A DNA stretch of 57,687 nucleotides from an uncultured Oscillospiraceae bacterium (lineage in GTDB: Bacteria; Bacillota; Clostridia; Oscillospirales; Oscillospiraceae), in NCBI GenBank assembly GCA_934590505.1, contig CAKTPC010000001.1, positions 1 to 57,687 on the forward strand. The letters run 5' to 3'. A model generated the notes under the pieces. It made no database searches. It worked only from the letters and a program-made list of their open reading frames with translations, and was not told the DNA's origin. Position numbers and translations under genes: made by a program. This document shows positions 1 to 57,687 of this stretch, one piece after another; the stretch's first letter is position 1, and the number at the start of each line of letters is the position of its first letter.

Positions 1-422
1 GCGCCGGTGGCGACAGTGAAGCACGGCAGCTTGAGCTTGAAGCTGGAATAGCGCGTCATGTCGGTTATCGATCCCGTGCCGACACCGATAATGAGGTCGC
101 AGTCGTCCGGCTTATTTATCACGATCTCGCCGAGTGTCGCCTCGTCAAAGCCAAGGTGCGTTAACGTATGCTCTGTCGCAGCGATGCCCGCCGTCTGCAT
201 AAGCTCCATGCAGCGCACGCCCGCGATCTGGTAGGTTACCTTATCGCAAAGGACGAGCGGATGGGCATAGCCCAGACTCTTCACATAGTGCGGCAGGCGC
301 TCGATCGCGTCCGCCCCTATTTCCACGCCCTTTATGGGCACATAATGCGTCCTGCCGCAGTTGCACTCTAACTTTATGTTGAGGTATTTTGAAAGCTCCT
401 GCGGCGTATCGTACATTTTCAT
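1..422 (-). CDS. sn-glycerol-1-phosphate dehydrogenase-like protein (AraM/EgsA type, iron-containing alcohol dehydrogenase superfamily). Only the N-terminal ~140 aa are present; the gene runs off the window.
   Basis: Not in the ORF track. My reverse translation from ATG 422-420 (GGAG 5 nt upstream) gives MKMYDTPQELSKYLNIKLECNCGRTHYVPIKGVEIGADAIE...LIIGVGTGSITDMTRY. This is collinear with the paralogue at 4569-5831 (CACGREH..., VAVGSGTIHDIARF). Confidence 0.6.
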   Translation of the reverse strand, partial: MKMYDTPQELSKYLNIKLECNCGRTHYVPIKGVEIGADAIERLPHYVKSLGYAHPLVLCDKVTYQIAGVRCMELMQTAGIAATEHTLTHLGFDEATLGEIVINKPDDCDLIIGVGTGSITDMTRYSSFKLKLPCFTVATG

Positions 423-504
423 ATATTCTCCTCTTTCAGGTGATTTCCGCCGACATTCACGCTCACGTTGAGCGCCGGCGGAAGTCACTGCGGCGGCGGT
501 CCTT

Positions 505-536
505 AAAACATAAGCCCGCATAAAGCGGGCTTATGT
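505..536 (-). terminator. Rho-independent terminator of the ABC operon
   Basis: 12-bp stem acataagcccgc (508-519) / gcgggcttatgt (525-536) with loop ataaa. On the minus strand it is followed by a short T run (TTTAAGG). Confidence 0.6.
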
Positions 537-561
537 CGGTTAGATATTACAGCTTTGCCTA

Positions 562-1686
562 TCAGCCCTGAACGGCGGCGAGGTGCTCGTTCCACTTGGC
601 AAGAAGGTCAGCCTTCTGCGCGGTCAGAGTGGGGACGTCACGGGTGACCCAGGTGATGTCGCTGGACGCCTTGAGCCATGCGTTCTCGGGAGAGGTGTAG
701 TTGGCGTTGGTGAAGCGGAGAGTGCCCTGCATGTACTCTGCCATGGCGCTCTGGCCCTCAGCAGAGGTGACCCAGTTGACGAAAGCCTTTGCAGCAGCCA
801 TGTGGGGAGCGCCCTTGACGATCGCAACACCGAAAGCAGAGGCGGAAGTGCCGTTGGAGGGGTAGCGAACCTCGGTGACAGCCTCAGTGCCGAGGTCGGC
901 TGCGCTCTGGTTGAGCTTGATCGCACCGTCCTCGTAGGTCAGACCGACAACGTACTCACCATCGGAGACGGAGTTGAAGCAGACGGAAGACTTCTCAACA
1001 ACGACCATGTTCTCAAGGAGAGCGTCGATGTAGTCCCATGCCTCATCGGTGTCGATGCCGTAAACGGAGAAGATGTTGCAGAGGTTGTTCCATGCAGCGG
1101 AGGAGCTGTTGGGATCGGAGAAGACGATCTTGCCCTTGAGTGCGGGATCGAGGAGGTCTTCATAGGACTGGATGTTCAGACCGAGTTCCTTCTCAAGCTC
1201 GGTGTTGACGCAGAAGCAAACGGTGGAGAGGTGATCCATGCTGTAGAAGCCGTTGGGGGTGCTGTAGCCTTCCATCTGCTCGTCATCGTTGTCAGAGACC
1301 CATGCTTCGAATATCTCGGCGTACTTGTCGCCGTCGGAGTCAGCAAGGCCACCCCAAGTAACGTCGCCCTGGGGGTTGCCGGCTTCGGCCTGAATCTTCG
1401 CGGTGAACTCACCGGCGGAACCGGAGATGACCTCGATCTCGATGTCGGGGTACACTTCGTTGAAGCAGGTCTTGAGAGCATCAAGGTCGGCTTCGGTCAT
1501 GGAGGAGTAGAGGACGAGGGTGTCGCCCAGATCTTCCTCGACTGCCGCATCTTCGGCGGGAGCCGCTCCGTCAGCAGCGGGGGATTCATTCTGAGTGGGC
1601 TGCTCGGCAGGTGCTGCGGACTGTCCGCAGGCGCACAGTGCAAAGATCATGCAAAGCGCCAGTACGAGTGCTAGGATTTTCTTCAT
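562..1686 (-). CDS. ABC transporter substrate-binding lipoprotein (family-1 solute-binding protein, Fe3+/polyamine/thiamine-like class)
   Basis: Lipoprotein signal MKKILALVLALCMIFALCACGQ with a Pro/Ala-rich linker. Adjacent to the permease and ATPase genes. GGAG SD upstream. Confidence 0.85.
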   Translation of the reverse strand: MKKILALVLALCMIFALCACGQSAAPAEQPTQNESPAADGAAPAEDAAVEEDLGDTLVLYSSMTEADLDALKTCFNEVYPDIEIEVISGSAGEFTAKIQAEAGNPQGDVTWGGLADSDGDKYAEIFEAWVSDNDDEQMEGYSTPNGFYSMDHLSTVCFCVNTELEKELGLNIQSYEDLLDPALKGKIVFSDPNSSSAAWNNLCNIFSVYGIDTDEAWDYIDALLENMVVVEKSSVCFNSVSDGEYVVGLTYEDGAIKLNQSAADLGTEAVTEVRYPSNGTSASAFGVAIVKGAPHMAAAKAFVNWVTSAEGQSAMAEYMQGTLRFTNANYTSPENAWLKASSDITWVTRDVPTLTAQKADLLAKWNEHLAAVQG

Positions 1687-1755
1687 TTTGGTTCTCCTTT
1701 TTTTGATATATTCCCGGATGCATTTGCATCTATAGGGCGGTCGTGTGCCGGGGGA

Positions 1756-3408
1756 TCAGAGCTGTATATCGTCCTCGGACTTGCTTATTGCCATGTAGAG
1801 GAAGAGGCTCAGTGCGGTGATGACGGTGAGGATGGCCGCAAATGCTGCTGCCGTGCCGTATTCGCCGCGTCCGATGTAGATATACGCCTGCATGGTGAGG
1901 GTGGTGGTCTTGTTGCTGTAAAGTATGACGGAGCTTGACAGCTCTGTCACGATGGCGACCCAGCTGAGGATCGCGCCGGAGAGGATACCGTTTGACATCA
2001 TGGGTACGGTTATCTTCACGAAAGTTTTCAGCTTCGACGCGCCGAGGCTTATCGCCGCCTCTTCTATGCTTATCGGGATCTGCATCAATGTCGCCGTTGC
2101 CGAGCGTATCGTGTACGGCATACGGCGTATCGCAAAGGACATGATCATGATGGTCATTGTGCCGGTGAGGGCAATGGGCTTGGAGCCGTAGGCGATGAGC
2201 AGTGCGATACCGATGACGGCACCGGGCATGATGTAGGGGAGCATAGCGATAGTGTCAAGCGAGTGGTTGAGCGCGTTGTTGCGGCGCACAACGAGGTATG
2301 CGAGCACGACCGCGATGACGATGATGACCGCAAGGGCGATGATGCCCATGACGAGCGTGTTGCGCGAGGCGAGCACGAGCTTTTTCTTCAGCGCGCTCTG
2401 GTAGTTAACAAGGGAGTACCCCACGCCGAAGAGCGAGCCTTTGCTGTTGCGGAAGCTGAGATAAATGATATATATCTGCGGGAGGATCGCAATGGCGCAG
2501 AGAAGATAGCAGTATAGATGCATGAGGAAGCCACCGAGACCCTTTGCATCCTTCTTCTCCACGGGGTGCAGGGTGTTGATAGAGAATTTGAAGCGCCCTG
2601 TTGCCCACTTCTGGAGGAAGAATATCACGGCGGTGACGATGACCGCGATAATGGCGAGTGCGGCAGCAAAGTTGTAGTTCGCACCGTTTTCACCGAGATA
2701 CTCATTATAAAGCAGCACCGGGAAGGTCTTGAAGCCCTCGCCGAGGATGGTGGGCGTACCGAAGTCGGCAAACGCCTGCATGAACACCATGAGTGTAGCG
2801 GCGAGGATGGTGGGCATAGTGAGATGCAGCACGATGTTGAAAAGGCGCTTTACACCGGTGCAGCCCATATTTGCCGAGGCCTCCATGAGGGTATTGTCAA
2901 TGCTCTTGAAAGCACCGTTCATGTAGATGAACACGAGCGGGAAGAACTTGAGCGTCTGCGACAGGGCGATGCCGCCGAAGCCGTAGATACTGGGCAGGGT
3001 GATGCCGAGGGCGGTTTTGAAAAACTTTGTGATGACACCGCTGCGTCCGAGCAGCATGACCCACGAGTACGCGCCCAAAAACGGGGCGGACATGCAGCAA
3101 AGTATGCTGACGACGAAGAGAATCTTTGCGCCCTTGAGGCGGTAGAACGCATAAAAGTAAGCAAACGGAATACCGATCACGAGCGTGAGCACCGTGACGA
3201 AAATGGTGATCTTGAAGGAGTTATAGATGGTGTCCACATAGTAGCTGTTGCTGAAAAACTTGTGGAACTGCTCCCACGAGAAGCTGCCGTCAGGCATGAT
3301 GACCGCCTGCTTGATGACGCCGAACATCGGGTAGATGAGCACCGCGATGAACAGCACCAGCAGCAGCACAGAGACGATCAGCCAGCCGTCAAAACGTTTT
3401 TTGACCAT
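1756..3408 (-). CDS. ABC transporter permease, fused two-module type (FbpB/ThiP-like)
   Basis: 550 aa, highly hydrophobic, with a duplicated permease module. Lies between the SBP and ATPase genes. Confidence 0.85.
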   Translation of the reverse strand: MVKKRFDGWLIVSVLLLVLFIAVLIYPMFGVIKQAVIMPDGSFSWEQFHKFFSNSYYVDTIYNSFKITIFVTVLTLVIGIPFAYFYAFYRLKGAKILFVVSILCCMSAPFLGAYSWVMLLGRSGVITKFFKTALGITLPSIYGFGGIALSQTLKFFPLVFIYMNGAFKSIDNTLMEASANMGCTGVKRLFNIVLHLTMPTILAATLMVFMQAFADFGTPTILGEGFKTFPVLLYNEYLGENGANYNFAAALAIIAVIVTAVIFFLQKWATGRFKFSINTLHPVEKKDAKGLGGFLMHLYCYLLCAIAILPQIYIIYLSFRNSKGSLFGVGYSLVNYQSALKKKLVLASRNTLVMGIIALAVIIVIAVVLAYLVVRRNNALNHSLDTIAMLPYIMPGAVIGIALLIAYGSKPIALTGTMTIMIMSFAIRRMPYTIRSATATLMQIPISIEEAAISLGASKLKTFVKITVPMMSNGILSGAILSWVAIVTELSSSVILYSNKTTTLTMQAYIYIGRGEYGTAAAFAAILTVITALSLFLYMAISKSEDDIQL

Positions 3409-3422
3409 AGCCTGCTCCTCCG

Positions 3423-4538
3423 TTATGCCTTCGCACAGTCATTGCACACGCCGGTGAGTATGTTCTCCTCGCCGTCGGCAGTGAAGAGGTTGACCTTATC
3501 CGTGTTTATTTTCAGCTTTATCTCGCTCCCCGGTTCGATAATACTGTCGATGGAGGACTCCTGAATTATCTCGACCTCCTCGCCGGAGGACAGATGCACA
3601 AAGTAATGGGTGTTCAGCCCGAGGAACACGCAGTCATCCACGATGGCGGAGATACCCTCTGTGCTGTCGCGGTCGAGCAAAAACTCTTCCGGACGCACGG
3701 ACAAGGTGATCTCCTGCTCCTTCTGCTGCTCGGGGCGGACGGTATGTATCTCGGCGCGGTAGCCGGAGAGCGTTTCAAGATAGGTCTTGCCGCCGTCGAC
3801 GACGAGCTTGCCCTTTATCACGTTGGAGCGGCCGATAAACGTGGCGACGAAGAGGTTTGCCGGGCGCTGGTATATGCTCTTGGGCGTGCCGACATGCTGG
3901 ATGACGCCGGCATTCATGACGGCAATACGGTCGGAGACCGCCATGGCTTCCTCCTGGTCGTGCGTGACATACACGGTGGTGATGCCGACATTGTGCTGGA
4001 TGTTCTTGATGACCGTGCGCATCTCAACGCGCAGCTTCGCGTCAAGGTTGGACAAAGGCTCATCCATCAGCAGAACGTCCGGCTCGATGCACAGTGCGCG
4101 TGCGAGCGCAACGCGCTGCTGCTGACCGCCGGAAAGGCGCTCAGGCATACGGTCGGCGTACTGGTCGATCTGCATGAGCTGCATGAACTTCTCGGACTGG
4201 GTCTTTATCTTGTCCTTGGGGAACTTCTTGTTTCTCAGGCCGAACTCAACGTTTTTTCTGACGGTGTAGTGCGGGAAGATGGCGTAGTTCTGGAAGACCA
4301 TGCCAATGTTGCGCTTGGCGGGGTCAAGGTCGTTTATGCGCTTCTCGCCGAAGAAGAAGTCGCCGCCCTCGATGCTGTTGAAGCCCGCGATCATTCTCAG
4401 AAGTGTGGTCTTGCCGCAGCCGGAGGGACCAAGCAGCGTGAAAAACTCGCCCTCTCTAATGTCAAGGCTCAAGTCGGGAATGATGACGTTGTCACCGTAC
4501 TTTTTAAGAGCGTGTTTTATGATGATCTCTTCACTCAC
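3423..4538 (-). CDS. ABC transporter ATP-binding protein (PotA/FbpC-like with C-terminal regulatory domain)
   Basis: Walker A GPSGCGKTT, signature LSGGQQQRVALARAL, Walker B LLMDEPLS. 371 aa. Confidence 0.9.
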   Translation of the reverse strand: MSEEIIIKHALKKYGDNVIIPDLSLDIREGEFFTLLGPSGCGKTTLLRMIAGFNSIEGGDFFFGEKRINDLDPAKRNIGMVFQNYAIFPHYTVRKNVEFGLRNKKFPKDKIKTQSEKFMQLMQIDQYADRMPERLSGGQQQRVALARALCIEPDVLLMDEPLSNLDAKLRVEMRTVIKNIQHNVGITTVYVTHDQEEAMAVSDRIAVMNAGVIQHVGTPKSIYQRPANLFVATFIGRSNVIKGKLVVDGGKTYLETLSGYRAEIHTVRPEQQKEQEITLSVRPEEFLLDRDSTEGISAIVDDCVFLGLNTHYFVHLSSGEEVEIIQESSIDSIIEPGSEIKLKINTDKVNLFTADGEENILTGVCNDCAKA

Positions 4539-4568
4539 TTGTGCTCTCTCCTTTACATTTGTTGTATA

Positions 4569-5831
4569 TTATTCGATTTCGTATATCTTTATCATCCGGC
4601 GCGTTCTCATAAGCGTCAGACGATTGCGCACAAGGGGTGAATTTTTCAGCAGTACGGGAAGATCGATCTCCTCCACACCGATGGAAGCAAGATCGCGCTT
4701 CGCGTCTAGCATCTCCAGAAGCCCGTAAAGGTACTCCTCAGTCGGGAGCTCGTCAATTATATGCCGCAGCTCACCCCAGCTCGCGCTGAGCTTTTCGCGG
4801 CTCACCTTTGCAAGGCAGTCGTTTTCGTTTTCTTTTATCAGCGAATCCGCCAGCCGCTCGCCGAAGAACTTGCGAAAATGCTCCTCCGGTATGGGGGCGT
4901 AGTCGGTTATGTACGGGGTGATGTCCTCTACCTTTGCAAGGCGCTTATATTCGCGCACCGCAATGAGCGAGCCGACGCCGGTTTTCTCACCATGCATGGC
5001 GGGGAACTTTACCGGGAATGCTTCAGGCTCCATCTCTATCATGTGGGATATATGATGCTCCGCGCCGGAGGCGGGGCGGGAGTTGCCCATCATCTGCATT
5101 GCGATGCCGCTCATGATGAGCGCATAGGTCACATCGGCGTAGGCGCTCTCCTCGCCGCGGGCAATGCCGGGGACGCTCTGCATGACTGTGTCGGCGGCAT
5201 CCTGCATTATACTATAAATTTCTTCACAAAGCAACTCATTAGTGAGGACGTGCGCCATTTTCCAGTCGGCAAGGGCGGTGTATTTCGCCATAATGTCTCC
5301 CACGCCGCTGCGCACAAGCTCCATGGGAGCGTTCTTGATGATCTCCGTGTCTGCCAGAACTATCTCCGGCGCGACGGCGGGCAGCGTCTTTTTGAAGCCG
5401 TACCACGTCATTGCAGCGACAGTGCTGCAGAAGCCGTCCACGCTCGCGCCTGTCGGGCAGGAGACAAAGCGTATGCCGCGCTCGTGCGCGCAGAAGCGCG
5501 CGATGTCGTGAATGGTGCCGCTGCCGACGGCGACAATTACTTCCACATCGCCCTCAAGCTTCGCGAGCACCTCCGCCGTGGATATCTCGTTCGCGTGCAG
5601 CCCAGTCGGGTCAAGCACGATCTTCTGCTCGGCGCGCGGATGCCTGTCCGCCGTGGCGGCATAGGAGTTTTCGCCGTAGAGCGCGCAGCGCTTACCCGTG
5701 ACACCGAACTGCGCCATGTACTTCTCAAACTCAAAAAGGCAGCCCGGCTCTATCACCGCGGCGCGGGTCTCCATGGTATGCTCGCGTCCGCAGGCGCATT
5801 TTCCGGCGTACTTGCTGCAATCTATAAACAC
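4569..5831 (-). CDS. sn-glycerol-1-phosphate dehydrogenase-like protein (AraM/EgsA family)
   Basis: GSGTIHDIARF nucleotide-binding block and HHISHMIE metal-ligand block. 420 aa. Paralogue of the partial gene at 1-422. Confidence 0.7.
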   Translation of the reverse strand: MFIDCSKYAGKCACGREHTMETRAAVIEPGCLFEFEKYMAQFGVTGKRCALYGENSYAATADRHPRAEQKIVLDPTGLHANEISTAEVLAKLEGDVEVIVAVGSGTIHDIARFCAHERGIRFVSCPTGASVDGFCSTVAAMTWYGFKKTLPAVAPEIVLADTEIIKNAPMELVRSGVGDIMAKYTALADWKMAHVLTNELLCEEIYSIMQDAADTVMQSVPGIARGEESAYADVTYALIMSGIAMQMMGNSRPASGAEHHISHMIEMEPEAFPVKFPAMHGEKTGVGSLIAVREYKRLAKVEDITPYITDYAPIPEEHFRKFFGERLADSLIKENENDCLAKVSREKLSASWGELRHIIDELPTEEYLYGLLEMLDAKRDLASIGVEEIDLPVLLKNSPLVRNRLTLMRTRRMIKIYEIE

Positions 5832-5847
5832 CTTTCAACGCTCCTCT

Positions 5848-6564
5848 TCACAGAAACTCTTTCATGTACTCACCAAAGCGGGTGTAATCATCCACGCAGA
5901 TAAAGCGGAAGTCGGAGCGGTAGACCGCCTCATCGTTGCCGCCCGGACCGTAATCATCGCCGACATAGACGATCTCGGAATGATCATAGCCATACTCGGT
6001 GCAGTACCGGTCGAGCGCGTAATATTTGTTGTACGGGAAAGGAGCAAGGTCGAACGACGACGACCCACCGATGAACACCGTATAATCGGGGAAAGCATCG
6101 CGCACGACAGGGTACATCGGCTTGCGCTTTGCGCGATACGGGTCGAAGGCGAGCTTGTCGGTAATGTCCGCCGCGGTGCCGAGCAGCGGGAACGTGACGC
6201 AGCCGGAGTCGTGATACTCTACATTATTGCCCTTGAATACCGTATACCCGAAGCGCTCCCTCAGCGCGGTCACGCGAGCCTCGACGCTGGCGCGGTCACA
6301 GGGGGCGTGCTCATCAAAAACATGGTCAAGCTCACCTGTCGCGGCGTTATATGTGCAGAACTGCATTCCGTAATTGCCGATAATATCTATGGGGTAGCCG
6401 TTCATCTGACTGAATATGCGGCTGCACATCCCCGCGCCGACCATCAGAAGCTTGTACTTTGCGCGCAGTGCGTCCAGCACACCGAGATTGGGCTGGGCAA
6501 GCTTCGTCTTGTGCTGAGTGAGCGTGCCGTCAAGGTCAAACGCGATCAGTCTTACGTTATCCAT
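5848..6564 (-). CDS. HAD-superfamily hydrolase (IIB-like sugar/polyol phosphatase)
   Basis: Start moved to the internal Met (MDNVRLIAFDLDGTLT = HAD motif I DxDGT). Motif IV is VGDDYGPGGNDEAV. The upstream part of the tracked ORF has no protein-like features. Confidence 0.75.
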   Translation of the reverse strand: MDNVRLIAFDLDGTLTQHKTKLAQPNLGVLDALRAKYKLLMVGAGMCSRIFSQMNGYPIDIIGNYGMQFCTYNAATGELDHVFDEHAPCDRASVEARVTALRERFGYTVFKGNNVEYHDSGCVTFPLLGTAADITDKLAFDPYRAKRKPMYPVVRDAFPDYTVFIGGSSSFDLAPFPYNKYYALDRYCTEYGYDHSEIVYVGDDYGPGGNDEAVYRSDFRFICVDDYTRFGEYMKEFL

Positions 6565-6794
6565 ATTCTCTTTTGCCTTTCGTATATGAACTTTTCCAGC
6601 GCACGTGGGTTTAACGTGCGGTTTCCAACACTTTGACAAATTTGCATCAAAAATATATATTTCACCCGCCTTGCGGCGGCGTTTTCCATCAAAATAGCTA
6701 AACCATATTATACTCACAATACTTGACTTCTGCAAGATTTGGCGCTAATATTGAGAAACGATCAAAAACGATCAATGTTAAGGCGGGGACAGCA

Positions 6795-7538
6795 GTGAAA
6801 AACGAACGGTACGAGAAAATAATGAATATATTGGCAGAGCGCGGCTATGCAAGCGTGGACAGACTCAGTAAAGAGCTCTTTGTCAGCATGCCGACGGTGC
6901 GGCGCGACCTGAACACAATGCAGGATCTTGGACTCGTGGTGCGCAGCCACGGCGGTGTGGTGCCGCGCTTGAGCGATATGGACGGTGGCCCCGCGGTTTT
7001 CCGCATGGGCGTCAATCCGCAGGAAAAGCTCAAGCTCGACAAGGCGGCAGCGAAGCTGCTGCGCGACAACTGCATGGTGTTTATGGACGAATCCACTACG
7101 ACGCTGCACATCATCGACCAAATGAGCGCTTACAAGAACATCACTGTTGTCACCAACAATATCTCCGTTTTGCAGCTCGCGGCGAAGTACCGCGTCCCCA
7201 CCATCTGCCTCGGCGGAGAGACATGCTATGACACGATGAGCTTTTACGGGTACGAGGCGGAGGAACTCATCACGCACTTCGGCATCGACATCATGTTCTA
7301 CTCCTCCTCGGCGATAACGCCGGGGGCGTGGATCGCCGATTACAGCGCGCGGGCAAACGCCCTGCGCCGCCGCGCTTTACAGCAGGCGGACATGAAGGTG
7401 TTCCTCTGCGACAAGTCGAAGTTTCTGAAGCCTGGCGCGTATATGCTGATGCCGTTGTGCGAGGCGGATCACATCATCACGAATGCCAAACTGCCGGAGG
7501 AGCTGAATACCGGCGCGGCGCGCGTGACGATCGTGTGA
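6795..7538 (+). CDS. DeoR-family transcriptional regulator
   Basis: VKNERYEKIMNILAERGYASVDRLSKELFVSMPTVRRDLNTM is a typical DeoR HTH, followed by a sugar-phosphate-binding C-domain. GTG start at 6795 with AAGGCGGGG upstream (ATG 6822 is the alternative). Divergent from the HAD operon. Confidence 0.85.
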   Translation: MKNERYEKIMNILAERGYASVDRLSKELFVSMPTVRRDLNTMQDLGLVVRSHGGVVPRLSDMDGGPAVFRMGVNPQEKLKLDKAAAKLLRDNCMVFMDESTTTLHIIDQMSAYKNITVVTNNISVLQLAAKYRVPTICLGGETCYDTMSFYGYEAEELITHFGIDIMFYSSSAITPGAWIADYSARANALRRRALQQADMKVFLCDKSKFLKPGAYMLMPLCEADHIITNAKLPEELNTGAARVTIV

Positions 7539-7676
7539 AGGACACCATTTCCTGGTTTCTTTCACCGTATCTTCCTTCCCGCAACTTCTACTGTATACAT
7601 GTTCTTTGACACACTCTATAAAGCATCGTTTGTTTTTCTTAGGCATCTGCGCAGCTTGTGCGGAGGAACTGAATAG

Positions 7677-7889
7677 AATGCAGATGCCGCGGCAGAAGCG
7701 GAGCATGACGGCCCCTATGAGATACCTGTGGATGCAACTGTCCTGTCCCTTGGCATCCAGCCCGATACCAGCATGCTCGAAGAACTTGACAAGCGCTTTG
7801 ACAAGGTAGTTTATGTTGGTGACTGCGATAAGCCCAGCCTCATCGGCAATGCCACCGGCGCGGCATACCTCGCAGCAAAAAACCTGTAA
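7677..7889 (+). pseudogene. 3' remnant (~70 codons) of an FAD/NAD(P)-dependent oxidoreductase (2,4-dienoyl-CoA reductase / BaiCD-type C-terminus)
   Basis: My translation: NADAAAEAEHDGPYEIPVDATVLSLGIQPDTSMLEELDKRFDKVVYVGDCDKPSLIGNATGAAYLAAKNL*. It has no start codon or N-terminal domains, and a stop codon lies immediately upstream at 7674. Confidence 0.5.
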
Positions 7890-7899
7890 TCTTCATAAC

Positions 7900-7938
7900 A
7901 AAATGACCGTAAGTTGCTATGCGGCTTACGGTCATTTT
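7900..7938 (+). terminator. Rho-independent terminator belonging to the truncated oxidoreductase gene
   Basis: aaaatgaccgtaag (7900-7913) / cttacggtcatttt (7925-7938), 14-bp stem ending in a T run. A second 11-bp hairpin follows at 7944-7969. Confidence 0.6.
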
Positions 7939-7979
7939 GAACTCCACACGACTCAACTGAGTCGTGTGGTTGCTATCCT

Positions 7980-8198
7980 TATATCTCCAGCGCATTGTGC
8001 AGCTTTCTTGAGGATAAGTTTGAAACGCCATGTGAATGTTGCCAGCGTCATAGGTTCGTCCAGCTCATGCTTTCTGAACAGAAAGTTGTTGTCGGTTATA
8101 GTTCGTCCATCCTAGTGCAGTGTCTCATTCTCGCAATAGCGGCGTTGCTCCTTCAGGAGAGTCCACATCTCCCATTTCCTCTCTGTTGACCTCAGCAG
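7980..8198 (-). pseudogene. Internal fragment of a tyrosine recombinase/integrase with an in-frame stop
   Basis: My translation: LLRSTERKWEMWTLLKEQRRYCENETLH*DGRTITDNNFLFRKHELDEPMTLATFTWRFKLILKKAAQCAGDI. This matches the ...FLF...G.P....F...FK..LKKAG block that precedes the catalytic HxLRH. The catalytic C-terminus is missing. Confidence 0.4.
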
Positions 8199-8296
8199 AG
8201 TAGAGGTCTGTTTTGCAGACATAACATACTGCAAACAGGTACAGAAAGCTATTACTATTTTTGCACGCAGGAGAAATTCTACCAAACCAACAATGA

Positions 8297-8482
8297 TTAC
8301 GGTCTTGATCTTATAGACTCACCAAACCGCACGGCTGCAAACACTTCGGCTGCACTGCGCTTTTTGTCGAGCCGTGGGTGACAGTACGTGCGTTCGAGGA
8401 AGGACGTGCCGCAATGACCTACGAGGTCGGCAACGGTCTGCTTGTCAATGGCGTCAGCGACGTTTCTTCCCCACAAAATCAC
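8297..8482 (-). pseudogene. C-terminal remnant of a tyrosine recombinase/integrase
   Basis: ADAIDKQTVADLVGHCGTSFLERTYCHPRLDKKRSAAEVF matches the integrase LGH......Y.H tail (catalytic His/Tyr region). Only ~60 codons remain, with stops immediately upstream. Confidence 0.5.
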
Positions 8483-8712
8483 AAAATTAAAGGAGCTATC
8501 AATTACACTGCTTTCGACCCTTCGTGAGGTGCTGGGCGAGATCCGGAACTGAACTTGAGTTGGCTGATTGGCTGAGAGAAATTAGAGAATAAATTTTGAA
8601 TTGACCAATAAGCTGAATAAGTTATGATTTTATGAGTTTGAGTATAAACGAATATTGCTGCAAGAGCACAGTACCGGTTGACATTTAATTACTGTGATTT
8701 TATTGACATGTG

Positions 8713-8740
8713 TTGACTTGAAAATAAAAGCTGATATAAT
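8713..8740 (+). promoter_or_regulatory. SigA-type promoter for the alpha1-TetR transcript
   Basis: TTGACT (8713-8718), 16-nt spacer, TATAAT (8735-8740), ~40 nt upstream of ATG 8780, in an AT-rich stretch. Confidence 0.45.
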
Positions 8741-8779
8741 ATTTACATATGTATATAATACGGCATGGGGGCTGTTGTC

Positions 8780-10195
8780 ATGGAAAACGATATTAACAGA
8801 CGCTTTTTGCAGATGCTCGGATGGGAGGGCGAAGAACTTGAAAGCTTTATCCCGGATTGGGAGCTTGCTGCAAAATTTTTGAGTCTCAAAGATAAGGATA
8901 TTCAAAATGCAGTTGAAAACTGGATACCCAAGTATTGGGATATTTCTCTGCTCAGCGTCAGGAAAATGATCGCCGCATGTGTGCGAGAGACGGCAGAGCT
9001 GGCAAAAATGAACAGGTATAAGGCGGAAGGAAAGAAGATACTTTACGTGAATAACACTTCGCTTTTTGCCTGCGTATATGCAAACAAGCTTGCCGGACAT
9101 GGGGAACTGCACTTCGCTTACCCGGACTTCATTATGACGACCATGTGGCAGGCATTCTGCGGCAAGTCTGAGGGACAGTTTCCGGGTAAGCCGGCGCTGA
9201 ATCCCGCCTGCGGGCACTGTGCGCTCAACTGCACCCGCGCTACCACCAATATGGATGGGCATGTACCGGAGCCGACCGCAACATGGAACTGGGGGCTGCA
9301 CTGCAATGAAGCACCGAAAACGGAGGAACTTATCGACTGTCTTTGCCAGCGTGATGAACAGGCGGACGTCCTCACGGCCATTCCGCACGATGCGCCGCTC
9401 GGAGAGATCGAGGCAGAGAACGATGAGAGGGTCGCATTCCTTGCCGCACAGATCAGGGAAGGACAGCAGCGCGTCTCCGAGCTTACCGGCATTACGGTCA
9501 CGGATCAGGATCTGCGTGATGGCATAGAGGCTTACATGGCCTACATGCGCCGGGTGGAGAAGCTGACGGACCTTGTGGTCAATGCCGATCCTCAGCCCAT
9601 CTCGGGGATCGAACTTGCGCTGTTCAGCTTGAACATGCAGGTTTGTTTCGATTCCGGAATGGACTATGTCAACGATGCTCTCGACACGGCTATTGCCGAA
9701 GTCGAGGATCGCATACGCCGCGGTGTGGGCAATCTGCCAAAGGGCGCGCCGAGGCTCGCCTGCCATTTCGCACCGCTGAACGTGCCATGGGTCGACCGCG
9801 CGTTCAGGGACAATGGCGTAAACCTTTCACTTGGGAGAGTGTTTCCGCTGGCAAGCTGGATGGAAGAGGCGATAAAGCACGACGACGATCCATATATCGC
9901 CGCGGCGCGTATGTGCCTTATGTGGCCGGATGCGGTGAACATGAAGAACGAGGCAGAGATAGTAATAAAGCTGTTCGAGCATTATTCTTTTGACGGCGCA
10001 CTCTTTGGCTTTTACGACTTTGACCGTTGGATAGGTGCGCTCCAGAAAACAATGATCCGCATTGTCGAGGAGCGGACGGGTATCCCGCACTATTATCTTG
10101 AGGGAGAGTTCTGGGATGGCAGCAGGTATAATATTGACAACCGTATATCCATCATACGCAGCATATGCAGCTGCCTGAAGATATCCAATCTTTGA
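8780..10195 (+). CDS. 2-hydroxyacyl-CoA dehydratase / benzoyl-CoA reductase family protein, alpha (HgdA-like) subunit, copy 1
   Basis: 471 aa. Paralogue of 15480-16919 (FYDFDRWIGALQKTMIRIVEERTGIPHYYLEGEFWD vs FFDFDRWLGAQQKIMAKIVEEKTGVPSYYIEADFWD). Cys motifs CGHCALNC and WGLHCNEAPKT. Start placed at the second ATG (GGGGG SD 8 nt upstream); the tracked start is 8765. Confidence 0.75.
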   Translation: MENDINRRFLQMLGWEGEELESFIPDWELAAKFLSLKDKDIQNAVENWIPKYWDISLLSVRKMIAACVRETAELAKMNRYKAEGKKILYVNNTSLFACVYANKLAGHGELHFAYPDFIMTTMWQAFCGKSEGQFPGKPALNPACGHCALNCTRATTNMDGHVPEPTATWNWGLHCNEAPKTEELIDCLCQRDEQADVLTAIPHDAPLGEIEAENDERVAFLAAQIREGQQRVSELTGITVTDQDLRDGIEAYMAYMRRVEKLTDLVVNADPQPISGIELALFSLNMQVCFDSGMDYVNDALDTAIAEVEDRIRRGVGNLPKGAPRLACHFAPLNVPWVDRAFRDNGVNLSLGRVFPLASWMEEAIKHDDDPYIAAARMCLMWPDAVNMKNEAEIVIKLFEHYSFDGALFGFYDFDRWIGALQKTMIRIVEERTGIPHYYLEGEFWDGSRYNIDNRISIIRSICSCLKISNL

Positions 10196-10219
10196 TTAAG
10201 GCGGGGTAGTTACTGTAAG

Positions 10220-10792
10220 ATGTCACGAGAAAAAGTACTATGCGGAAAAGAGGAGATATTCCGCGTCGCTATCGGAATAGTTGACAGCGACGGAATGGAG
10301 GCCCTGTCCGTCAGAAATATAGCAAAAGAGCTTGGCGTTTCTCCAATGACGATATATAATTATGTCGAGAATCTCAACGACATAAAAAAGCGTGTCCTAA
10401 TAAACGGCTTTGACAGAATGTATTCCTCGGTGTATGCGGAGCTCAGCTGCTTGCAGGCTCCCGTAGATAAGATGCTTTTCTGCAAGACTATCGCAATGAG
10501 CGTATATAGATTTGCGAGTGAAAACCGCGGAGTGTTCATCTTTATGTTCTCCGACGGGGAGCGCCTGTTCAGCGAGGACGCGGAGGTTCGCCCTTTCTAT
10601 AATAATATCCAGAAGCTTATGAAGCGCGCAAAGGCCACAAAGAAGGACTGGACGATAAATGAAAAGGGATACAGACTTTTCGAGATCCTGATCTTCTCAG
10701 TGTCGAACCAGTTTGCGGCAGGGACAAAGTCACTGAGTGAAAAAGAGTACGGAGAGCTTATAGACTATTATCTGACAAGGTGCATCAGCTGA
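10220..10792 (+). CDS. TetR/AcrR-family transcriptional regulator
   Basis: N-terminal HTH ALSVRNIAKELGVSPMTIYNYVEN. 190 aa. Markedly lower GC than its neighbours (23/60 G+C in line 10321-10380). Confidence 0.85.
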   Translation: MSREKVLCGKEEIFRVAIGIVDSDGMEALSVRNIAKELGVSPMTIYNYVENLNDIKKRVLINGFDRMYSSVYAELSCLQAPVDKMLFCKTIAMSVYRFASENRGVFIFMFSDGERLFSEDAEVRPFYNNIQKLMKRAKATKKDWTINEKGYRLFEILIFSVSNQFAAGTKSLSEKEYGELIDYYLTRCIS

Positions 10793-10863
10793 CAGTGCGC
10801 GGCGCGTGCTGAAGAAAACTTTTAATCCGGCAAGCTATTTTGGCGCTGAACGTAAATATGCTA

Positions 10864-10892
10864 TTGACATTTATGTGACAAAAGTATATTAT
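10864..10892 (+). promoter_or_regulatory. SigA-type promoter for beta1 / small ORFs / activase
   Basis: TTGACA (10864-10869), 17-nt spacer, TATTAT (10887-10892). It overlaps the TTGACA-N6-TGACAA motif. Confidence 0.45.
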
Positions 10893-10955
10893 AGAAGAGA
10901 AAGTTTACAGCGTACATTTTAGCGCGCCCGGCACATATACAAGGAGGCGCGGCAA

Positions 10956-12113
10956 GTGATCAAAAATATTTTTGACAAACTGTCCGACATAGAAGAGCGG
11001 AGACAGAACGAGATAGCACAGCAGAAAAAAGAGGGAGTTCCCCTTGTCGTTTATAACAGCACCTTTGTACCGGAGGAGTTTATCCGTGCCGCGGGAGCAA
11101 ATACATATCTGCTTTGCAGGGGCGGCGAATCAGCGCCGGCAGCCGCGGCAATAAATGATACGCTCGAGTGCATTAACCCGCTCGCGAGGGCGAGCGTGAG
11201 CTATATCACCGGCAAAATGGACAGCATCGCATCGCAGGCGGATCTTGTTGTCACTGCCTTTTCTGACAGTCATATGAGCCGCATGAGCGAACTGCTTGAG
11301 TATAAGGGTATAAATGTATTCAAGGTCGGCGTACCGGTCGATTGGCAGCGCAGTATTTCCTTTGATTATTACTTGAGTTCACTGCGCACGATGCAGCGCC
11401 GTGTTGAAGAGCTCACCGGGAAAAAGACTGATATGGAGCTCGCGAGGGAAAATTTCGCGCGCTCCAACCGCATCAAGGCTTGCAGCCGCAGAATAAAGGA
11501 ACTGCGTAAGGCGGACAGCATTCCATTGAGACTTGAGGATGTTGTACGGCTGCACCATATGGGCTTCTTATTCAACACCGCCGATGCCGTTGACACGCTT
11601 GAAGCTTATGTGGATGAGCTTGGCAATGCCCCATCACTGTTTGATAAGGACGCGCCGCGGCTTTTGATGATAATGCGTGCTGTTCCGGCAGGCGATTATA
11701 GCTTGCTGAAGCTAATAGATGAGACGGAATGTCCGGTAGTGGCAGAGGTGCTTGATGAATGTGCCTGCGTCTCTGACAGCGATGTTGAGCTTGAGGGCGA
11801 CCTGCTCCAGAATTTTGCCAGGAGCCGTTACAGTCTGGCACTGCCGCTCAACTCTTTCCAGCCCTCGTGGAAGATCCGCTATGCCCGCATATGCGAGCTT
11901 ATCAGCGAATACCGGATATCAGGCGTTATATGGTACCAGCTCGCTTTTGACGAGATATATGACATGGAGTATACCTGCGTATCCAAATGGCTCGGCGAAA
12001 AGGGCATGCCGGTCTTGAAAATAGAGACGGATTTTGATTATTCTCAGGATAAGCTCACGGCGAAGAGAAACCAGATAAACAGCTTTATTAACCGTATCAA
12101 AAAGGGAAAGTAA
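10956..12113 (+). CDS. 2-hydroxyacyl-CoA dehydratase family protein, beta (HgdB-like) subunit, copy 1
   Basis: GTG start with AAGGAGG SD. Paralogue of 16919-18073 (GVIWYQLAFDEIYDMEYTCVSKWLGEKGMPVLKIETDFDYS vs GILWYQLAFDEIYDMEFTVLRAKLAKMGMPVMKLESSYEYS). Confidence 0.75.
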   Translation: MIKNIFDKLSDIEERRQNEIAQQKKEGVPLVVYNSTFVPEEFIRAAGANTYLLCRGGESAPAAAAINDTLECINPLARASVSYITGKMDSIASQADLVVTAFSDSHMSRMSELLEYKGINVFKVGVPVDWQRSISFDYYLSSLRTMQRRVEELTGKKTDMELARENFARSNRIKACSRRIKELRKADSIPLRLEDVVRLHHMGFLFNTADAVDTLEAYVDELGNAPSLFDKDAPRLLMIMRAVPAGDYSLLKLIDETECPVVAEVLDECACVSDSDVELEGDLLQNFARSRYSLALPLNSFQPSWKIRYARICELISEYRISGVIWYQLAFDEIYDMEYTCVSKWLGEKGMPVLKIETDFDYSQDKLTAKRNQINSFINRIKKGK

Positions 12114-12192
12114 AGCTTGGCAGCCTTCGTCGGAGTTATATAAAAGTTGGAAAAGCCCATAGAACATATAAAACTGTACGGAGGTAAAGAAA

Positions 12193-12462
12193 ATGGACTT
12201 CAAAACGGCAAACCTCAAGATCAGCGACGAGGTCGCAGAGCTTATGGAAGAGCGCGGAGTCAAGGAGAGCGACGTGCGTGAGATCCTTGACTATGCCGAA
12301 AGCACCGGCAAAAAGCTCTATGTTGAAGGAGAGGAGCATTTCCTCGCGCGCAAGCGCATAGGCAAATTCTCCGGCTATGTCGAGTATCTGCTGACGGACG
12401 ACGGTGCAGAGTTGCTTGATGTGTACAGCCACATGGTCAGATTTGAGGACGAAGAAGAATAA
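12193..12462 (+). CDS. Small acidic protein of unknown function (89 aa; faint DUF4258-like pattern)
   Basis: GGAGG SD 9 nt upstream. ISDEVAELMEERGVKESDVREIL...LLDVYSH resembles the helix / beta-sheet layout of DUF4258 proteins. Acidic tail EDEEE. Confidence 0.5.
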   Translation: MDFKTANLKISDEVAELMEERGVKESDVREILDYAESTGKKLYVEGEEHFLARKRIGKFSGYVEYLLTDDGAELLDVYSHMVRFEDEEE

Positions 12463-12479
12463 TTAAAGGAGACTGAGAA

Positions 12480-12671
12480 ATGAGCAAGTGGAAATGCTAT
12501 ACCTGTAAAGTCGACATGGAAGAAGTCGATGATATCGCGATCAGCTTCGGCGAGATGAATCTGCCTGAGGCGGAAGGCCTTCGCTGCCCTAACTGCGGTA
12601 TACAGTTCCTTGAAAGCGAGTATGTTGTCGATCAGCTTATGAGCGCAGAGCAGATGCTTGCGGGCAAGTGA
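12480..12671 (+). CDS. YgiT-type zinc-ribbon protein (63 aa)
   Basis: AGGAG SD. CYTC-x28-CPNCG (KCYTCKVDMEEV...GLRCPNCGIQFLESE) has the spacing of the MqsA/YgiT zinc finger. No HTH domain follows. Confidence 0.55.
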   Translation: MSKWKCYTCKVDMEEVDDIAISFGEMNLPEAEGLRCPNCGIQFLESEYVVDQLMSAEQMLAGK

Positions 12672-12689
12672 TTCTTGCGGGGGGAATAT

Positions 12690-13493
12690 ATGGATCTGTT
12701 TGCGGGAGTGGACATTGGTTCCACCACTTCGAAATGTGTTCTTATTGATGAAAATAAGGACGTTAAGGTATTCTATCACGATTATACGGAGTTCGACCGC
12801 GACCTGAGCGGCGAGAAGGTTCTCAATGCGGCGCTGGAAGAGATCGGCGCGAAGCTCGAAGATGTCAAGTATATCGTCGCCACCGGATACGGCAGAAAAG
12901 CTTTCCAGCGCGCGAATATGGACATACCCGAGATCATTGCGCACGGTGTCGGCACACATCAGGTGGAGCCGGACGCGCGCACGATAATCGACATCGGCGG
13001 GCAGGACAGCAAAGTGATCGAGCTTGACGAGTTCGGCACAGTCACAAAGTTTGAGATGAACGACAAATGTGCCGCGGGCACTGGCCGTTTCTTCGAGGTC
13101 CTGACCCACCGTCTGCTCGGCATAGAAATGGATCAGCTTTCCGATCTTATGAAGCAGTCGACAAAGCCCTGCAACATCAGCAGTATGTGTACAATATTTG
13201 CCGAGTCAGAGATCATATCGTATCTCTCTCAGAAGGAAAACGTTGCGGATATTGCTGCGGGTACGGGTCGTTCGATCGCAAAGCGCGTCCTTGCCATGGG
13301 GCGTGCTGCGCAGATTCCATATGACGAGCCTATCGTTTTCTCGGGCGGCGTTGCCAACAACCCCGCTATCGCTGATATTTTTGCCGACCTTCTGCATAAG
13401 CCGGTAAAGGCAATCGCACTGCCGCAATCCACGGCTGCGCTGGGCGCTGCAATAAGAGCGCTGCGCGAATACAAAAAAGAACAGAAAGCGTAA
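12690..13493 (+). CDS. CoA-substrate-specific enzyme activase (HgdC/BcrAD_BadFG ATPase family)
   Basis: MDLFAGVDIGSTTSKCVLID, IIDIGGQDSKVI, NDKCAAGTGRFFE (cluster-bridging Cys) and FSGGVANNPA. It is the only activase in the window. Confidence 0.85.
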   Translation: MDLFAGVDIGSTTSKCVLIDENKDVKVFYHDYTEFDRDLSGEKVLNAALEEIGAKLEDVKYIVATGYGRKAFQRANMDIPEIIAHGVGTHQVEPDARTIIDIGGQDSKVIELDEFGTVTKFEMNDKCAAGTGRFFEVLTHRLLGIEMDQLSDLMKQSTKPCNISSMCTIFAESEIISYLSQKENVADIAAGTGRSIAKRVLAMGRAAQIPYDEPIVFSGGVANNPAIADIFADLLHKPVKAIALPQSTAALGAAIRALREYKKEQKA

Positions 13494-13505
13494 TTATGAA
13501 AGATC

Positions 13506-13534
13506 AAAAGCGGCAGCTGTGCGCTGCCGCTTTT
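13506..13534. terminator. Bidirectional rho-independent terminator after the activase gene
   Basis: Perfect 12-bp stem aaaagcggcagc (13506-13517) / gctgccgctttt (13523-13534) with a 5-nt loop and A/T runs on both sides. Confidence 0.7.
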
Positions 13535-13554
13535 GATATATGGGAATCTGTTTT

Positions 13555-14817
13555 ATGGAAAAGGCATTTGAAAAGCTGTTATCGCTGCTGCCGGAGTGCA
13601 GATGCAGTATTGCCGCGCTATGCCGCGGAGCGGAGTATTTCTCCGTAAGTGCCGGCGATGTGGAAAGAGCCGCACTGGAACTGCCGCAGAATCATGACCT
13701 GCGCTATAAGGGAGTGCGTATGCTGCTCTCGGCGTATATAGAAGAATTTGCGGCACTCTTCGAGACGCATGCATCGGCACAGTGCGAGGTCACTGTGCCT
13801 GCCCCGATATGCTCGGTGCTTGCGCTGCAAAACGCTGCGCGCGGGAGGATAGAATTTTTTTCATCTGCGTTCTTTTCCCAGGTGATGCTGCGCGGAATAC
13901 TGCTGAACGCTGAGCCGCTGAATGTAGCGAGCTGCTCGAAGCGGCGCTGCGGACTGAACAGAATGAGAGAAACTTTGCTGACCACGCCGCCGTTTGAGCA
14001 GCAGAGCTATCAATTGCAGTTCTCGGCGCTTTGCGACGAATGCGCAAAAACAGGGGAGAGCTGCTCAAAGAGCGTGTCCGCCTATACGCTGAGCCTCCCT
14101 CATGGGAGCAATAAAATGCTGCCGGAGATTACGCGCGAGTTTTATTCCGAACTTTGCAGGGAGCTGGAGATAAATGTTTCCAAGGAGGATATGAGATACG
14201 CCTTCGAGCTGTATGGTCGATTGCTGAAAGCGGGGAAGCGGATATGTCGGCTCAACTCAAGGCCGGACAGAGAGCCGCTCTGGGGCAATAGCCTTGCGCT
14301 TGCACAGTCATCTGTGCTTATGGCGGCGAGAGCCCCGGAACGCTTTATATCTGCGCTTGAGCTTTTGGCTGCGGAGCTTGAGGATGCACCTGCGTTTAAA
14401 GACAGACGCAGGATATACTGCTATTTTATTCCTTTTTTACAGCCGAGGATAGAAAGAAGGTTCCGCGAAAATAAAGTACGCCTGTGCGGAAATGCCGCTT
14501 TCATAAATATCGGGAGTTCTGCCGGATTTGATATCGCCTGGGCGACAGCCGCGTGGGCGGAGAGCCTGATAGGCCGCGCGTCGCCGGAAAAACAAAGCAC
14601 CGCCATAGCCGAGGAAATGGCAAATGGCGGGTTTGATACCTATCTGACCGGTATGTTTTCTTTTGACCGCTGTTTAGGCGCGTCCGTCCCAATGCAGAGA
14701 AAGATACTCACGGAGAAATATGGGATAAAAACGATCGTCCTCAATGCGGATTTCTGGTGCGAGAATGAAATGTTCGGAAATCTCCAGGAGCGTATCGATC
14801 AGATCTGTATGTGCTGA
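13555..14817 (+). CDS. Divergent, orphan 2-hydroxyacyl-CoA dehydratase family alpha-like protein (copy 3)
   Basis: C-terminal FSFDRCLGASVPMQRKILTEKYGIKTIVLNADFWCE aligns with the FDFDRW...ADFWD block of alpha1/alpha2. CSKRRCGLNRMR and LCDECAKT correspond to CRHCPLNKMR and NCDEGPKT. Weak SD, and it lies directly behind a terminator. Confidence 0.6.
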   Translation: MEKAFEKLLSLLPECRCSIAALCRGAEYFSVSAGDVERAALELPQNHDLRYKGVRMLLSAYIEEFAALFETHASAQCEVTVPAPICSVLALQNAARGRIEFFSSAFFSQVMLRGILLNAEPLNVASCSKRRCGLNRMRETLLTTPPFEQQSYQLQFSALCDECAKTGESCSKSVSAYTLSLPHGSNKMLPEITREFYSELCRELEINVSKEDMRYAFELYGRLLKAGKRICRLNSRPDREPLWGNSLALAQSSVLMAARAPERFISALELLAAELEDAPAFKDRRRIYCYFIPFLQPRIERRFRENKVRLCGNAAFINIGSSAGFDIAWATAAWAESLIGRASPEKQSTAIAEEMANGGFDTYLTGMFSFDRCLGASVPMQRKILTEKYGIKTIVLNADFWCENEMFGNLQERIDQICMC

Positions 14818-14821
14818 AGAG

Positions 14822-15388
14822 CTATTCGGGATGGTTTTCGTCAAGCGGATGAGTGACCGTCTTGTAATGCTCCTTTAGAAATATCGCCAGATCCTGCAGC
14901 TCGTTGGACATGAACTGCGTAAGATCAGTGCATGCGTTTATAGCCTCTGCCAGCAGCGCCCCGGTGCCTTTTTCGAGGTCCTTTATCCGTGCGGGAAGGC
15001 CAAGGGAAAACGCGCGCTGGAGCGACGCGGAGGATATTCTCTGCATGCTTGTAAGCCTGCTGAGTATATCGTTTTCACTTGATGTGACATCCGCGATTAT
15101 CTGCGCGTTCTGTCCTGCGAGCCTGCCTGCAGATACCTTTTCGTTGAGAGCAGCCGTGAAGGCAATGCACTGATCCAAACCGGCAAAAATATCCATGCGG
15201 TCTGATGCCAGTCCGTCGGCCCACTTTTTTATTTCATCCGACGCTGCGGCGGATGCGACGGAGTTTATCTTTTCAAGAAGAGCTCCGCTTCTTTTGTCAT
15301 ATTCAAATTTAAACAGCTCAAGCTCGCCCATGAATCCGGGAGAGAGGTTTTCCGGTACGGGGCCGCTGCAGTTTTCCTTTTTGAACAT
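14822..15388 (-). CDS. Hypothetical protein (188 aa, predicted all-helical, no recognisable family)
   Basis: Start moved to MFKKENCSG (GGAGG SD). No motifs recognised. Convergent with 13555-14817, with 4 nt between the two stop codons. Confidence 0.45.
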   Translation of the reverse strand: MFKKENCSGPVPENLSPGFMGELELFKFEYDKRSGALLEKINSVASAAASDEIKKWADGLASDRMDIFAGLDQCIAFTAALNEKVSAGRLAGQNAQIIADVTSSENDILSRLTSMQRISSASLQRAFSLGLPARIKDLEKGTGALLAEAINACTDLTQFMSNELQDLAIFLKEHYKTVTHPLDENHPE

Positions 15389-15428
15389 ATTATTCCTCCA
15401 TAAACGGATATTGAATAAAGCCATTCAG

Positions 15429-15458
15429 AAAAGTCCGCCGGGATCCCCGGCGGACTTT
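15429..15458 (-). terminator. Rho-independent (bidirectional) terminator of the beta2-alpha2 operon
   Basis: 10-bp GC stem gtccgccggg (15433-15442) / cccggcggac (15446-15455), flanked by aaaa and ttt. Confidence 0.7.
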
Positions 15459-15479
15459 ATTGATTATGCTGGAGTGCGC

Positions 15480-16919
15480 TTAGCCTTCCTGCGCGTCCTT
15501 GAGAGCCTTGCGGGCATGGATAATCTGGCAGACAGATTCGATCCTGGTCTTGAGGGACTCGGGGCTGTAGTCGCGGTCATCCCAGAAGTCAGCCTCGATG
15601 TAGTAGGAGGGAACTCCGGTCTTTTCTTCAACGATCTTGGCCATGATCTTCTGCTGAGCGCCAAGCCAGCGGTCAAAGTCGAAGAATCCGAGGATCATAC
15701 CATCAGGATGGCACATTTCAACCTTTTCGATCATAGACTCTGCTTCGCCTGCGAGGTTACGGCACATACCGTTGCGGGACCACATTTCTGCGGCAGCCAT
15801 CCAAGGATCGTCAGGGTACTTGGAAGCGGACTGCTCAAGCTTGGACAGTGTGAGCGCATGTGAGAAGGTACCGATAACGCCGTTGTCGCGGAAGAACTTG
15901 CCGACCCAGGGAACGCAGAAGGGCAGGTTGTAGTAACCGACAGTCGGGGTGTCCTTAGGCATAACGCCTTCGCCGTTCTTGATGGCCTTGCGGCACTCTT
16001 TGATGAGGGTGTCGATAGCATCTTCCATGTACTTGAAGCCGGTGTTGAACGGAACGGTCAGGCACTGCTGGAGCATGGTAAGGGTCTCGCCGCCGAGTAC
16101 GGGAGGATTGGAGTTGGTGGTCATCTGAGTGAGCATACCGACCTTGAAGCCCATCGCGCCGGCATGCTTGTTGGCGAGAGCGAGGTGCTCATCGGTAACT
16201 TCGATGCCTGTTGCTTCTTCGATGGCCTTGACGCCGAGCTTCATCTGCTCAGACATGAATCTTACGCGATCCTCGATCATGTCCTCCTGCTCATCGAAGC
16301 GGCCGTCGTGAGGAACACGGGAGACGTGATAACGCCACTGTTTGCCGGTGATACCCTGGATGAATTCGTCGGTCTTGGGGCCTTCGTCGCAGTTGAAGCC
16401 CCAGCTCCAGATAAGGTCAGGAGCAGCGATAGTGCCGGTGGTGTATGCGGCAACACGCATCTTGTTGAGCGGGCAGTGACGGCAGCCATAGGTGAAGCCC
16501 ATCTTTTCAGCCTCGTTCAGGAAGGGAGCTGCGCTGTGGAAGAAAGAGTTGAGGACGTTGACGAGGATCAGATCGGGGAAGCCGATGAAAACCTTGTCGC
16601 CGCCGGACTCTTTGACTGCGTAATAGTAGTTTGCAATCGCGGGAAGAATACCGTAGACGATCTTGACGCCGTTGGCTTTCTTGTTGGGGGTATCGCATAT
16701 CTCGGCAACCTCGCGCAGGTATGCGCCGATCATCTTGCGCACGCCGAGGTACTTGAGGTCCCAGTTCTGGGGAAGATAGGTGTCGACAGCGTAAGCGACT
16801 TTATCGTCTGTGAGCTGAAGCTTCTCAGCGGTCTTTACCCATATGGGATAGAACTTTTCGAGCTCTTCGCCTTCAAAAGCGGCAAGCTCAAGCAGTTCGC
16901 GATTAACGTCTCTAGCCAT
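15480..16919 (-). CDS. 2-hydroxyacyl-CoA dehydratase / benzoyl-CoA reductase family protein, alpha subunit, copy 2
   Basis: 479 aa with CRHCPLNK, WGFNCDEGPKT and FFDFDRWLGAQQK. Its start overlaps the beta2 stop by 1 nt (TAATG). Confidence 0.8.
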   Translation of the reverse strand: MARDVNRELLELAAFEGEELEKFYPIWVKTAEKLQLTDDKVAYAVDTYLPQNWDLKYLGVRKMIGAYLREVAEICDTPNKKANGVKIVYGILPAIANYYYAVKESGGDKVFIGFPDLILVNVLNSFFHSAAPFLNEAEKMGFTYGCRHCPLNKMRVAAYTTGTIAAPDLIWSWGFNCDEGPKTDEFIQGITGKQWRYHVSRVPHDGRFDEQEDMIEDRVRFMSEQMKLGVKAIEEATGIEVTDEHLALANKHAGAMGFKVGMLTQMTTNSNPPVLGGETLTMLQQCLTVPFNTGFKYMEDAIDTLIKECRKAIKNGEGVMPKDTPTVGYYNLPFCVPWVGKFFRDNGVIGTFSHALTLSKLEQSASKYPDDPWMAAAEMWSRNGMCRNLAGEAESMIEKVEMCHPDGMILGFFDFDRWLGAQQKIMAKIVEEKTGVPSYYIEADFWDDRDYSPESLKTRIESVCQIIHARKALKDAQEG

Positions 16920-18073
16920 TATTTTGCCTCCTTTATGCTTTCAACAAAGCTTTCAAGTCTTGTAGTGAGCGGAGCCATAGCTTCGCGAGAGTACTCGTAA
17001 GAGGACTCGAGCTTCATGACGGGCATGCCCATTTTAGCAAGCTTTGCGCGGAGAACGGTGAACTCCATGTCGTATATTTCGTCGAAGGCGAGCTGATACC
17101 AGAGGATACCGTCGACCTTGTATTCCTTGATGAGCTCTTCGAGATACTCGAAACGGGTGTCCCATGCGGGCTGGAAGATGGTGATGGGAACCTTCTTGTC
17201 ATATATCGCGGAAGCATAAGCCTCGATGACGTCGCCCTCGGTGGAAATGTCGCAGCGGAAAGGACGGATAGCTTCATCCAGAAATTCGGAGACGATCTCG
17301 CCGCCGGCAGCTTCGATGATGCTGGGAACCATATAGTCGCCAAGAGCGACTGCGCGGCCCATGATAAGGATGCGCGGTGCGCCTTCCTTGTGGACGCCGG
17401 GAGCGTCCTTCAGCTCGTCATAGATCTTCTCCAGAGCGGCTATGCTCTCATCGTAGCTCACGCGGTAGGTGTAATGATTGAGTTTGATGAAATCGCTGAA
17501 GGTGATGGGCGGGTTGTCCTTCTTGCGCAGCTCGTCTATCTTGCGCAGCAGCTCATTTATCTTATTGGTCTTTGCGTAGTTTGCGCGGATGTCGTCATCG
17601 CTGATCGGGTGACCGGCGATCTCCTCCAGCTTTGCGCGGAACTCCTTGAGCTCGTTGCGGTAGTACTCCTGGGAGATACCGACGACGTTGTCTGCGGGGA
17701 CGCCTATTTTATAGACGGGTACACCCTTGTACTCAAGGATCTCGGACATACGGCCATAGTGGCAGTCAGACTGCTGGATCGCGACGCAGTCAGCAATGGG
17801 CATGACCGGGTCGAGGTTCATGAGGTAAGCGCCTGCCATGGTGGCTGCCAGAGGATTCATAAAGCGCAGCATATAGTCGAGCGTAGCCTCGGGGGGCTGG
17901 GGGTCGCCGCCTTTGCAAATAAGGAAAGGATCCATACCGGCAGCAACGATCCACTGTTCAGGAACGAAATCGCCGAAGTACTCAACGACTTTCTTTCCTT
18001 CCTTCTTGTCTTTGACTATCTCCAGCGGACGCTTGCTGGAGAGTCTGTCAAGTTCCTGCATTATCTCCTTCAC
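16919..18073 (-). CDS. 2-hydroxyacyl-CoA dehydratase family protein, beta subunit, copy 2
   Basis: GTG start with AAGGAGG 7 nt upstream. 384 aa, collinear with beta1. Confidence 0.8.
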   Translation of the reverse strand: MKEIMQELDRLSSKRPLEIVKDKKEGKKVVEYFGDFVPEQWIVAAGMDPFLICKGGDPQPPEATLDYMLRFMNPLAATMAGAYLMNLDPVMPIADCVAIQQSDCHYGRMSEILEYKGVPVYKIGVPADNVVGISQEYYRNELKEFRAKLEEIAGHPISDDDIRANYAKTNKINELLRKIDELRKKDNPPITFSDFIKLNHYTYRVSYDESIAALEKIYDELKDAPGVHKEGAPRILIMGRAVALGDYMVPSIIEAAGGEIVSEFLDEAIRPFRCDISTEGDVIEAYASAIYDKKVPITIFQPAWDTRFEYLEELIKEYKVDGILWYQLAFDEIYDMEFTVLRAKLAKMGMPVMKLESSYEYSREAMAPLTTRLESFVESIKEAK

Positions 18074-18425
18074 GAAGAGACCTCCTTAAAAATGTATTTT
18101 ACGGATGTATCCAGATGTACCGGATGCGCAGCAATGAATGTTTTGCTCGACTGAGTCTTGACACATTTATGACAATATCACTTACACCGTAAATAATCAA
18201 GTGTTTTCGCGCAGAAAAATCAATTTTAGCTATTGTGACAAAAAGAACAAACTCGAATTTGTGTAAAAGTGCTGAAAATAAAGAAAAATGCGGAAAATGA
18301 TTATTATTTACAGTGTATATTTCGGGGATTAAAGTTTTGAAAATGGATTAAAAGCATGAAATTTGAGCGTTTTATTTATACTTGACGTTCAAAAATGTCA
18401 AAGAAAACGGGCAATCCGACACCTC

Positions 18426-18454
18426 TTGACAGGCGGAAAGGACGAAGATATTAT
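18426..18454 (+). promoter_or_regulatory. SigA-type promoter for the MFS transporter gene
   Basis: TTGACA (18426-18431), 17-nt spacer, TATTAT (18449-18454). An inverted repeat TTGAC-N10-GTCAA lies at 18382-18401 upstream. Confidence 0.4.
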
Positions 18455-18545
18455 AAATGCAGAAACCGGAAATGTACAACGTAAGCAGTGAATCCCTCCC
18501 GACTGAGTCTGACACAAAATTTAGTATGGTGGGAGATTCACACAC

Positions 18546-19712
18546 ATGGAAAAATCTAAAGGCAAGATTCAGATCGGCATATATCTGATCGCTATTCTGA
18601 TGATGGGCGTTGTCGGCATCGCCAGCTCTCTCGGCGTTGTCGCGGCACAGTTCCCGGAGGTGTCCATGACCAACGTTCAGGTTGGCCTCATCTCTGTCCC
18701 CTGCATTGTTATAATGGTCGTTACTCTGCTGATGGGCAAGCTCATGCAGGTCATCTCCAAAAAGACGCTCACCATTATTGCGATCGTTCTCTTCCTTGTC
18801 GGCGGTATCGGGCCTGCTTTCATGAGCTCGTTCTCCGCTATCATCGTTCTGCGCGGCGTGTTCGGCGCGGGTGTCGGTATCCTTCAGGTCGTCAGCACAG
18901 CTCTTGTTGCCGAGAACTTTGAAGGCGCAGAGCGTGAGAAGGTTCAGGGCAATCTTCAGGCATTCCAGATGCTCGGCTGCGCGATCATGGTCTTTGTCGG
19001 CGGCTGGCTCGGCGCAAAGGGCTGGAACACCGCATTCTATGTTCACGCTCTTGCTCTTGTCTCTCTTGTTGCTGCAATAGTCTGCATTCCGAACCACAAG
19101 CCTGTCGCGGCTGCCAAGACCGACGACAAGCCCGCAGAGAAGGCACAGCTCACCGGCAAGATGTGGGTGTGGATGATCGTTGCATTCTTTGTGTTCTGCA
19201 CCGGTCAGATATACTCCAACTCCAACGCGTTCCTCGTTGCTGATAAAGGGATCGGCGATTCCGCCGCTTCAGGTCTGGGCATGGCGTTCTTCTGCGCAGG
19301 CGGCATCCTGATGGGATTCATGTACGGCAAGCTTGCAAAGGCTACCGGCAAGTTCACCATGGCTATCGGCTTCTTTGTGATGGCGCTTTCCTATGTCATC
19401 ATGGCCGCAGGCAGCAGCATTGCAGCGTTCTATATCGGCTGCCTTGTTCTTGGCCTTGGCATGTCCATAGTTATGCCTAATGTGTTCCTCAATGTCGGCA
19501 GTTCCGTAGCTCCGGCGGCAGTCGGTGTGGCTCTGTCCATCGCGACCTGTGTTCAGAACTTCGGTCAGTTCTGCAGCCCGTATATCGTCAATCCTATCGT
19601 CAACGCCATCGGCGGTACCGCAAGCGTAGTTTCCTTCTATGTCGCGGCAGTGCTCGGCGCGGTACTCGGTGTTGCAATGCTCGTTAAAGCGTTCTGCGAG
19701 AAAAAGGCCTGA
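18546..19712 (+). CDS. MFS transporter
   Basis: 388 aa, ~12 hydrophobic segments. MFS-like loop LMGKLMQVISKKT between TM2 and TM3. Confidence 0.8.
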   Translation: MEKSKGKIQIGIYLIAILMMGVVGIASSLGVVAAQFPEVSMTNVQVGLISVPCIVIMVVTLLMGKLMQVISKKTLTIIAIVLFLVGGIGPAFMSSFSAIIVLRGVFGAGVGILQVVSTALVAENFEGAEREKVQGNLQAFQMLGCAIMVFVGGWLGAKGWNTAFYVHALALVSLVAAIVCIPNHKPVAAAKTDDKPAEKAQLTGKMWVWMIVAFFVFCTGQIYSNSNAFLVADKGIGDSAASGLGMAFFCAGGILMGFMYGKLAKATGKFTMAIGFFVMALSYVIMAAGSSIAAFYIGCLVLGLGMSIVMPNVFLNVGSSVAPAAVGVALSIATCVQNFGQFCSPYIVNPIVNAIGGTASVVSFYVAAVLGAVLGVAMLVKAFCEKKA

Positions 19713-19731
19713 GCCTCAGGCAAATACGAAA

Positions 19732-19775
19732 AGCAGTAAGCCGATTTCACTTACGATTTCGGCTTGCTGTTTTAC
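19732..19775 (+). terminator. Rho-independent terminator after the MFS gene
   Basis: agcagtaagccga (19732-19744) pairs with tcggcttgctgt (19759-19770), including 2 G-U pairs, followed by TTTT. Confidence 0.5.
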
Positions 19776-19843
19776 AAAAGAAAGTTGATAATTAACGGCC
19801 TGCCGCTTATGCGGGGCTGATAAAAAACGGAAGGATAAACAAA

Positions 19844-21256
19844 ATGTACGATTACGATATAGTATGTATCGGCGGCGGCCCCGGCGGCTCGGCCTGCGCG
19901 ATGCGCTCCGCTGACCGCGGCAAAAAGGTTGCAATAATTGAAGCACGTCCGAAGAACGGTTCAGGCGGTACCTGCGTTAACCGCGGCTGTATTCCGACCA
20001 AGGCGCTCATGGCCTCCACAAATCTTTATGCTTCCCTCAAGGAAGCCAAGGCCTACGGCATCAACATTGATATGTCTGCCGTTACGGTTGATTTCAAGGC
20101 GATAGACAAGCGCAGAAAAGGCGTCATAAACAATCTCGGCTTTGGCCTTGAGACCCTGCTGTGGAAGAAGTCCCGCGGTATCGATGTCATCAAGGGCAGA
20201 GCAAGACTTGTTGATGCGCATACCATTGAGGTCGACAACGGCAAGGAGAAGAAAATCGTCACTGCCGAGTATATCAACATCGCCGTCGGCTCCGAGCCTG
20301 CGGAGATACCGGCATTCCATGTCGACCATCAGAAGGTCATCACCTCCAATGAGATAATGGATTTCTCACGCCCCATGCCCAAGAGCATAGTCATCATCGG
20401 CTCCGGTGCTATCGGCCTTGAGTATGCCCATATTTACAACACCTTTGATATTCCCGTTACCATCGTCGAGATGATGCCGAATCTCGTTCCTGCTCTGCAC
20501 GAGCCCGAGATCACCGACGCTGTGCGCAAGTCCCTTGAGAAGCGCGGCATAGTCGTCAAGACCGGCTCCGGCATTGCAAACGTCGAGGTCCAGCCTGACG
20601 GCAGCGTCAAGTCCACTCTCGCAAACGGCGAGGAGCTTATCTCCGACGAAGTTCTCTGCGCCATCGGCCGCACGCTCAATACCCGTGATATGGGCCTTGA
20701 GGAAGTCGGCGTCAAGATGGAGAAGAACGGCCAGATCATCACCGACGAGCACATGCGCACCAGCGTGCCCAACATCTTTGCCGCAGGCGATGTCACCACC
20801 GGCACACAGCTTTCCGACAAGGCGCAGCGTCAGGGACTGGTCATTGCCGAGACGATAGCGGGCAATGACTATTATATAAACTACGACGTTATCCCCGTCA
20901 CCACCTTCCTCGAACCCGAGATCGCATGGGTCGGCTACACTCAGGCCGATGCGGAAGCCAAGGGGATCAAGACGATCTCCGGTTCTCTCGGCTTTGCGTC
21001 CAACGAGAAGATGATCGCTATCGGCAAGACCGAAGGCGTTATCAAGGTCGTTGCCCGAGAGGATGACCATGTTATCATCGGCTGCCAGATCTTCGGCCAT
21101 GAGGCCTGCGACCTGATCGCAGAGATGACCGTCGCTGTTGAGAACAAGATGACGCTTGAGCAGGTGTACAACACCATCCACCCGCACCCGACCGTGACCG
21201 AGCTTATCCTCGAAGTATGCAAGCGCGCGGTCAACCTGGCCTTTGATAAGGGCTGA
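19844..21256 (+). CDS. Dihydrolipoyl dehydrogenase-like class-I pyridine nucleotide-disulfide oxidoreductase (stand-alone E3)
   Basis: GGGPGGSACA dinucleotide fold, redox disulfide GGTCVNRGCIPTK, C-terminal HPHPTVTE His-Glu dyad. No E1, E2 or H-protein genes in the window. Confidence 0.8.
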   Translation: MYDYDIVCIGGGPGGSACAMRSADRGKKVAIIEARPKNGSGGTCVNRGCIPTKALMASTNLYASLKEAKAYGINIDMSAVTVDFKAIDKRRKGVINNLGFGLETLLWKKSRGIDVIKGRARLVDAHTIEVDNGKEKKIVTAEYINIAVGSEPAEIPAFHVDHQKVITSNEIMDFSRPMPKSIVIIGSGAIGLEYAHIYNTFDIPVTIVEMMPNLVPALHEPEITDAVRKSLEKRGIVVKTGSGIANVEVQPDGSVKSTLANGEELISDEVLCAIGRTLNTRDMGLEEVGVKMEKNGQIITDEHMRTSVPNIFAAGDVTTGTQLSDKAQRQGLVIAETIAGNDYYINYDVIPVTTFLEPEIAWVGYTQADAEAKGIKTISGSLGFASNEKMIAIGKTEGVIKVVAREDDHVIIGCQIFGHEACDLIAEMTVAVENKMTLEQVYNTIHPHPTVTELILEVCKRAVNLAFDKG

Positions 21257-21270
21257 GAGTACATAAGAAA

Positions 21271-21296
21271 CGCAGAGCCCCATTTGGGGCTCTGCG
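21271..21296 (+). terminator. GC-rich hairpin without a downstream U-tract (leaky terminator or processing site) between lpd-like and the cassette
   Basis: cgcagagcccc (21271-21281) / ggggctctgcg (21286-21296), 11-bp stem with a 4-nt loop. It is followed by AATGAAATG, not a T run. Confidence 0.35.
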
Positions 21297-21310
21297 AATG
21301 AAATGATAAA

Positions 21311-22012
21311 GTGATTATGGAAAAAACACCGCTGAGGGATGCCTTCGTGCAGCGCAAAGATCGCTTCTTCCTGCTGGATAAGGGGTTTATAAACGCAGGC
21401 TTTACCGAAACGCTCGAACTGCTTGAGATCGGCTGCGCCGGTGGAGAAGCATCAGAGCACCTGTCTGGTAAAGGCTTTACAAAGCTCACGGCGATCGATA
21501 TTGACGGCACTGTACTTGAGCGAGCCCGAGAGTGTGCGCCGGGCTGCCGGTTTATCTGCGCCGATGCCTGTGCGATGCCGTTTGCGGACGAAAGCTTTGA
21601 CGGCGTTTTCAGTGAAGCGGCCTTTGCCGTGATACCGGATAAAGCTGCCGCAGCTGCAGAATATGCACGCATACTGAGAAGCGGCGGCAGATTCCTGCTG
21701 AATGATTTTGCACTCAGAAAGCCAACCGCGGCAGAGCGCCGGGATATACAAGGCATACCGTGCCTTGAAGGGGTGCAGACTGCTGAGGATTATATCGAAA
21801 TTTTTCGAAGTGCCGGGTTCAAAACGGTATATCAAAAAGAGGAATACCCGGAGCTTGTGCGCATTGCCGCGAGCCTGAGCCGTCGGTACGGAGTTCCGAT
21901 GAAAGATGTCGGCAGCTATATACAGTGCGCCTTCGGAAACAGCAAATATGTCAACGAGTTTTTCAAGAATACGGAAATGAGCTATTACCAGATCGTTTTT
22001 GAAAAGGAATAG
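21311..22012 (+). CDS. Class-I SAM-dependent methyltransferase (Methyltransf_11-like; ArsM-related scaffold lacking most of the ArsM cysteines)
   Basis: Motif I LLEIGCAGGEAS, motif II/III FDGVFSEAAF, ILRSGGRFLLND. C-terminal block IPCLEGVQTAEDYIEIFRSAGF. Confidence 0.8.
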   Translation: MIMEKTPLRDAFVQRKDRFFLLDKGFINAGFTETLELLEIGCAGGEASEHLSGKGFTKLTAIDIDGTVLERARECAPGCRFICADACAMPFADESFDGVFSEAAFAVIPDKAAAAAEYARILRSGGRFLLNDFALRKPTAAERRDIQGIPCLEGVQTAEDYIEIFRSAGFKTVYQKEEYPELVRIAASLSRRYGVPMKDVGSYIQCAFGNSKYVNEFFKNTEMSYYQIVFEKE

Positions 22013-22013
22013 A

Positions 22014-23282
22014 ATGGCGGATAGATTTTTATATAAGACAAAGAGCGTGTGCCCTGTGTGCCTGAAAGAGGTATACGCGGACATAGTCAGCCGTGACAGC
22101 GGGATATATATGGACAAATCCTGCGCGGAGCACGGCAGTTTTTCCACGCTTATATGGGCGGACAGCGCGGAGAACTATCTGCGCTGGCTGGAGTATGGCG
22201 GGATGGATGTAAACGGGCTGCCGCGGAATGAGGAAGAAGCGGACAAAGCCACCGGCGGGAAAGGTTTTGCATGCGAGGCATGTCAGCTCCCGGCGTCGTC
22301 CGCGCTTATGACGACGAACCGCTGCAACATGAACTGCCCCGTCTGCTTTACGCGCGACAAGAATGAACCGCTGCATGAGCCGAGCCTTGAGGAGTGCGAG
22401 GCTTTGATGAAGCGTTATAAGGAACTTGCGGGAGATGACGCGCTTATAGAATTCTGCGGCGGGGAGCCGACTGTCAGAAAGGACATATGCGACCTCACGA
22501 ACGCTGCCAGGACAATAGGCTTTGATTATATCCAGCTCAACACTAACGGAATAGAGCTGGCAAAAAATAAAGACCTTGCCCGCGCGCTGCGCTTCTGCGG
22601 GCTGACGACCGTGTATCTGGGCTTCGACGGGATGTCGGATAAGCCGTACTATGCAAAGTACGGTAAACCCATGCTCGATATAAAAAAGAAGGCAGTCGAG
22701 AACTGCGCTGCGGCGGGGCTTGCGGTAGTGCTTGTCTGCTGCGTGATACCCGGCGAGAACGATGGCGAGCTTGGGCAGATAATCGAATACGCAAAGCAGA
22801 ACATGCCGACAGTCAAGGGCGTGTATCTCCAGCCGATAAGCTACTTCGGGATATACCCGCACGATAAGGTCAGGCGCATAACCATACCTGACGTTATCCG
22901 CCGGCTCGATGAGCAGTGCGGGGATATATCCGCGCGGGATTTCGGACCGGGTGCATATGACCATGCGCAGTGCTCGTTCAACGCCTGCTATATGCTCGGC
23001 AAAGACGGCCGGCTCAAGGCGCTGACGCGCTTTTCAAAGCGTGAGCGTGAGGAAAACGCAGTCCACCGCCTGCGTAAAAATATGCGCGCAACATGGATGC
23101 CGAGTCAGAATAAAATGCTGACAGTCGGCGGAATGGCGTTTCAGGATAATTCAAACATCGACCTTATGCGCGTCCAGCGCTGCTCAATCCAGATAATCCA
23201 GCGCGACGGACGGATGATCCCGCTTTGCAGCAAATACCTCAGCAGCTGCGACGGACACAAAATATTTGACGGAATAGGATAA
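22014..23282 (+). CDS. Radical SAM protein, MJ0619 / tetraether-synthase-like architecture (copy 1)
   Basis: N-terminal knuckle SVCPVCLKEV...CAEHGSF, radical-SAM triad NRCNMNCPVCF, GGEPTVRKD, C-terminal QRCSIQ...PLCSKY. Start placed at ATG 22014, 1 nt after the methyltransferase stop (the tracked TTG is at 21999). Confidence 0.75.
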   Translation: MADRFLYKTKSVCPVCLKEVYADIVSRDSGIYMDKSCAEHGSFSTLIWADSAENYLRWLEYGGMDVNGLPRNEEEADKATGGKGFACEACQLPASSALMTTNRCNMNCPVCFTRDKNEPLHEPSLEECEALMKRYKELAGDDALIEFCGGEPTVRKDICDLTNAARTIGFDYIQLNTNGIELAKNKDLARALRFCGLTTVYLGFDGMSDKPYYAKYGKPMLDIKKKAVENCAAAGLAVVLVCCVIPGENDGELGQIIEYAKQNMPTVKGVYLQPISYFGIYPHDKVRRITIPDVIRRLDEQCGDISARDFGPGAYDHAQCSFNACYMLGKDGRLKALTRFSKREREENAVHRLRKNMRATWMPSQNKMLTVGGMAFQDNSNIDLMRVQRCSIQIIQRDGRMIPLCSKYLSSCDGHKIFDGIG

Positions 23283-23287
23283 ATATA

Positions 23288-24628
23288 ATGAGCAAGACCC
23301 TACAGTACGGCCTGTACGAGCTGTGCAGGATGAGGATAGAGCAGGACGCGGAATTTCGCGCGCAGTCCGCGCGCGGCGATTTCAGCGTTGTGGATGATGA
23401 GCTTTTTGACGAATACAGGCTCTGGCAGCTTAAAAAGACGGTGAAGCTTGTCAAGGAAAACAGCGCCTTTTACGGCAGACTCTACGCAAAGTACAATGTC
23501 GGTGCGGAGGATATCGGCAGCCTAAGCGATATTCAGAAGCTGCCATTCACAACACCGAAGGACCTTTCCGGTACGAGCTACAGCTTTCTCTGCACCTCGC
23601 AGGGAGAAGTGGAAAAGCCGGTGACATTTTTCTCCTCCGGATCGACCGGTATGAAAAAGCGTATCTTTTTCTCCCAACGCGATATACAGAAAATATTCGA
23701 GTTTCTCCCGCGCGGCATGAACACGGTCGTTGACCGTGATGAGGGGCGCTGTGTCGTGTTCCTCCAAAACTCGCAGGGGCGGGGGATCGGCGGCATATTG
23801 GCGCAGAGCCTTATCAGGTTCGGCATGCAGGCATGGGCGGCAGATCTTCACGACGACCCGGAGGAGCTGTATGAGCTCTCGGTAAAAAACAGGGTCAACG
23901 TCTGGTTCGGCGAGGCTATCACGATATATAGGGCCACGCGCATCCTCGCCGAGAAGCACGATCTTTCAAAGCTCGGCATGCAGTGCATCTTCATCACCAT
24001 GACGAATATCCCACAGAGCATGATAGATTATCTTGCCGAGACATGGCAGTGCCGCGTTTCGACGCACTATGGGCTCACCGAGTCCGGCTGGGGGCTTGCC
24101 GTAGACTGCGATGTTTGCAGCGGGTATCACTATAACGAGATAGACCACATCATAGAGATAGTCGACCCCGATACCGGAGCTCCGCTGCCGTACGGCGAGG
24201 AGGGCGAGGTCGTGCTGACAAACATCTCGCGCGACTGTATGCCGCTCGTGCGCTACCGCACGGGGGATATCGCGAAGCTCGAAAAAGCCGTCTGCGGCAG
24301 TCACTTGGATGTGCTCGGCCATATCGTCCGCCGCAAGGAGGGCGCGTATGTGCTTCAGGGGCATGAGCTTTTCCCGGCGCTGTTTGACGAGGTGCTCTTC
24401 GGTACTGACGGGCTGCTTGACTACCGCATATTCACCGACGGCAATAAGCTGACTTTCGAGATAGAGACGCTTGATCCGGAGCGGTTTGACGCCGACGGTC
24501 TGCGCAGCAGGCTGGCTGCACTTGAGGTCATGCAGGGACTTCCCGCACCGGAGATAACTCTGCTGCCGTGCGGCGCGCTGCGCGAGCACTGCTTTGAGAA
24601 AAAGCGCATTATGGAGAGAACGCCGTGA
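23288..24628 (+). CDS. Adenylate-forming enzyme, phenylacetate-CoA ligase / coenzyme F390 synthetase family
   Basis: SSGSTGMKKR (P-loop motif), YGLTE, RYRTGD, C-terminal EKKRI lysine region. 446 aa. Confidence 0.8.
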   Translation: MSKTLQYGLYELCRMRIEQDAEFRAQSARGDFSVVDDELFDEYRLWQLKKTVKLVKENSAFYGRLYAKYNVGAEDIGSLSDIQKLPFTTPKDLSGTSYSFLCTSQGEVEKPVTFFSSGSTGMKKRIFFSQRDIQKIFEFLPRGMNTVVDRDEGRCVVFLQNSQGRGIGGILAQSLIRFGMQAWAADLHDDPEELYELSVKNRVNVWFGEAITIYRATRILAEKHDLSKLGMQCIFITMTNIPQSMIDYLAETWQCRVSTHYGLTESGWGLAVDCDVCSGYHYNEIDHIIEIVDPDTGAPLPYGEEGEVVLTNISRDCMPLVRYRTGDIAKLEKAVCGSHLDVLGHIVRRKEGAYVLQGHELFPALFDEVLFGTDGLLDYRIFTDGNKLTFEIETLDPERFDADGLRSRLAALEVMQGLPAPEITLLPCGALREHCFEKKRIMERTP

Positions 24629-25395
24629 ACGAGGAATTTGAGCGTAAGCTGGATGAGCTTGCGCGGCTTGTAACGCAGGCAAAGCACACTGTGCTCTTCG
24701 GCGGAGCGGGAATGTCCACCGAGAGCGGGCTTGCGGATTTCCGCAGCGCGGTGTCCGGGCTTTATAACAATAAGGAGTTCTACGGTTATTCCGCGGAGCG
24801 GATACTCTCGCGGGAATTCTTTGAAGAGCACCCGGAAATAATGTTCAATTTCTACCGCACCGAGCTGCTGAACCTCGATGCGCGCCCGAATCTGGCACAC
24901 TTCGCGCTGGCGTGGATGGAAGAAAAGGGGATGCTTTCCTCAATCATCACGCAGAACGGCGACGCGCTGCACCAGCGCGCCGGCAGCAGAAAGGTCTTTG
25001 ACCTGCATGGGAACGTGTATAAAAACACCTGCCTCAAGTGCGGGAAGAGCCACGATGTGCGCCGTGTGAAATACTGCGAGGGGATACCGTACTGCGAGTG
25101 CGGCGGCATTATCCGCCCCGGAATAGTCCTTTTCGGCGAAACGCCCGATCCCGATGTGATCTTCGGCTGCGTGAAGGAGATCGCGCAGTGCGACCTTCTG
25201 ATCGCGGCGGGAACATCGCTGAGAGTGTCGTCCGCCGGACGGCTGCTTGACCGCTTCAGAGGTATGCTTGTGATACTTAACAATGATGAGACCGCGCTTG
25301 ACGACCGCGCAGACCTGATAGTACGCGGAAAAATGGGCGAGATATTCTCCGCTCTGTGGGAAAGGCTTAAAAGATATGAACGAGATACTGCATGA
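24625..25395 (+). CDS. NAD-dependent protein deacylase (Sir2/CobB family sirtuin)
   Basis: GAGMSTESGLADFRS, ITQNGDALH, DLHGN (catalytic His), zinc ribbon CLKCG...CECGG. The GTG start overlaps the ligase stop (GTGA). Confidence 0.85.
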   Translation: MNEEFERKLDELARLVTQAKHTVLFGGAGMSTESGLADFRSAVSGLYNNKEFYGYSAERILSREFFEEHPEIMFNFYRTELLNLDARPNLAHFALAWMEEKGMLSSIITQNGDALHQRAGSRKVFDLHGNVYKNTCLKCGKSHDVRRVKYCEGIPYCECGGIIRPGIVLFGETPDPDVIFGCVKEIAQCDLLIAAGTSLRVSSAGRLLDRFRGMLVILNNDETALDDRADLIVRGKMGEIFSALWERLKRYERDTA

Positions 25396-26701
25396 GACTG
25401 AGAGCCTCTGCCCAGTCTGCCTGAAGAAAATACCTGCCCGCTATGAGCGCATAGACGGCAAAGCCTATATGGTCAAGGACTGCCCGGAGCACGGACACTT
25501 CAAGGTGTTGTTCTGGCGCGACGCGGATATGTATGTCAACTGGATGCGGCAGGGGATACATGCCCCCGCCAAAGACAGAGGCCGCCCGGAGGAACACGGC
25601 TGCCCATATGACTGCGGCCTGTGCGACGCGCACCACAGCGGCACCTGTACATCGATACTGGAGATAACCTACCGCTGCAATATGCAGTGCAAAATATGCT
25701 TTGCCGACGCGAATGCGGAGCGCTTCGACCCGGACAGAGAGCAGATACGCAGGATGTTCAAAACGGCGCTGGGAGCTAACAAGTATTGCTCCGTGCAGCT
25801 CAGCGGCGGCGAGCCGACAGTGAGAGATGATCTGCCTGAGCTTGTGCGCATGGGCAAGGAGATGGGGATAATCCACCTCCAGGTAAACTCAAACGGTATC
25901 CGAATCGCGCAGGATATAGACTATCTGCGTCAGCTGAAGGAGGCCGGGATCGACCTGATATACCTCCAGTTCGACGGTGTGGATGATGAGATATACCGCA
26001 CGATACGCGGCAGGGACATGCTGGATATAAAGCTGAAAGCCATCGAAAACTGCGAGAAGCTCGGTGTCGGCGTGCTGCTTGTCCCCGTTGTGATCCCGGG
26101 CGTGAACCTGCACAGGCTCGGCGAGATAGTTGCATTTGCGAAAAAGCATATCCCGACTGTCAAGGGTATCCACTTCCAGCCGGTCAGCTATTTCGGCCGC
26201 TATCCGGGACAGACTCCGCCGGACGAGAGCCGCTGCGGACTTGACGATGTGCTCCACGCGCTGACAGAGCAGTGCTCGGAAGAACTTGCGATGGACAACT
26301 TTGTTCCGCGCAAGCAGTTTGACCCGCACTGTGATTTTTCCAGCACCTATTATCTTGATGAGAACGGGAAGCTCATCTGCATGACGCAGTTCCACCAGAA
26401 CGACTGCGATACCGAGCAGACAGACTTCGTAGAAAAGACCAATAAATACACCGACAAGCGCTGGCGTATACAGGACGGCGCAGAAGAAAAGGCAAAGACC
26501 TCGCCGCTCATGAAGTTTGCACTGCGCACGCTGACGCATTCGTTCTCGATATCCGGCAAGGGCTTTCAGGACGTGTGGAATATCGACCTCGGCAGGCTTC
26601 AGGGCTGCTGTGTCCATATGATAACCGGAGACGGTGACGTTGTTCCGTTCTGCGCGTTCCACCTCACCAGCGAGACCGGAGAGAGACTGTATCATAACTG
26701 A
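25376..26701 (+). CDS. Radical SAM protein, MJ0619 / tetraether-synthase-like architecture (copy 2, with complete auxiliary Cys motif)
   Basis: SLCPVCLKKI...CPEHGHF, GCPYDCGLCDAHHSGTC, YRCNMQCKICF, GGEPTVRDD, QGCCVHM...PFCAFH. Overlaps the sirtuin gene by 20 nt. Confidence 0.8.
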   Translation: MNEILHETESLCPVCLKKIPARYERIDGKAYMVKDCPEHGHFKVLFWRDADMYVNWMRQGIHAPAKDRGRPEEHGCPYDCGLCDAHHSGTCTSILEITYRCNMQCKICFADANAERFDPDREQIRRMFKTALGANKYCSVQLSGGEPTVRDDLPELVRMGKEMGIIHLQVNSNGIRIAQDIDYLRQLKEAGIDLIYLQFDGVDDEIYRTIRGRDMLDIKLKAIENCEKLGVGVLLVPVVIPGVNLHRLGEIVAFAKKHIPTVKGIHFQPVSYFGRYPGQTPPDESRCGLDDVLHALTEQCSEELAMDNFVPRKQFDPHCDFSSTYYLDENGKLICMTQFHQNDCDTEQTDFVEKTNKYTDKRWRIQDGAEEKAKTSPLMKFALRTLTHSFSISGKGFQDVWNIDLGRLQGCCVHMITGDGDVVPFCAFHLTSETGERLYHN

Positions 26702-26719
26702 TGGTAAGGGAGGATCACA

Positions 26720-26917
26720 ATGAAACGAATGGGCATTGACCCGGAAATGCGCCTCGGCGAGGCGATGGAGCTGTATCCGCAGTCGTTCCAGATGTTCCGT
26801 CAGATCGGTATGTGCTGCGTAAACCCGGATAACGAAAACCTGACAGTGCACGAGCTGTGCACGAGTCTCGGCGTAGAAACGGACAGCTTTCTCGAAGCGG
26901 TCAATTCTATGATATAG
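26720..26917 (+). CDS. DUF1858-like small protein (hybrid-cluster-protein-associated redox-disulfide-type domain)
   Basis: 65 aa with a GGGAGG SD. IDPEMRLGEAMELYPQSFQMFRQIGMCCVNP...LTVHELC...GVETDSFLEAVN matches the DUF1858 pattern. Confidence 0.6.
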   Translation: MKRMGIDPEMRLGEAMELYPQSFQMFRQIGMCCVNPDNENLTVHELCTSLGVETDSFLEAVNSMI

Positions 26918-26955
26918 GATCGACCGCGCGAAGGGCGCGTTTTTATATTGAATAT

Positions 26956-26971
26956 ATCGAAATATTTCGAT
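26956..26971. promoter_or_regulatory. Perfect 16-nt palindrome (candidate ArsR-type operator) inside a promoter-like element
   Basis: ATCGAAATATTTCGAT lies between TTGAAT (26948-26953) and TGTATATAG (26971-26979), 30 nt upstream of the SBP start. Confidence 0.45.
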
Positions 26972-26999
26972 GTATATAGAAGAAAAAAGGAGAATCCAA

Positions 27000-28148
27000 A
27001 TGAAAAAGCTTGTAAGTATCATCATTCTTGTCTGCATGCTTTCCGCGCTGGTTCTGACCGGATGCGGCAGCGAGCAGACTCCTGCTGCTGACAGCCAGCC
27101 CGCAGATGCAGCCGCCCCTGCCGAGACGGAAGCTGCTGCGGCGGAAACACCCAAAGAGCCCGTTACTCTCAAGGTCGGCCTGCTCGGCAAGTCAGTGAAG
27201 CCGGTCGGCGTACTCGTCGCCGATGCCATGGGCTACTTTGACGAGGAGGGCGTGAAGGTCGAGTTTGAAAAGGTATCCAGCATGAACGATGCCTATATGG
27301 CAGTTTCCACCGGTGACCTCGACGTTTACCTCTTTTCCAGCACCGCTGCCGCGACCTTTATTTCCCAGGGCACTACCACCCTGCGCGTGTTCGGCGGCAC
27401 CGCTGCCGAGGGCTCCGAGATAATCGCCGCTAAGGGCACGCCGCATATCACCGGGGTCGACGACCTGCTTGGCAAGACCATTGCCTGCCAGATGCCCGAG
27501 ACCGGCCAGATGGTTCTGAAGAACTATCTGCTCGAGCAGGGCTATACCATCGGCGCACCCGGTGAGGGCGCGGACGTCACCTTCGTGTATGTCAACGACG
27601 GCAACACCGCAGTCGAGGGCTGCACCAAGGGCGAGTATGACTACTGCATCACGAACTCCTGCCTTGGCTATTATGCCGAGAGCTTCGGCGCGGAGCTTGT
27701 CGGAAGCGTAAAGCAGTTTGTCGAGACCTATCCCTGCTGCCGCCAGACCTGCAGTCAGGAGGCTTATGAGAACAAGTTCGACGCACTCGTCGCCTTTGAG
27801 ACCGCGACCCTGCGCGGATACCGCTACTACCTCGAAAACGAGGAAGCCACCCTTGATATCCTTGAAGCCTACGCCGGTGAGGATAGAGAGTTCCTGAAAG
27901 CGCAGGTCTACGGCACGGATACATACACTCCGGTAATGCGTCTCTCGCTCGACCCGGATAAGACAGCCTGCGTCAAATTCTATGAGGCGATGGCGAACCT
28001 CGGCGAGATCACCGACACCGTAGAGGTCGATTGGAACGATTATGTTGTCACCGACGTTTATGGCACTGCCCTCAAGACCCTTGCCGAGCGCGAGAGCGAT
28101 GTCGCCCTCTGGCAGGAGTTGACCGAGTACTTCAATACTCACGACTGA
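27000..28148 (+). CDS. ABC transporter substrate-binding lipoprotein (NMT1/THI5-like, NitT/TauT class)
   Basis: Start at MKKLVSIIILVCMLSALVLTGCGS (lipobox) with an AAAGGAG SD. Ala/Pro/Glu linker. Followed by a NitT/TauT-type ATPase and permease. Confidence 0.8.
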   Translation: MKKLVSIIILVCMLSALVLTGCGSEQTPAADSQPADAAAPAETEAAAAETPKEPVTLKVGLLGKSVKPVGVLVADAMGYFDEEGVKVEFEKVSSMNDAYMAVSTGDLDVYLFSSTAAATFISQGTTTLRVFGGTAAEGSEIIAAKGTPHITGVDDLLGKTIACQMPETGQMVLKNYLLEQGYTIGAPGEGADVTFVYVNDGNTAVEGCTKGEYDYCITNSCLGYYAESFGAELVGSVKQFVETYPCCRQTCSQEAYENKFDALVAFETATLRGYRYYLENEEATLDILEAYAGEDREFLKAQVYGTDTYTPVMRLSLDPDKTACVKFYEAMANLGEITDTVEVDWNDYVVTDVYGTALKTLAERESDVALWQELTEYFNTHD

Positions 28149-28149
28149 T

Positions 28150-28929
28150 ATGCCGTCTATTGACTTGCGCGCCGTGCGCTTTTGTTATAAGAACGCGCGG
28201 CAGAAAACAGAAGCGCTGCATGGGGTCGACCTCAGCATTGCCGACGGCGAATTTGTCTGCGTCATCGGCCCGTCGGGCTGCGGCAAAAGCACGCTCCTGC
28301 GTCTGCTTGCCGGATTGGATATGCCCGATGGCGGAGAAATAAGCATCGGCGGACAGCCGGTGGAAGGGCCGGGAGCCGACCGAATGATAGTCTTTCAGGA
28401 CTATGCGCTGTTTCCATGGCTCACTGCGGAAAAGAACATCAGCTTTGCCCTCAGCAGGGCAAAGCGTGTTCCGCGCGCCGAGGCGAAGCGCACGGCGGCG
28501 GAGTACCTGCAAAAGGTAGGTATGGCACAGGCCGCGGATTACTATCCGTGTCAGCTCTCCGGTGGTATGAAGCAGCGCGTCGCGATAGCACGCGCTCTTG
28601 CAATGGACACGGACATCCTCCTGCTCGACGAACCGTTCGGCGCGCTGGATGCCAAGATACGTGCTTCTCTTCAGGAGCTGCTGCTGGCGCTCTGGGCAAA
28701 CGACGGTGGGAAGAAAAAGACTGTCGTCTTTGTCACGCATGATATCAACGAGGCGCTTATTCTTGCTGACCGTATTGTTTATATGCAGCCCGGAAAGATA
28801 GCCGGTGAGCTCAGGATAGACATACCTCGCCCGCGCAGGAATGTTGAAAGCAGCGAGGAGTTCGGCGCGTACCGCAGGACGCTCATGCGGCTTTTTGAGG
28901 GCGAGGATACGGAGGTGGCGGAGCTGTGA
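28150..28929 (+). CDS. ABC transporter ATP-binding protein (NitT/TauT/SsuB-like)
   Basis: GPSGCGKSTLLRLLAGL, MIVFQDYALFPWLT, LSGGMKQRVAIARAL, LLLDEPFGALD. Confidence 0.9.
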   Translation: MPSIDLRAVRFCYKNARQKTEALHGVDLSIADGEFVCVIGPSGCGKSTLLRLLAGLDMPDGGEISIGGQPVEGPGADRMIVFQDYALFPWLTAEKNISFALSRAKRVPRAEAKRTAAEYLQKVGMAQAADYYPCQLSGGMKQRVAIARALAMDTDILLLDEPFGALDAKIRASLQELLLALWANDGGKKKTVVFVTHDINEALILADRIVYMQPGKIAGELRIDIPRPRRNVESSEEFGAYRRTLMRLFEGEDTEVAEL

Positions 28930-29846
28930 AAAAAGGGAATATAGCGTTCGCCGCTGCACATGTGCTCCTTGCAGCTCTTCTCGCGATAGTCGTCTTTGCA
29001 GCAAAGCAGCGCCCAACAGTCCGCGCCGGCGGCTCGATGCTCGTCGGGCTTGCAATCATAGAGCTGCTGTTTCTTGCAAAGTATTTCTCAGCGCGCAGAA
29101 ATAGAAACGAAACTTCGTCGTGCGATATAATGATTTTCGTCTGGCTGCTGCTTATCGCGTGGGAACTGTGCACCTCGGTGTTCAACATCGCACACCCGGT
29201 TCTTGTGCCGTGCCCGGAGAATGTTTTTGATACCTTCCGCGAACAGTGGCGCGAGATGCTTTTGAACGTCGCGTATTCCATGGAACTGCTGACGATCGGC
29301 TTTGTGACCGGTATGGTGCTGGCTGTGCTGCTCGGCCTTATAGCGGGCTGGTTCCCGCGTCTGCGCGGCTTTGCCTATCCGATCGCAAATGTCATGGCGC
29401 CGATACCCGCTGTGGTGTTCTCGCCGTATCTTGTCGCACTGATGCCGAGCTTTCGCAGTGCGTCCGCGCTCGTCATAATACTCGGCGTGTTCTGGCCGAC
29501 GTTTCTCACGACCATCAACCGCGTGGAGTCTATGGATCCGCGCATACTTGACTCTGCCCGTATGCTGAATCTTCGCAGCTCGGATATGATCTGGCGAGTG
29601 CTTTTGCCGTATGTCATTCCGGGCATCGTTTCCGGACTCAAGGTATCTGTTACAACGTCTCTGCTCATGCTGAACTTTGCCGAGCTGATGGGCGCGGCGC
29701 ACGGTATGGGCTACTATATCCAGAACAGCATAACCTACGCAAACTATACGCATGCCGTTGCCGGCATCGTATGTATCGCTATCGTTGTCACTGTACTCAA
29801 CAAACTTGTGACCGCATTCCAGAGGAAAGCGATCGTCTGGAGGTAA
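28926..29846 (+). CDS. ABC transporter permease (NitT/TauT family)
   Basis: 306 aa, hydrophobic, single permease module. The GTG start overlaps the ATPase stop (GTGA). Confidence 0.8.
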   Translation: MKKGNIAFAAAHVLLAALLAIVVFAAKQRPTVRAGGSMLVGLAIIELLFLAKYFSARRNRNETSSCDIMIFVWLLLIAWELCTSVFNIAHPVLVPCPENVFDTFREQWREMLLNVAYSMELLTIGFVTGMVLAVLLGLIAGWFPRLRGFAYPIANVMAPIPAVVFSPYLVALMPSFRSASALVIILGVFWPTFLTTINRVESMDPRILDSARMLNLRSSDMIWRVLLPYVIPGIVSGLKVSVTTSLLMLNFAELMGAAHGMGYYIQNSITYANYTHAVAGIVCIAIVVTVLNKLVTAFQRKAIVWR

Positions 29847-29850
29847 GAAT

Positions 29851-30606
29851 ATGGAATCAATAGATAAGCTCTGTTGCTGCTGCGGGCAGGAGGAGAACTT
29901 CAATAACTGTCTCATCTGCGGCAAGCCCCTGATCTATTCCGGGAAAACCGTTATGCGCCGCTGCGCCGTGTGCGGAGAGGAGAAACCGTCGGATGCCGTG
30001 TGCGAGGACGGACATTTTGTGTGCGACGAGTGCCATAATAAGGACGGCGCGGCTGTATGCGCAAGGCTCCTGAACACGGACGAGAAGGACCCGATAAAAA
30101 TTTTCCTTGACGTCGTGAAGCTTCCGTCGGTACACATGCACGGACCGGAGCACCACTGCATTGTGCCATGCGTACTTCTCACCGCGTATAAAAATAACGG
30201 CGGGGATATCGATCTGCGCGAATGTCTGGACGAGGCGTGGAAGCGCGGCAAGAAGCTCTCGGGCGGCTCGTGCGGTTTCCTCGGTGTGTGCGGTGCGGCG
30301 GCGGGAGCCGGTATCTATGCAAGCATCCTTTCCGAGGCTACCCCGCTTACGGCGGAGGTCTGGGCTGTGCCGCAGAGAATGACCATGCGCTGCCTTGAGA
30401 CGCTGGTCGCAACAGGCGGTCCGCGCTGCTGCAAACGCACCGGGCGGCAGTCTATCGAGACGGCGGTCGAGTTTACAAAGGAACGCTTCGGCGTAGATAT
30501 GCCCGTGAGTCGGCCGCGCTGTGAGTTCTTCCCGAGAAATAAAGAATGCCTGCATGAGCGCTGCCCGTATTTTCCTGCCGTCAGCATAAAGACCGGGGAG
30601 GCATGA
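29851..30606 (+). CDS. Cysteine-rich protein: N-terminal zinc ribbons plus a C_GCAxxG_C_C/DUF5714-like putative redox domain
   Basis: CCCCG, CLICG, CAVCG, CEDGHFVCDECH, then HGPEHHCIVPC, GSCGFLGVCGAAAGAG (GCAxxG-like) and GGPRCCKRTG (C-C). GGAGG SD. Confidence 0.6.
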   Translation: MESIDKLCCCCGQEENFNNCLICGKPLIYSGKTVMRRCAVCGEEKPSDAVCEDGHFVCDECHNKDGAAVCARLLNTDEKDPIKIFLDVVKLPSVHMHGPEHHCIVPCVLLTAYKNNGGDIDLRECLDEAWKRGKKLSGGSCGFLGVCGAAAGAGIYASILSEATPLTAEVWAVPQRMTMRCLETLVATGGPRCCKRTGRQSIETAVEFTKERFGVDMPVSRPRCEFFPRNKECLHERCPYFPAVSIKTGEA

Positions 30607-30610
30607 TATC

Positions 30611-31006
30611 ATGAACGAGTATCTCAGAGTGTTCCGGGCACTGTCCGACGAGAACCGTATAAAGATCCTTGAGAAGCTGAGCGAGGGTGAGCAGTGTGCC
30701 TGCTGCCTGCTGGAGGGATTGGGGATCAGTCAGTCCACGCTGTCGCACCATATGAAGATCCTGTGTGAGTCCGGGCTTGTGCGCGGTGAGCGCGTAGGCG
30801 TATGGATGTATTATTCCATCGACGGCGAGGGCTGCCGCCATGCCGGGAAGCTCCTCAACTCAGTTGCCAACGGCGATATGAAACGCTGGCTCAGATTCTT
30901 CAGGATCGTTGCACGTATTGTAAAGCCGTTTGCCGGGAAAGCACCAGAATCAAAATCGGACTATGCACGTTGCTGCTGCGACGGTACAGCGGCAGAAAAG
31001 TGCTGA
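30611..31006 (+). CDS. ArsR/SmtB-family metal(loid)/thiol-responsive transcriptional repressor
   Basis: FRALSDENRIKILEKLSEGEQCACCLLEGLGISQSTLSHHMKIL (wHTH with a CxCC site in the alpha3 position), plus the C-terminal Cys cluster ARCCCDG...EKC. Confidence 0.85.
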   Translation: MNEYLRVFRALSDENRIKILEKLSEGEQCACCLLEGLGISQSTLSHHMKILCESGLVRGERVGVWMYYSIDGEGCRHAGKLLNSVANGDMKRWLRFFRIVARIVKPFAGKAPESKSDYARCCCDGTAAEKC

Positions 31007-31324
31007 ATAAGTGTACTCAAAAAACAAAGCACGGGAGAGGGATCATTGCTGTTCCGCTTCCGTGCTTTGCTTCTGTTATAGGCTCTCGTTTTAAGAGCGA
31101 GGATTCAATCATGCGAAAGTATGAGAAAACGATTGCCAATCATGGCAGATTCAAGCAGTGCTTTAGCGATGTACTCGGGTTTCGGCTTCGCTTCGATGAT
31201 TACGCGCGCTGCCATGCCTTGGATGAGGACAGAGAGAAGATACTCGCTGAATTTTCATCCTGAGCGCTGTGCGTTCGTGCTCTATAGAAAATATATCGAC
31301 CGGCCAAAATTTCCGATTATAACT

Positions 31325-31370
31325 AAAAAGTTGGGTGTACCAGGTTTTCCCGGGTACACCCAACTTTTTT
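31325..31370. terminator. Strong bidirectional rho-independent terminator
   Basis: aaaaagttgggtgtacc (31325-31341) / gggtacacccaactttttt (31352-31370). Confidence 0.75.
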
Positions 31371-31382
31371 GGTTTAGAACCT

Positions 31383-31826
31383 TTATTCCCTGCGCCAGTG
31401 CCTGAGTCCGGGGACGACCGCTTCCATGTGCGCGCGCACCTGTTCGGGCGGCCAGGCATCGCTTGCCATATGCTCAACGCAGAAGTCGATAAGCTGTTCC
31501 GGGCTTGAATACTTGAACTCGCCGCCCGTGTAGCACCACTTGCAGTATTCCTCGTTGAGCTCACCGTCGGGCTCCGCGCTGATCGTTGAATCGTCAAGCG
31601 GCATCCCGCAGCACTGACATACAAGCTGCTGCGGTGAGCCTAAAAGCGTGTTGATCGAAACTCTAAAGAGCTTTGACAGAAGCTTCAGCGCCTCAGTGTT
31701 CGGCACGGTCTCGCCGGTTTCCCAGCGAGATACGGCCTGCCGGGTGACGAAAAGCTTTTCCGCAAGCTCGTCCTGAGAAAGCTCCGCCTTAGTGCGCAGT
31801 TCGCGTATAACATCCTTGGTCTCCAT
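31383..31826 (-). CDS. XRE-family HTH regulator fused to a C-terminal putative zinc-ribbon domain
   Basis: IRELRTKAELSQDELAEKLFVTRQAVSRWETGETVP (HTH_3), then CQCCGMPL...EYCKWCYTGGEF (zinc-ribbon pattern). Confidence 0.8.
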   Translation of the reverse strand: METKDVIRELRTKAELSQDELAEKLFVTRQAVSRWETGETVPNTEALKLLSKLFRVSINTLLGSPQQLVCQCCGMPLDDSTISAEPDGELNEEYCKWCYTGGEFKYSSPEQLIDFCVEHMASDAWPPEQVRAHMEAVVPGLRHWRRE

Positions 31827-31920
31827 TTTGCCCCTCCATGATCGGAATAAATTATTGCTGCATTTACTTCGATTATATCAGGAATGCTCCCGAGGTCAAG
31901 CAACGCGCGGTTGCGGAGGA

Positions 31921-32796
31921 TCACACGACCAGGTTTATAAACATACCGCTTACCGCGCTGAGGATGAACAGCAGCGCAATGACCGTCAGGTTCTCGCGGC
32001 GGTTCTTGTTCGTGCGCAGCAGCACCAGCAGGCCGATGCCGGCGTTTGACAACAGCCCCGCGAACAGCCCGCCGAGCCCGATGATACCGGAGAGATACGC
32101 CTCAGTTATGACAACGGAGATGGAGCAGTTCGGTATAAGCCCGAAGAGCGCGAGCAGCAGTTCCCCGACGACGGGCGCTGTAAACACCGTTGCGCCCAGC
32201 CGCTCAATGCCGACAAGCTCCAATATTATATTCAGCGCGAAGGTGACGGCGATCAGCATCACGGCGATCTTCACCGTGTGCTTGAGCGCCGAGAGCCACA
32301 CGCTGCCCTCCTCCTCGTCGCATTCGCAGTGCTCGCGCTCGCAGAAGCTGTGGATGTTTTTGCCCCGCGCGAAGAGCCTGCTGCCGAAAGCGTCAACAAG
32401 GTAGCCCAGGACAATGCCCATCACGGCCTTTGCCGCGACTATCACGGCGATCTGCCCGATGTCTGTCGCGCCCTTCCCGTCTGCAAGCGAGGAGAGCATG
32501 ACCGGCAGCATCTCATCCGAGGTGGCAAAAAATACCGCGAGCATCGTCCCTGCGCTTATCGAGCCTGTGGAAAACAGCGTTGCCGCCGCACCGGATATGC
32601 CGCACTGCGGTATTGCGCCGAGCAGACCGCCCAGCGCGGGCCCTGCCTTGCGGGAGTATGAATGCAGTATGCCCTCGTCAAGACGCTTGCTGTTTTCGAG
32701 CATTTCCATAAGCAGATATGCGAGGAACAGTATAGGTATGCTCAGTGCGCCGTCCTTCAGCGCGTCAAGCGCGCAGTCGAGTATAAGTTCAGTCAA
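31921..32796 (-). CDS. Putative 10-TM metal transporter (ArsP_2/DUF2899-like; the family call is tentative)
   Basis: TTG start with AGGAGA SD. Polytopic membrane protein with a PQCGISGAAATLF / ATSDEMLP pair and a cytoplasmic His/Cys/acidic loop HSFCEREHCECDEEEG. Confidence 0.5.
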   Translation of the reverse strand: MTELILDCALDALKDGALSIPILFLAYLLMEMLENSKRLDEGILHSYSRKAGPALGGLLGAIPQCGISGAAATLFSTGSISAGTMLAVFFATSDEMLPVMLSSLADGKGATDIGQIAVIVAAKAVMGIVLGYLVDAFGSRLFARGKNIHSFCEREHCECDEEEGSVWLSALKHTVKIAVMLIAVTFALNIILELVGIERLGATVFTAPVVGELLLALFGLIPNCSISVVITEAYLSGIIGLGGLFAGLLSNAGIGLLVLLRTNKNRRENLTVIALLFILSAVSGMFINLVV

Positions 32797-32833
32797 TTAA
32801 AGCTTCTCCTGTATAGATAGAATTTTGCTCTTT

Positions 32834-32862
32834 ATAGTACCTGCTGAAGCCGTGTTTGTCAA
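32834..32862 (-). promoter_or_regulatory. SigA-type promoter for the metal-transporter gene
   Basis: On the minus strand: TTGACA (32862-32857), 17-nt spacer, TACTAT (32839-32834). Confidence 0.4.
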
Positions 32863-32890
32863 GGCTCAGCGACTTTTTTGCCCGTTTCTA

Positions 32891-32919
32891 TTGAATTAAA
32901 GTAAGTATTCTGGTATTAT
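32891..32919 (+). promoter_or_regulatory. SigA-type promoter for recJ-relA-dtd
   Basis: TTGAAT (32891-32896), 17-nt spacer, TATTAT (32914-32919), 36 nt upstream of ATG 32955. Confidence 0.4.
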
Positions 32920-32954
32920 TAATTATTAAAAAATATTTGAGAAGAGTAAAATAG

Positions 32955-34964
32955 ATGAAAACAAAGGACTGGACAATTCCATTTACCAGACCGGACGTTC
33001 CGCATGAACTTTTGTCGGCGGGCTTTACGCCGCTGCTGTCGATGGTGCTGTCGCTGCGGGGGATAAAAACCGCCGCCGAAGCGCAGGCGCTCATCTCCGG
33101 CGGGGAGGAGCTGCTGTGCGACCCCATGCTGATGCTGGACATGGACAAGGCGCGCGAGCGTATTCTGCGCGCGATAAGGGAAGGGGAGACCGTCGCGGTC
33201 TACGGCGACTATGACGTGGACGGCATCACCTCCACCTGCCTTGTCACCGACTATCTGCGCCGAAAGGGGCTCAAGTGCGTGCCCTATATACCTGACCGGA
33301 ACGAGGAGGGCTACGGGCTCAACTGCGCCGCGCTCGATACGCTCAAGGCGCAGGGCGTGAGCCTTGTCATAACGGTCGACTGCGGCATCACCGCCGTCGA
33401 GGAGGCCGCGCACGCCGCGCAGATCGGCGTCGACATGGTCATCACCGACCATCATGAGTGCCGCCCGGACGCGCTGCCCGAAGTCACTGCGCTTGTCGAC
33501 TGCAAGCGCGACGGGGACACCTATCCCAACAAGAACCTTGCCGGCGTCGGCGTCGCGCTCAAGCTCGTCTGCGCCTGCGAGGGCGACAGTTCAAAAATGC
33601 TTGAGATGTACGGCGACCTTGCCGCGATAGGCACCGTGGCGGATGTCATGCCCCTCACGGGGGAGAACCACTTCCTCGTGCGCTATGGTATTTCCCGCAT
33701 CGCGAAGGCCCCGCGCCCCGGCATCGCGGCGATGTTCCGAGAATCCGGAACTGACGCCCGCCACCTGACGGCCTCGACCATAGGCTTTTCCCTTGCCCCG
33801 CGCCTCAACGCTGCGGGCAGGCTCGGTCGGGCTAGCGTCGCCGCGCGGCTCCTCATGAGCCGGGACGAAAACGAAGCCGCGGCTCTTGCAAAGGAGCTGT
33901 GCGAGCTCAACCGCCAGCGTCAGAGCATAGAGACGCAGATATGGCAGGAGGCCAACGATATCATAAAGGACTCCGACCCGCAGGACCCGATAGTCCTTGC
34001 AAGCGACCGCTGGCACCAGGGCGTTATCGGCATCGCCGCATCAAGGCTTGCCGAGCAGTATTCGCTCCCGGCGATAATCATCTGCTTAAACGGGGAGAAC
34101 GGCAAGGGCTCCTGCCGCAGCTACGGCGGCTTTAATCTCTTTGAAGCGCTCTCGGCCTGCTCCGAAAACCTCACCGGCTTCGGCGGGCACGCGCTCGCTG
34201 CGGGGCTGAACATCCGCCGCGACAGGCTCGACCGGTTCCGCGAAGCGCTCTCGGCGTACTACCGCCGTCACCGCCCCGCACCTCTGCCGGAGGTCTGCTG
34301 TGACCTGCTTATAACCGACCCCTCGCTCCTTAGCGTGGAGAATGTCCGCTCGCTTGATATGCTCGAGCCCTACGGCAACGCAAACCCAAGACCCATCATG
34401 TGCATCTGCGGTGCGGCGCTCGAATCGGCCTCCGAGGTCGGCGGCGGAAAGCACCTGCGTATGCGCGTGCGCTTGGGAGCGGCGCACTTTGAGTGCATCT
34501 TCTTTTCGCACACCGCCCGGCAGCTCGGCATTTCCGAGGGGGACTCTGTCGACCTCGCCTTTACGCCGCAGATAAATGAGTTTCGCGGCAATGTCACCGT
34601 GCAGCTAGTCACCGCCGCCGTGCGCCGGCACGACCCGACGGCCCTCTGTTCGGCGATACTCGCCGGGGACGAAAGCATCAACTGGGCGGCGGCAGCCTAC
34701 TGCCCCGGACGTGCGGACTTCGTGCGCGTGTGGCGTGCTATGGACAAGGACTTTGCCGTCGGCAAAAACGCCGCGGACGTTATACATCAGTGCATAGCGG
34801 GCATGCCGCCCGAAAAGTTCTGCCTGTGCCTTATGGTGCTCAGGGAGACGGGACTCCTCAGAAGCGAGGACGGCGGCATATATTCTTCCCGCTGCGCCAG
34901 TATTTCCGGCAAGGCCGATCTTGAGGGCACCCACCTTATCCGCGCGCTGCGCGCACTTGCGTAG
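32955..34964 (+). CDS. recJ: Single-stranded-DNA-specific exonuclease RecJ
   Basis: DHH motifs VAVYGDYDVDGITS, DRNEEGYGL, ITVDCGI, VITDHHE, plus a DHHA1 region GGHALAAG. 669 aa. Confidence 0.9.
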   Translation: MKTKDWTIPFTRPDVPHELLSAGFTPLLSMVLSLRGIKTAAEAQALISGGEELLCDPMLMLDMDKARERILRAIREGETVAVYGDYDVDGITSTCLVTDYLRRKGLKCVPYIPDRNEEGYGLNCAALDTLKAQGVSLVITVDCGITAVEEAAHAAQIGVDMVITDHHECRPDALPEVTALVDCKRDGDTYPNKNLAGVGVALKLVCACEGDSSKMLEMYGDLAAIGTVADVMPLTGENHFLVRYGISRIAKAPRPGIAAMFRESGTDARHLTASTIGFSLAPRLNAAGRLGRASVAARLLMSRDENEAAALAKELCELNRQRQSIETQIWQEANDIIKDSDPQDPIVLASDRWHQGVIGIAASRLAEQYSLPAIIICLNGENGKGSCRSYGGFNLFEALSACSENLTGFGGHALAAGLNIRRDRLDRFREALSAYYRRHRPAPLPEVCCDLLITDPSLLSVENVRSLDMLEPYGNANPRPIMCICGAALESASEVGGGKHLRMRVRLGAAHFECIFFSHTARQLGISEGDSVDLAFTPQINEFRGNVTVQLVTAAVRRHDPTALCSAILAGDESINWAAAAYCPGRADFVRVWRAMDKDFAVGKNAADVIHQCIAGMPPEKFCLCLMVLRETGLLRSEDGGIYSSRCASISGKADLEGTHLIRALRALA

Positions 34965-34975
34965 AGGTTATTTAT

Positions 34976-37258
34976 ATGGAAAAGGAAAAGATGAAAAACG
35001 CGCCGGTCGACGGCGCCCATATGCCGGTAACGGACAACGCCGCGGCGAATGTCGATCCGGACAAGCTGTTCGAGGAGCTTGAGGAGAAGATAAAGAGCAG
35101 CGGCCACCCGATGGACCTCGGCCGCATCAGAGCCGCTTATGAGATGGCGCGCGTCGCCCACTCCGGGCAGAAGCGGCGCGACGGCTCGCCGTATGTCACG
35201 CACTGCATCGCCGCGGCGGATATCTCCGCCGACATGGGGCTGGATGAGGACTCCATCATCGCCGCGCTCCTGCATGACGTGATCGAGGACACGAACCTCA
35301 CCCATGAGGACATCGCCCGCCAGTTCGGCTCCGCCGTAGCGGATATTGTCGAGGGCGTCACAAAGCTCAGCCGCGTGCAGTACACCAGCAAAGAGGACGA
35401 GCAGATGGAGAACCTGCGCAAGATGCTCATGGCCATGGCCAAGGACATCCGCGTCATCCTCATCAAGATCGCCGACCGTTTGCACAATATGCGCACGATG
35501 GCCTACCAGACTGCCGAGAAGCAGCGCGCCAAGTCCCTTGAGACGATGGAGATATACGCGCCCATCGCGCACCGTCTCGGCATGCAGCGTGCCAAGTGGG
35601 AGCTGGAGGATCTGTCGCTTCAGTACCTCGACCCAGAGGGGTATAAGGAGATAACCGACGCACTGAATGCGAAGATGAATGAGTTGGAAGCCTTCATGGA
35701 CAGCGTCAAGAGCAAGATACAGGCGCGGCTCGACTCCGAAGGCGTGGAGGCCACGATCTTCTCACGCATCAAGCACGTCTACAGCATCTACCGCAAGATG
35801 TATTCACAACACCTTGACATAAACGGTATCTTCGACCTCTGCGCTTTCCGCGTTATTGTCGATACGATACCCGACTGCTATAATGTCCTTGGCATCATCC
35901 ATGATATGTTCAAGCCCGTACCTGGGCGTTTTAAGGATTATATATCCACGCCGAAGCCCAACATGTACCAGAGCGTGCACACGACGGTCATCGGCTCAGA
36001 GGGCATCCCGTTTGAGGTGCAGATACGCACTTGGGACATGCACCACACCGCCGAGTACGGCATTGCTGCGCACTGGAAGTATAAGATGGGCGACAGTGCC
36101 AACGCCGTCGTGCGCGCGGGGGACGAGGACAAGTTCGCGTGGATACGCAGGCTCCTTGAGAGCCAGCAGGAGTCCGACGCGCAGGACTTCTTCCATAACA
36201 TGAAGATAGACCTCTTTGCCGATGAGGTCTTTGTGTTCTCCCCGAAGGGCGACGTTATAAACCTTCCCGCCGGGGCAACGCCTATCGACTTTGCTTACAG
36301 CATACACTCCGATGTCGGCAACAATATGGTCGGCGCAAAGGTCAACGGCCGCATCGTCACCTATGACTATGTGCTCCAGAACGGCGATATCGTCGAGATA
36401 CGCACTTCAAAATCCGCGCCCGGTCCGAGCCGTGACTGGCTGAATATTGCCAAGAGCGGCTCCGCGCGTACCAAGATAAAGCAGTGGTACAAGAAGGAAC
36501 GGCGCGAGGAGAACGTTGCCCGCGGCCGCGAAATGCTCTCCGAGGAGCTGCGGCACAACAGTCTCACGCTTGACGATGTGCTTGACGAGAGCATCATCAC
36601 CCCGATTCTCAAGCGTTTGTCTTTCAGCTCGGTGGACGATCTCTATGCCGCCATCGGCTACGGCGGAGTTACCGCCACGAGGGTCGCGAACCGCCTGCGC
36701 GACGAGGTGCGCAACGTAAAGCCCGATAGAAAGACCGCACTTGAAAAAGTCTCCGAGGCCGCCGAGCGGCGCGAGCTGCAGGCGAAAAAGGGAGGCAAGG
36801 CCGTCCACGGCATTCTTGTCGCGGGGCTCAGCAACTGCCTTGTGAAGTTCTCCCGCTGCTGCACGCCTGTACCGGGGGACGATATCATAGGCTTCATCAC
36901 CCGCGGTCAGGGCGTGTCCATCCACCGGCGTGACTGTGCCAACTGCCGCCGCCTGCTCTCGCAGCCCGGCAACGAGGGGCGCTGCGTTGAGGTCGAGTGG
37001 GCAGGCAAGGTGGACGACAGCTACCAGACCACCGTCGTCATCACGGCGAAGGATCGCTCCGGCATCGTGCTGGATATCGCTGCGGTGCTGAATGTGCTCA
37101 ACGCCAAGGTGCGTACGCTCTCCGCACGCGACAACGGCGCGGGAACCGCCGTCACCTCCGTGACGCTGGAGGTCAAGGATGCGGCAGAGCTCAAATATGT
37201 CATGAACAGGCTCACCTCGATACAGGGCGTCATATCAGTTGCAAGAAACGGAGATTAG
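34976..37258 (+). CDS. relA: Bifunctional (p)ppGpp synthetase/hydrolase (RelA/SpoT homologue)
   Basis: HD domain HSGQKRRDGSPYVTHC...LLHDVIEDT. Synthetase region RIKHVYSIYRKM, FRVIV, YQSVHT. TGS and ACT domains follow. 760 aa. Confidence 0.92.
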   Translation: MEKEKMKNAPVDGAHMPVTDNAAANVDPDKLFEELEEKIKSSGHPMDLGRIRAAYEMARVAHSGQKRRDGSPYVTHCIAAADISADMGLDEDSIIAALLHDVIEDTNLTHEDIARQFGSAVADIVEGVTKLSRVQYTSKEDEQMENLRKMLMAMAKDIRVILIKIADRLHNMRTMAYQTAEKQRAKSLETMEIYAPIAHRLGMQRAKWELEDLSLQYLDPEGYKEITDALNAKMNELEAFMDSVKSKIQARLDSEGVEATIFSRIKHVYSIYRKMYSQHLDINGIFDLCAFRVIVDTIPDCYNVLGIIHDMFKPVPGRFKDYISTPKPNMYQSVHTTVIGSEGIPFEVQIRTWDMHHTAEYGIAAHWKYKMGDSANAVVRAGDEDKFAWIRRLLESQQESDAQDFFHNMKIDLFADEVFVFSPKGDVINLPAGATPIDFAYSIHSDVGNNMVGAKVNGRIVTYDYVLQNGDIVEIRTSKSAPGPSRDWLNIAKSGSARTKIKQWYKKERREENVARGREMLSEELRHNSLTLDDVLDESIITPILKRLSFSSVDDLYAAIGYGGVTATRVANRLRDEVRNVKPDRKTALEKVSEAAERRELQAKKGGKAVHGILVAGLSNCLVKFSRCCTPVPGDDIIGFITRGQGVSIHRRDCANCRRLLSQPGNEGRCVEVEWAGKVDDSYQTTVVITAKDRSGIVLDIAAVLNVLNAKVRTLSARDNGAGTAVTSVTLEVKDAAELKYVMNRLTSIQGVISVARNGD

Positions 37259-37261
37259 TAT

Positions 37262-37708
37262 ATGAGAGCAGTTGTTACAAGAGTCACTTCCGCCTCCGTC
37301 GAGATAGACGGGGCGGTGCACGGAAAAATCGGCAGGGGCTTCCTTGTGCTCCTCGGCGTGCATCAGGACGATACCGAGGCCGAGGCGCTGAAGATCGCCG
37401 ATAAGATATGCGGCCTGCGCGTGTTTGACGACGCCGACGGGAAGATGAACCTCGCCCCGGCGGACGCGGGTGCGGCGGAGCTGCTGATAGTCAGCCAATT
37501 CACGCTGTTTGCCGACTGCAAGTCCCGCCGTCCCGGCTTCTCAAAGGCCGCGCGGCCCGACAAGGCGATCCCGCTTTATGAGCTTGTCATCAGCCGGTGC
37601 CGCGAGCGCGGCTTCAAAGTTGAGACGGGCGTCTTTGCCGCCGATATGCAGGTCGCGTCAGTAAACGACGGACCGATAACTATTATAATAGATACAAAGG
37701 AGCTTTGA
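37262..37708 (+). CDS. dtd: D-aminoacyl-tRNA deacylase
   Basis: MRAVVTRVTSASVEIDG, GFLVLLGV, SQFTLFAD. 148 aa. Conserved recJ-relA-dtd order. Confidence 0.9.
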   Translation: MRAVVTRVTSASVEIDGAVHGKIGRGFLVLLGVHQDDTEAEALKIADKICGLRVFDDADGKMNLAPADAGAAELLIVSQFTLFADCKSRRPGFSKAARPDKAIPLYELVISRCRERGFKVETGVFAADMQVASVNDGPITIIIDTKEL

Positions 37709-37711
37709 GCC

Positions 37712-38323
37712 ATGCTTATAAAAACCATCCCCGTAGGCCAGCTTGAGGAAAACTGCTACGTCGTCACGAACGAAGCTGCGCTTGAGAGCGTCGTCATCGA
37801 CCCCGGCGACGAGGCGAACACCATTCTCGATTATCTTGAGTCGAACAAGCTCAAGTGCGTCGCTATCATGATAACGCACGGGCACTTTGACCATGTCGGC
37901 GCGGTCGACGCCGTCGCCGAGGAGACCGGCGCGACCGTGTACATGAACGAGCTGGATGACGCCAAGCGCCACCAGAACAATCATTCGAGCTACACCCTGC
38001 GCGATGGCGGCATATACTATTCCGACGGCGATGTCATTGACGCCGCCGGGCTGAGCTTTCATATTATTGCCACCCCAGGCCATACCCCCGGCGGCGTGAC
38101 CATACAGGTCGAGGACTGCCTCTTCACCGGGGATACGCTCTTCAGGGGCAGCTGCGGCAGGACGGATCTTGACGGCGGCGATATCAATCAGGAGCTTGCC
38201 TCTCTGCGTAGGATATGCTCTCTCCCCGGGGACTATGAGGTCTATCCCGGCCATATGGACAGCACCACGCTTGAGCGCGAGCGTATGTTCAATTACTATT
38301 GCCGCAGCGCCATGCAGGGCTGA
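37712..38323 (+). CDS. MBL-fold metallo-hydrolase (glyoxalase-II-like)
   Basis: ITHGHFDHVG (HxHxDH), TPGHTPGG, TGDTLF. 203 aa. Confidence 0.8.
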   Translation: MLIKTIPVGQLEENCYVVTNEAALESVVIDPGDEANTILDYLESNKLKCVAIMITHGHFDHVGAVDAVAEETGATVYMNELDDAKRHQNNHSSYTLRDGGIYYSDGDVIDAAGLSFHIIATPGHTPGGVTIQVEDCLFTGDTLFRGSCGRTDLDGGDINQELASLRRICSLPGDYEVYPGHMDSTTLERERMFNYYCRSAMQG

Positions 38324-38339
38324 TGCGATATGGAGAAAT

Positions 38340-39317
38340 ATGACTGAGCAAGCATATAAAAACATATACAGAATTTACGTTCCCCTTACCGGCAACCCGC
38401 TCAAATCGCTCAACAGCTATCTGATAAAGGCCGAGGGCACTGGAAAAAACCTGCTTATCGACACCGGCTTCAACTGCGAAGAGTGCCTTGAAGCGCTGCT
38501 TGGAGGCATGGCAGAGCTGGGAGCGACCGCGGAGAATACGGATGTTTTCCTCTCCCATATGCATTCCGACCACTGCGGCAATGCCGCCTCGCTCCAGAAG
38601 CTCGGCATGAAATTACTGATGAACGAACCGGACTACCGTTTTATGAACCGGATGGACTGGCAGCCGCGCGGCCTGTGGTACGCCGCTGAGGGGATGCCCG
38701 CTGAGGTCTGGAAGGACAGCCTGAACAAGAACCCCGCGGCGCAGTTCGCTTCGGAACCCTTTGATATTGTCTCCCTCAATGATGGGGATACGCTGGAGTA
38801 CGGCGGCTATACTCTGCGCTGTATCGTCACGCCCGGCCACACGCCGGGGCATATGTGCCTGTACATTCCGGAGGAGAAGCTTCTCTTCTCGGGCGACCAT
38901 GTGCTCTTTGACATCACGCCCAATATATGCGCCGTTGCCCCGGGCGACGATATGCTCGGCGAATATCTTTCGAGCCTTGAAAAGATACGTAAGCTCGATA
39001 TCGCTGTCACGCTGCCGGCGCATCGCGGCACGGGCAATGTCGATGTTTACAGCAGGATCGACGCGCTCGAAGCGCATCACCAGAAGCGCCTTGAGGAGGT
39101 GCTCGACATCGTGCGCCGCAAAGACGGCATCAACGCCTATACCATTACCGGCCTCATGCGCTGGAACATCCGCGCCAAGAGCTGGGAGGATTTCCCCGCC
39201 GGGCAGAAGTGGTTTGCAATGGGCGAGGTGCTCGCGCATATATACAGGCTCTGCGTCCTGGGCAAGGTGCGCCGTGAGCTGCTTGACGACGGCCATGCGG
39301 TGTATCACGCCGTGTGA
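38340..39317 (+). CDS. MBL-fold metallo-hydrolase with C-terminal helical extension
   Basis: Start moved to MTEQAYKN. SHMHSDHCGN, TPGHTPGHMC, SGDHVLFD. Paralogue of 40599-41588. Confidence 0.75.
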   Translation: MTEQAYKNIYRIYVPLTGNPLKSLNSYLIKAEGTGKNLLIDTGFNCEECLEALLGGMAELGATAENTDVFLSHMHSDHCGNAASLQKLGMKLLMNEPDYRFMNRMDWQPRGLWYAAEGMPAEVWKDSLNKNPAAQFASEPFDIVSLNDGDTLEYGGYTLRCIVTPGHTPGHMCLYIPEEKLLFSGDHVLFDITPNICAVAPGDDMLGEYLSSLEKIRKLDIAVTLPAHRGTGNVDVYSRIDALEAHHQKRLEEVLDIVRRKDGINAYTITGLMRWNIRAKSWEDFPAGQKWFAMGEVLAHIYRLCVLGKVRRELLDDGHAVYHAV

Positions 39318-39442
39318 CTGTGACTGTGTAAATCTGTGAAAATTGTCTATTGAATTTCCCGGCGGCTTGGCGCATAATCTTCCGGGATCAGATACAGAGC
39401 CATATATAAGACCATAATATATAAACGATAGGAGGTTTCGCT

Positions 39443-40528
39443 ATGAAGCGTTCTACAAAGATCGCGCTCATCACGAGCGGCGGCGATTGTCAGGGGCTGA
39501 ACGCGGCGATCCGCGGCGTCGGCAAATCGCTGTTCCAGCGCATGGACAACGTTGAAATATACGGAATGTATGACGGATACCGCGGGCTCATCGAAGGCGA
39601 CTATAAATTCATGGAGCCGCAGGATCTCTCCGGCATTCTCACCGAGGGCGGCACGATCCTCGGCACCTCGCGCCAGAACTATGTCCCGGGGAAGGATATT
39701 GTGGACGATAACGGCAACAGCGTCATCCCCTCAATGCTCCAGACATACAACCGTCTCAATCTTGACTGCCTTGTCATCATGGGCGGCAACGGCACGCAGA
39801 AGAGCGCAAAGCTCATTGCCGATGCCGGCATGAACGTCATCACCCTGCCCAAGACCATCGATAACGATATCTGGGGTACGGACACGACCTTCGGCTTCCA
39901 GAGCGCCGTTGACATCGCAACGAACGTCATCGACTATATCCATTCCACCGCAAGCTCTCACAGCCGCATTTTCGTCGTGGAGCTTATGGGGCGCGACGCC
40001 GGCTGGCTCACGCTCAACGCCGGTATCGGCAGCGGAGCCGATATTATACTTATCCCAGAGATTCCATACGACCTCAATAAGGTCGCCGAGCTTATCGAGG
40101 AGCGCAACCGTCAGGGCAAGCGTTATTCCATAATCGCCTGCGCCGAGGGTGCGGTCTCAGTGGACGATGTCAAGCTTGACGAGGAGGCCAGCCGCCGCAA
40201 GCGCGAGAACAGCAGGCACTCCACCGTCTCCTATGAGATCGCCGACCGGCTCGAAAAGCTCACCGGCAAGGAAGCGCGCGTTACCGTGCCCGGACACTAT
40301 CAGCGCGGCGGCCCTCCCTGCCCGTATGACAGAGTCCTCGCAACTCAGTTCGGCGTTGCCGCGGCCGACCTTATCATCAATAAGCAGTATGGCCGCATGG
40401 TTGCCGTGCAGGGCGGACAGATCGTGTCTATCCCGCTGGAGGACGCCGCCAGCAAGACCAAGTTCCTGCCGGTGGATCATCCGATGATCCAGGTCGCCCG
40501 CAAGATGGGCATCAGCCTTGGCGACTGA
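39443..40528 (+). CDS. pfkA: 6-phosphofructokinase
   Basis: ITSGGDCQGLNAAIRG, MGGNGT, PKTIDNDI, ELMGRDAGW. 361 aa. Confidence 0.88.
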   Translation: MKRSTKIALITSGGDCQGLNAAIRGVGKSLFQRMDNVEIYGMYDGYRGLIEGDYKFMEPQDLSGILTEGGTILGTSRQNYVPGKDIVDDNGNSVIPSMLQTYNRLNLDCLVIMGGNGTQKSAKLIADAGMNVITLPKTIDNDIWGTDTTFGFQSAVDIATNVIDYIHSTASSHSRIFVVELMGRDAGWLTLNAGIGSGADIILIPEIPYDLNKVAELIEERNRQGKRYSIIACAEGAVSVDDVKLDEEASRRKRENSRHSTVSYEIADRLEKLTGKEARVTVPGHYQRGGPPCPYDRVLATQFGVAAADLIINKQYGRMVAVQGGQIVSIPLEDAASKTKFLPVDHPMIQVARKMGISLGD

Positions 40529-40544
40529 TACATAATAAAGCCTC

Positions 40545-40588
40545 AGCACCGGGTGCGGCCGTTTAATTGAACGGCTGCACCCGGTGCT
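40545..40588. terminator. Bidirectional rho-independent terminator between pfkA and the convergent MBL gene
   Basis: 19-bp stem agcaccgggtgcggccgtt (40545-40563) / aacggctgcacccggtgct (40570-40588) with one wobble pair. T-rich flanks on both strands. Confidence 0.75.
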
Positions 40589-40598
40589 TCTTTAAGGT

Positions 40599-41588
40599 TT
40601 ATTTTTCTGCGGCATAATATCTTATAACGCCGTCAGTATCCGTCCTGCGCTCCGCAAGTCCTGAGCAGCACATATGCTGCAGATGCGCCATGCATTCGCA
40701 TACGGCGAAGTATTTCTGCGACGGTGGGAAATCGTCCCAGCTTGCGGCGCGTATGCTCCATTTCATCCGCGCGGCAGCCTCGTAGCAGGTCAGCCCCGAC
40801 CTGCCGCGCACGATCGCGGACAGCTCTTCAACGCGGCGCTGATGGTGATTTATAAGCTCCTCGGCGCGCTCGGCAAGGGGAATGCTCCCAGCAGTCCTGT
40901 GCGCGGGCAGAGCCGTTTTTACCGGCAGCTTCTGCACGGCACGGAGGCTTTTGAGGTATTCGCCGAGCGCGTCATCCTCCCACGTCCAGAGGACGATGTT
41001 CGGAGAGATATCAAACAGAACATGGTCGCCGAGAAAGATGATCTCATTTTCACGGTCGTACAGCGAGATGTGCCCGGGGGAGTGACCGTAGGTCGGGAGA
41101 CATTCAAGCCTGTGTCCGCCATATTCAAGAACGGCTCCCGCCTTGACTGTCTCCGCGGGGAAGAGCTCCGGCAGCATGATCGGGCTCGGGTTGTGCACAA
41201 ACATCGCGTCGATCACGTCAGACGGGACACCGGCATCAATGGACTTCTGCCGGGCTCCGTAGAACTCCGGAGAGTGCGACTCGATGACCCCCTGATAGTC
41301 GCGCTCGCCCATGATGATGCGGTACCCGAGCGCTGCGAGGCAGGCGGCGTTGCCGGTATGATCGGCATGGATATGTGTAAGGAAAACGTCGGTATTCTCA
41401 GGTGTCAGCTCAAGATCACTCATCCCGGCTTCAAGGTCATGCCGCGATTCCGGCAGGGCATAGCCGGTGTCAATCAGCAGATTTTTCCCGCTGCCGCTTT
41501 TTATCACATAGCAGTTGAGATACTTGAGCGGGCTGCGCGGAAGCGTGATCGGAAAGCAGAATATATTGTCACAGATTTTTTTGATCAT
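40599..41588 (-). CDS. MBL-fold metallo-hydrolase with C-terminal helical extension
   Basis: Start moved to MIKKICDNIF. THIHADHTGN, YGHSPGHIS, LGDHVLFD. It starts 4 nt after the GroEL-like stop. Confidence 0.75.
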   Translation of the reverse strand: MIKKICDNIFCFPITLPRSPLKYLNCYVIKSGSGKNLLIDTGYALPESRHDLEAGMSDLELTPENTDVFLTHIHADHTGNAACLAALGYRIIMGERDYQGVIESHSPEFYGARQKSIDAGVPSDVIDAMFVHNPSPIMLPELFPAETVKAGAVLEYGGHRLECLPTYGHSPGHISLYDRENEIIFLGDHVLFDISPNIVLWTWEDDALGEYLKSLRAVQKLPVKTALPAHRTAGSIPLAERAEELINHHQRRVEELSAIVRGRSGLTCYEAAARMKWSIRAASWDDFPPSQKYFAVCECMAHLQHMCCSGLAERRTDTDGVIRYYAAEK

Positions 41589-41592
41589 AAAT

Positions 41593-43227
41593 TTACATGA
41601 AGTCCTGTGGAGTAATGTGCAGATCATCCGGTACGGGCATGGAGGAGATCGGCGCGCCGTCGATCAAAACGGCGGCGTCCGCGGTGATAAGCTGCGCGCC
41701 GACGGAGACGGCGGAGCGCAGCGCCGTTATCAGAACAGCGGCCGGGTCAATGACCCCGCGGCTGAGCATATCGGTGTACTGCCCGGAGACTATGTCAAAG
41801 CCGTAATTACCGCAACCCTCGGCAACGTGCGCCGTGATCTCGGATGGAATGTATCCCGCGTTCTTCGAGAGTGTGCGCAGCGGGGACTCAAGCGCGGCGG
41901 CAAGTATGCCCGCGCCGGCCCTTTCATCTCCGGACAGATCGGCGCAAAGCTCTCTGACGCAAGGGATAGCGCGGATATACGCCGTGCCGCCGCCGGAGAG
42001 CACACCGTCATTTGCCGCAGCGCGCGCAGCCTTGAGCGCGCTCTCGGCGCGGGAAGTTAGAAGGCGGCGCTCCGCGTCGGAAGCGGCTCCGATGCGAAGC
42101 TCCGCGGTGTGCCCGGTGAGGCGCGCGATGCGCTGGCGGAGCCGCTCATCTTCAAGCTCATTATGCTCAAGCCTGAGGAGAGATGAGAGGTGGTCGGTAT
42201 ATTCATTGAGCTCCGGTGTTTCGACGGCGGAAGCCCCGTATATCAGGGTCTTGGACTGGGTGATGCGCACCTTGGCCGCCCGACCGCAGGTGCCGAGGAG
42301 CGCAGCCTTGGTATCAGGGCTCAGGGGAGTGCCGAATACGACCGCGCCTGTGAGAGCTGCGGCGTCCTCAAGAGCGGCGAGTTTCCCCGCGCCGACGCCG
42401 GGGGCTTCAACTGAGCAGAGCCGTATGACCCCTTGGGCGATGTTGCTCACAAAGCTTTTTACTACCTCCGGCGTGATGCTCTCGGCCAGTATCAGCAGCG
42501 GCTGCTTCTGTATGCTGGCTTCGTTGAGCAGCGGGAGAATGTCATGTATGCTTGTGATGGGAGAAGCGCAGACGAACACGGCGGCGTTTTCAAGCACGGC
42601 CTCGCCCGATGTCTCGCTGTCGGCCATGTATTTGGACTGGTACCCGGCAGGGATGGAGTAGGCTGTGTCCTCGGACACATAGCTCCGGTCGGTGTCAGAG
42701 GGCTTGACCGTTACCACACCGTCATAACCTGCCTGCTTGAGCGCTTGACAGATAAGCTCTCCAAGCCCCTCATCACCGGCGGTGAGCGCCGCGGCAAGGC
42801 CGGTATACTCATCGCAGGGCGGGAGCGTCATTTCGCGCAGCGCATCCTCAGCCGCCTTCCCGGCAAGCTCGATGCCGCGGCGAATGAGCACTGGACTGCA
42901 TCCCGCCGTGACGGCGCGCGCTCCCTCGCGTATGATCGCTTCGGCGATCAGCATCGCGGTAATGGAGCCGTCACCGGTAAGTTCGGCAGTCCTTTCACCG
43001 GCGGAACGCAGAAGGATAGCCCCGGCGTTTTCGACCACATCGGCAAGGCTTATAACAGCGGCGGCGGACGCGCCCTTGCCTAAAAGCTCGGGAGCGCCGG
43101 TATAGCCCGCGCTCAGCACGGTCCTGCCGCCGAGACCATAGGTCGGGGCGATAGCGCGCATGAGTTTGCCGCAGCCGTCGTTAAGCTTGCGGAGGGTCAG
43201 CTGACCCGTTGTGATCACTTTTTTCAT
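41593..43227 (-). CDS. Divergent group-I chaperonin (GroEL/Cpn60 family) paralogue
   Basis: Start moved to MKKVITTG. TYGLGGRTVL, TGDGSITAMLIAEAII (the GDGTTT position), LSGGGTAYIR, GNYGFDIVSGQYTDMLSRGVIDPAAVLITALRSAVSVGAQLIT. No GGM tail and no groES nearby. Confidence 0.8.
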   Translation of the reverse strand: MKKVITTGQLTLRKLNDGCGKLMRAIAPTYGLGGRTVLSAGYTGAPELLGKGASAAAVISLADVVENAGAILLRSAGERTAELTGDGSITAMLIAEAIIREGARAVTAGCSPVLIRRGIELAGKAAEDALREMTLPPCDEYTGLAAALTAGDEGLGELICQALKQAGYDGVVTVKPSDTDRSYVSEDTAYSIPAGYQSKYMADSETSGEAVLENAAVFVCASPITSIHDILPLLNEASIQKQPLLILAESITPEVVKSFVSNIAQGVIRLCSVEAPGVGAGKLAALEDAAALTGAVVFGTPLSPDTKAALLGTCGRAAKVRITQSKTLIYGASAVETPELNEYTDHLSSLLRLEHNELEDERLRQRIARLTGHTAELRIGAASDAERRLLTSRAESALKAARAAANDGVLSGGGTAYIRAIPCVRELCADLSGDERAGAGILAAALESPLRTLSKNAGYIPSEITAHVAEGCGNYGFDIVSGQYTDMLSRGVIDPAAVLITALRSAVSVGAQLITADAAVLIDGAPISSMPVPDDLHITPQDFM

Positions 43228-43322
43228 ATGCACTCTTCCATAGCCAGAATAGATTCTAGAATAGCCCAAGACAGGGTAGCCCGGAGAGGAGACTCCGGAC
43301 TGCCCTGTCCGCTTTATTATAC

Positions 43323-44441
43323 TCAGTCGGCAAACTCGCCGCGGAGCTTTTCGAGAACGCTCTCGGCTCCGCCGCAGACTTCGTCGAACACTTCCTGAAC
43401 TGTCTTTATATCATGGATCTGACCGACGCAAAGGCCCATCGGGAACAGGCAGCCGTTGATGTTGCCGTTCTTGTAGCAGACTCTCTGGTTCTTGCCGCTG
43501 ATGCCGCGCACTTCTTCGTCGTTCGGATCACCGGCCATGAGCACGGCGATGAGGGGCTTGTCGTGCGGAGCGTCAAGATCCCATGCGGCCTCGGTCTTTT
43601 TCACCCAAGCAGCGGTCTTGGAGAATCTGGAGTTCTCGGGGTTCTTCTTATCCTGGTGGCCGTACCACACACGGTTGGCGTTTCTGACCTTGTACTGGAG
43701 CACGGCGGTGTCGTTCTCGGTGGAGTCGATAATGAGCTGTTTCCAGTTGGGGTGGATGCCGCATTCCTCGGTCGCGACAAAGCGGGTGCCCATGATGACG
43801 CCGTCAGCGCCGAGAGCCATGGCGGAAACAAAGGTGTTTCTGCTGCAGATGCCGCCGCCGGCGACAACGGGGATGGAGAGCTTTTCCTTCGCGACAGGGA
43901 TGAGCGCCATGGTGGATACATCGCCGAGACCGGGGTGACCTGCGCACTCGAAGCCGACTATCGTGACGGCGTCTGCGCCGGCTCTCTGAGCGGAGAGGGC
44001 ATGCCTCACGGAGGGGCACTTATGGATGAGCTTGATCTTATCATGCTCGTTATCTCTGCCGTCCTCCTTCTCCCAGCCGCGCAGCAGCTCATAATAGGCC
44101 TGGGGATTGTTGCCGGAGGTCTCTATAACGGGGACGTGCTCTTCATAAGCGGTCCTGAAGAAAAGCTCGGTATTGTTGTCATAGTCGGCATGGGGCAGCA
44201 TGGAGATGTTCAGGCCGAAGGGGTGACCGTCGGCGAGCTCGCGGCACTTGGCGAGACCTGCAACGAGGCCGGCTTTGGTAGCGGCGGGGTCGGAGTCGAC
44301 CATGAAGATGGTCGCGCTGATGATACCGAGGCCGCCGGCCTTAGAAACGGCGGCTGCAAGCTCCGGAGTCGCAAGCCACTGCATGCCGCTCTGGAGGATA
44401 GGATATTTGATTCCGAAAAGCTCTGTGATTCTTGTATTCAT
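43323..44441 (-). CDS. NAD(P)H-dependent flavin oxidoreductase (nitronate monooxygenase / FabK-like family)
   Basis: FGIKYPILQSGMQWLATPELAAAVSKAGGLGIIS, GADAVTIVGFECAGH, VVAGGGI. 372 aa. Confidence 0.8.
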   Translation of the reverse strand: MNTRITELFGIKYPILQSGMQWLATPELAAAVSKAGGLGIISATIFMVDSDPAATKAGLVAGLAKCRELADGHPFGLNISMLPHADYDNNTELFFRTAYEEHVPVIETSGNNPQAYYELLRGWEKEDGRDNEHDKIKLIHKCPSVRHALSAQRAGADAVTIVGFECAGHPGLGDVSTMALIPVAKEKLSIPVVAGGGICSRNTFVSAMALGADGVIMGTRFVATEECGIHPNWKQLIIDSTENDTAVLQYKVRNANRVWYGHQDKKNPENSRFSKTAAWVKKTEAAWDLDAPHDKPLIAVLMAGDPNDEEVRGISGKNQRVCYKNGNINGCLFPMGLCVGQIHDIKTVQEVFDEVCGGAESVLEKLRGEFAD

Positions 44442-44601
44442 GTTTTATCGTCCTTTCCAAATATCGGGCTTGGGCAGCCCGCTCTGCATGCAAAAAAAAT
44501 AACACACATATCGGGAGAGGACAAATACATATTTGCCTATGCCAGCTATAAAAAAAACAAATGCCGTCTAAAAACGAGGGGGAAAGGCCCGTTCTGCCGG
44601 G

Positions 44602-45531
44602 TCAGTCGAGGATCTCGAACGGGTAGGAGCAGCCGCGGATATAGTCCTTAATGCACTGCACGAACAGCTCTATATCATCAAGCTTGGGATTGTTCTTCTT
44701 ATAGACCGCGGCAACGGTGCGGCTCAGGGTAGGATCATTGAACATGTAATAGTTCACGTTCTCTATCCTGCGCAGGAAAACACTGACATCCGGAAGCAGT
44801 GTGACGCCGATATTCTGGCTCACAAGGGAATGCACGGTTTCGATATTGGTGCAGACAGTGCTCTTTTCCGGGATGCAGTTGAGGTCGAGCAGAAGATTGC
44901 GCATCACCTTTCCGAGATACTGCTGCTCCTGGAGCATTATGACGGGCTGCCCGATGATGGCGCTTTTATTGACATAGGCGTAAGGCTCGGCGGGGGTGCA
45001 GGGAATATCGACCTGCCTGCTCGCGCTGAGGAGAAAGCGCTCCTGAAACAGAGGAACGGATTTATAAAGCGTTGTATCGGCATGGGGAAGGCTGATGACG
45101 ATATCGAGCTGGTCAGCCTGGAGAGCGCTGCTGAGATTGGCGCTGACGTCCTCATGGATCTCAATATTGCAGTCATTCGTGCGGTTATAAAAGCTGCTTA
45201 TCGATTCGGGCAGGAGAGCCGCGCTGCGCTGGTATGAAGCGCCGATATCAAGCTGACGCTTTGAACCGGCCTTTATTTTGCTGAGCTTTGCCTCCAACTG
45301 CTTTGCCGATTCGAGAGTGACCTTTGCCCATTCGACATAGGCCTGACCGGCAGGTGTGAGAGTGACGCTGTTTTTGCCGCGGACAAGAAGCTCGGTGCCG
45401 AGGGAGTCCTCAATGGCATGGATGCTGAGACTGAGGGACGGCTGGGAGATATAGAGCTTCTTTGCGGCTTTGGTGATGCTCTTTTCCTCTGCGACTGTGA
45501 CAACGTATTTCAGCTTATACAGGTTCAGCAT
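44602..45531 (-). CDS. LysR-family transcriptional regulator
   Basis: HTH SITKAAKKLYISQPSLSLSIHAIEDSLGTELLVR. 309 aa. Divergent from the crotonase operon. Confidence 0.88.
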   Translation of the reverse strand: MLNLYKLKYVVTVAEEKSITKAAKKLYISQPSLSLSIHAIEDSLGTELLVRGKNSVTLTPAGQAYVEWAKVTLESAKQLEAKLSKIKAGSKRQLDIGASYQRSAALLPESISSFYNRTNDCNIEIHEDVSANLSSALQADQLDIVISLPHADTTLYKSVPLFQERFLLSASRQVDIPCTPAEPYAYVNKSAIIGQPVIMLQEQQYLGKVMRNLLLDLNCIPEKSTVCTNIETVHSLVSQNIGVTLLPDVSVFLRRIENVNYYMFNDPTLSRTVAAVYKKNNPKLDDIELFVQCIKDYIRGCSYPFEILD

Positions 45532-46021
45532 GCTTTCCCTCCGTTCCGCAGCAGCCGGTTATATAGGGTATAAAAAAATCCTATGGCTGTCCTTGTTAAA
45601 AATACCACAGCAGAATTGAATTTGCAAGGGTTTACCAGTTAAATACACTTAATTTGATGCAGGGTTTACATACACCGGCTTGCAAACAGGGGATAGTTTG
45701 TGCAGGTATACATACGGGGCAAGCCGGCGATGTATAAGGAAACAACAGATAAATAATACCATAAAACGGCAAAAAATGCTTGATTTTGCTGCGAAACAGC
45801 TGCAAGAAATTTGAGATCGCTTGCCGGAGCCGCTCCGAAGTGCCGACCGGTGCAAAGACGGAATTTATGTATCCATAGGTTTTTTCTATGGGCTTTTCGA
45901 ATTTTTTCGTATTTTACAAATCGGGGATAAGGCCGTAAACTTAGGCCAACTAAAACAAAAAAATAACAAGCGAGTAGATGTTTGCACGGCGCTTGTTGAC
46001 CAAATGACAGGAGGAAATGAG

Positions 46022-46810
46022 ATGGCTTACGAGTTCATCAAGTTTGAGGTGAAGGATCATGTCGCGTACATAACCCTGAACAACCCTCAGAAAAAGAACC
46101 CGGTACCGAACCCGGCAAAGAAAGAGCTGATACGGCTGTTTGACATCTGCGATTTTGACGACGACATCCGGCTGGTCGTCATCAGGGGAGCCGGCGGCTG
46201 CTTCAGCGCAGGCGGCGACCTGAACGCCATGCGCGACAGACTCGAGCGCGGAGAGCGCGGGACGAGATACAACTGCCGCCTCGGCAGTGAGATGAATCTG
46301 CGCCTGCGCAATGTGAAGAAGCCCGTTATCGCCTGCATAGAGGGTGCGATCGCGGGAGCGGGCATGAGCCTTGCGCTCAGCTGCGATTTCCAGATAGCCG
46401 CGGCGGACACGAAATGCACGCTGGCATTCGTCAACATCGGCTATGTTCCCGACAGCGGAGCGACATGGCTCGTGACCAAGGCAGTCGGCCAGGTGCGCGC
46501 GACGGAGCTGTTCATGTCCGGCAAGCGCTTCAGCGGACAGCAGGCCGCCGACTGGGGCCTGTTTACCGAGGCGGTCCCGCCGGAGCAGCTGGAGGAGCGC
46601 CTTGCAAAATACATCGACAAGTATTCCAACGGCCCCACGGTCGCTTACGGAAACATCAAGACGCTTATAAACCGCTGCGTTTACGGCGACTGGTCGACCG
46701 GCACCTACAGCGAGGTAGAGCTCCAGGGCGAGTGCGAGCATACCGAGGACTTCCGCGAGGCGGTGTTCGCGTTCTTTGATAAGCGCAAGCCCGAATTCAA
46801 GGGAAAATAA
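46022..46810 (+). CDS. Enoyl-CoA hydratase/isomerase (crotonase) family protein
   Basis: Start at MAYEFIKFEV (AGGAGG SD). FSAGGDLN, IEGAIAGAGMSLALSCD. 262 aa. Confidence 0.85.
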   Translation: MAYEFIKFEVKDHVAYITLNNPQKKNPVPNPAKKELIRLFDICDFDDDIRLVVIRGAGGCFSAGGDLNAMRDRLERGERGTRYNCRLGSEMNLRLRNVKKPVIACIEGAIAGAGMSLALSCDFQIAAADTKCTLAFVNIGYVPDSGATWLVTKAVGQVRATELFMSGKRFSGQQAADWGLFTEAVPPEQLEERLAKYIDKYSNGPTVAYGNIKTLINRCVYGDWSTGTYSEVELQGECEHTEDFREAVFAFFDKRKPEFKGK

Positions 46811-46835
46811 AGCAATCAGATACAGGAGGAAAACA

Positions 46836-48038
46836 ATGAAAGCACTTGAAGGTATCCGCGTTCTCGATTTCTCCACGCATACGGCGGGCCCCGCCTGCTG
46901 CGCGATGATGGCCGACCTCGGCGCGGAGGTAATCAAGGTCGAGCTTCCCGTAGAGGGAGACGACACCCGCCGTCTCGCAAATTCAATACAGGGCTACAGC
47001 ACCCAGTTCATGTGGAACAACCGCGGCAAGAAGAGCATCACCGTCGACCTGAAGGATCCCGACGGCGCAGCTGCGATACTCGAGCTCGGCAAGACCTGCG
47101 ATATAGTTTTTGAGACGATGAAGCCCGGCTCCATGAAAAAGATGGGGCTTGACTATGAAGCGTTCAAGGCTGTAAAGCCCGACATAATCTACTGCTCCAT
47201 TTCCGCCTTCGGCCAGACCGGCCCCAAGGCGAAGGACCCCGGCTTTGACATTCTCGCTCAGGCGTGCAGCGGCATCATGGACATGACCGGCGAGCGCAAC
47301 GGCCCCCCGGTGAAGTCCGGCGTTATAATCTCCGACTTCATAAGCGGCAAGGACGCTTTCGGCGCGTGCATGGTGGCTCTGTTCCACAGATTCAGAACCG
47401 GCGAGGGACAGATGATAGACGTCGCGATGCAGCAGTGCCTAGCCTCCATGAACCCCTTCCTTGAGCAGGCGACCAACGGCAAGGACCCGCACAGACAGGG
47501 CAACCACTCCGCAGGCTCTGCGCCTTACGGCGTATTCAAGGGGCCGAAGGACGAGTACCTCGTCATCGCCGCGCACCCCGACCGGCACTTTGCAAAGCTA
47601 TGCACTCAGGTCCTCGAGCGCCCCGAGCTTGTTGACGATCCGCGCTTCGTAGGCGGCCAGAACCGCGCGAACCATTACAGAGAGCTTGCGGACATAATCG
47701 AAGAGTGGATGTCAAAGTTCGACTCTGTCGACGAATGCAAGGCCATCATGGACAAGGCCGGCATCGTCTGCGGCAAGATACTTTCCTGCAAGCAGGTCAT
47801 CGAGGACCCGCAGATGCTCTACCGCAAGGGCATAACCGATCTGCCCATGCCGGCAGACCGCGAGGGCACATGGCGCGGCCGCGGCGCGACCGTCCTGTAT
47901 TCCGCAACGCCGGAGGTCCTTGGCGCGGCTCCCGTTCTCGGCGCGAACAACTACGAGATACTCACTCAGGCGGGACTCAGCCGCGAGCAGGTCTACGAGC
48001 TTGAGACGCGCTGGGGTCAGCCCATCGAGAAGCCTTAA
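46836..48038 (+). CDS. Family III CoA-transferase (CaiB/BaiF/CarA type)
   Basis: Start at MKALEGIRVLDFSTHTAGPACCAMMADLGAEVIKVE (AGGAGG SD). Typical CaiB/BaiF N-terminus. 400 aa. Confidence 0.85.
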   Translation: MKALEGIRVLDFSTHTAGPACCAMMADLGAEVIKVELPVEGDDTRRLANSIQGYSTQFMWNNRGKKSITVDLKDPDGAAAILELGKTCDIVFETMKPGSMKKMGLDYEAFKAVKPDIIYCSISAFGQTGPKAKDPGFDILAQACSGIMDMTGERNGPPVKSGVIISDFISGKDAFGACMVALFHRFRTGEGQMIDVAMQQCLASMNPFLEQATNGKDPHRQGNHSAGSAPYGVFKGPKDEYLVIAAHPDRHFAKLCTQVLERPELVDDPRFVGGQNRANHYRELADIIEEWMSKFDSVDECKAIMDKAGIVCGKILSCKQVIEDPQMLYRKGITDLPMPADREGTWRGRGATVLYSATPEVLGAAPVLGANNYEILTQAGLSREQVYELETRWGQPIEKP

Positions 48039-48077
48039 AGCAATAAGCAAATTAAAAAAATAAAGGAGAAAACAGAT

Positions 48078-49244
48078 ATGTCTACAACCAGCTTTGATCT
48101 TCTGACTCCGGATCAGCAGGATCTGCGGCAGATGGTGCACAGCTTTGCGGATGAGGAAATAATCCCCACCTGCAAGGAACTCGAGATCGAAGGGATTTTC
48201 CCCGAGGAGCTCTACAAGAAGGCATATGAAATGGGACTGACCACCATGATCCTGCCCGAAAAGTACGGCGGCATGGGGCTCGATATCTTCACCTACTCGA
48301 TATGCAAGGAAGAGCTTGCACGCGGCGACGCGGGCTTTGCCGGTGCGGTGGCCGGCAGCTTCATGGGCTCGCTGCCCGCACGTCTCTTCGGCACCGAGTA
48401 CCAGATCAAGACCGTGACCGAGCTTCTCTGCAACGGCGGCGCGATGGCTTTCGCGCTCACCGAGGCCGAGTCCGGCTCCGACTCCGCCGGTATGCGTACG
48501 ACCTATGTCGACGACGGCGACGCTTACGTCATCAACGGCTCCAAGACCTTCATCTCCGGCGGCGAGCATGCCGACATGTTCCTCGTATTTGCAACCTTTG
48601 ACCGCGAACTGCGCGGCAAGGGAGTGTCAGCGTTCTATGTCGATGCAAAGGCCCCGGGCCTGAGCATAGGCAAGAAGGAGAACAAGATGGGCTACCGCAC
48701 GTCCGACACCGTCGACCTTATCTTCGACAACGTACGCGTACCCAAGGATATGCTCATCGGCAAGGAAGGCGAGGGCATGATGATAATGTCCCAGTGCCTC
48801 AACCGCACCCGTCCGACCGCAGGCGCCGGCGCAATAGGCAACGCGCAGTACGCCTTCGAGATCGCGGCGGACTACTCCACAAAGAGAATGTCCTTCGGCA
48901 AGCCTATCTGCAAGCACCAGGGCATCGGCTTCAAGCTTGCCGACATGTACACCCTGCTTGAAGCAGGCCGTCTCATGTGCTGGCAGGCGAGCAAGACCGC
49001 CGATGCTGGCATCGTCGATGCAAAGCTCTTCTCCGCAGCGAAGGTGTTTGCCTCCGACGCCGGTATGAAGGTCTGCTCCGAAGCCGTCCAGATCCTCGGC
49101 GGCTACGGCTACAGCAAGGAGTATCCCGTCGAGAAGCGCTTCAGAGACGCAAAGATATACCAGATATTTGAGGGCACGAACGAGATACAGAAGATGGTCA
49201 TCAGCAGGGACATCACCAAGGAGCTGCTGCCGAAGAAGGCGTAA
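48078..49244 (+). CDS. Acyl-CoA dehydrogenase family flavoprotein
   Basis: FALTEAESGSDSAG, ILGGYGYSKEYPVEKRFRDAKIYQIFEGTNEIQ. 388 aa. Confidence 0.88.
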   Translation: MSTTSFDLLTPDQQDLRQMVHSFADEEIIPTCKELEIEGIFPEELYKKAYEMGLTTMILPEKYGGMGLDIFTYSICKEELARGDAGFAGAVAGSFMGSLPARLFGTEYQIKTVTELLCNGGAMAFALTEAESGSDSAGMRTTYVDDGDAYVINGSKTFISGGEHADMFLVFATFDRELRGKGVSAFYVDAKAPGLSIGKKENKMGYRTSDTVDLIFDNVRVPKDMLIGKEGEGMMIMSQCLNRTRPTAGAGAIGNAQYAFEIAADYSTKRMSFGKPICKHQGIGFKLADMYTLLEAGRLMCWQASKTADAGIVDAKLFSAAKVFASDAGMKVCSEAVQILGGYGYSKEYPVEKRFRDAKIYQIFEGTNEIQKMVISRDITKELLPKKA

Positions 49245-49360
49245 GCACACGGCGGCCAACAACCTATGTATATAATTCCGGCGCGGGGACCGCGTCGGAA
49301 TTATAAAGCCTGACTTAGTCGGAAATATAACGAGAAAAGGCAGAAGAAAGGAAGAAAAAA

Positions 49361-50824
49361 ATGGCAAAGGCAAAAACCCCGAACAAGAAGCTGATGCACA
49401 CCATCATCGCTCTTGTGATCTGGGCCATCTTTAAGTGGCTCATCCCCGCACCCGAACCCATGACCGACACCGGCATGGAGATCGTCGGCGTATTCATCAT
49501 GGCAACCTATCTGTGGATCACGGTCGAGACCGGCTGGACGAGCATTCTGGTCGTCAGCATGGTAGCAATATCCGGCGCGATGAGCGCAACGGCTGCTATC
49601 AAGGGCTCCTTCGGTGACTGGATGTTCGCCTTCCTGATGGCCTGCATGCTCGTCAACCATGTCCTGAGCGAGACCGGTATCTCCCGCCGCATCGCGGTAT
49701 GGTTCATTACCCGCAAGTTTGTCAAGGGCAGACCGTACATTATCGTGCTGATGTTCTTTGCGGCGATGTTTGTCCTCGGCCTCGGCATGACCTCCTCCGC
49801 GACCTGCGTCATGTTCCTCGCACTGGCAAAGGAGATCCTCGACACCTGCGGATATGACCGCAAGGATAAGTTCTCCCAGTTCCTGTTCTGCTGCATCGCA
49901 GCTATCACCATTGCCGGCAACGGTATGACTGCTATCGGCCACGGCAACTTTATCACCGGTATGGGCTGGGTCGGCGAAGCCTTTGGCCTCGAGATCAGCA
50001 TCGCACAGTCTGCAGCCATCGGTATGTCCATCGGCATCGTCTGGATACTGCTGGTCGTGCTCATCATGGCCAAGATCTACAAGATCGACGCTTCCAAGCT
50101 CGTTAACCTTGACATCGACGCTCTGCGCGCCACCATCCCTCCCATGAGCAAGAAGGAAAAGTTTGCGGGCATCATGTTCCTCGTTGTTATCTTCTTCTGG
50201 GTCGGCAAGGATCTGCTCAAGGGTCTCACCGGTATCCCGTTCTTTGCAGGCATGCGTGACTTCATTTCCAGCCTCGGCTCCGCTATCCCCGTACTGCTCT
50301 GCGTCTGCGTGTTCTGCGTCGTTCCCATCGACGGCGAGCCGCTCATGAACTTCAACAAGGCAACCAAGTCCATCGCATGGCAGAGCTGCATGATGATCGG
50401 TACTGTCCGTCTGCTCGGCTCCGTCGTCAACATGGAAGAACTTGGCATCGTTCTGTGGATCCAGCAGGTGTTCGGACCCATGGTCCAGGCTCTGCCCTCC
50501 TTCGTGTTCGTCATGGTCTGCATCGGCGCTGTGCTGCTGTTCACAAACTTCGTTTCCAACTCCATCGCAATGGTCCTCTTCAAGGTCGCCGCTCCCCTGA
50601 TAGTCCTCATGCCCGGCGTGAACGGCCCGGCTCTCGGCGTTGCAATGATCTGCGCCGCTCACTACGCAATGTGGACTCCCGGCTGCACCACCACTACCTC
50701 CATGGTCGTCGGTACAGGCGACGTCGAGGGCAGCTTCATGACCAAGTGGATGTGGCTGCCGATGATCGCGGCATACATCTGCCTCGTCTTTGTCGGCTAC
50801 AGCGTTGGCTGCCTCGTATTCTAA
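49361..50824 (+). CDS. Anion permease of the DASS/SLC13 (ArsB/NhaD-superfamily) type
   Basis: 487 aa polytopic protein. The N-terminal AIFKWLIPAPEPMTDTGMEIVGVFIMATYLWITVE pattern is typical of di/tricarboxylate symporters. Confidence 0.7.
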   Translation: MAKAKTPNKKLMHTIIALVIWAIFKWLIPAPEPMTDTGMEIVGVFIMATYLWITVETGWTSILVVSMVAISGAMSATAAIKGSFGDWMFAFLMACMLVNHVLSETGISRRIAVWFITRKFVKGRPYIIVLMFFAAMFVLGLGMTSSATCVMFLALAKEILDTCGYDRKDKFSQFLFCCIAAITIAGNGMTAIGHGNFITGMGWVGEAFGLEISIAQSAAIGMSIGIVWILLVVLIMAKIYKIDASKLVNLDIDALRATIPPMSKKEKFAGIMFLVVIFFWVGKDLLKGLTGIPFFAGMRDFISSLGSAIPVLLCVCVFCVVPIDGEPLMNFNKATKSIAWQSCMMIGTVRLLGSVVNMEELGIVLWIQQVFGPMVQALPSFVFVMVCIGAVLLFTNFVSNSIAMVLFKVAAPLIVLMPGVNGPALGVAMICAAHYAMWTPGCTTTTSMVVGTGDVEGSFMTKWMWLPMIAAYICLVFVGYSVGCLVF

Positions 50825-51083
50825 GCTTAAATTTACTGTTTTGATACGGCAAAGAACGTGATCTGTCCGAGCCGTTCCCGGTGTTTCCGGAAAAGCCTTG
50901 TGCTTTTCCGGAAACTGTGGAATAATCGCGGATGGGTTGTCGTTTTTTACGTAGAACCGAAGGTTCCACTCCTGGCGGGACATGGTCTCCAGGGGATCGT
51001 GCCCGGCCCTGTCGAGGGAATATACGTCACCGTTGAGATCGGCGGGAGATGTATATAATTAGAAATAGAATGGATGTGGTATT

Positions 51084-52385
51084 TTGCTCTCTTCCCAGGT
51101 TATAGCTTTACTGATATTGGTTTTTTGCATAGTGTTCTTTATAACCGAGTGGATACCTTCAACCGTCACCAGCATCATAGCGTGTCTCCTCTTCGCAATG
51201 ACCGGGATATGCTCATTTTCAAAGGCCTTCTCCGGTTTTTCCAACAGCACGGTCATCCTCGTTTTCGGGATGCTCGTTATCGGCAACGCCATGTTTGAGT
51301 CCGGTGTGGCTCAGAAGATCGGCAATGTCGTAATGCGCGTGTCCGGCGGCAGCGAAAGAAAGTTCATCCTCTTCGCCGGCGGAACATCTATCATCATGTC
51401 AATGTTCCTTGCAAACATGGCTGTCATCGCAATGTACCTTGCGGTCATGAGCAGCGTCTGCAGGACAAACCCCAATGTAAAGCTTAAAAACATCTGCCTT
51501 GCGACGACTATGGGCGCAATGTTCGGCGGCGTATGCACGCTCGTCGGGTCGACGCCCCAGCTCACAATGCAGACCATACTTGAAGGCGCTGCAGGACAGA
51601 CGGCAGGGATGTGGGATTTCATGCCCGTCGGTCTGTGCCTGAGCGTGGTTTACCTCCTGTACGTCCTTTTTATCGGCTATCCCCTCGGAAAGAAGATATG
51701 GAGCAAGGACGACGGCGGAGAGAATCTTGATGAGCTCGATACGCTCGTTGCGTCGAGAGCCGTCAAGGTCGAAGAGGACGCAGGCCTCAAGAGAAAGCAG
51801 ATATACATGTATATCATTCTCGTAATGCTGGTCGTCTTTTTCGCAACGGAAATTGTCAGCAATGTTATTGCGACCTGTATATGCGCGATCCTCTGCGTCG
51901 TCACCGGGTGCACGACCGAGAAGAGCGTGCTGAAGAATATGGACTGGGCGACGCTCATCCGTCTTGCGGGCTGTCTCGGTATTGCCTCCGGCATCAACGA
52001 GAGCGGCTGCGGTGACCTGATCGCCGGCGGTTTTACATCGGTATTCGGACCGGATGTGCAGCCGATAGTTTTCCTCGCTGCCTCGGTTCTGGTGGTAATG
52101 GTCGTCAGTAACTTTATTTCAAACTCAACGGCGGTATTTATAGTGCTCCCGCCCGTGCTCGCTGTCTGCCAGCAGTACGGCTTCAACTGCTTAGCCTTCT
52201 CAATAGCCGTCTGCTACGGGGCAAACCTCTGCTTTGCGACTCCGCTTGCAAACGCGCAGACCGGCACCACCATGGTCGCAGGGTACCGCTTTAAAGAATA
52301 CTTCAAATATAATCTGCTCCTTGAGCTTTTCGTATGGCTTGCCGTAGTGGCGTTTATGCCGCTGTTCTGGAACCTGAGAGTATAG
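51084..52385 (+). CDS. SLC13/DASS-family permease (second transporter)
   Basis: TTG start. FFITEWIPSTVTSIIACLLFAMTG...STVILVFGMLVIGNAMFESGVAQKIG. 433 aa polytopic protein. Confidence 0.7.
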   Translation: MLSSQVIALLILVFCIVFFITEWIPSTVTSIIACLLFAMTGICSFSKAFSGFSNSTVILVFGMLVIGNAMFESGVAQKIGNVVMRVSGGSERKFILFAGGTSIIMSMFLANMAVIAMYLAVMSSVCRTNPNVKLKNICLATTMGAMFGGVCTLVGSTPQLTMQTILEGAAGQTAGMWDFMPVGLCLSVVYLLYVLFIGYPLGKKIWSKDDGGENLDELDTLVASRAVKVEEDAGLKRKQIYMYIILVMLVVFFATEIVSNVIATCICAILCVVTGCTTEKSVLKNMDWATLIRLAGCLGIASGINESGCGDLIAGGFTSVFGPDVQPIVFLAASVLVVMVVSNFISNSTAVFIVLPPVLAVCQQYGFNCLAFSIAVCYGANLCFATPLANAQTGTTMVAGYRFKEYFKYNLLLELFVWLAVVAFMPLFWNLRV

Positions 52386-52428
52386 GTTTTCGGCATTGAC
52401 TGCTTCTGTGCGGAGGGTAGAAAGTAAT

Positions 52429-53985
52429 ATGAAATTTCTCAGTGGGCTTCTTGCCGGGAACGCGGAAAAATTTCCGGATCGGATAGCTGCTATCCACGGT
52501 GAGACCACCATGACATACGGACAATTGAATCATGAAGCCGACAGGCTTGCGAATTCTTTGCGGCGCACTGGTCTGAAAAAGGGCGGACGCGCGGCGCTGC
52601 TGATGAAGGGCGGCATAGATTGGCTGCTTGCGTTCTATGCCTGCCAGAAGCTCGGTGTGGGGCTTGCGCTGATACATCTGCGCCTGATGCCGGAGGAGAT
52701 GCTGCGCATGGTCGCCCTCACAGGGGCGGATACGCTCATCTGCTCGACGGAGTATCTGCCCCAGGCGGAGTACATTGCAGAGCACTCCGGCAGGGACTTC
52801 AGGATAATAGTGCAGGGCGGGAATGAAAATACCCCGGACGGCGCGTGTTCCTTTGAAGATCTCCTGCGCGGGGAGGACTGCTCCGACGCGCAGGAGGTCA
52901 TGACCGGAGATGAGGAGAGCATCATACTCTTCACCAGCGGAACGACCTCCGCTGCCAAGGGCGTCGTGCGCACACAGCGGATGATGGCGGCCTACGCGTC
53001 CGTACTGGCCGGCGAAGAGCCGATGAATGCCGGTGATACTATGCTCACACCGGCACCGCTTTATCACGCGACAGGCATATGCTGCGTGGTAAAGATGCTC
53101 GTCGGCGCAGGGACGCTCATACTGCTCGATCATTTTGACTGCGAAAAGGTGTGCGCGCAGGTGCAGAAGTACCGCGCAACGCAGATAGCGCTGGTTCCGC
53201 CGGTGTCGTACCAGCGGCTCAAGGCCTCGGGGTACCCGGAAAAATATGATCTGAGCAGCGTCAGGCTTGCACACGTTGCAGCGGGCAAGGCGAGCGAGGA
53301 GTGCTTCGCGGATCTGTTCGGCATGTTCCCCAACGCCGGTGTGCGGCTCTCATGGGGGTCGACCGAGGCGTCAAACATCACGTCGGTCACGCTCAGGCGC
53401 GAGGACATAAAGAATGACCGCAGGCTGCTGACCTCCGTCGGCAAGGTCAATTCCGTGGCGGAGCTGAAGCTTGTGGACAAGGACGGCAACATCGTCGAGG
53501 GCGCGGGCAAGGGCGAAGCGTTTGTGCGCTCGCCGCTGGTGTTTGGCGGGTACCTGAACGCACCGGAGCTGACGGAGCGCAGCTTCTCAGACGGCTGGTT
53601 CGACATGGAGGATATCATGTACCGCGACGAGGAGGGTTACTATTACCTTCTTGACCGCAAGCGCGATATCATCAAAACCGGCGGAGAGAACGTCTATGCG
53701 CAGGAGGTCGAGCAGGATCTGCTCAAGAACCCGGCGATATCCGAATGTGCCGTAATAGGCGTACCGGACAGAAAGTACGGCGAGGCGATCGCCGCAGCGA
53801 TCGTGCTGAAGAAGGGCTGCACGCTCGGCGGACAGGAGTTCATAAGCTTCTGCCGGGAAGTAATGCCATCGTTCAAAAAACCGAAATACTGGGCTTTTAT
53901 GGAGCAGCTGCCTAAGAACGACGTCGGCAAGGTGCAGAAAGCAAAGCTCAGAGAGCGCACCGATCTGTTCACGCCCGTTGTGTGA
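52429..53985 (+). CDS. AMP-forming acyl-CoA synthetase (FadD/CaiC/CarB-like)
   Basis: Start at MKFLSGLL (GGAGGG SD). FTSGTTSAAKGV, WGSTEA, GWFDMEDIMYRDEEGYYYLLDRKRDIIKTGGENV, GKVQKAKLR. Confidence 0.88.
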   Translation: MKFLSGLLAGNAEKFPDRIAAIHGETTMTYGQLNHEADRLANSLRRTGLKKGGRAALLMKGGIDWLLAFYACQKLGVGLALIHLRLMPEEMLRMVALTGADTLICSTEYLPQAEYIAEHSGRDFRIIVQGGNENTPDGACSFEDLLRGEDCSDAQEVMTGDEESIILFTSGTTSAAKGVVRTQRMMAAYASVLAGEEPMNAGDTMLTPAPLYHATGICCVVKMLVGAGTLILLDHFDCEKVCAQVQKYRATQIALVPPVSYQRLKASGYPEKYDLSSVRLAHVAAGKASEECFADLFGMFPNAGVRLSWGSTEASNITSVTLRREDIKNDRRLLTSVGKVNSVAELKLVDKDGNIVEGAGKGEAFVRSPLVFGGYLNAPELTERSFSDGWFDMEDIMYRDEEGYYYLLDRKRDIIKTGGENVYAQEVEQDLLKNPAISECAVIGVPDRKYGEAIAAAIVLKKGCTLGGQEFISFCREVMPSFKKPKYWAFMEQLPKNDVGKVQKAKLRERTDLFTPVV

Positions 53986-54026
53986 ACGGATGCGGATCGC
54001 AGTATAATTATAATAATGAAGGGAGC

Positions 54027-54830
54027 ATGAAGGTGAATATACTTGTTTGCGTAAAGCAGGTGCCGAAGGAAGAGGATCTCAAGCTTGATCCCGTGACCAA
54101 AACGCTTATCCGTTCGCAGGGAACGGGAGTAATAAGCGAGTATGACAAATACGCCATGGAGCTTGCAGCAAGGCTGAAGGCCGAGGATGGGGGAAAGGTG
54201 ACTGCGGTCACGATGGGGCCGCCCTCTTCGATGGAGGTGCTCCGCTACTGCATGGCTGTGGGAGCGGACGACGTCTATCTCCTCAGCGACCGCGCGCTCG
54301 GCGGCGCGGACGCCTACGCGACGGTCAATGCGCTGGCGGCGGCAAAGGCGTATCTGGAAGCCGACGGCACAAAGTATGACCTCGTACTCTGCGGAAAGCA
54401 GGCGAGCGACAGCGACACCTCGCTTGTCATGCCTGAGCTTGCAGAGTGCCTCGGTCTGCCGCAGGTCACATTCGTGAGCGGCTACGAGCTTTCCGACGGT
54501 AAGCTCATAGTTCAGCGCGAAACGGACGAGGGAACGGATCACATCGAGCTGCCGCTGCCGGCGGTCGCGTCCGTGGACAAGACCGTGTTCGAGGCGCGCC
54601 GCCCGAACATGCGTCTGAAGCTGAAGGCAAACCACATGGAGATACCCGTCCTCGATGCGCAGGCTCTCGGCCTTGAGGCAGAAGAGATCGGCGTCAAGGG
54701 ATCCAGGACGACGGTCGGCAGCTCCTATTTCCCGGAGCATAACAAGTCCTGCGTGACCATCGGCGGAGAGAGCAGCGAGGGGATCGCGGACAATCTGCTT
54801 TCGGCACTGCGCAGCGCCAGAATGATATGA
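54027..54830 (+). CDS. etfB: Electron transfer flavoprotein beta subunit
   Basis: Start at MKVNILVCVKQVP (GGGAG SD). Typical EtfB N-terminus. Precedes etfA. Confidence 0.88.
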   Translation: MKVNILVCVKQVPKEEDLKLDPVTKTLIRSQGTGVISEYDKYAMELAARLKAEDGGKVTAVTMGPPSSMEVLRYCMAVGADDVYLLSDRALGGADAYATVNALAAAKAYLEADGTKYDLVLCGKQASDSDTSLVMPELAECLGLPQVTFVSGYELSDGKLIVQRETDEGTDHIELPLPAVASVDKTVFEARRPNMRLKLKANHMEIPVLDAQALGLEAEEIGVKGSRTTVGSSYFPEHNKSCVTIGGESSEGIADNLLSALRSARMI

Positions 54831-54839
54831 GGTGAGCAT

Positions 54840-55835
54840 ATGAAGAAAACAAACAGAGATATTTTCACCGTCATGGAGCTGTCCGGTGCGGGCGTAAAGG
54901 GAGGCTCACTTGAACTGTTCACCGCTGCGCGCACCATCACCGCTAAGACCGGCGGACAGGTGATAGCTGTCATCATCGGCCATGGCACGGATGAGGCGGT
55001 AAAGACCGTCGCGGCCTGCGCACCGGACGCGATAATCTGCGTTGACGACGCGCGCTTTGCCGAATACAGGACAGCGGCATATACGAACATACTCACGGCA
55101 CTTGTGAAGAAATATGAACCGGACGCAGTTATGGTCTCCGCAACAAAGAACGGCAAGGATCTTGCGCCGCGTCTTGCAAGGAGACTCGGCACGGGCATAA
55201 CCGCAAACTGCACGGAGCTGAGCGTCGAGGCGGAAAGCGGTCTGATCTCATGGAACATGCCGGCTCCCGGCGGCATCATGGCGACGATACTATGCTCTGA
55301 TACCCGCCCGCAGATGGGCACGATATGCCCCGGCGCCTTCCGCAAGGCGGAGAGCATACAGGGAGCGGCGGTCGAGATCATTGATGAGACGGCGGAGGAA
55401 TTTGAGGATGACGGCGTGAAGCTTATCCGCCGTGTTCTGAACGAGAGCGACCCGGAGCTGTCCATCACGGACGCGGACATTATCGTTGCCGGCGGCAGAG
55501 GCATGGGCAGCGCTGAAAACTTCGGCCTGATCCGCGAACTCGCGGGGCTCCTCGGCGCGGCAGTCGGCGCGTCGCGCGTCGTAGTAGATGCGGAATGGGT
55601 CGACCAGAAGCACCTTATAGGGCAGACCGGCAAGATAGTCCGCCCGAAGCTCTATATAGCCTGCGGCATTTCCGGCGCGCTCCAGCACATGGTAGGCGTT
55701 GAAAAGGCCGAGTGTATTGTCGCGATCAACCGCGATCCCTCCGCGCCGATCTTCGGCTATGCAGATTACGCAGTTGTCGGTGACGCGGTCAAGATAGTCT
55801 CAGCCCTGATCGAGCAGCTTAAAAAAGATTCATAA
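54840..55835 (+). CDS. etfA: Electron transfer flavoprotein alpha subunit
   Basis: IVAGGRGMGS, GASRVVVDAEWV, YIACGISGALQHMVG. 331 aa, with no N-terminal ferredoxin domain. Confidence 0.88.
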   Translation: MKKTNRDIFTVMELSGAGVKGGSLELFTAARTITAKTGGQVIAVIIGHGTDEAVKTVAACAPDAIICVDDARFAEYRTAAYTNILTALVKKYEPDAVMVSATKNGKDLAPRLARRLGTGITANCTELSVEAESGLISWNMPAPGGIMATILCSDTRPQMGTICPGAFRKAESIQGAAVEIIDETAEEFEDDGVKLIRRVLNESDPELSITDADIIVAGGRGMGSAENFGLIRELAGLLGAAVGASRVVVDAEWVDQKHLIGQTGKIVRPKLYIACGISGALQHMVGVEKAECIVAINRDPSAPIFGYADYAVVGDAVKIVSALIEQLKKDS

Positions 55836-55949
55836 GAGAAAAGCGCTCCGGCGCTGCTTCCATGAAGGCAGCGTCGGAGCGCTTGATCCTATTATAATTT
55901 TCAGGCACATCCAGCTTTTAGCTTAGAACCAATTTTATTACGGACAGGA

Positions 55950-55990
55950 AACCTAGACGGCTGTTTTCAGCTGTCTAGGTTTTTCTTTTG
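55950..55990 (+). terminator. Rho-independent terminator
   Basis: aacctagacggctg (55950-55963) / cagctgtctaggtt (55968-55981), 14-bp stem with one G-U pair, loop tttt, followed by TTTCTTTT. Confidence 0.7.
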
Positions 55991-56050
55991 CAGCCACTTT
56001 TTTGATTAGTTACGCTCTGCCCCAACTATTGAGGCAGAACGATTTCAGCG

Positions 56051-56281
56051 TCATTTGTCTATTTTAAAATATTCTATCGCCATTATAGCAAGGCCGAGGA
56101 CGATAAGGATGATCGCCGCCGCGAACAGCGGAACAAAGCCCATCTGCGACACGGTGGTGAGGAACCGCCCCGGCGGGGTGGTCCAGCTGGAGACGAGGTT
56201 ATTCGATGCTGCCAGAGCTATGGCTAAGCCCCAGATGGTGCCGAGCAGCGAGATAAAGCCGCCTATCAATGCTCTCTTCAT
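56051..56281 (-). CDS. Small membrane protein (2 TM, 76 aa), unknown function
   Basis: Two hydrophobic helices (LIGGFISLLGTIWGLAIALAA; FVPLFAAAIILIVLGLAIMAI). Lies directly downstream of pdp on the same strand. Confidence 0.4.
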   Translation of the reverse strand: MKRALIGGFISLLGTIWGLAIALAASNNLVSSWTTPPGRFLTTVSQMGFVPLFAAAIILIVLGLAIMAIEYFKIDK

Positions 56282-56294
56282 GTGCCCGCCGAAC

Positions 56295-57599
56295 TTAACG
56301 AACGATCGCCTTTATAAAGGCGGGGCGCTCAACGGGCGCGTCGGAGAACTGATAGCAGCCGCGCAGCAGCTTTGCCGCCTCCTGCGCCTTCTCCTCGGAG
56401 GAGGCGTGGATGGTCGCAAGGCTCTCACCCTTTTCGACTTTATCGCCAACCTTCTTGTGCAGGATAACGCCGACGGAAAGATCGATCTCGCTGTCCTTCG
56501 TGGCTCTGCCGCCGCCGAGATGCATCGACACAAGGCCGACGTGCTCAGCAAGGATGCGCCCGACATAGCCCGAAACCTCGGACGGGACCTCGAGCTTCAC
56601 CTTTGCGTCCGGCAGACGCGAGGTGTCGTATACGTCGCTGCCGTCGCCGTCCTGCGCGGAGACCATTTCGGCAAGCTTCTTGAGCGCCGCGCCGCTCTCT
56701 ATCGCATGCGTGAGCCGGGCGCGCGCGTCCTCGATGCTCTCGGCGATGCCGGCTTCTGTAAGGATGCAGCTGCCGAGCGTCAGGCACAGCTCAAGAAGGT
56801 CGCCCTTCGTTTCGCCCTTGAGGACGGAGATGGCTTCCTTGACCTCGACAGAGTTGCCGACGGCACAGCCGAGGGGCTGATCCATATCAGTGATGACAGC
56901 GGCGCACTTGTGCCCGGCGAGCCTGCCGATGCGCGTCAGACCGCGGGCAAGCTCCTTGGCTTCGTCTACGGTTTTCATGAAGGCGCCGTCGCCGCACTTG
57001 ACGTCAAGGACAATAACGTCTGCCCCGGAGGCCAGCTTCTTTGACATGATGGAGCTGACGATCAGCGGGATGCTCGGCACAGTACCGGTCACATCGCGCA
57101 GAGCATAGAGCTTTTTGTCTGCCGGGTCGAGATCGGCGGTCTGGCCGATAATGGCGATGCCGTGCTTATTGACATTATCGAAGAAGCGCTGCTCACCGAT
57201 GCTGATGTTGAAGCCGGGGAAGCTCTCGAGCTTGTCCAGCGTGCCGCCGGTGTGGCCGAGGCCGCGGCCGGACATCTTCGCGATCTTCACTCCGCAGGCC
57301 GAGACCATCGGGCAGAGGATAAGGCTCGTCTTATCGCCGACGCCGCCGGTGGAGTGCTTATCGGCCTTGATGCCCTTGATGGGACTAAGGTCAAGTGTCT
57401 CGCCCGAGTTCATCATGGACATGGTGAGGTCGAGCGTCTCCCTGTCGCTCATGCCGCGGAAAACGATGGCCATGCACATTGCGGACATCTGGTAATCCGG
57501 GATCTCGCCGCAGGTATAGCCCTGTATCATGAAATCTATTTCTTCGGTGCTCAGTTCGCCGCCGTCACGTTTCTTTACGATGAGATCATTCATCAACAT
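56295..57599 (-). CDS. pdp: Pyrimidine-nucleoside (thymidine) phosphorylase
   Basis: Start at MLMNDLIVKKRDGG (GGAGG 8 nt upstream). KHSTGGVGDKTSL, SGRGLGHTGGTLDKLE. ~434 aa. Confidence 0.88.
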   Translation of the reverse strand: MLMNDLIVKKRDGGELSTEEIDFMIQGYTCGEIPDYQMSAMCMAIVFRGMSDRETLDLTMSMMNSGETLDLSPIKGIKADKHSTGGVGDKTSLILCPMVSACGVKIAKMSGRGLGHTGGTLDKLESFPGFNISIGEQRFFDNVNKHGIAIIGQTADLDPADKKLYALRDVTGTVPSIPLIVSSIMSKKLASGADVIVLDVKCGDGAFMKTVDEAKELARGLTRIGRLAGHKCAAVITDMDQPLGCAVGNSVEVKEAISVLKGETKGDLLELCLTLGSCILTEAGIAESIEDARARLTHAIESGAALKKLAEMVSAQDGDGSDVYDTSRLPDAKVKLEVPSEVSGYVGRILAEHVGLVSMHLGGGRATKDSEIDLSVGVILHKKVGDKVEKGESLATIHASSEEKAQEAAKLLRGCYQFSDAPVERPAFIKAIVR

Positions 57600-57687
57600 G
57601 TTATGTACCTCCGTACTGTCTCTAAGTAATTTTGTATTATATAACAAAAACGCGAAATACTCAATAGCGGAATACCATGTATTTCCG

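Follow-up and report, generated by a model that had tools for sequence, protein, structure and literature searches.

A putative divergent alpha/beta/activase branch of the BCR/HAD/DCCP superfamily lies in a conserved TrsS-ligase supercluster of an uncultured Oscillospiraceae bacterium

In the window analysed here, a 57,687-nucleotide stretch of DNA from an uncultured Oscillospiraceae bacterium, genes for HgdAB-type alpha and beta subunits and their activase form one arm of a conserved supercluster at ~8.7-30.6 kb. At its core stand two radical SAM enzymes related to Tes (TrsS) together with a PaaK-like CoA ligase. The hub that accompanies them combines an NAD(P)H-linked reductase of the disulfide type with a methyltransferase, the s89 adaptor domain and a zinc-ribbon protein bearing four Cys. 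Judged from their sequences, the HGD-D genes and the activase appear to encode a branch of the BCR/HAD/DCCP superfamily, a group of ATP-driven, low-potential electron-injection enzymes, that is separate from the characterised families. To the overall reading, in which this branch is an accessory arm of the TrsS-ligase-hub supercluster and works by the mechanism proposed below, we give about an even chance. The first-pass annotation ended at position 18073, missing the TrsS enzymes, the methyltransferase and the DUF5714 protein out to ~30.6 kb; NCBI curators had already drawn attention to the TrsS neighbourhood on bioinformatic grounds.

Three alpha-like and two beta-like HGD-D genes occur in the window alongside a single HgdC-type activase, and a tblastn search of its whole length found no further activase or HGD-D copies. 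Family matches confirmed the two paralogue pairs and the third alpha that had been recognised earlier. These are alpha1 (A1, 8780-10195, longest ORF from 8765; Pfam HGD-D E 6e-20) and beta1 (B1, 10956-12113; E 5e-44) on the forward strand, beta2 (B2, 16919-18073; E 5e-61) and alpha2 (A2, 15480-16919; E 3e-22) on the reverse strand, and the orphan alpha-like alpha3 (A3, 13540-14817, forward; E 2e-12). The activase (12690-13493, forward, longest ORF from 12675; BcrAD_BadFG E 1e-53), which we take to be an ATPase with a bridging [4Fe-4S] cluster, scored 235.6 bits against TIGR00241 (cutoff 125.4). For A1 and the activase, the starts at 8780 and 12690 suit homologue alignments better than those of the longest ORFs. 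Identity is 36% between A1 and A2 (474 aa), 38% between B1 and B2 (384 aa) and 22-24% between A3 and either full alpha. The stop codon of beta2 and the start of alpha2 overlap at 16919, which suggests that these two genes are translationally coupled, and a strong hairpin directly 3' of alpha2 (15430-15458; 13 pairs, 9 G-C), found by a consensus scan, is likely the terminator of this operon. Scanning for consensus elements also gave a candidate promoter 5' of alpha1 (8713-8740, forward; TTGACT, 16-nt spacer, TATAAT, extended -10 TG), which matches at 11 of 12 positions.

The neighbours listed in the first-pass annotation, namely a TetR regulator, an MFS transporter, a disulfide reductase and two tiny ORFs (12193-12462 and 12480-12671), are all present; the reductase and the tiny ORFs proved to be conserved partners, whereas the MFS transporter is lineage-specific and not part of the core. 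The TetR-family gene (10220-10792, forward; TetR_N E 5.5e-6) lies between alpha1 and beta1, and the order alpha1-TetR followed by beta1 or another HGD-D gene is repeated in loci L005, L006, L012, L018 and L061. The first tiny ORF, on the forward strand, encodes s89, a Cys-free alpha+beta protein of 89 aa homologous to the C-terminal domain of the NF045663 PNDR/dicluster-binding protein (positions 677-756, E 6.5e-15), and its AF2 model (pLDDT 87) has a weak RelE/HigB-like fold. In distant TrsS loci (L120, L133, L138, L143 and L150) the same domain is fused to GltD-like and 2xCCG (HdrD-like) reductases of ~800 aa. The second, s63 (forward), always pairs with s89 in synteny and is a four-Cys zinc-ribbon or rubredoxin-like protein (Cys 6, 9, 36 and 39) of the DUF7479/DVU_1557 family (PF24292 37.5 bits, cutoff 27; NF045645 28.7 bits, under its cutoff of 60).

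The remainder of the supercluster lies on the forward strand. The MFS transporter (18546-19712; MFS_1 E 1.5e-36), divergent from beta2 and restricted to the Oscillospiraceae lineage, is followed by an Lpd-like class I flavoprotein disulfide reductase (19844-21256; TIGR01350 456.8 bits, cutoff 408.8) with a CVNRGC redox disulfide and a C-terminal HPHPT...E motif, which adjoins beta-alpha in most Firmicutes and spirochaete loci. Next come a DVU_1556-like class I SAM methyltransferase (21311-22012; NF045667 107 bits, cutoff 155; Methyltransf_11 E 4e-21) and the first radical SAM enzyme, a TrsS/Tes-like paralogue (21999-23282; NF045646 377 bits, cutoff 490; Tes model 303 bits) with an N-terminal zinc ribbon, a CNMNCPVC motif and 34% identity to the second. 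The latter (25376-26701) is a bona fide TrsS of the Cys form (NF045646 534 bits, cutoff 490; Tes model 357 bits, cutoff 450), with a CC pair at residues 411-412. Between them lies the DVU_1553-family PaaK-like AMP-dependent (CoA) ligase (23288-24628; NF045666 320 bits, cutoff 300), present in 35 of the 36 TrsS-anchored loci of at least 15 kb; here "CoA ligase" is a family name and a predicted activity, and PaaK-like enzymes yield other adenylate-derived products too. A lineage-specific insertion of an ABC transporter (26970-29846; SsuA/NMT1-like substrate-binding protein, ATPase and permease), whose substrate-binding protein occurs only in loci L073, L074 and L076, precedes a DUF5714/MbdU-like Cys-rich protein (29851-30606; PF18978 E 2.8e-62; NF045648 135 bits, cutoff 600) carrying a CCCC run (residues 8-11), three CxxC motifs and a CC pair (residues 193-194).

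The alpha and beta subunits are remote from every characterised relative compared. Equivalog models for HadB/HadC, BcrB/C, BzdN/O and double-cubane proteins gave 22-177 bits against cutoffs of 350-750; the best NCBIfam equivalog scores of A1 were 22-35 bits against the same range, and B1 and B2 reached 133 and 177 bits with the Double_cubane model (cutoff 350). The AF2 model of alpha2 (pLDDT 92) is about equally distant in structure from DCCP, HadB and BzdO, with Foldseek matches to these and to MbdO at E 1e-13 to 1e-15 and 15-18% identity throughout. The family looks discrete: of 1.84 billion representative proteins, only 486 score at E<=1e-3 and 139 at E<=1e-30, and the full-length hits align from roughly profile position 1 onward and hence include the N-terminal extension. 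This extension, which had been noted as shared by both full alphas, is indeed real and conserved across the family (L10, P25, L36, P50, W53, R61 and E70 invariant or nearly so); it falls beyond the region alignable to solved relatives (Foldseek TMq 0.65-0.69) and in alpha2 is predicted to form four helices over residues 5-82 with pLDDT >90.

The shared Cys motifs seen earlier in the two full alphas (ACGHC and WGLHCNEAPKT in A1; GCRHC and WGFNCDEGPKT in A2) likewise hold and are hallmarks of the family; A1 also has an FDRW motif. In A2 numbering the family invariants are C146-R-H148-C149, C177-D-E179-G-P-K182 and F-D416-R-W, and a Cys census of 96 alpha homologues found C149 and C177 conserved in 100% and C146 in 94%. 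Alpha thus retains CxHC and one more Cys. Where DCCP and HadB have their canonical Cys, the aligned alpha position 416 is occupied by Asp in 94 of the 96 sequences and by Glu in two. The census also showed that A3 carries Cx4C (C132, C137), CDEC (C165, C168), C294 and an FDR motif; genes of its type adjoin TrsS genes in other genomes (loci L003, L039, L041 and L072).

Cysteine loss goes further in beta, where no Cys is conserved above 80% across the family. At three semi-conserved positions B1 has C53, S104 and C340 and B2 has C53, C104 and V340, while all 69 sequences share D331 and N73, both at canonical Cys positions, so that in both alpha and beta a conserved Asp replaces the canonical C-terminal-domain Cys ligand. 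B2 matches DCCP 6ENO (E 1e-34) and BzdN (E 1e-18); beta1 is likewise similar to both proteins, yet their cluster cysteines are missing from it. The BzdO and BzdN ligands used as reference come from PMC11971306.

The alpha/beta genes recur with hub, TrsS and ligase in relatives, the shared gene set being found in Cuneatibacter, Anaeromicrobium, Schaedlerella, Sporobacter, Sphaerochaetaceae and Oceanispirochaeta. The activase is present in 27 of the 32 alpha-anchored loci that span at least 15 kb, the hub in 18 and TrsS plus ligase also in 18; in 14 the hub occurs together with TrsS plus ligase. The modules are nevertheless separable: only 8 of the 36 TrsS-anchored loci in this size range have any HGD-D gene, locus L071 has TrsS, ligase and hub without alpha/beta or activase, L072 has the same three with an orphan alpha only, and Actinomycetota have alpha/beta/activase and a VprA-like flavoprotein without the remaining parts. 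The alpha/beta substrate therefore need not be the ligase product.

The classical companions CoA-transferase, acyl-CoA dehydrogenase and ETF do form an operon in the window, 28 kb further downstream, with the CoA-transferase at 46776-48038. This operon is not conserved with the cluster, however, and the companion set was not found in 152 related loci, bar one weak CoA-transferase match. This absence, the sub-cutoff model scores and the altered cluster ligands support the view that these enzymes are not the classical 2-hydroxyacyl-CoA dehydratases of amino-acid fermentation. The earlier remark that a CoA-transferase context is lacking is right for 8713-18073, but "no CoA context" is misleading because the conserved partner is a ligase, not a transferase. 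The idea of an imported xenobiotic or dietary compound, built on the MFS, TetR and ABC transporter genes, is not supported; both transporters are lineage-specific features outside the core. The non-classical reading overall is partly supported.

With alpha and beta genes paired in the window, each pair would form a heterodimer, although alpha-like genes outnumber beta-like ones in many clusters (one beta and three alphas in L025 and L033), so subunit pairing is uncertain. Alpha would hold one catalytic [4Fe-4S] cluster through C146/C149, C177 and Asp416 in place of the C-terminal-domain Cys, with H148, E179 and K182 as candidate acid/base residues; since beta has no invariant Cys, its electron-relay cluster may be lost or atypically bound. 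The single activase, reduced by a low-potential donor, would inject an electron using ATP hydrolysis and would serve all alpha/beta paralogues. In our most likely working model, the ligase rather than a CoA-transferase would activate a carboxylic acid with CoA, and radical chemistry would follow, in which TrsS would act at an unactivated carbon and alpha/beta would perform ketyl-type reduction, dehydration or C-heteroatom cleavage; by sequence, the alpha/beta enzymes may equally be reductases, dehydroxylases or dehydratases. The above-cutoff DVU_1553 ligase and a 4HBT thioesterase beside an alpha/beta paralogue hint at a CoA-ester theme. The above-cutoff Lpd-like reductase and the s89-HdrD-like fusions are consistent with a disulfide theme, in which the disulfide-type reductase may serve thiol/disulfide redox steps; an Lpd-type reductase at NAD(P)H potential cannot alone reduce an activase. 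The presence of several paralogous alpha/beta sets, of which some come with a TetR gene, may widen the substrate range.

Three smaller observations concern genes within or near the cluster. In a sister genome, the 4HBT thioesterase gene adjoins a third alpha/beta paralogue. The ORF u200 (14822-15424, reverse strand), with no family match in Pfam or NCBIfam and homologues in the closest relatives only (45-98% identity), is probably a real gene, though it is doubtful that it belongs to the system. The Sir2/CobB-type NAD-dependent deacylase gene (24625-25395, forward; NF001752 240.7 bits, cutoff 221) is specific to the Oscillospiraceae lineage, and a Sir2-TrsS fusion of 692 aa (P0154) occurs elsewhere.

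Every gene that the first-pass annotation had named within 8713-18073 was confirmed at its coordinates by the ORF map and the family scans, and its suggestion that these are not classical 2-hydroxyacyl-CoA dehydratases held, since all equivalog scores fell far under the curated cutoffs and the cluster ligands are altered. On the plus strand we found alpha1 (8780-10195; longest ORF from 8765), a TetR regulator (10220-10792), beta1 (10956-12113), the 89-aa ORF s89 (12193-12462), which matches the C-terminal domain of NF045663, the 63-aa ORF s63 (12480-12671), encoding a four-Cys zinc-ribbon protein of the DUF7479/DVU_1557 family, an HgdC-type activase of the BcrAD_BadFG family (12690-13493; longest ORF from 12675; TIGR00241 at 235.6 bits against a cutoff of 125.4), and the orphan alpha-like gene alpha3 (13540-14817). 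The minus strand carries alpha2 (15480-16919) and beta2 (16919-18073), a pair predicted to be translationally coupled. Pfam HGD-D matched all five of the alpha and beta proteins, which differ in gene size (~475 aa for alpha, ~385 aa for beta). The two pairs are indeed paralogous, with 36% identity between alpha1 and alpha2, 38% between beta1 and beta2, and 22-24% between alpha3 and the other alphas, and they would share a single activase, as no further HGD-D or activase copy occurs in the 57.7-kb window. Convergent with alpha3 lies a 200-aa ORF without a family match (14822-15424, minus strand), kept in the closest relatives only and faster-evolving than its neighbours; next to it, a sequence scan located a strong 13-bp hairpin (15430-15458) that probably terminates beta2-alpha2.

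The Cys motifs said to be shared by the alphas, CxHC and WGxxC(D/N)ExPKT, are present and are hallmarks of the family, and the N-terminal extension, which the annotation had failed to recognise from characterised subunits, is conserved as well. This extension spans ~50-70 aa, with residues 5-82 predicted at high confidence as four helices, falls outside all regions alignable to solved structures, and sets alpha apart from the Had, Hgd, Fld and Lcd enzymes. A profile built from 62 alphas and run against 1.84 billion representative proteins matched 486 of them at E<=1e-3; at E<=1e-30 the number was 139. Among the listed proteins, full-length matches began at profile positions 1-12. So few matches in so large a set indicate that the alphas form a small and discrete clade, well removed from most HGD-D proteins.

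Distance from the characterised families was judged by NCBIfam cutoffs and structure search. Against the equivalog models, the window proteins scored 31-35 bits with HadB (cutoff 750), 32-65 bits with HadC (cutoff 700), 22-32 bits with BcrB/BzdO (cutoffs 449-487) and 23-78 bits with BcrC/BzdN (cutoffs 421-454). The double-cubane model NF040772, with a cutoff of 350, gave 133-177 bits for the betas and 31-35 bits for the alphas, and no dedicated curated NCBIfam model matched the alpha/beta/activase arm. By sequence, the relatives of beta are, in order, the double-cubane cluster protein DCCP (6ENO, E 1e-34), BzdN and HadC. The AlphaFold model of alpha2 (pLDDT 92) matched DCCP, HadB, BzdO and MbdO about equally well in Foldseek (E 1e-13 to 1e-15, identity 15-18%, TMq 0.65-0.69), with DCCP as the top match, while TM-score ranked HadB first (TMt 0.81, rmsd 3.8 A).

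Each of these families resembles the window genes in some respects and departs from them in others. With the Had, Hgd, Fld and Lcd dehydratases they share the HGD-D fold, two adjacent paralogous subunits and a single-gene HgdC-type activase, and by likeness to HadBC, HgdAB, FldBC and LcdAB a three-Cys catalytic cluster in alpha is plausible; in those enzymes, however, each subunit cluster has three Cys including one in the C-terminal domain, where the window alpha and beta carry Asp. With the benzoyl-CoA reductase-type enzymes BzdNO, BcrBC and MbdNO they would share the heterodimer of HGD-D paralogues and a substrate supplied by an AMP-forming CoA ligase, and the structural match to them is at E 1e-13. 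The BzdPQ/BcrAD ATPase module is heterodimeric, whereas the window has one activase gene; unlike in class I benzoyl-CoA reductase systems, genes of the dienoyl-CoA pathway are absent. The conserved PaaK-like ligase of the cluster may or may not play the part of the aryl-carboxylate CoA ligase of such systems; with the PaaK model it scored 127 bits, far under the cutoff of 700. DCCP (NF040772; YjiM, with DCCP-R) is likewise activase-dependent and is the best sequence relative of beta, but it is a homodimer with a 7-Cys motif in each chain (CX19CX18-19CX29CX166-170CX32-34CX32C), whereas the window genes would form heteromeric pairs and the Cys of beta2 that align to DCCP cysteines are C53 and C104 only. 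No activase/HGD-D fusion of the PlsA/PlsR kind is present in the window.

Another departure concerns the cofactor ligands. In BzdO, the [4Fe-4S]-OH2 cluster has three Cys ligands (C95, C128 and C380) and an open site, BzdN holds an [8Fe-9S] double cubane on six Cys (C36/73/100/263/293/327), and the HAD enzymes retain one cluster per subunit (PMC11971306). Our ligand census covered 96 alpha-family and 69 beta-family sequences. In the alphas C149, C177, E179 and K182 are invariant, C146 is kept in 90/96 and H148 in 93/96, and position 416, which lines up with the canonical Cys in the C-terminal domain of DCCP and HadB, holds Asp in 94 sequences and Glu in the other two. These residues suggest that alpha holds one cluster with a non-canonical ligand set of three N-terminal-domain Cys plus Asp, in which C146, C149, C177 and D416 would converge. 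In the betas the canonical C-terminal-domain Cys position is Asp331 in all 69 sequences, and Asn73 is invariant at a BzdN cluster-Cys position (BzdN C70/C73). The six ligand Cys of the BzdN double cubane are missing from beta2 except that BzdN C100 aligns with its C104, the remaining five positions being G, N/A, L, I and D. None of the Cys is universally conserved across the 69 betas: C53 is found in 75%, C104 in 64% and Cys in the V340 column in 80%, and each window beta has two of these three. The beta would therefore appear to lack a cluster or to bind one atypically. Nevertheless, 51 of its positions are conserved at >=95%; it is no decaying pseudo-subunit. Such an alpha/beta layout would take the stepwise cluster loss proposed within the superfamily (PMC11971306) one stage further.

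The neighbours listed by the annotation were all found, but the cluster does not stop at 18073: it runs on to a ligase, a TrsS pair, a methyltransferase and a DUF5714 protein. Beyond beta2 follow an MFS transporter (18546-19712), found by family scan and seen in the Oscillospiraceae lineage only, an Lpd-like disulfide reductase (19844-21256; TIGR01350 at 457 bits, cutoff 409), a DVU_1556-like methyltransferase (21311-22012; 107 bits, cutoff 155), a first radical SAM enzyme that is TrsS/Tes-like (21999-23282), and a DVU_1553-family PaaK-like ligase (23288-24628; 320 bits, cutoff 300). A Sir2/CobB deacylase gene (24625-25395) then overlaps by 20 nt the start of the second radical SAM gene (25376-26701), a bona fide TrsS (534 bits, cutoff 490) whose next-best family is Tes (357 bits, cutoff 450). 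The family scan placed a lineage-specific SsuA-like ABC transporter at 26970-29846 and a DUF5714/MbdU-like Cys-rich protein at 29851-30606.

The cluster resembles the TrsS neighbourhoods (DVU_1553-DVU_1557) defined by models NF045646, NF045666, NF045667, NF045645 and NF045663: the second radical SAM enzyme and the ligase pass the curated cutoffs, with the Sir2 gene alone between them, and the methyltransferase, s63, s89 and the DUF5714 protein match associated models, s63 passing Pfam DUF7479 but reaching 28.7 bits against a cutoff of 60 with the DVU_1557 model. Family names for TrsS, the ligase, the methyltransferase, the zinc-ribbon protein and MbdU had already been assigned by NCBI curators (Haft & Tolstoy 2025, cited in PMC13188914), who also list Sec-containing variants of several of them. 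The window differs from the curated loci, which include Sec forms, in that its ORFs read through as Cys forms. It differs also in that NF045663 (PNDR/dicluster) is represented by its C-terminal domain alone, as free-standing s89, beside an Lpd-like reductase, instead of the fused PNDR/dicluster/CCG protein of other TrsS loci. The DUF5714 protein has CCCC near its N-terminus, a further CC at residues 193-194 and three CxxC pairs; since the MbdU family is listed with CU (Cys-Sec) motifs, it is likely to bind a metal or a cluster. The Sir2 protein may, in the Oscillospiraceae lineage, regulate the ligase through acyl-lysine modification or be functionally tied to TrsS. A Sir2-TrsS fusion of 692 aa (P0154) is called in JGI metagenomes.

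The small protein s89 links this system to two kinds of reductase. Its AlphaFold model (pLDDT 87) shows two helices followed by a four-stranded sheet, with no Cys and no obvious catalytic residues; a role as a toxin was rejected, the RelE/HigB-like match being weak (best E 5e-3, TM ~0.5). A word-based homologue search returned close standalone copies only, with no fusions, and tblastn against TrsS-anchored loci found the domain as the C-terminus of an ~800-aa protein in L120, L133, L138, L143 and L150, at ~8.2-8.6 kb in each locus except L143 (5956-6174). In L133, Pfam resolved the fused protein into a GltD-like NAD(P)/FAD module, a 4Fe-4S dicluster domain and two CCG (HdrD-type) domains, and in Firmicutes and spirochaetes s89 is free-standing and accompanied by the Lpd-like class I disulfide reductase. 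Since two unrelated disulfide-type reductases are tied to one adaptor domain, thiol/disulfide (or chalcogen) chemistry is a plausible core feature of the system.

Some further observations are consistent with a thiol theme and prove nothing, namely the Suf genes of one related locus, the SsuA-like binding protein of the window and the Sec variants listed by the curators. The Suf genes, SufC-like and SufBD, lie inside the L003 cluster between the activase and the methyltransferase (12304-13981), hinting at a special demand for Fe-S cluster assembly, and L041 has a generic ABC-ATPase tblastn match at the corresponding position. An Rfam scan of the whole window for riboswitches gave no matches.

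The window belongs to an uncultured gut Oscillospiraceae bacterium. It shares 99% identity with a MAG from a Hadza sample, and the closest relatives with a name are Candidatus Scatomorpha spp. from the chicken gut. Exact-protein look-ups and a genome scan recovered the same gene set in Cuneatibacter, Anaeromicrobium sediminis, Schaedlerella arabinosiphila, Faecalicatena and Sporobacter, as well as in Anaerovoracaceae, Peptostreptococcaceae, Sphaerochaetaceae, Oceanispirochaeta and deltaproteobacterial MAGs. We then compared 32 alpha-anchored genome loci and 36 TrsS-anchored metagenome loci, all of at least 15 kb, counting a hub as present when at least three of s89, s63, the methyltransferase and the Lpd-like reductase were found. 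The alpha-anchored loci contained the activase in 27/32, the hub in 18/32, TrsS plus ligase in 18/32, and hub, TrsS and ligase together in 14/32, whereas among the TrsS-anchored loci the ligase was almost constant (35/36) and the methyltransferase frequent (23/36), with an HGD-D gene in 8/36 and the activase in 4/36. Four loci (L006, L036, L042 and L063) have hub and alpha/beta without TrsS, and in two others (L071 and L072) the hub occurs with a pair of TrsS genes and the ligase but without an alpha/beta pair, although in L072 one orphan alpha3-like gene adjoins the ligase. In Actinomycetota and Desulfomonilaceae, beta-alpha-activase occurs alone. The system is best described as a hub with two arms, of which alpha/beta/activase is the accessory arm.

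Subunit numbers varied as well. L025, L033 and L018 each have one beta followed by three alpha-like genes, which makes the pairing of subunits uncertain, and the excess of alpha over beta is common enough for orphan alphas to be the rule; alpha-alpha pairing may also occur. In L003, L039 and L041, the gene just ahead of the TrsS genes is an orphan of the alpha3 type.

The CoA context proved to be more nuanced than first proposed. The absence of a CoA-transferase from the cluster was upheld, but the cluster does contain a conserved AMP-dependent ligase, and a CoA-transferase is present elsewhere in the window, 28 kb from the cluster and not conserved with it. It belongs to a separate operon with a divergent LysR (44602-55835), which encodes an enoyl-CoA hydratase, the family III CoA-transferase (46776-48038), an AcrC-like acyl-CoA dehydrogenase (48078-49244; 361 bits, cutoff 640), a CitMHS carboxylate transporter, an acyl-CoA ligase and EtfB/EtfA; between it and the cluster lie recJ, relA/spoT, pfk and other genes. 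Across 152 related loci (2.08 Mb), the genes of this operon were essentially absent, with one match to the CoA-transferase (26% identity) and four weak ones to the acyl-CoA ligase (25-31% identity). We therefore rejected it as the cognate CoA partner; it looks like an independent Car/Acr-type enoyl-CoA reductase system. Dehydratase operons have a CoA-transferase, as a rule together with an acyl-CoA dehydrogenase and ETF; the conserved context here has instead the CoA ligase, the radical SAM pair, the methyltransferase and the disulfide reductase.

The best overall model, to which we give about an even chance of being right, is that an ATP-injected electron drives radical chemistry on the substrate of the ligase/TrsS pathway. 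The activase would use ATP to deliver a low-potential electron into the alpha cluster, and alpha/beta would then perform a ketyl-type reduction, a dehydration or the cleavage of a C-heteroatom bond. Their substrate would come from the pathway of the CoA ligase and the TrsS pair, most simply as a CoA thioester, and the paralogous alpha/beta sets would broaden the substrate range. A wider reading joins these elements, and we hold it tentatively, with more doubt than belief: alpha/beta would be a fourth functional class among the BCR/HAD/DCCP enzymes, with a single Cys3(+Asp) cluster and a relay-less partner, acting with TrsS and an NAD(P)H disulfide reductase. Together they would make up a new anaerobic route for forming or cleaving C-C or C-S/C-Se bonds in an organosulfur or organochalcogen acid activated with CoA, a route that would be widespread in gut Clostridia, spirochaetes and sediment anaerobes. 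The system itself is real, coherent and testable, and part of its context had already been flagged by the curators. As far as could be found, the ligand pattern and the hub-and-arm association of the alpha/beta clade are undescribed, and we found no experimental work in the literature on any member family, including DUF5714, DUF7479 and DVU1553-1558.

Enzymes that inject electrons at the expense of ATP carry out some of the hardest anaerobic reductions, such as Birch-type dearomatisation and ketyl dehydration, and defined cofactor layouts are available for three branches of the superfamily only. An Asp-for-Cys swap in both subunits, together with a possibly cluster-free partner, would extend the proposed cluster-loss series (PMC11971306), and its fixed company of Tes-like radical SAM enzymes, disulfide-type reductases and a CoA ligase indicates a pathway not yet assigned, carried by Oscillospiraceae and Lachnospiraceae of the human and chicken gut and by many environmental anaerobes. 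The cluster thus offers a compact, testable gene set for a new substrate class and gives biochemical context to the TrsS neighbourhood defined by the curators.

Other explanations of the same genes were weighed against this model. It is unlikely that alpha/beta are DCCP-like ATP-dependent reductases of small, non-CoA substrates in a metal(loid) or chalcogen system, where the disulfide reductase and alpha/beta would reduce the element, the methyltransferase and TrsS would methylate or alkylate it, the DUF5714/MbdU-like and zinc-ribbon proteins would chaperone it and the transporters would move it. An organometallic or organometalloid reading comes from the NCBI curators, who suggested it for related selenoprotein neighbourhoods; DCCP genes occur in variable copy number beside the SAO organometallic selenoprotein locus (Haft and Gwadz), a parallel architecture, and DCCP is the family nearest to beta, but beta lacks the double-cubane Cys motif. 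ArsM variants are the best non-family matches of the methyltransferase and MerA is the second-best match of the reductase (316 bits), although both score under their cutoffs. The DUF5714 protein matches the "metal-binding double selenoprotein MbdU", with a CC pair where MbdU is listed with CU, yet the ORFs here all read through as Cys forms, and an arsenic-efflux-family permease 1.3 kb past the cluster (NF037962: 248 bits, cutoff 100) is conserved in no related locus. Suf genes inside the L003 cluster (in L041 the match is to a generic ABC-ATPase only) would also suit such a system, in which the conserved acyl-adenylate/CoA ligase would have no obvious role.

Less likely still is a biosynthetic supercluster that makes or remodels a lipid or a thiol cofactor, with the Tes-like pair coupling or functionalising unactivated carbons in a fatty or isoprenoid acid that CoA has activated, alpha/beta acting as PlsA/PlsR- or Ger-like reductases, the methyltransferase decorating the product and the Lpd-like enzyme cycling a dithiol product. 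The plasmalogen synthase PlsAR and the ether-lipid enzyme Ger belong to the HGD-D superfamily, TrsS stands closest to the tetraether lipid synthase Tes, the reductase passes the cutoff for dihydrolipoyl dehydrogenase, and the L003 Suf genes would suit sacrificial Fe-S sulfur donation; against this, the conserved set has no acyltransferase, glycerol-lipid or ACP genes, the TetR regulators, the transporters and the varying number of paralogues have the look of a catabolic or inducible system, and the patchy taxonomic spread is unlike that of a core lipid pathway. A G1PDH-like Fe-ADH_2 gene upstream, with counterparts near a paralogous pair in L022 and L023, would fit lipid synthesis, but it scored 190 bits against a cutoff of 413 and lies in a DeoR/sugar-transport context. 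We consider it very improbable that these are ordinary 2-hydroxyacyl-CoA dehydratases of the acrylate or aryl-lactate type, with their partners in the LysR operon and the TrsS genes as unrelated neighbours. That operon does hold a set of candidate partners, from enoyl-CoA hydratase, CoA-transferase and AcrC-like dehydrogenase to CitMHS, acyl-CoA ligase and EtfB/EtfA, but it sits behind housekeeping genes with its own divergent LysR and is nearly absent from the related loci; moreover, the subunits score >600 bits under the HadB and HadC cutoffs, the canonical cluster Cys residues are replaced, and synteny of alpha/beta with the TrsS, hub and ligase genes extends over several phyla.

Several nearby genes were set aside as cluster members or substrate clues. 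The arsenic-efflux-family permease (31921-32796, minus strand; Pfam ArsP_2), located past the DUF5714 gene, is missing from every related locus, so it is probably incidental and was rejected. The MFS and ABC transporters, being lineage-specific, were discarded as substrate clues, and with them went part of the support for the earlier idea of an imported compound. The Fe-ADH_2 gene (4569-5831, minus strand), ~3 kb upstream of alpha1 and surrounded by DeoR, HAD-hydrolase and sugar-ABC genes, was rejected because it recurs in two sister genomes only and scores under the cutoff; its homologues there (41% identity; L022 5585-6775 and L023 9626-10816, both Scatomorpha) lie ~1.5 kb from a third alpha/beta paralogue.

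Two loci show the alpha clade in other surroundings. In an Actinomycetota MAG (L049, 7328-12427), a VprA-like FAD_binding_2 flavoprotein is followed by beta, alpha and activase, and the TrsS and hub genes are absent; the flavoprotein scored 328 bits against a cutoff of 600 with the VprA (vinyl phenol reductase-like) model. This is the sole annotated locus of its kind, and it gives the clade at least one second context, in which it is paired with an ene-reductase-type enzyme. In Ca. Scatomorpha gallistercoris (L068, 7629-11416), a third alpha/beta pair (55% identity to alpha2) is accompanied within 10 kb by neither an activase nor hub genes, and a 4HBT hotdog thioesterase gene lies ~600 bp upstream of it.

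Follow-up and report, generated by a model that had tools for sequence, protein, structure and literature searches.

The window analysed here, a stretch of 57,687 nucleotides from an uncultured Oscillospiraceae bacterium, contains eleven open reading frames (g1 to g11) on the + strand between positions 21311 and 31006, which had been described in an initial annotation as one uncharacterised cassette built around two radical-SAM paralogues. Coordinates and translations confirm the same-strand frames, the motifs quoted and the close packing, with 4-nt overlaps at g3/g4 (24625-24628) and g8/g9 (28926-28929) and a 20-nt overlap at g4/g5 (25376-25395). Two starts are available for g2 (21999 or an ATG at 22014; end 23282) and for g7 (26970 or 27000; end 28148), and for g7 the start at 27000 (MKKLVS...) is most likely the correct one because the upstream extension is interrupted by a stop codon in the related locus L024.

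21311-22012, + strand: g1, class-I SAM methyltransferase, DVU_1556-like, core (Pfam Methyltransf_11)
21999-23282, + strand: g2, Tes-like radical-SAM partner paralogue without the N-terminal auxiliary-cluster triad, core
23288-24628, + strand: g3, PaaK-type adenylating ligase of the DVU_1553 family, core (NF045666, 320 bits, above cutoff 300)
24625-25395, + strand: g4, CobB-type sirtuin, accessory (NF001752, 240.7 bits, above cutoff 221)
25376-26701, + strand: g5, TrsS-family Tes-like radical-SAM enzyme, core (NF045646, 534 bits, above cutoff 490)
26720-26917, + strand: g6, DUF1858-like small Cys protein, accessory (DUF1858, 27.3 bits, missing cutoff 32.2)
26925-26949, + strand: terminator-like hairpin and T-run, CGCGCGAAGGGCGCG then TTTTTATATT, closing the g1-g6 unit
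26956-26971, no strand: perfect 16-nt palindrome ATCGAAATATTTCGAT, candidate operator for ArsR (g11)
27000-28148, + strand: g7, substrate-binding lipoprotein belonging to a NitT/TauT-type ABC importer, accessory (Pfam NMT1, 52.3 bits)
28150-28929, + strand: g8, ABC ATPase (TIGR01184, 246 bits; SaoA, 236 bits; both under cutoff)
28926-29846, + strand: g9, ABC permease (Pfam BPD_transp_1)
29851-30606, + strand: g10, zinc-ribbon and DUF5714 Cys-rich protein (Pfam DUF5714, 209.7 bits)
30611-31006, + strand: g11, ArsR/SmtB metalloregulator, narrow-lineage accessory (NF033788, 88.7 bits, above cutoff 55)

Extent and conserved core of the system

A start of the cassette at 21311 could not be upheld, as conserved partners lie upstream of it, namely the reductase gene at 19844-21256 and further genes back to 8765.

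8765-10195, + strand: HGDa, HGD-D family protein (Pfam HGD-D, 72.5 bits; homologs in related loci)
10220-10792, + strand: TetR-like 190-aa protein (Pfam TetR_N, 26.5 bits)
10956-12113, + strand: HGDb, HGD-D family, DCCP-like (Pfam HGD-D, 151.6 bits)
12193-12462, + strand: conserved 89-aa protein, MDFKTANLK... (tblastn homologs in 23 loci)
12480-12671, + strand: DUF7479/DVU_1557-like 63-aa four-Cys zinc-ribbon protein (homologs in 22 loci)
12675-13493, + strand: HgdC/BcrAD-type ATPase activase (TIGR00241, 235.6 bits, above cutoff 125; Pfam BcrAD_BadFG)
13540-14817, + strand: HGDc, HGD-D family protein (Pfam HGD-D, 47.7 bits)
15480-16919, - strand: HGDd, HGD-D alpha-like subunit (Pfam HGD-D, 79.9 bits)
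16919-18073, - strand: HGDe, HGD-D beta-like/DCCP-like subunit (Pfam HGD-D, 207.5 bits)
18546-19712, + strand: MFS transporter, accessory (Pfam MFS_1, 126.5 bits)
19844-21256, + strand: lipoamide-dehydrogenase (LPD)-type flavoprotein disulfide reductase, core (TIGR01350, 456.8 bits, above cutoff 408.8)
21271-21296, no strand: GC-rich hairpin, 11-bp stem, between the reductase gene and g1, without a T-run on the + strand

Here, HGD-D denotes the 2-hydroxyglutaryl-CoA dehydratase family, BCR benzoyl-CoA reductase and DCCP the double-cubane cluster protein. In 42 related loci (22 near, 20 far), the core genes co-occur in three phyla (Bacillota, Spirochaetota and Desulfovibrionaceae); the raw counts, taken over many truncated contigs, are 39 for the g2-type protein, 38 for the ligase, 30 each for methyltransferase and reductase, 28 for any HGD-D protein and 19 for DUF5714. 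The spacing between TrsS and its partner is -4 to +39 nt in 18 of the 20 distant loci, and the ligase follows. The conserved core hence consists of TrsS, its obligate g2-type partner, the ligase, the methyltransferase and the lipoamide-dehydrogenase-like reductase, usually accompanied by an HgdC-type activase, an HGD-D/BCR/DCCP-like alpha-beta pair, DUF7479, the 89-aa protein, and DUF5714 or C_GCAxxG_C_C proteins. Since the activase, the HGD-D genes, DUF7479, the 89-aa protein and DUF5714 all lie within the window, the system spans 8765-31006, i.e. about 22 kb; the eleven genes make up its right-hand half, and its size is roughly double that first described. As such, the eleven genes are neither complete, given that the LPD-like reductase, the HGD-D and activase genes, DUF7479 and the 89-aa protein upstream are equally conserved, nor one unit: the predicted co-conservation of the radical-SAM genes with their neighbours holds across taxa for g1, g3 and often g10, whereas g4, g6-g9 and g11 are bound, or nearly so, to one clade.

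Within the upstream module, HGDd and HGDe are paired in 21 loci, and the CxxC...C triad of HGDd (C146, C149, C177) is invariant in 27/27 sequences. HGDb and HGDe both stay under the cutoff of 350 of the double_cubane model NF040772 (133 and 177 bits), and the closest PDB entries to HGDe are DCCP structures (7yyl, E 3.8e-35; 6eno, E 1.3e-34), followed by BzdN. The activase model TIGR00241 is named for acyl-CoA dehydratases. Neither HGD-D genes nor an activase were seen in some compact loci (L001, L026, L036, L038 and L041), and the module may therefore be optional. Directly 3' of HGDa, here as in distant loci, lies the TetR-like gene, whose homolog stands upstream of TrsS in 11/20 distant loci; its product is a candidate for regulating the system. 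The gene for the 89-aa protein is always immediately upstream of DUF7479, and the match of its product to NF045663, a model for a pyridine nucleotide-disulfide oxidoreductase/dicluster-binding protein, is confined to the last 75 residues of that model. The 12480-12671 product shares 49-65% identity with the proteins that Pfam assigns to DUF7479 in L001, L002 and L004 and scores 28.7 bits against NF045645 (DVU_1557_fam), under the cutoff of 60; it is this protein, and not g6, that is DVU_1557-like.

TrsS, DVU_1553, DVU_1556 and DVU_1557 are families already modelled by NCBI. Of the DVU_155x families named at the outset, DVU_1553 does apply to g3, while for g1 DVU_1556 (NF045667) is the best match at 107 bits, under its cutoff of 155. 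The ligase also matches PDB 4r1l (E 1e-34), carries SSGSTGMKKR, YGLTE and YRTGD, and has K438 and K439 conserved at >=95%; it could alternatively acylate proteins or make only the adenylate instead of a CoA ester. In the reductase, the active site is LPD-type (CVNRGC at 44-49, HPHPTVTE at 446-453).

The assignments of a sirtuin, an ArsR protein, a NitT/TauT-type importer and a DUF1858-like protein stand according to family models and Pfam. Among the 42 loci, the sirtuin (16/22 near, 0/20 far), the DUF1858 protein g6 (14/22 and 0/20; 31.7 bits against TIGR03980, under cutoff 45) and the MFS transporter (7/22 and 0/20; a promoter-like site with 11/12 matches lies near its gene at 18426-18454) were confined to the Oscillospiraceae clade, and the ABC importer (g7-g9) and ArsR almost confined to it. 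An in-frame SIR2-TrsS fusion protein (P0034) also links the sirtuin to TrsS. A TGA occupies the invariant Cys position of the C_GCAxxG_C_C gene of the cluster in L041, and selenoprotein forms occur in related clusters (see also the review PMC13188914); the present locus is the all-cysteine version, from a gut Oscillospiraceae bacterium, of the conserved neighbourhood.

The radical-SAM pair

TrsS is a family reportedly named by Haft and Tolstoy in 2025, and since g5 belongs to it, the cassette is less novel than first read. Against the Tes model g5 scores 357 bits, under the cutoff of 450, but it matches PDB 7tol (E 3e-93), and its structural model superposes on GDGT-MAS (7tom) with a TM score of 0.78, the next fold being MoaA (0.42), in line with the original placement of both proteins as relatives of the archaeal tetraether-lipid synthase (GDGT-MAS/Tes). 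For g2, both scores are under cutoff (TrsS, 377 bits against 490; Tes, 303 bits against 450), and its paralogy with g5, first read from the peptides PTVKGVYLQPISYFGIYP / PTVKGIHFQPVSYFGRYP found in the translations, is borne out by 34% identity (E 1e-80); CPVC...C(A/P)EHG, CNMxCxxC and GGEPT are likewise present. A cassette for RiPP or SPASM-type peptide maturation, one of the refuting cases named at the outset, has nothing in its favour beyond weak generic radical-SAM matches, which reach 26-60 bits where the SPASM maturase models require 265-650. A Pfam search of g2 and g5 gave neither a SPASM nor a twitch domain, the full-length fold match is to GDGT-MAS, and the small ORFs that are conserved encode Zn-ribbon or redox proteins, with nothing precursor-like among them; we regard this reading as effectively refuted.

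Mapping of the GDGT-MAS metal-ligand residues (Lloyd 2022, PMC9433317) shows that the ligands of all four metal sites, one rubredoxin-like and three [4Fe-4S], are kept in 43/43 TrsS-type sequences. In the 40 g2-type sequences, the C73/C77/C80 triad is lost, and with it the N-terminal auxiliary cluster; C153 (40/40) and C248 (38/40) are gained. Compared to GDGT-MAS, the labile ligand Met439 is Lys in the TrsS protein of the window and Met in most others, and TrsS is about 65 residues shorter. Residues 340-386 of TrsS, between core and C-terminal cluster, are 66% charged or polar, which appears to count weakly against a lipid substrate.

The latter point bears on the idea that the Tes-like pair joins acyl tails into membrane-spanning, brGDGT-like lipids, with HGD-D proteins and activase converting esters to ethers in the manner of PlsA/Ger, and branches added by the methyltransferase. 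The nearest characterised relative is GDGT-MAS, and plasmalogen synthase PlsA and Ger are HGD-D/BcrAD-type proteins like those of the cluster. Bacterial Tes homologs have further been put forward as brGDGT enzymes (PMC8941075). The activity of PlsA and Ger is described in PMC13159169. However, in that study clostridial membrane-spanning lipids are accounted for by Mss, with Tes homologs missing from every diabolic-acid and iso-diabolic-acid producer tested. Both radical-SAM proteins are also under the Tes cutoff, no glycerolipid genes lie in or near the clusters, and the TetR/ArsR regulators, importers and PaaK-type ligase read as substrate-inducible metabolism. Together with the shortened, polar TrsS, this renders lipid remodelling very doubtful.

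The g7-g11 unit

The hairpin, the palindrome and the promoter-like TTGAAT (26948-26953) reported for the 26918-26999 gap are all present. Apart from the perfect copy, the palindrome has one 2-mismatch match in the window, within g1 (21794-21809), with 0.17 matches expected by chance at <=3 mismatches. Where ArsR is encoded, a related palindrome precedes g7 (5/5 loci); where the ABC genes occur but ArsR is lacking, none does (0/5), so that g7-g11 look like a separate ArsR-controlled unit. The proposed metal(loid)-responsive control is thus supported for this sub-operon of a narrow lineage, but not beyond it.

One could go further and take g7-g11 for an operon for uptake or metal buffering that has no functional tie to the TrsS cluster and only happens to adjoin it in this lineage, given the terminator-like hairpin, promoter and operator region between g6 and g7, the palindrome that follows ArsR, and the lack of ABC genes and ArsR in most distant loci. 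However, DUF5714 recurs within the clusters of 8/20 far loci, often beside TrsS and ligase, and this type of ABC importer comes back in L044, a cluster from Lachnospiraceae, as well as in 9 of the near loci; we consider such independence unlikely. The importer proteins carry a lipobox (LTGC, g7) and stay under cutoff for more specific models (g7, SsuA_fam, 52.8 bits against 163; g9, TauC, 71.7 bits, and SaoP, 69.5 bits). In g10 the zinc-ribbon was read correctly, whereas the supposed GCAxxG-like part is DUF5714 instead (hhalign probability for C_GCAxxG_C_C, 0.3%); a search with its AlphaFold2 model (pLDDT 85.7) found no PDB fold match.

The regulator also invites the reading that the cluster serves to synthesise, modify or detoxify an organic compound of arsenic, selenium or mercury, with radical-SAM formation or cleavage of a C-metalloid bond, ArsM-like methylation, metal binding by Cys/Sec and ArsR control. 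The Cys motifs of g11 (CACC and a C-terminal CCCx7C), an adjoining ArsP-type 'arsenic efflux protein' gene (31921-32796, 248 bits, cutoff 100), ArsM-type secondary matches of g1, a partial match of g10 to the 'metal-binding double selenoprotein MbdU' (135 bits, cutoff 600) and the selenoprotein forms mentioned above all point this way, as do SBF and LMWPc genes about 4 kb downstream in L002, which we take to be ACR3-type and ArsC-type, respectively. Nevertheless, ArsR occurs in just 5/22 near and 1/20 far loci, and ArsP in 0/42, with none downstream in L006 and L008. The As(III) site of ArsM requires several Cys, whereas only C42 (motif I) and C151 are conserved in g1, leaving C151 as the one candidate catalytic Cys. 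The reductase lacks the C-terminal Cys pair of MerA and is under the MerA cutoff (316 bits against 454), and a core PaaK-type ligase with HGD/BCR-type enzymes is typical of organic-acid thioester chemistry. From our point of view, organometal(loid) handling is distinctly unlikely.

Organic-acid chemistry as the proposed function

As noted from the start, no characterised pathway has a matching gene set, and a search for a riboswitch or other ligand-specific element found none. The system is biochemically uncharacterised, its families being catalogued yet unstudied. [quoted passage not shown] Our best guess, at low confidence, is that an organic acid is imported, activated by the ligase and then functionalised by radical C-H chemistry, along with ATP-driven reduction and thiol-disulfide recycling.

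Extent and composition of the locus

The ORF listing of the window recovered all eleven plus-strand genes that the initial annotation had described as one cassette (g1 to g11), the 4-nt overlaps at 24625-24628 and 28926-28929 and the 20-nt overlap at 25376-25395 are borne out by the ORF coordinates, every quoted peptide motif is present in the translations, and the radical-SAM proteins g2 and g5 are indeed paralogues (34% identity, E 1e-80). The observation is confirmed, and its interpretation is in part supported. What did not stand is the cassette as a complete unit from 21311 onwards, since partners are encoded upstream and the system extends over 8765-31006.

Features of the system (HGD-D, 2-hydroxyglutaryl-CoA dehydratase family)
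8765-10195, HGD-D protein (HGDa)
10220-10792, TetR-like protein
10956-12113, HGD-D protein (HGDb)
12193-12462, conserved 89-aa ORF
12480-12671, DUF7479/DVU_1557-like ORF; NF045645 28.7 bits, below the cutoff of 60; homologous to Pfam DUF7479 proteins
12675-13493, acyl-CoA dehydratase activase; TIGR00241 235.6 bits, above the cutoff of 125.4
13540-14817, HGD-D protein (HGDc)
15480-16919, minus strand, HGD-D protein (HGDd)
16919-18073, minus strand, HGD-D protein (HGDe)
19844-21256, LPD-type reductase; TIGR01350 456.8 bits, above the cutoff of 408.8
21311-22012, plus strand, methyltransferase (g1)
21999-23282, plus strand, radical-SAM partner protein (g2)
23288-24628, plus strand, ligase (g3)
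24625-25395, plus strand, sirtuin (g4)
25376-26701, plus strand, radical-SAM protein TrsS (g5)
26720-26917, plus strand, DUF1858-like protein (g6)
26925-26949, terminator-like hairpin with T-run, before g7
26948-26953, TTGAAT, before g7
26956-26971, perfect 16-nt palindrome, before g7
27000-29846, plus strand, ABC importer (g7-g9)
29851-30606, plus strand, DUF5714 protein (g10)
30611-31006, plus strand, ArsR (g11)

The reductase carries the LPD-type active site, namely CVNRGC (a CxxxxC redox disulfide) and HPHPTVTE (a His-Glu dyad), and it is not a MerA, as it scores 316 bits against the TIGR02053 cutoff of 454 and has no C-terminal Cys pair. With the 2-hydroxyacyl-CoA dehydratases, class I benzoyl-CoA reductases and double-cubane cluster proteins (DCCPs), the locus shares an HgdC-type ATPase, alpha-like and beta-like HGD-D subunits and a CoA-ligase-type enzyme, whereas no window subunit reaches any equivalog cutoff of these families, HGD-D paralogues number five, and HGDd has a CxxC...C triad (C146/C149/C177, invariant in HGDd-type proteins). 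The nearest PDB entries of HGDe are DCCPs (7yyl, E 3.8e-35; 6eno, E 1.3e-34), followed by BzdN. Against the double-cubane model NF040772 (cutoff 350), HGDe and HGDb reach only 177 and 133 bits, a conserved six-Cys double-cubane set was not found in HGDe, and HGDe-type proteins lack any fully conserved Cys. All five paralogues, in one locus (8765-18073), are accompanied by a single activase. Two ORFs were rejected as members: 14822-15424 (minus strand) is not conserved, and 15195-15863 is a shadow of HGDd.

Pfam and NCBIfam profiles run on the ORFs matched no single characterised pathway. The Desulfovibrio DVU_155x families named in the initial annotation proved a good lead, with only DVU_1553 above its threshold (g3 against NF045666, an AMP-dependent ligase family, 320.3 bits, cutoff 300; L001 ortholog, from a distant related locus, 327) and the DVU_1556 and DVU_1557 models below theirs. 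The best match of g1 is the DVU_1556 methyltransferase model NF045667 (107.3 bits, cutoff 155; L001 ortholog 93), and the two methyltransferases are positional orthologs outside the equivalog threshold. g6 does not match the DVU_1557 model and has only sub-threshold matches to DUF1858 and a prismane-associated domain, the DVU_1557-like ORF being 12480-12671.

With the TrsS/DVU_1553-DVU_1557 neighbourhood, whose gene set also occurs in a Desulfovibrionaceae MAG (L042), the window shares g5 and g3, which both pass the cutoffs, and g1 and 12480-12671, which have their best matches there. The window version differs in that it is all-Cys, without selenocysteine, in that g1 and the DVU_1557-like ORF remain under the cutoffs, in that DUF5714 is found instead of a C_GCAxxG_C_C (DVU_1555-type) protein, in that the TrsS-partner pair is interrupted by ligase and sirtuin, and in the addition of sirtuin, DUF1858, MFS, ABC importer and ArsR. 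The near-consecutive NCBIfam accessions 45645 (DVU_1557), 45646 (TrsS), 45648 (MbdU), 45663, 45666 (DVU_1553) and 45667 (DVU_1556) suggest that this neighbourhood was recognised in a single round of curation, and the review PMC13188914 credits Haft & Tolstoy 2025 (mSystems 10:e0141724) with the selenoprotein families TrsS, MbdU and MduS. Literature searches returned no mention of DVU1553-1557, DUF5714 or DUF7479, and nothing relevant that joins double-cubane, radical SAM and methyltransferase.

Relation of g5 and g2 to GDGT-MAS

The GDGT-MAS/Tes-like character that the initial annotation had ascribed to the radical-SAM proteins holds for g5 in sequence and fold: it aligns to PDB 7TOL at E 3e-93, and its predicted model superposes on 7TOM with E 3.5e-37 and TM 0.78 (query) or 0.69 (target), the runner-up being MoaA at TM 0.42. 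By family model, g5 is a radical SAM (seleno)protein TrsS (NF045646, 534.4 bits, cutoff 490, profile positions 2-440 of 441) and g2, with 376.8 bits, is not; both fall below the Tes model NF045702 (cutoff 450), with 357 and 303 bits, respectively. The alternative of a SPASM/RiPP-maturase clade did not materialise, as Pfam assigns just Radical_SAM and Zn_ribbon_HMPTM to these proteins and finds no SPASM or twitch C-terminal domain. That the pair acts as a RiPP maturase is hardly conceivable to us.

The metallocofactor sites of GDGT-MAS comprise C9/C12/C33/H36, C73/C77/C80 plus a His, the CX3CX2C motif and a C-terminal cluster (PMC9433317), and we mapped these ligand positions of Lloyd et al. 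2022 onto an alignment of 43 TrsS-type and 40 g2-type sequences. In TrsS-type proteins the Cys ligands of the rubredoxin-like site, the N-terminal [4Fe-4S], the radical-SAM and the C-terminal cluster are all kept (43/43), and an invariant C91 and a near-invariant C138 are additionally present. The g2-type retains the rubredoxin-like, radical-SAM and C-terminal sites and has lost the C73/C77/C80 triad, so that g2 does not have the four sites of GDGT-MAS; it has gained C153 directly before GGEPT (40/40) and C248 (38/40). The position of Met439, a labile ligand of the C-terminal cluster in GDGT-MAS, is Met in all 40 g2-type and in 34 of the 43 TrsS-type sequences, window g5 having Lys395.

Lipid remodelling is the function that the GDGT-MAS relationship itself brings to mind, as g5 shares the full-length fold, the ligands of all four sites and the N-terminal Zn_ribbon_HMPTM with GDGT-MAS/Tes (MJ0619; 7TOL, 7TOM). 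Unlike these, g5 is bacterial, about 65 residues shorter, with a shorter C-terminal half, and contains a polar linker (residues 340-386, 66% charged or polar), both of which bear only indirectly on whether it has the hydrophobic pocket for two lipids; MAS Cys438 is replaced by Gly in every member here; the g5 type forms an obligate pair with a paralogue devoid of the N-terminal cluster; and the neighbours are ligase, reductases and methyltransferase, with no lipid genes. Bacterial GDGT-MAS homologues exist in organisms not known for biphytanyl chains (Lloyd et al., PMC9433317), and a role of bacterial Tes homologs in brGDGT-type lipids is hypothesised only (PMC8941075). The clostridial membrane-spanning lipids are made by a distinct radical-SAM enzyme, Mss, with Tes homologs absent from the producers tested (PMC13159169). 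Mss (Thermotoga, Clostridia) has in common with the window enzymes the radical-SAM chemistry, a postulated Tes-like sp3-sp3 coupling and the anaerobic bacterial host, but its substrate is membrane acyl chains; a BLAST with a confirmed Tes, run on the genomes encoding the two confirmed Mss enzymes, retrieved no Tes homolog, so that by this test Mss is not Tes-like (PMC13159169). All in all, we consider lipid remodelling very unlikely.

At two related loci (L010:15112-17456 and L009:10755-13180, both minus strand), a second divergent Tes-like radical-SAM gene was found, 36-38% identical to g5 and with the N-terminal triad kept. It adjoins its own PaaK-like ligase gene (29-30% identical to g3), which indicates that the pairing of ligase and Tes-like protein recurs independently.

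Conserved core, accessory genes and regulation

A scan of species-representative genomes yielded 40 loci from Oscillospiraceae, Lachnospiraceae, Sporobacter, Anaerovoracaceae, Sedimentibacter, Peptostreptococcaceae, Sphaerochaetaceae and Desulfovibrionaceae. One of the Lachnospiraceae loci, at NZ_RHJS01000002.1 (3.50-3.52 Mb), belongs to Schaedlerella arabinosiphila DSM 106076, which is in culture, and a Hadza gut MAG (L005) is 98% identical to the window, itself from an uncultured Oscillospiraceae bacterium. The loci of homologs with 53-58% identity show the order DUF7479, methyltransferase, BcrAD/HgdC activase, Pyr_redox_2 reductase, three HGD-D, TetR-like, TrsS, second Tes-like radical SAM and AMP-binding ligase.

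Raw counts of loci with each window protein, split into near (at least 60% identity, 22 loci) and far (20 loci); many contigs are truncated
g2-type partner: near 19/22, far 20/20
ligase: near 19/22, far 19/20
methyltransferase: near 15/22, far 15/20
reductase: near 14/22, far 16/20
any HGD-D: near 14/22, far 14/20
DUF5714: near 11/22, far 8/20
sirtuin: near 16/22, far 0/20
DUF1858: near 14/22, far 0/20
SBP and permease: near 9/22, far 1/20
ArsR: near 5/22, far 1/20
MFS: near 7/22, far 0/20
ArsP, XRE: near 0/22, far 0/20

The co-conservation of the radical-SAM pair with its neighbours, as the initial annotation had presumed it, therefore applies to the core and not to sirtuin and DUF1858 (0/20 far loci) or ABC importer and ArsR (1/20 each). 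In the far loci, TrsS and partner genes are adjacent (-4 to +39 nt in 18/20), followed by the ligase. The ArsP-type 'arsenic efflux protein' (31921-32796, minus strand; NF037962 248 bits, cutoff 100) and the XRE-HTH/Zn_ribbon_2 regulator (31383-31826, minus strand), both just downstream of the cluster on the opposite strand, were discarded as members (0/42 loci).

Among the accessory proteins, g4 is a CobB-type sirtuin and scores as a Sir2/CobB deacylase (NF001752, 240.7 bits, cutoff 221). In the Oscillospiraceae clade its gene always adjoins that of TrsS, and a related metagenomic protein (P0034; 692 aa, 6 contigs) is a genuine in-frame sirtuin-TrsS fusion (...KRMKRDINMNEILHETESLCP...), which points to a functional link of both proteins in this family. 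In the g3 ligase family a C-terminal Lys pair is kept at at least 95% and, by analogy with other adenylating enzymes, is a plausible candidate acylation site. The family also has conserved Cys residues (C102 and C255 in 37/37, C274 and C336 in 35/37) that canonical PaaK is not known to have and that might make up a metal site or respond to redox state.

g10 is a DUF5714 protein (210 bits; 135 bits to the N-terminal half of MbdU, cutoff 600). The GCAxxG-like character proposed for it was not supported by any Pfam or NCBIfam match, and a relationship of DUF5714 to the cluster-linked C_GCAxxG_C_C proteins (TIGR01909/PF09719; DVU_1555-type) is ruled out by profile-profile alignment (hhalign probability 0.3%). 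Across its roughly 4700 homologs, DUF5714 has numerous invariant residues, namely the Zn-ribbon C20/C23/C38/C41, C51/H55/C58/C61/H62, an HGPEHH motif, C141/C147, C193/C194 and C224/C233/C238. The AlphaFold2 model of g10 is confident (pLDDT 85.7); Foldseek retrieved no structural relative from the PDB (best E 1.6, TM at most 0.22), and a sequence search against the PDB found nothing. Going by the model, DUF5714 may possibly represent a new metal- or cluster-binding fold.

A link to selenium appeared in one related cluster of the TrsS type (L041), in which the C_GCAxxG_C_C gene (3533-4051) has an in-frame TGA (3602-3604) at the invariant first Cys, reading FN-TGA-AQST where L001, L019 and L044 have FNCAQS. 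Judged by this alignment it is probably a selenocysteine form, which suits the '(seleno)protein' names given to TIGR01909 and TrsS and argues for redox or ligand activity of the small C_GCAxxG_C_C-type proteins. In 44 loci, with scan patterns that demanded Cys, the TrsS, methyltransferase and DUF5714 genes showed no in-frame TGA. Three apparent recodings were dismissed: the split TrsS match L044:7599-8928 and the long match L039:10001-11640 reflect frameshifts or assembly problems, and the g2-type gene of L036 is a pseudogene.

The hairpin, palindrome and TTGAAT noted earlier in the break before g7 were all located in the 82-nt gap. Since the upstream extension of g7 contains a stop codon in L024, g7 most likely begins at 27000. 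Between hairpin and g7 ribosome-binding site, a palindrome of the type ATATCGA-N6-TC(G/A)ATAT is present in 5/5 ArsR-carrying loci and in 0/5 loci with ABC genes but without ArsR. The window holds one perfect copy and one 2-mismatch match inside g1, at a chance expectation of 0.17 matches with up to 3 mismatches; as a second operator copy, the match inside g1 was rejected, being probably due to chance. We read the palindrome, from this sequence pattern, as a candidate ArsR operator. Taken as such, it would make g7-g11 an autoregulated unit separate from MFS-reductase-g1...g6, for which a strong promoter-like site lies at 18426-18454. The 54-nt spacer between reductase gene and g1 contains a GC-rich hairpin (21271-21296, 11-bp stem, no T-run on the plus strand), which might act in RNA processing or stability or as an attenuator. 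Neither the window nor any of four representative loci contained a riboswitch or other Rfam element.

One could ask whether g7-g11 belong functionally to the TrsS cluster at all. Their proposed separate control and the near-absence of ABC importer and ArsR from far loci would suit unrelated genes; the recurrence of these genes beside TrsS in near loci, and of DUF5714 in both groups, would suit a shared function. We regard an unrelated g7-g11 as unlikely.

g11 is an ArsR/SmtB metalloregulator (NF033788, 88.7 bits, cutoff 55) with CACC in the putative DNA-binding region and CCCx7C at the C-terminus, an arrangement typical of thiophilic metal(loid) sensors. The importer g7-g9 is of the NitT/TauT type with sub-threshold matches, SaoA and SaoP coming second for g8 and g9, and g7 carries a lipoprotein signal. 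With the selenocysteine-assisted organometallic (SAO) system (Haft & Gwadz 2023), the window shares the NitT/TauT-type ABC transporter, Cys/Sec-rich accessories and the style of an uncharacterised selenoprotein-rich neighbourhood, whereas its Sao matches are all under cutoff and its core enzymes differ; MerB-like SaoL, SaoB, SaoC and SaoT were not found among the window genes scanned. Nor is g1 an ArsM (best ArsM-type match 58 bits, cutoff 510), its family conserving only C42 (motif I) and C151, whereas ArsM calls for several conserved Cys that bind As(III). Processing of organometal(loid)s by the cluster seems distinctly unlikely to us.

Two distant TrsS clusters have further genes of note nearby. 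About 4 kb downstream of the TrsS cluster in L002 (17671-20060) lie SBF, LMWPc, a small radical SAM/SPASM protein and an ArsR-like match; the SBF and LMWPc genes are presumably of the ACR3 and ArsC type. Here ars genes again, and independently, occur close to a TrsS cluster, possibly by coincidence. In L001 (19780-20712, minus strand), the opposite strand near the TrsS cluster encodes a URO-D/MtaA-like methyltransferase and an ABC transporter, which recall the mlp clusters, in whose description radical SAM enzymes are not mentioned (PMC10418091).

Possible chemistry and significance

From our point of view, the TrsS-partner pair might catalyse a new radical-SAM chemistry on a soluble, ligase-activated acid and not on a lipid, either coupling sp3 carbons or inserting S/Se by halting at the Tes-type carbon-cluster-sulfide intermediate; the latter would give a dithiol/dithiolane metabolite that is cycled by the LPD-like reductase and maybe binds metal(loid)s. 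We assign this reading a probability of roughly 15%. With low confidence in the specifics, we infer that an organic acid would be imported, in this lineage via ABC or MFS transporter, and activated by the PaaK-type ligase, after which the heteropair would abstract hydrogen at an unactivated carbon through a 5'-deoxyadenosyl radical and form a C-C or C-S bond via the C-terminal auxiliary cluster in the manner of GDGT-MAS. The thioester would then undergo low-potential reduction or dehydration by the activase-dependent HGD/BCR-like enzyme, the methyltransferase would cap the product, and dithiol/disulfide recycling would fall to the LPD-type reductase with DUF7479, DUF1858, DUF5714 or C_GCAxxG_C_C proteins. 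C138 of TrsS and C153 of the partner, beside the SAM-binding GGE motif, would be candidate redox-active thiols. In working principle only, and without sequence membership, LipA, BioB and MiaB/RimO offer a parallel, as there the auxiliary-cluster sulfide bonds substrate carbon, which in Tes is an intermediate, and the window cluster encodes a lipoamide-dehydrogenase-type reductase. Sulfur insertion by TrsS is pure speculation.

The system is already catalogued by NCBI, yet biochemically unstudied, and the discovery value is limited because most of the core proteins already had families set up and named by NCBI curators. What the analysis adds is the extent of 8765-31006, the core/accessory split, a partner that consistently lacks the N-terminal cluster, a fusion of sirtuin and TrsS, a palindrome as candidate ArsR operator and a carrier of the cluster that is in culture. 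The chemistry could be new, although the neighbourhood was previously flagged by curators and no result here fixes the substrate. The obligate heteropair with one member missing the N-terminal cluster, the core versus accessory split, the candidate operator and the cultured carrier offer experimental handles.

Two questions of the literature are touched, namely the role of bacterial GDGT-MAS/Tes homologs, of which there are hundreds, in hosts without tetraether synthesis (Lloyd 2022, Zeng 2022) and the physiological substrates of the DCCP-like ATP-driven reductases. In at least three phyla the cluster joins Tes-like and DCCP-like enzymes with ligase, methyltransferase and a thiol-disulfide module, and among its carriers are Oscillospiraceae and Lachnospiraceae that are abundant in human and animal guts. 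If the proposed chemistry of the TrsS-partner pair is true, DCCP-like reductases and bacterial Tes homologs would for the first time be given a physiological context.
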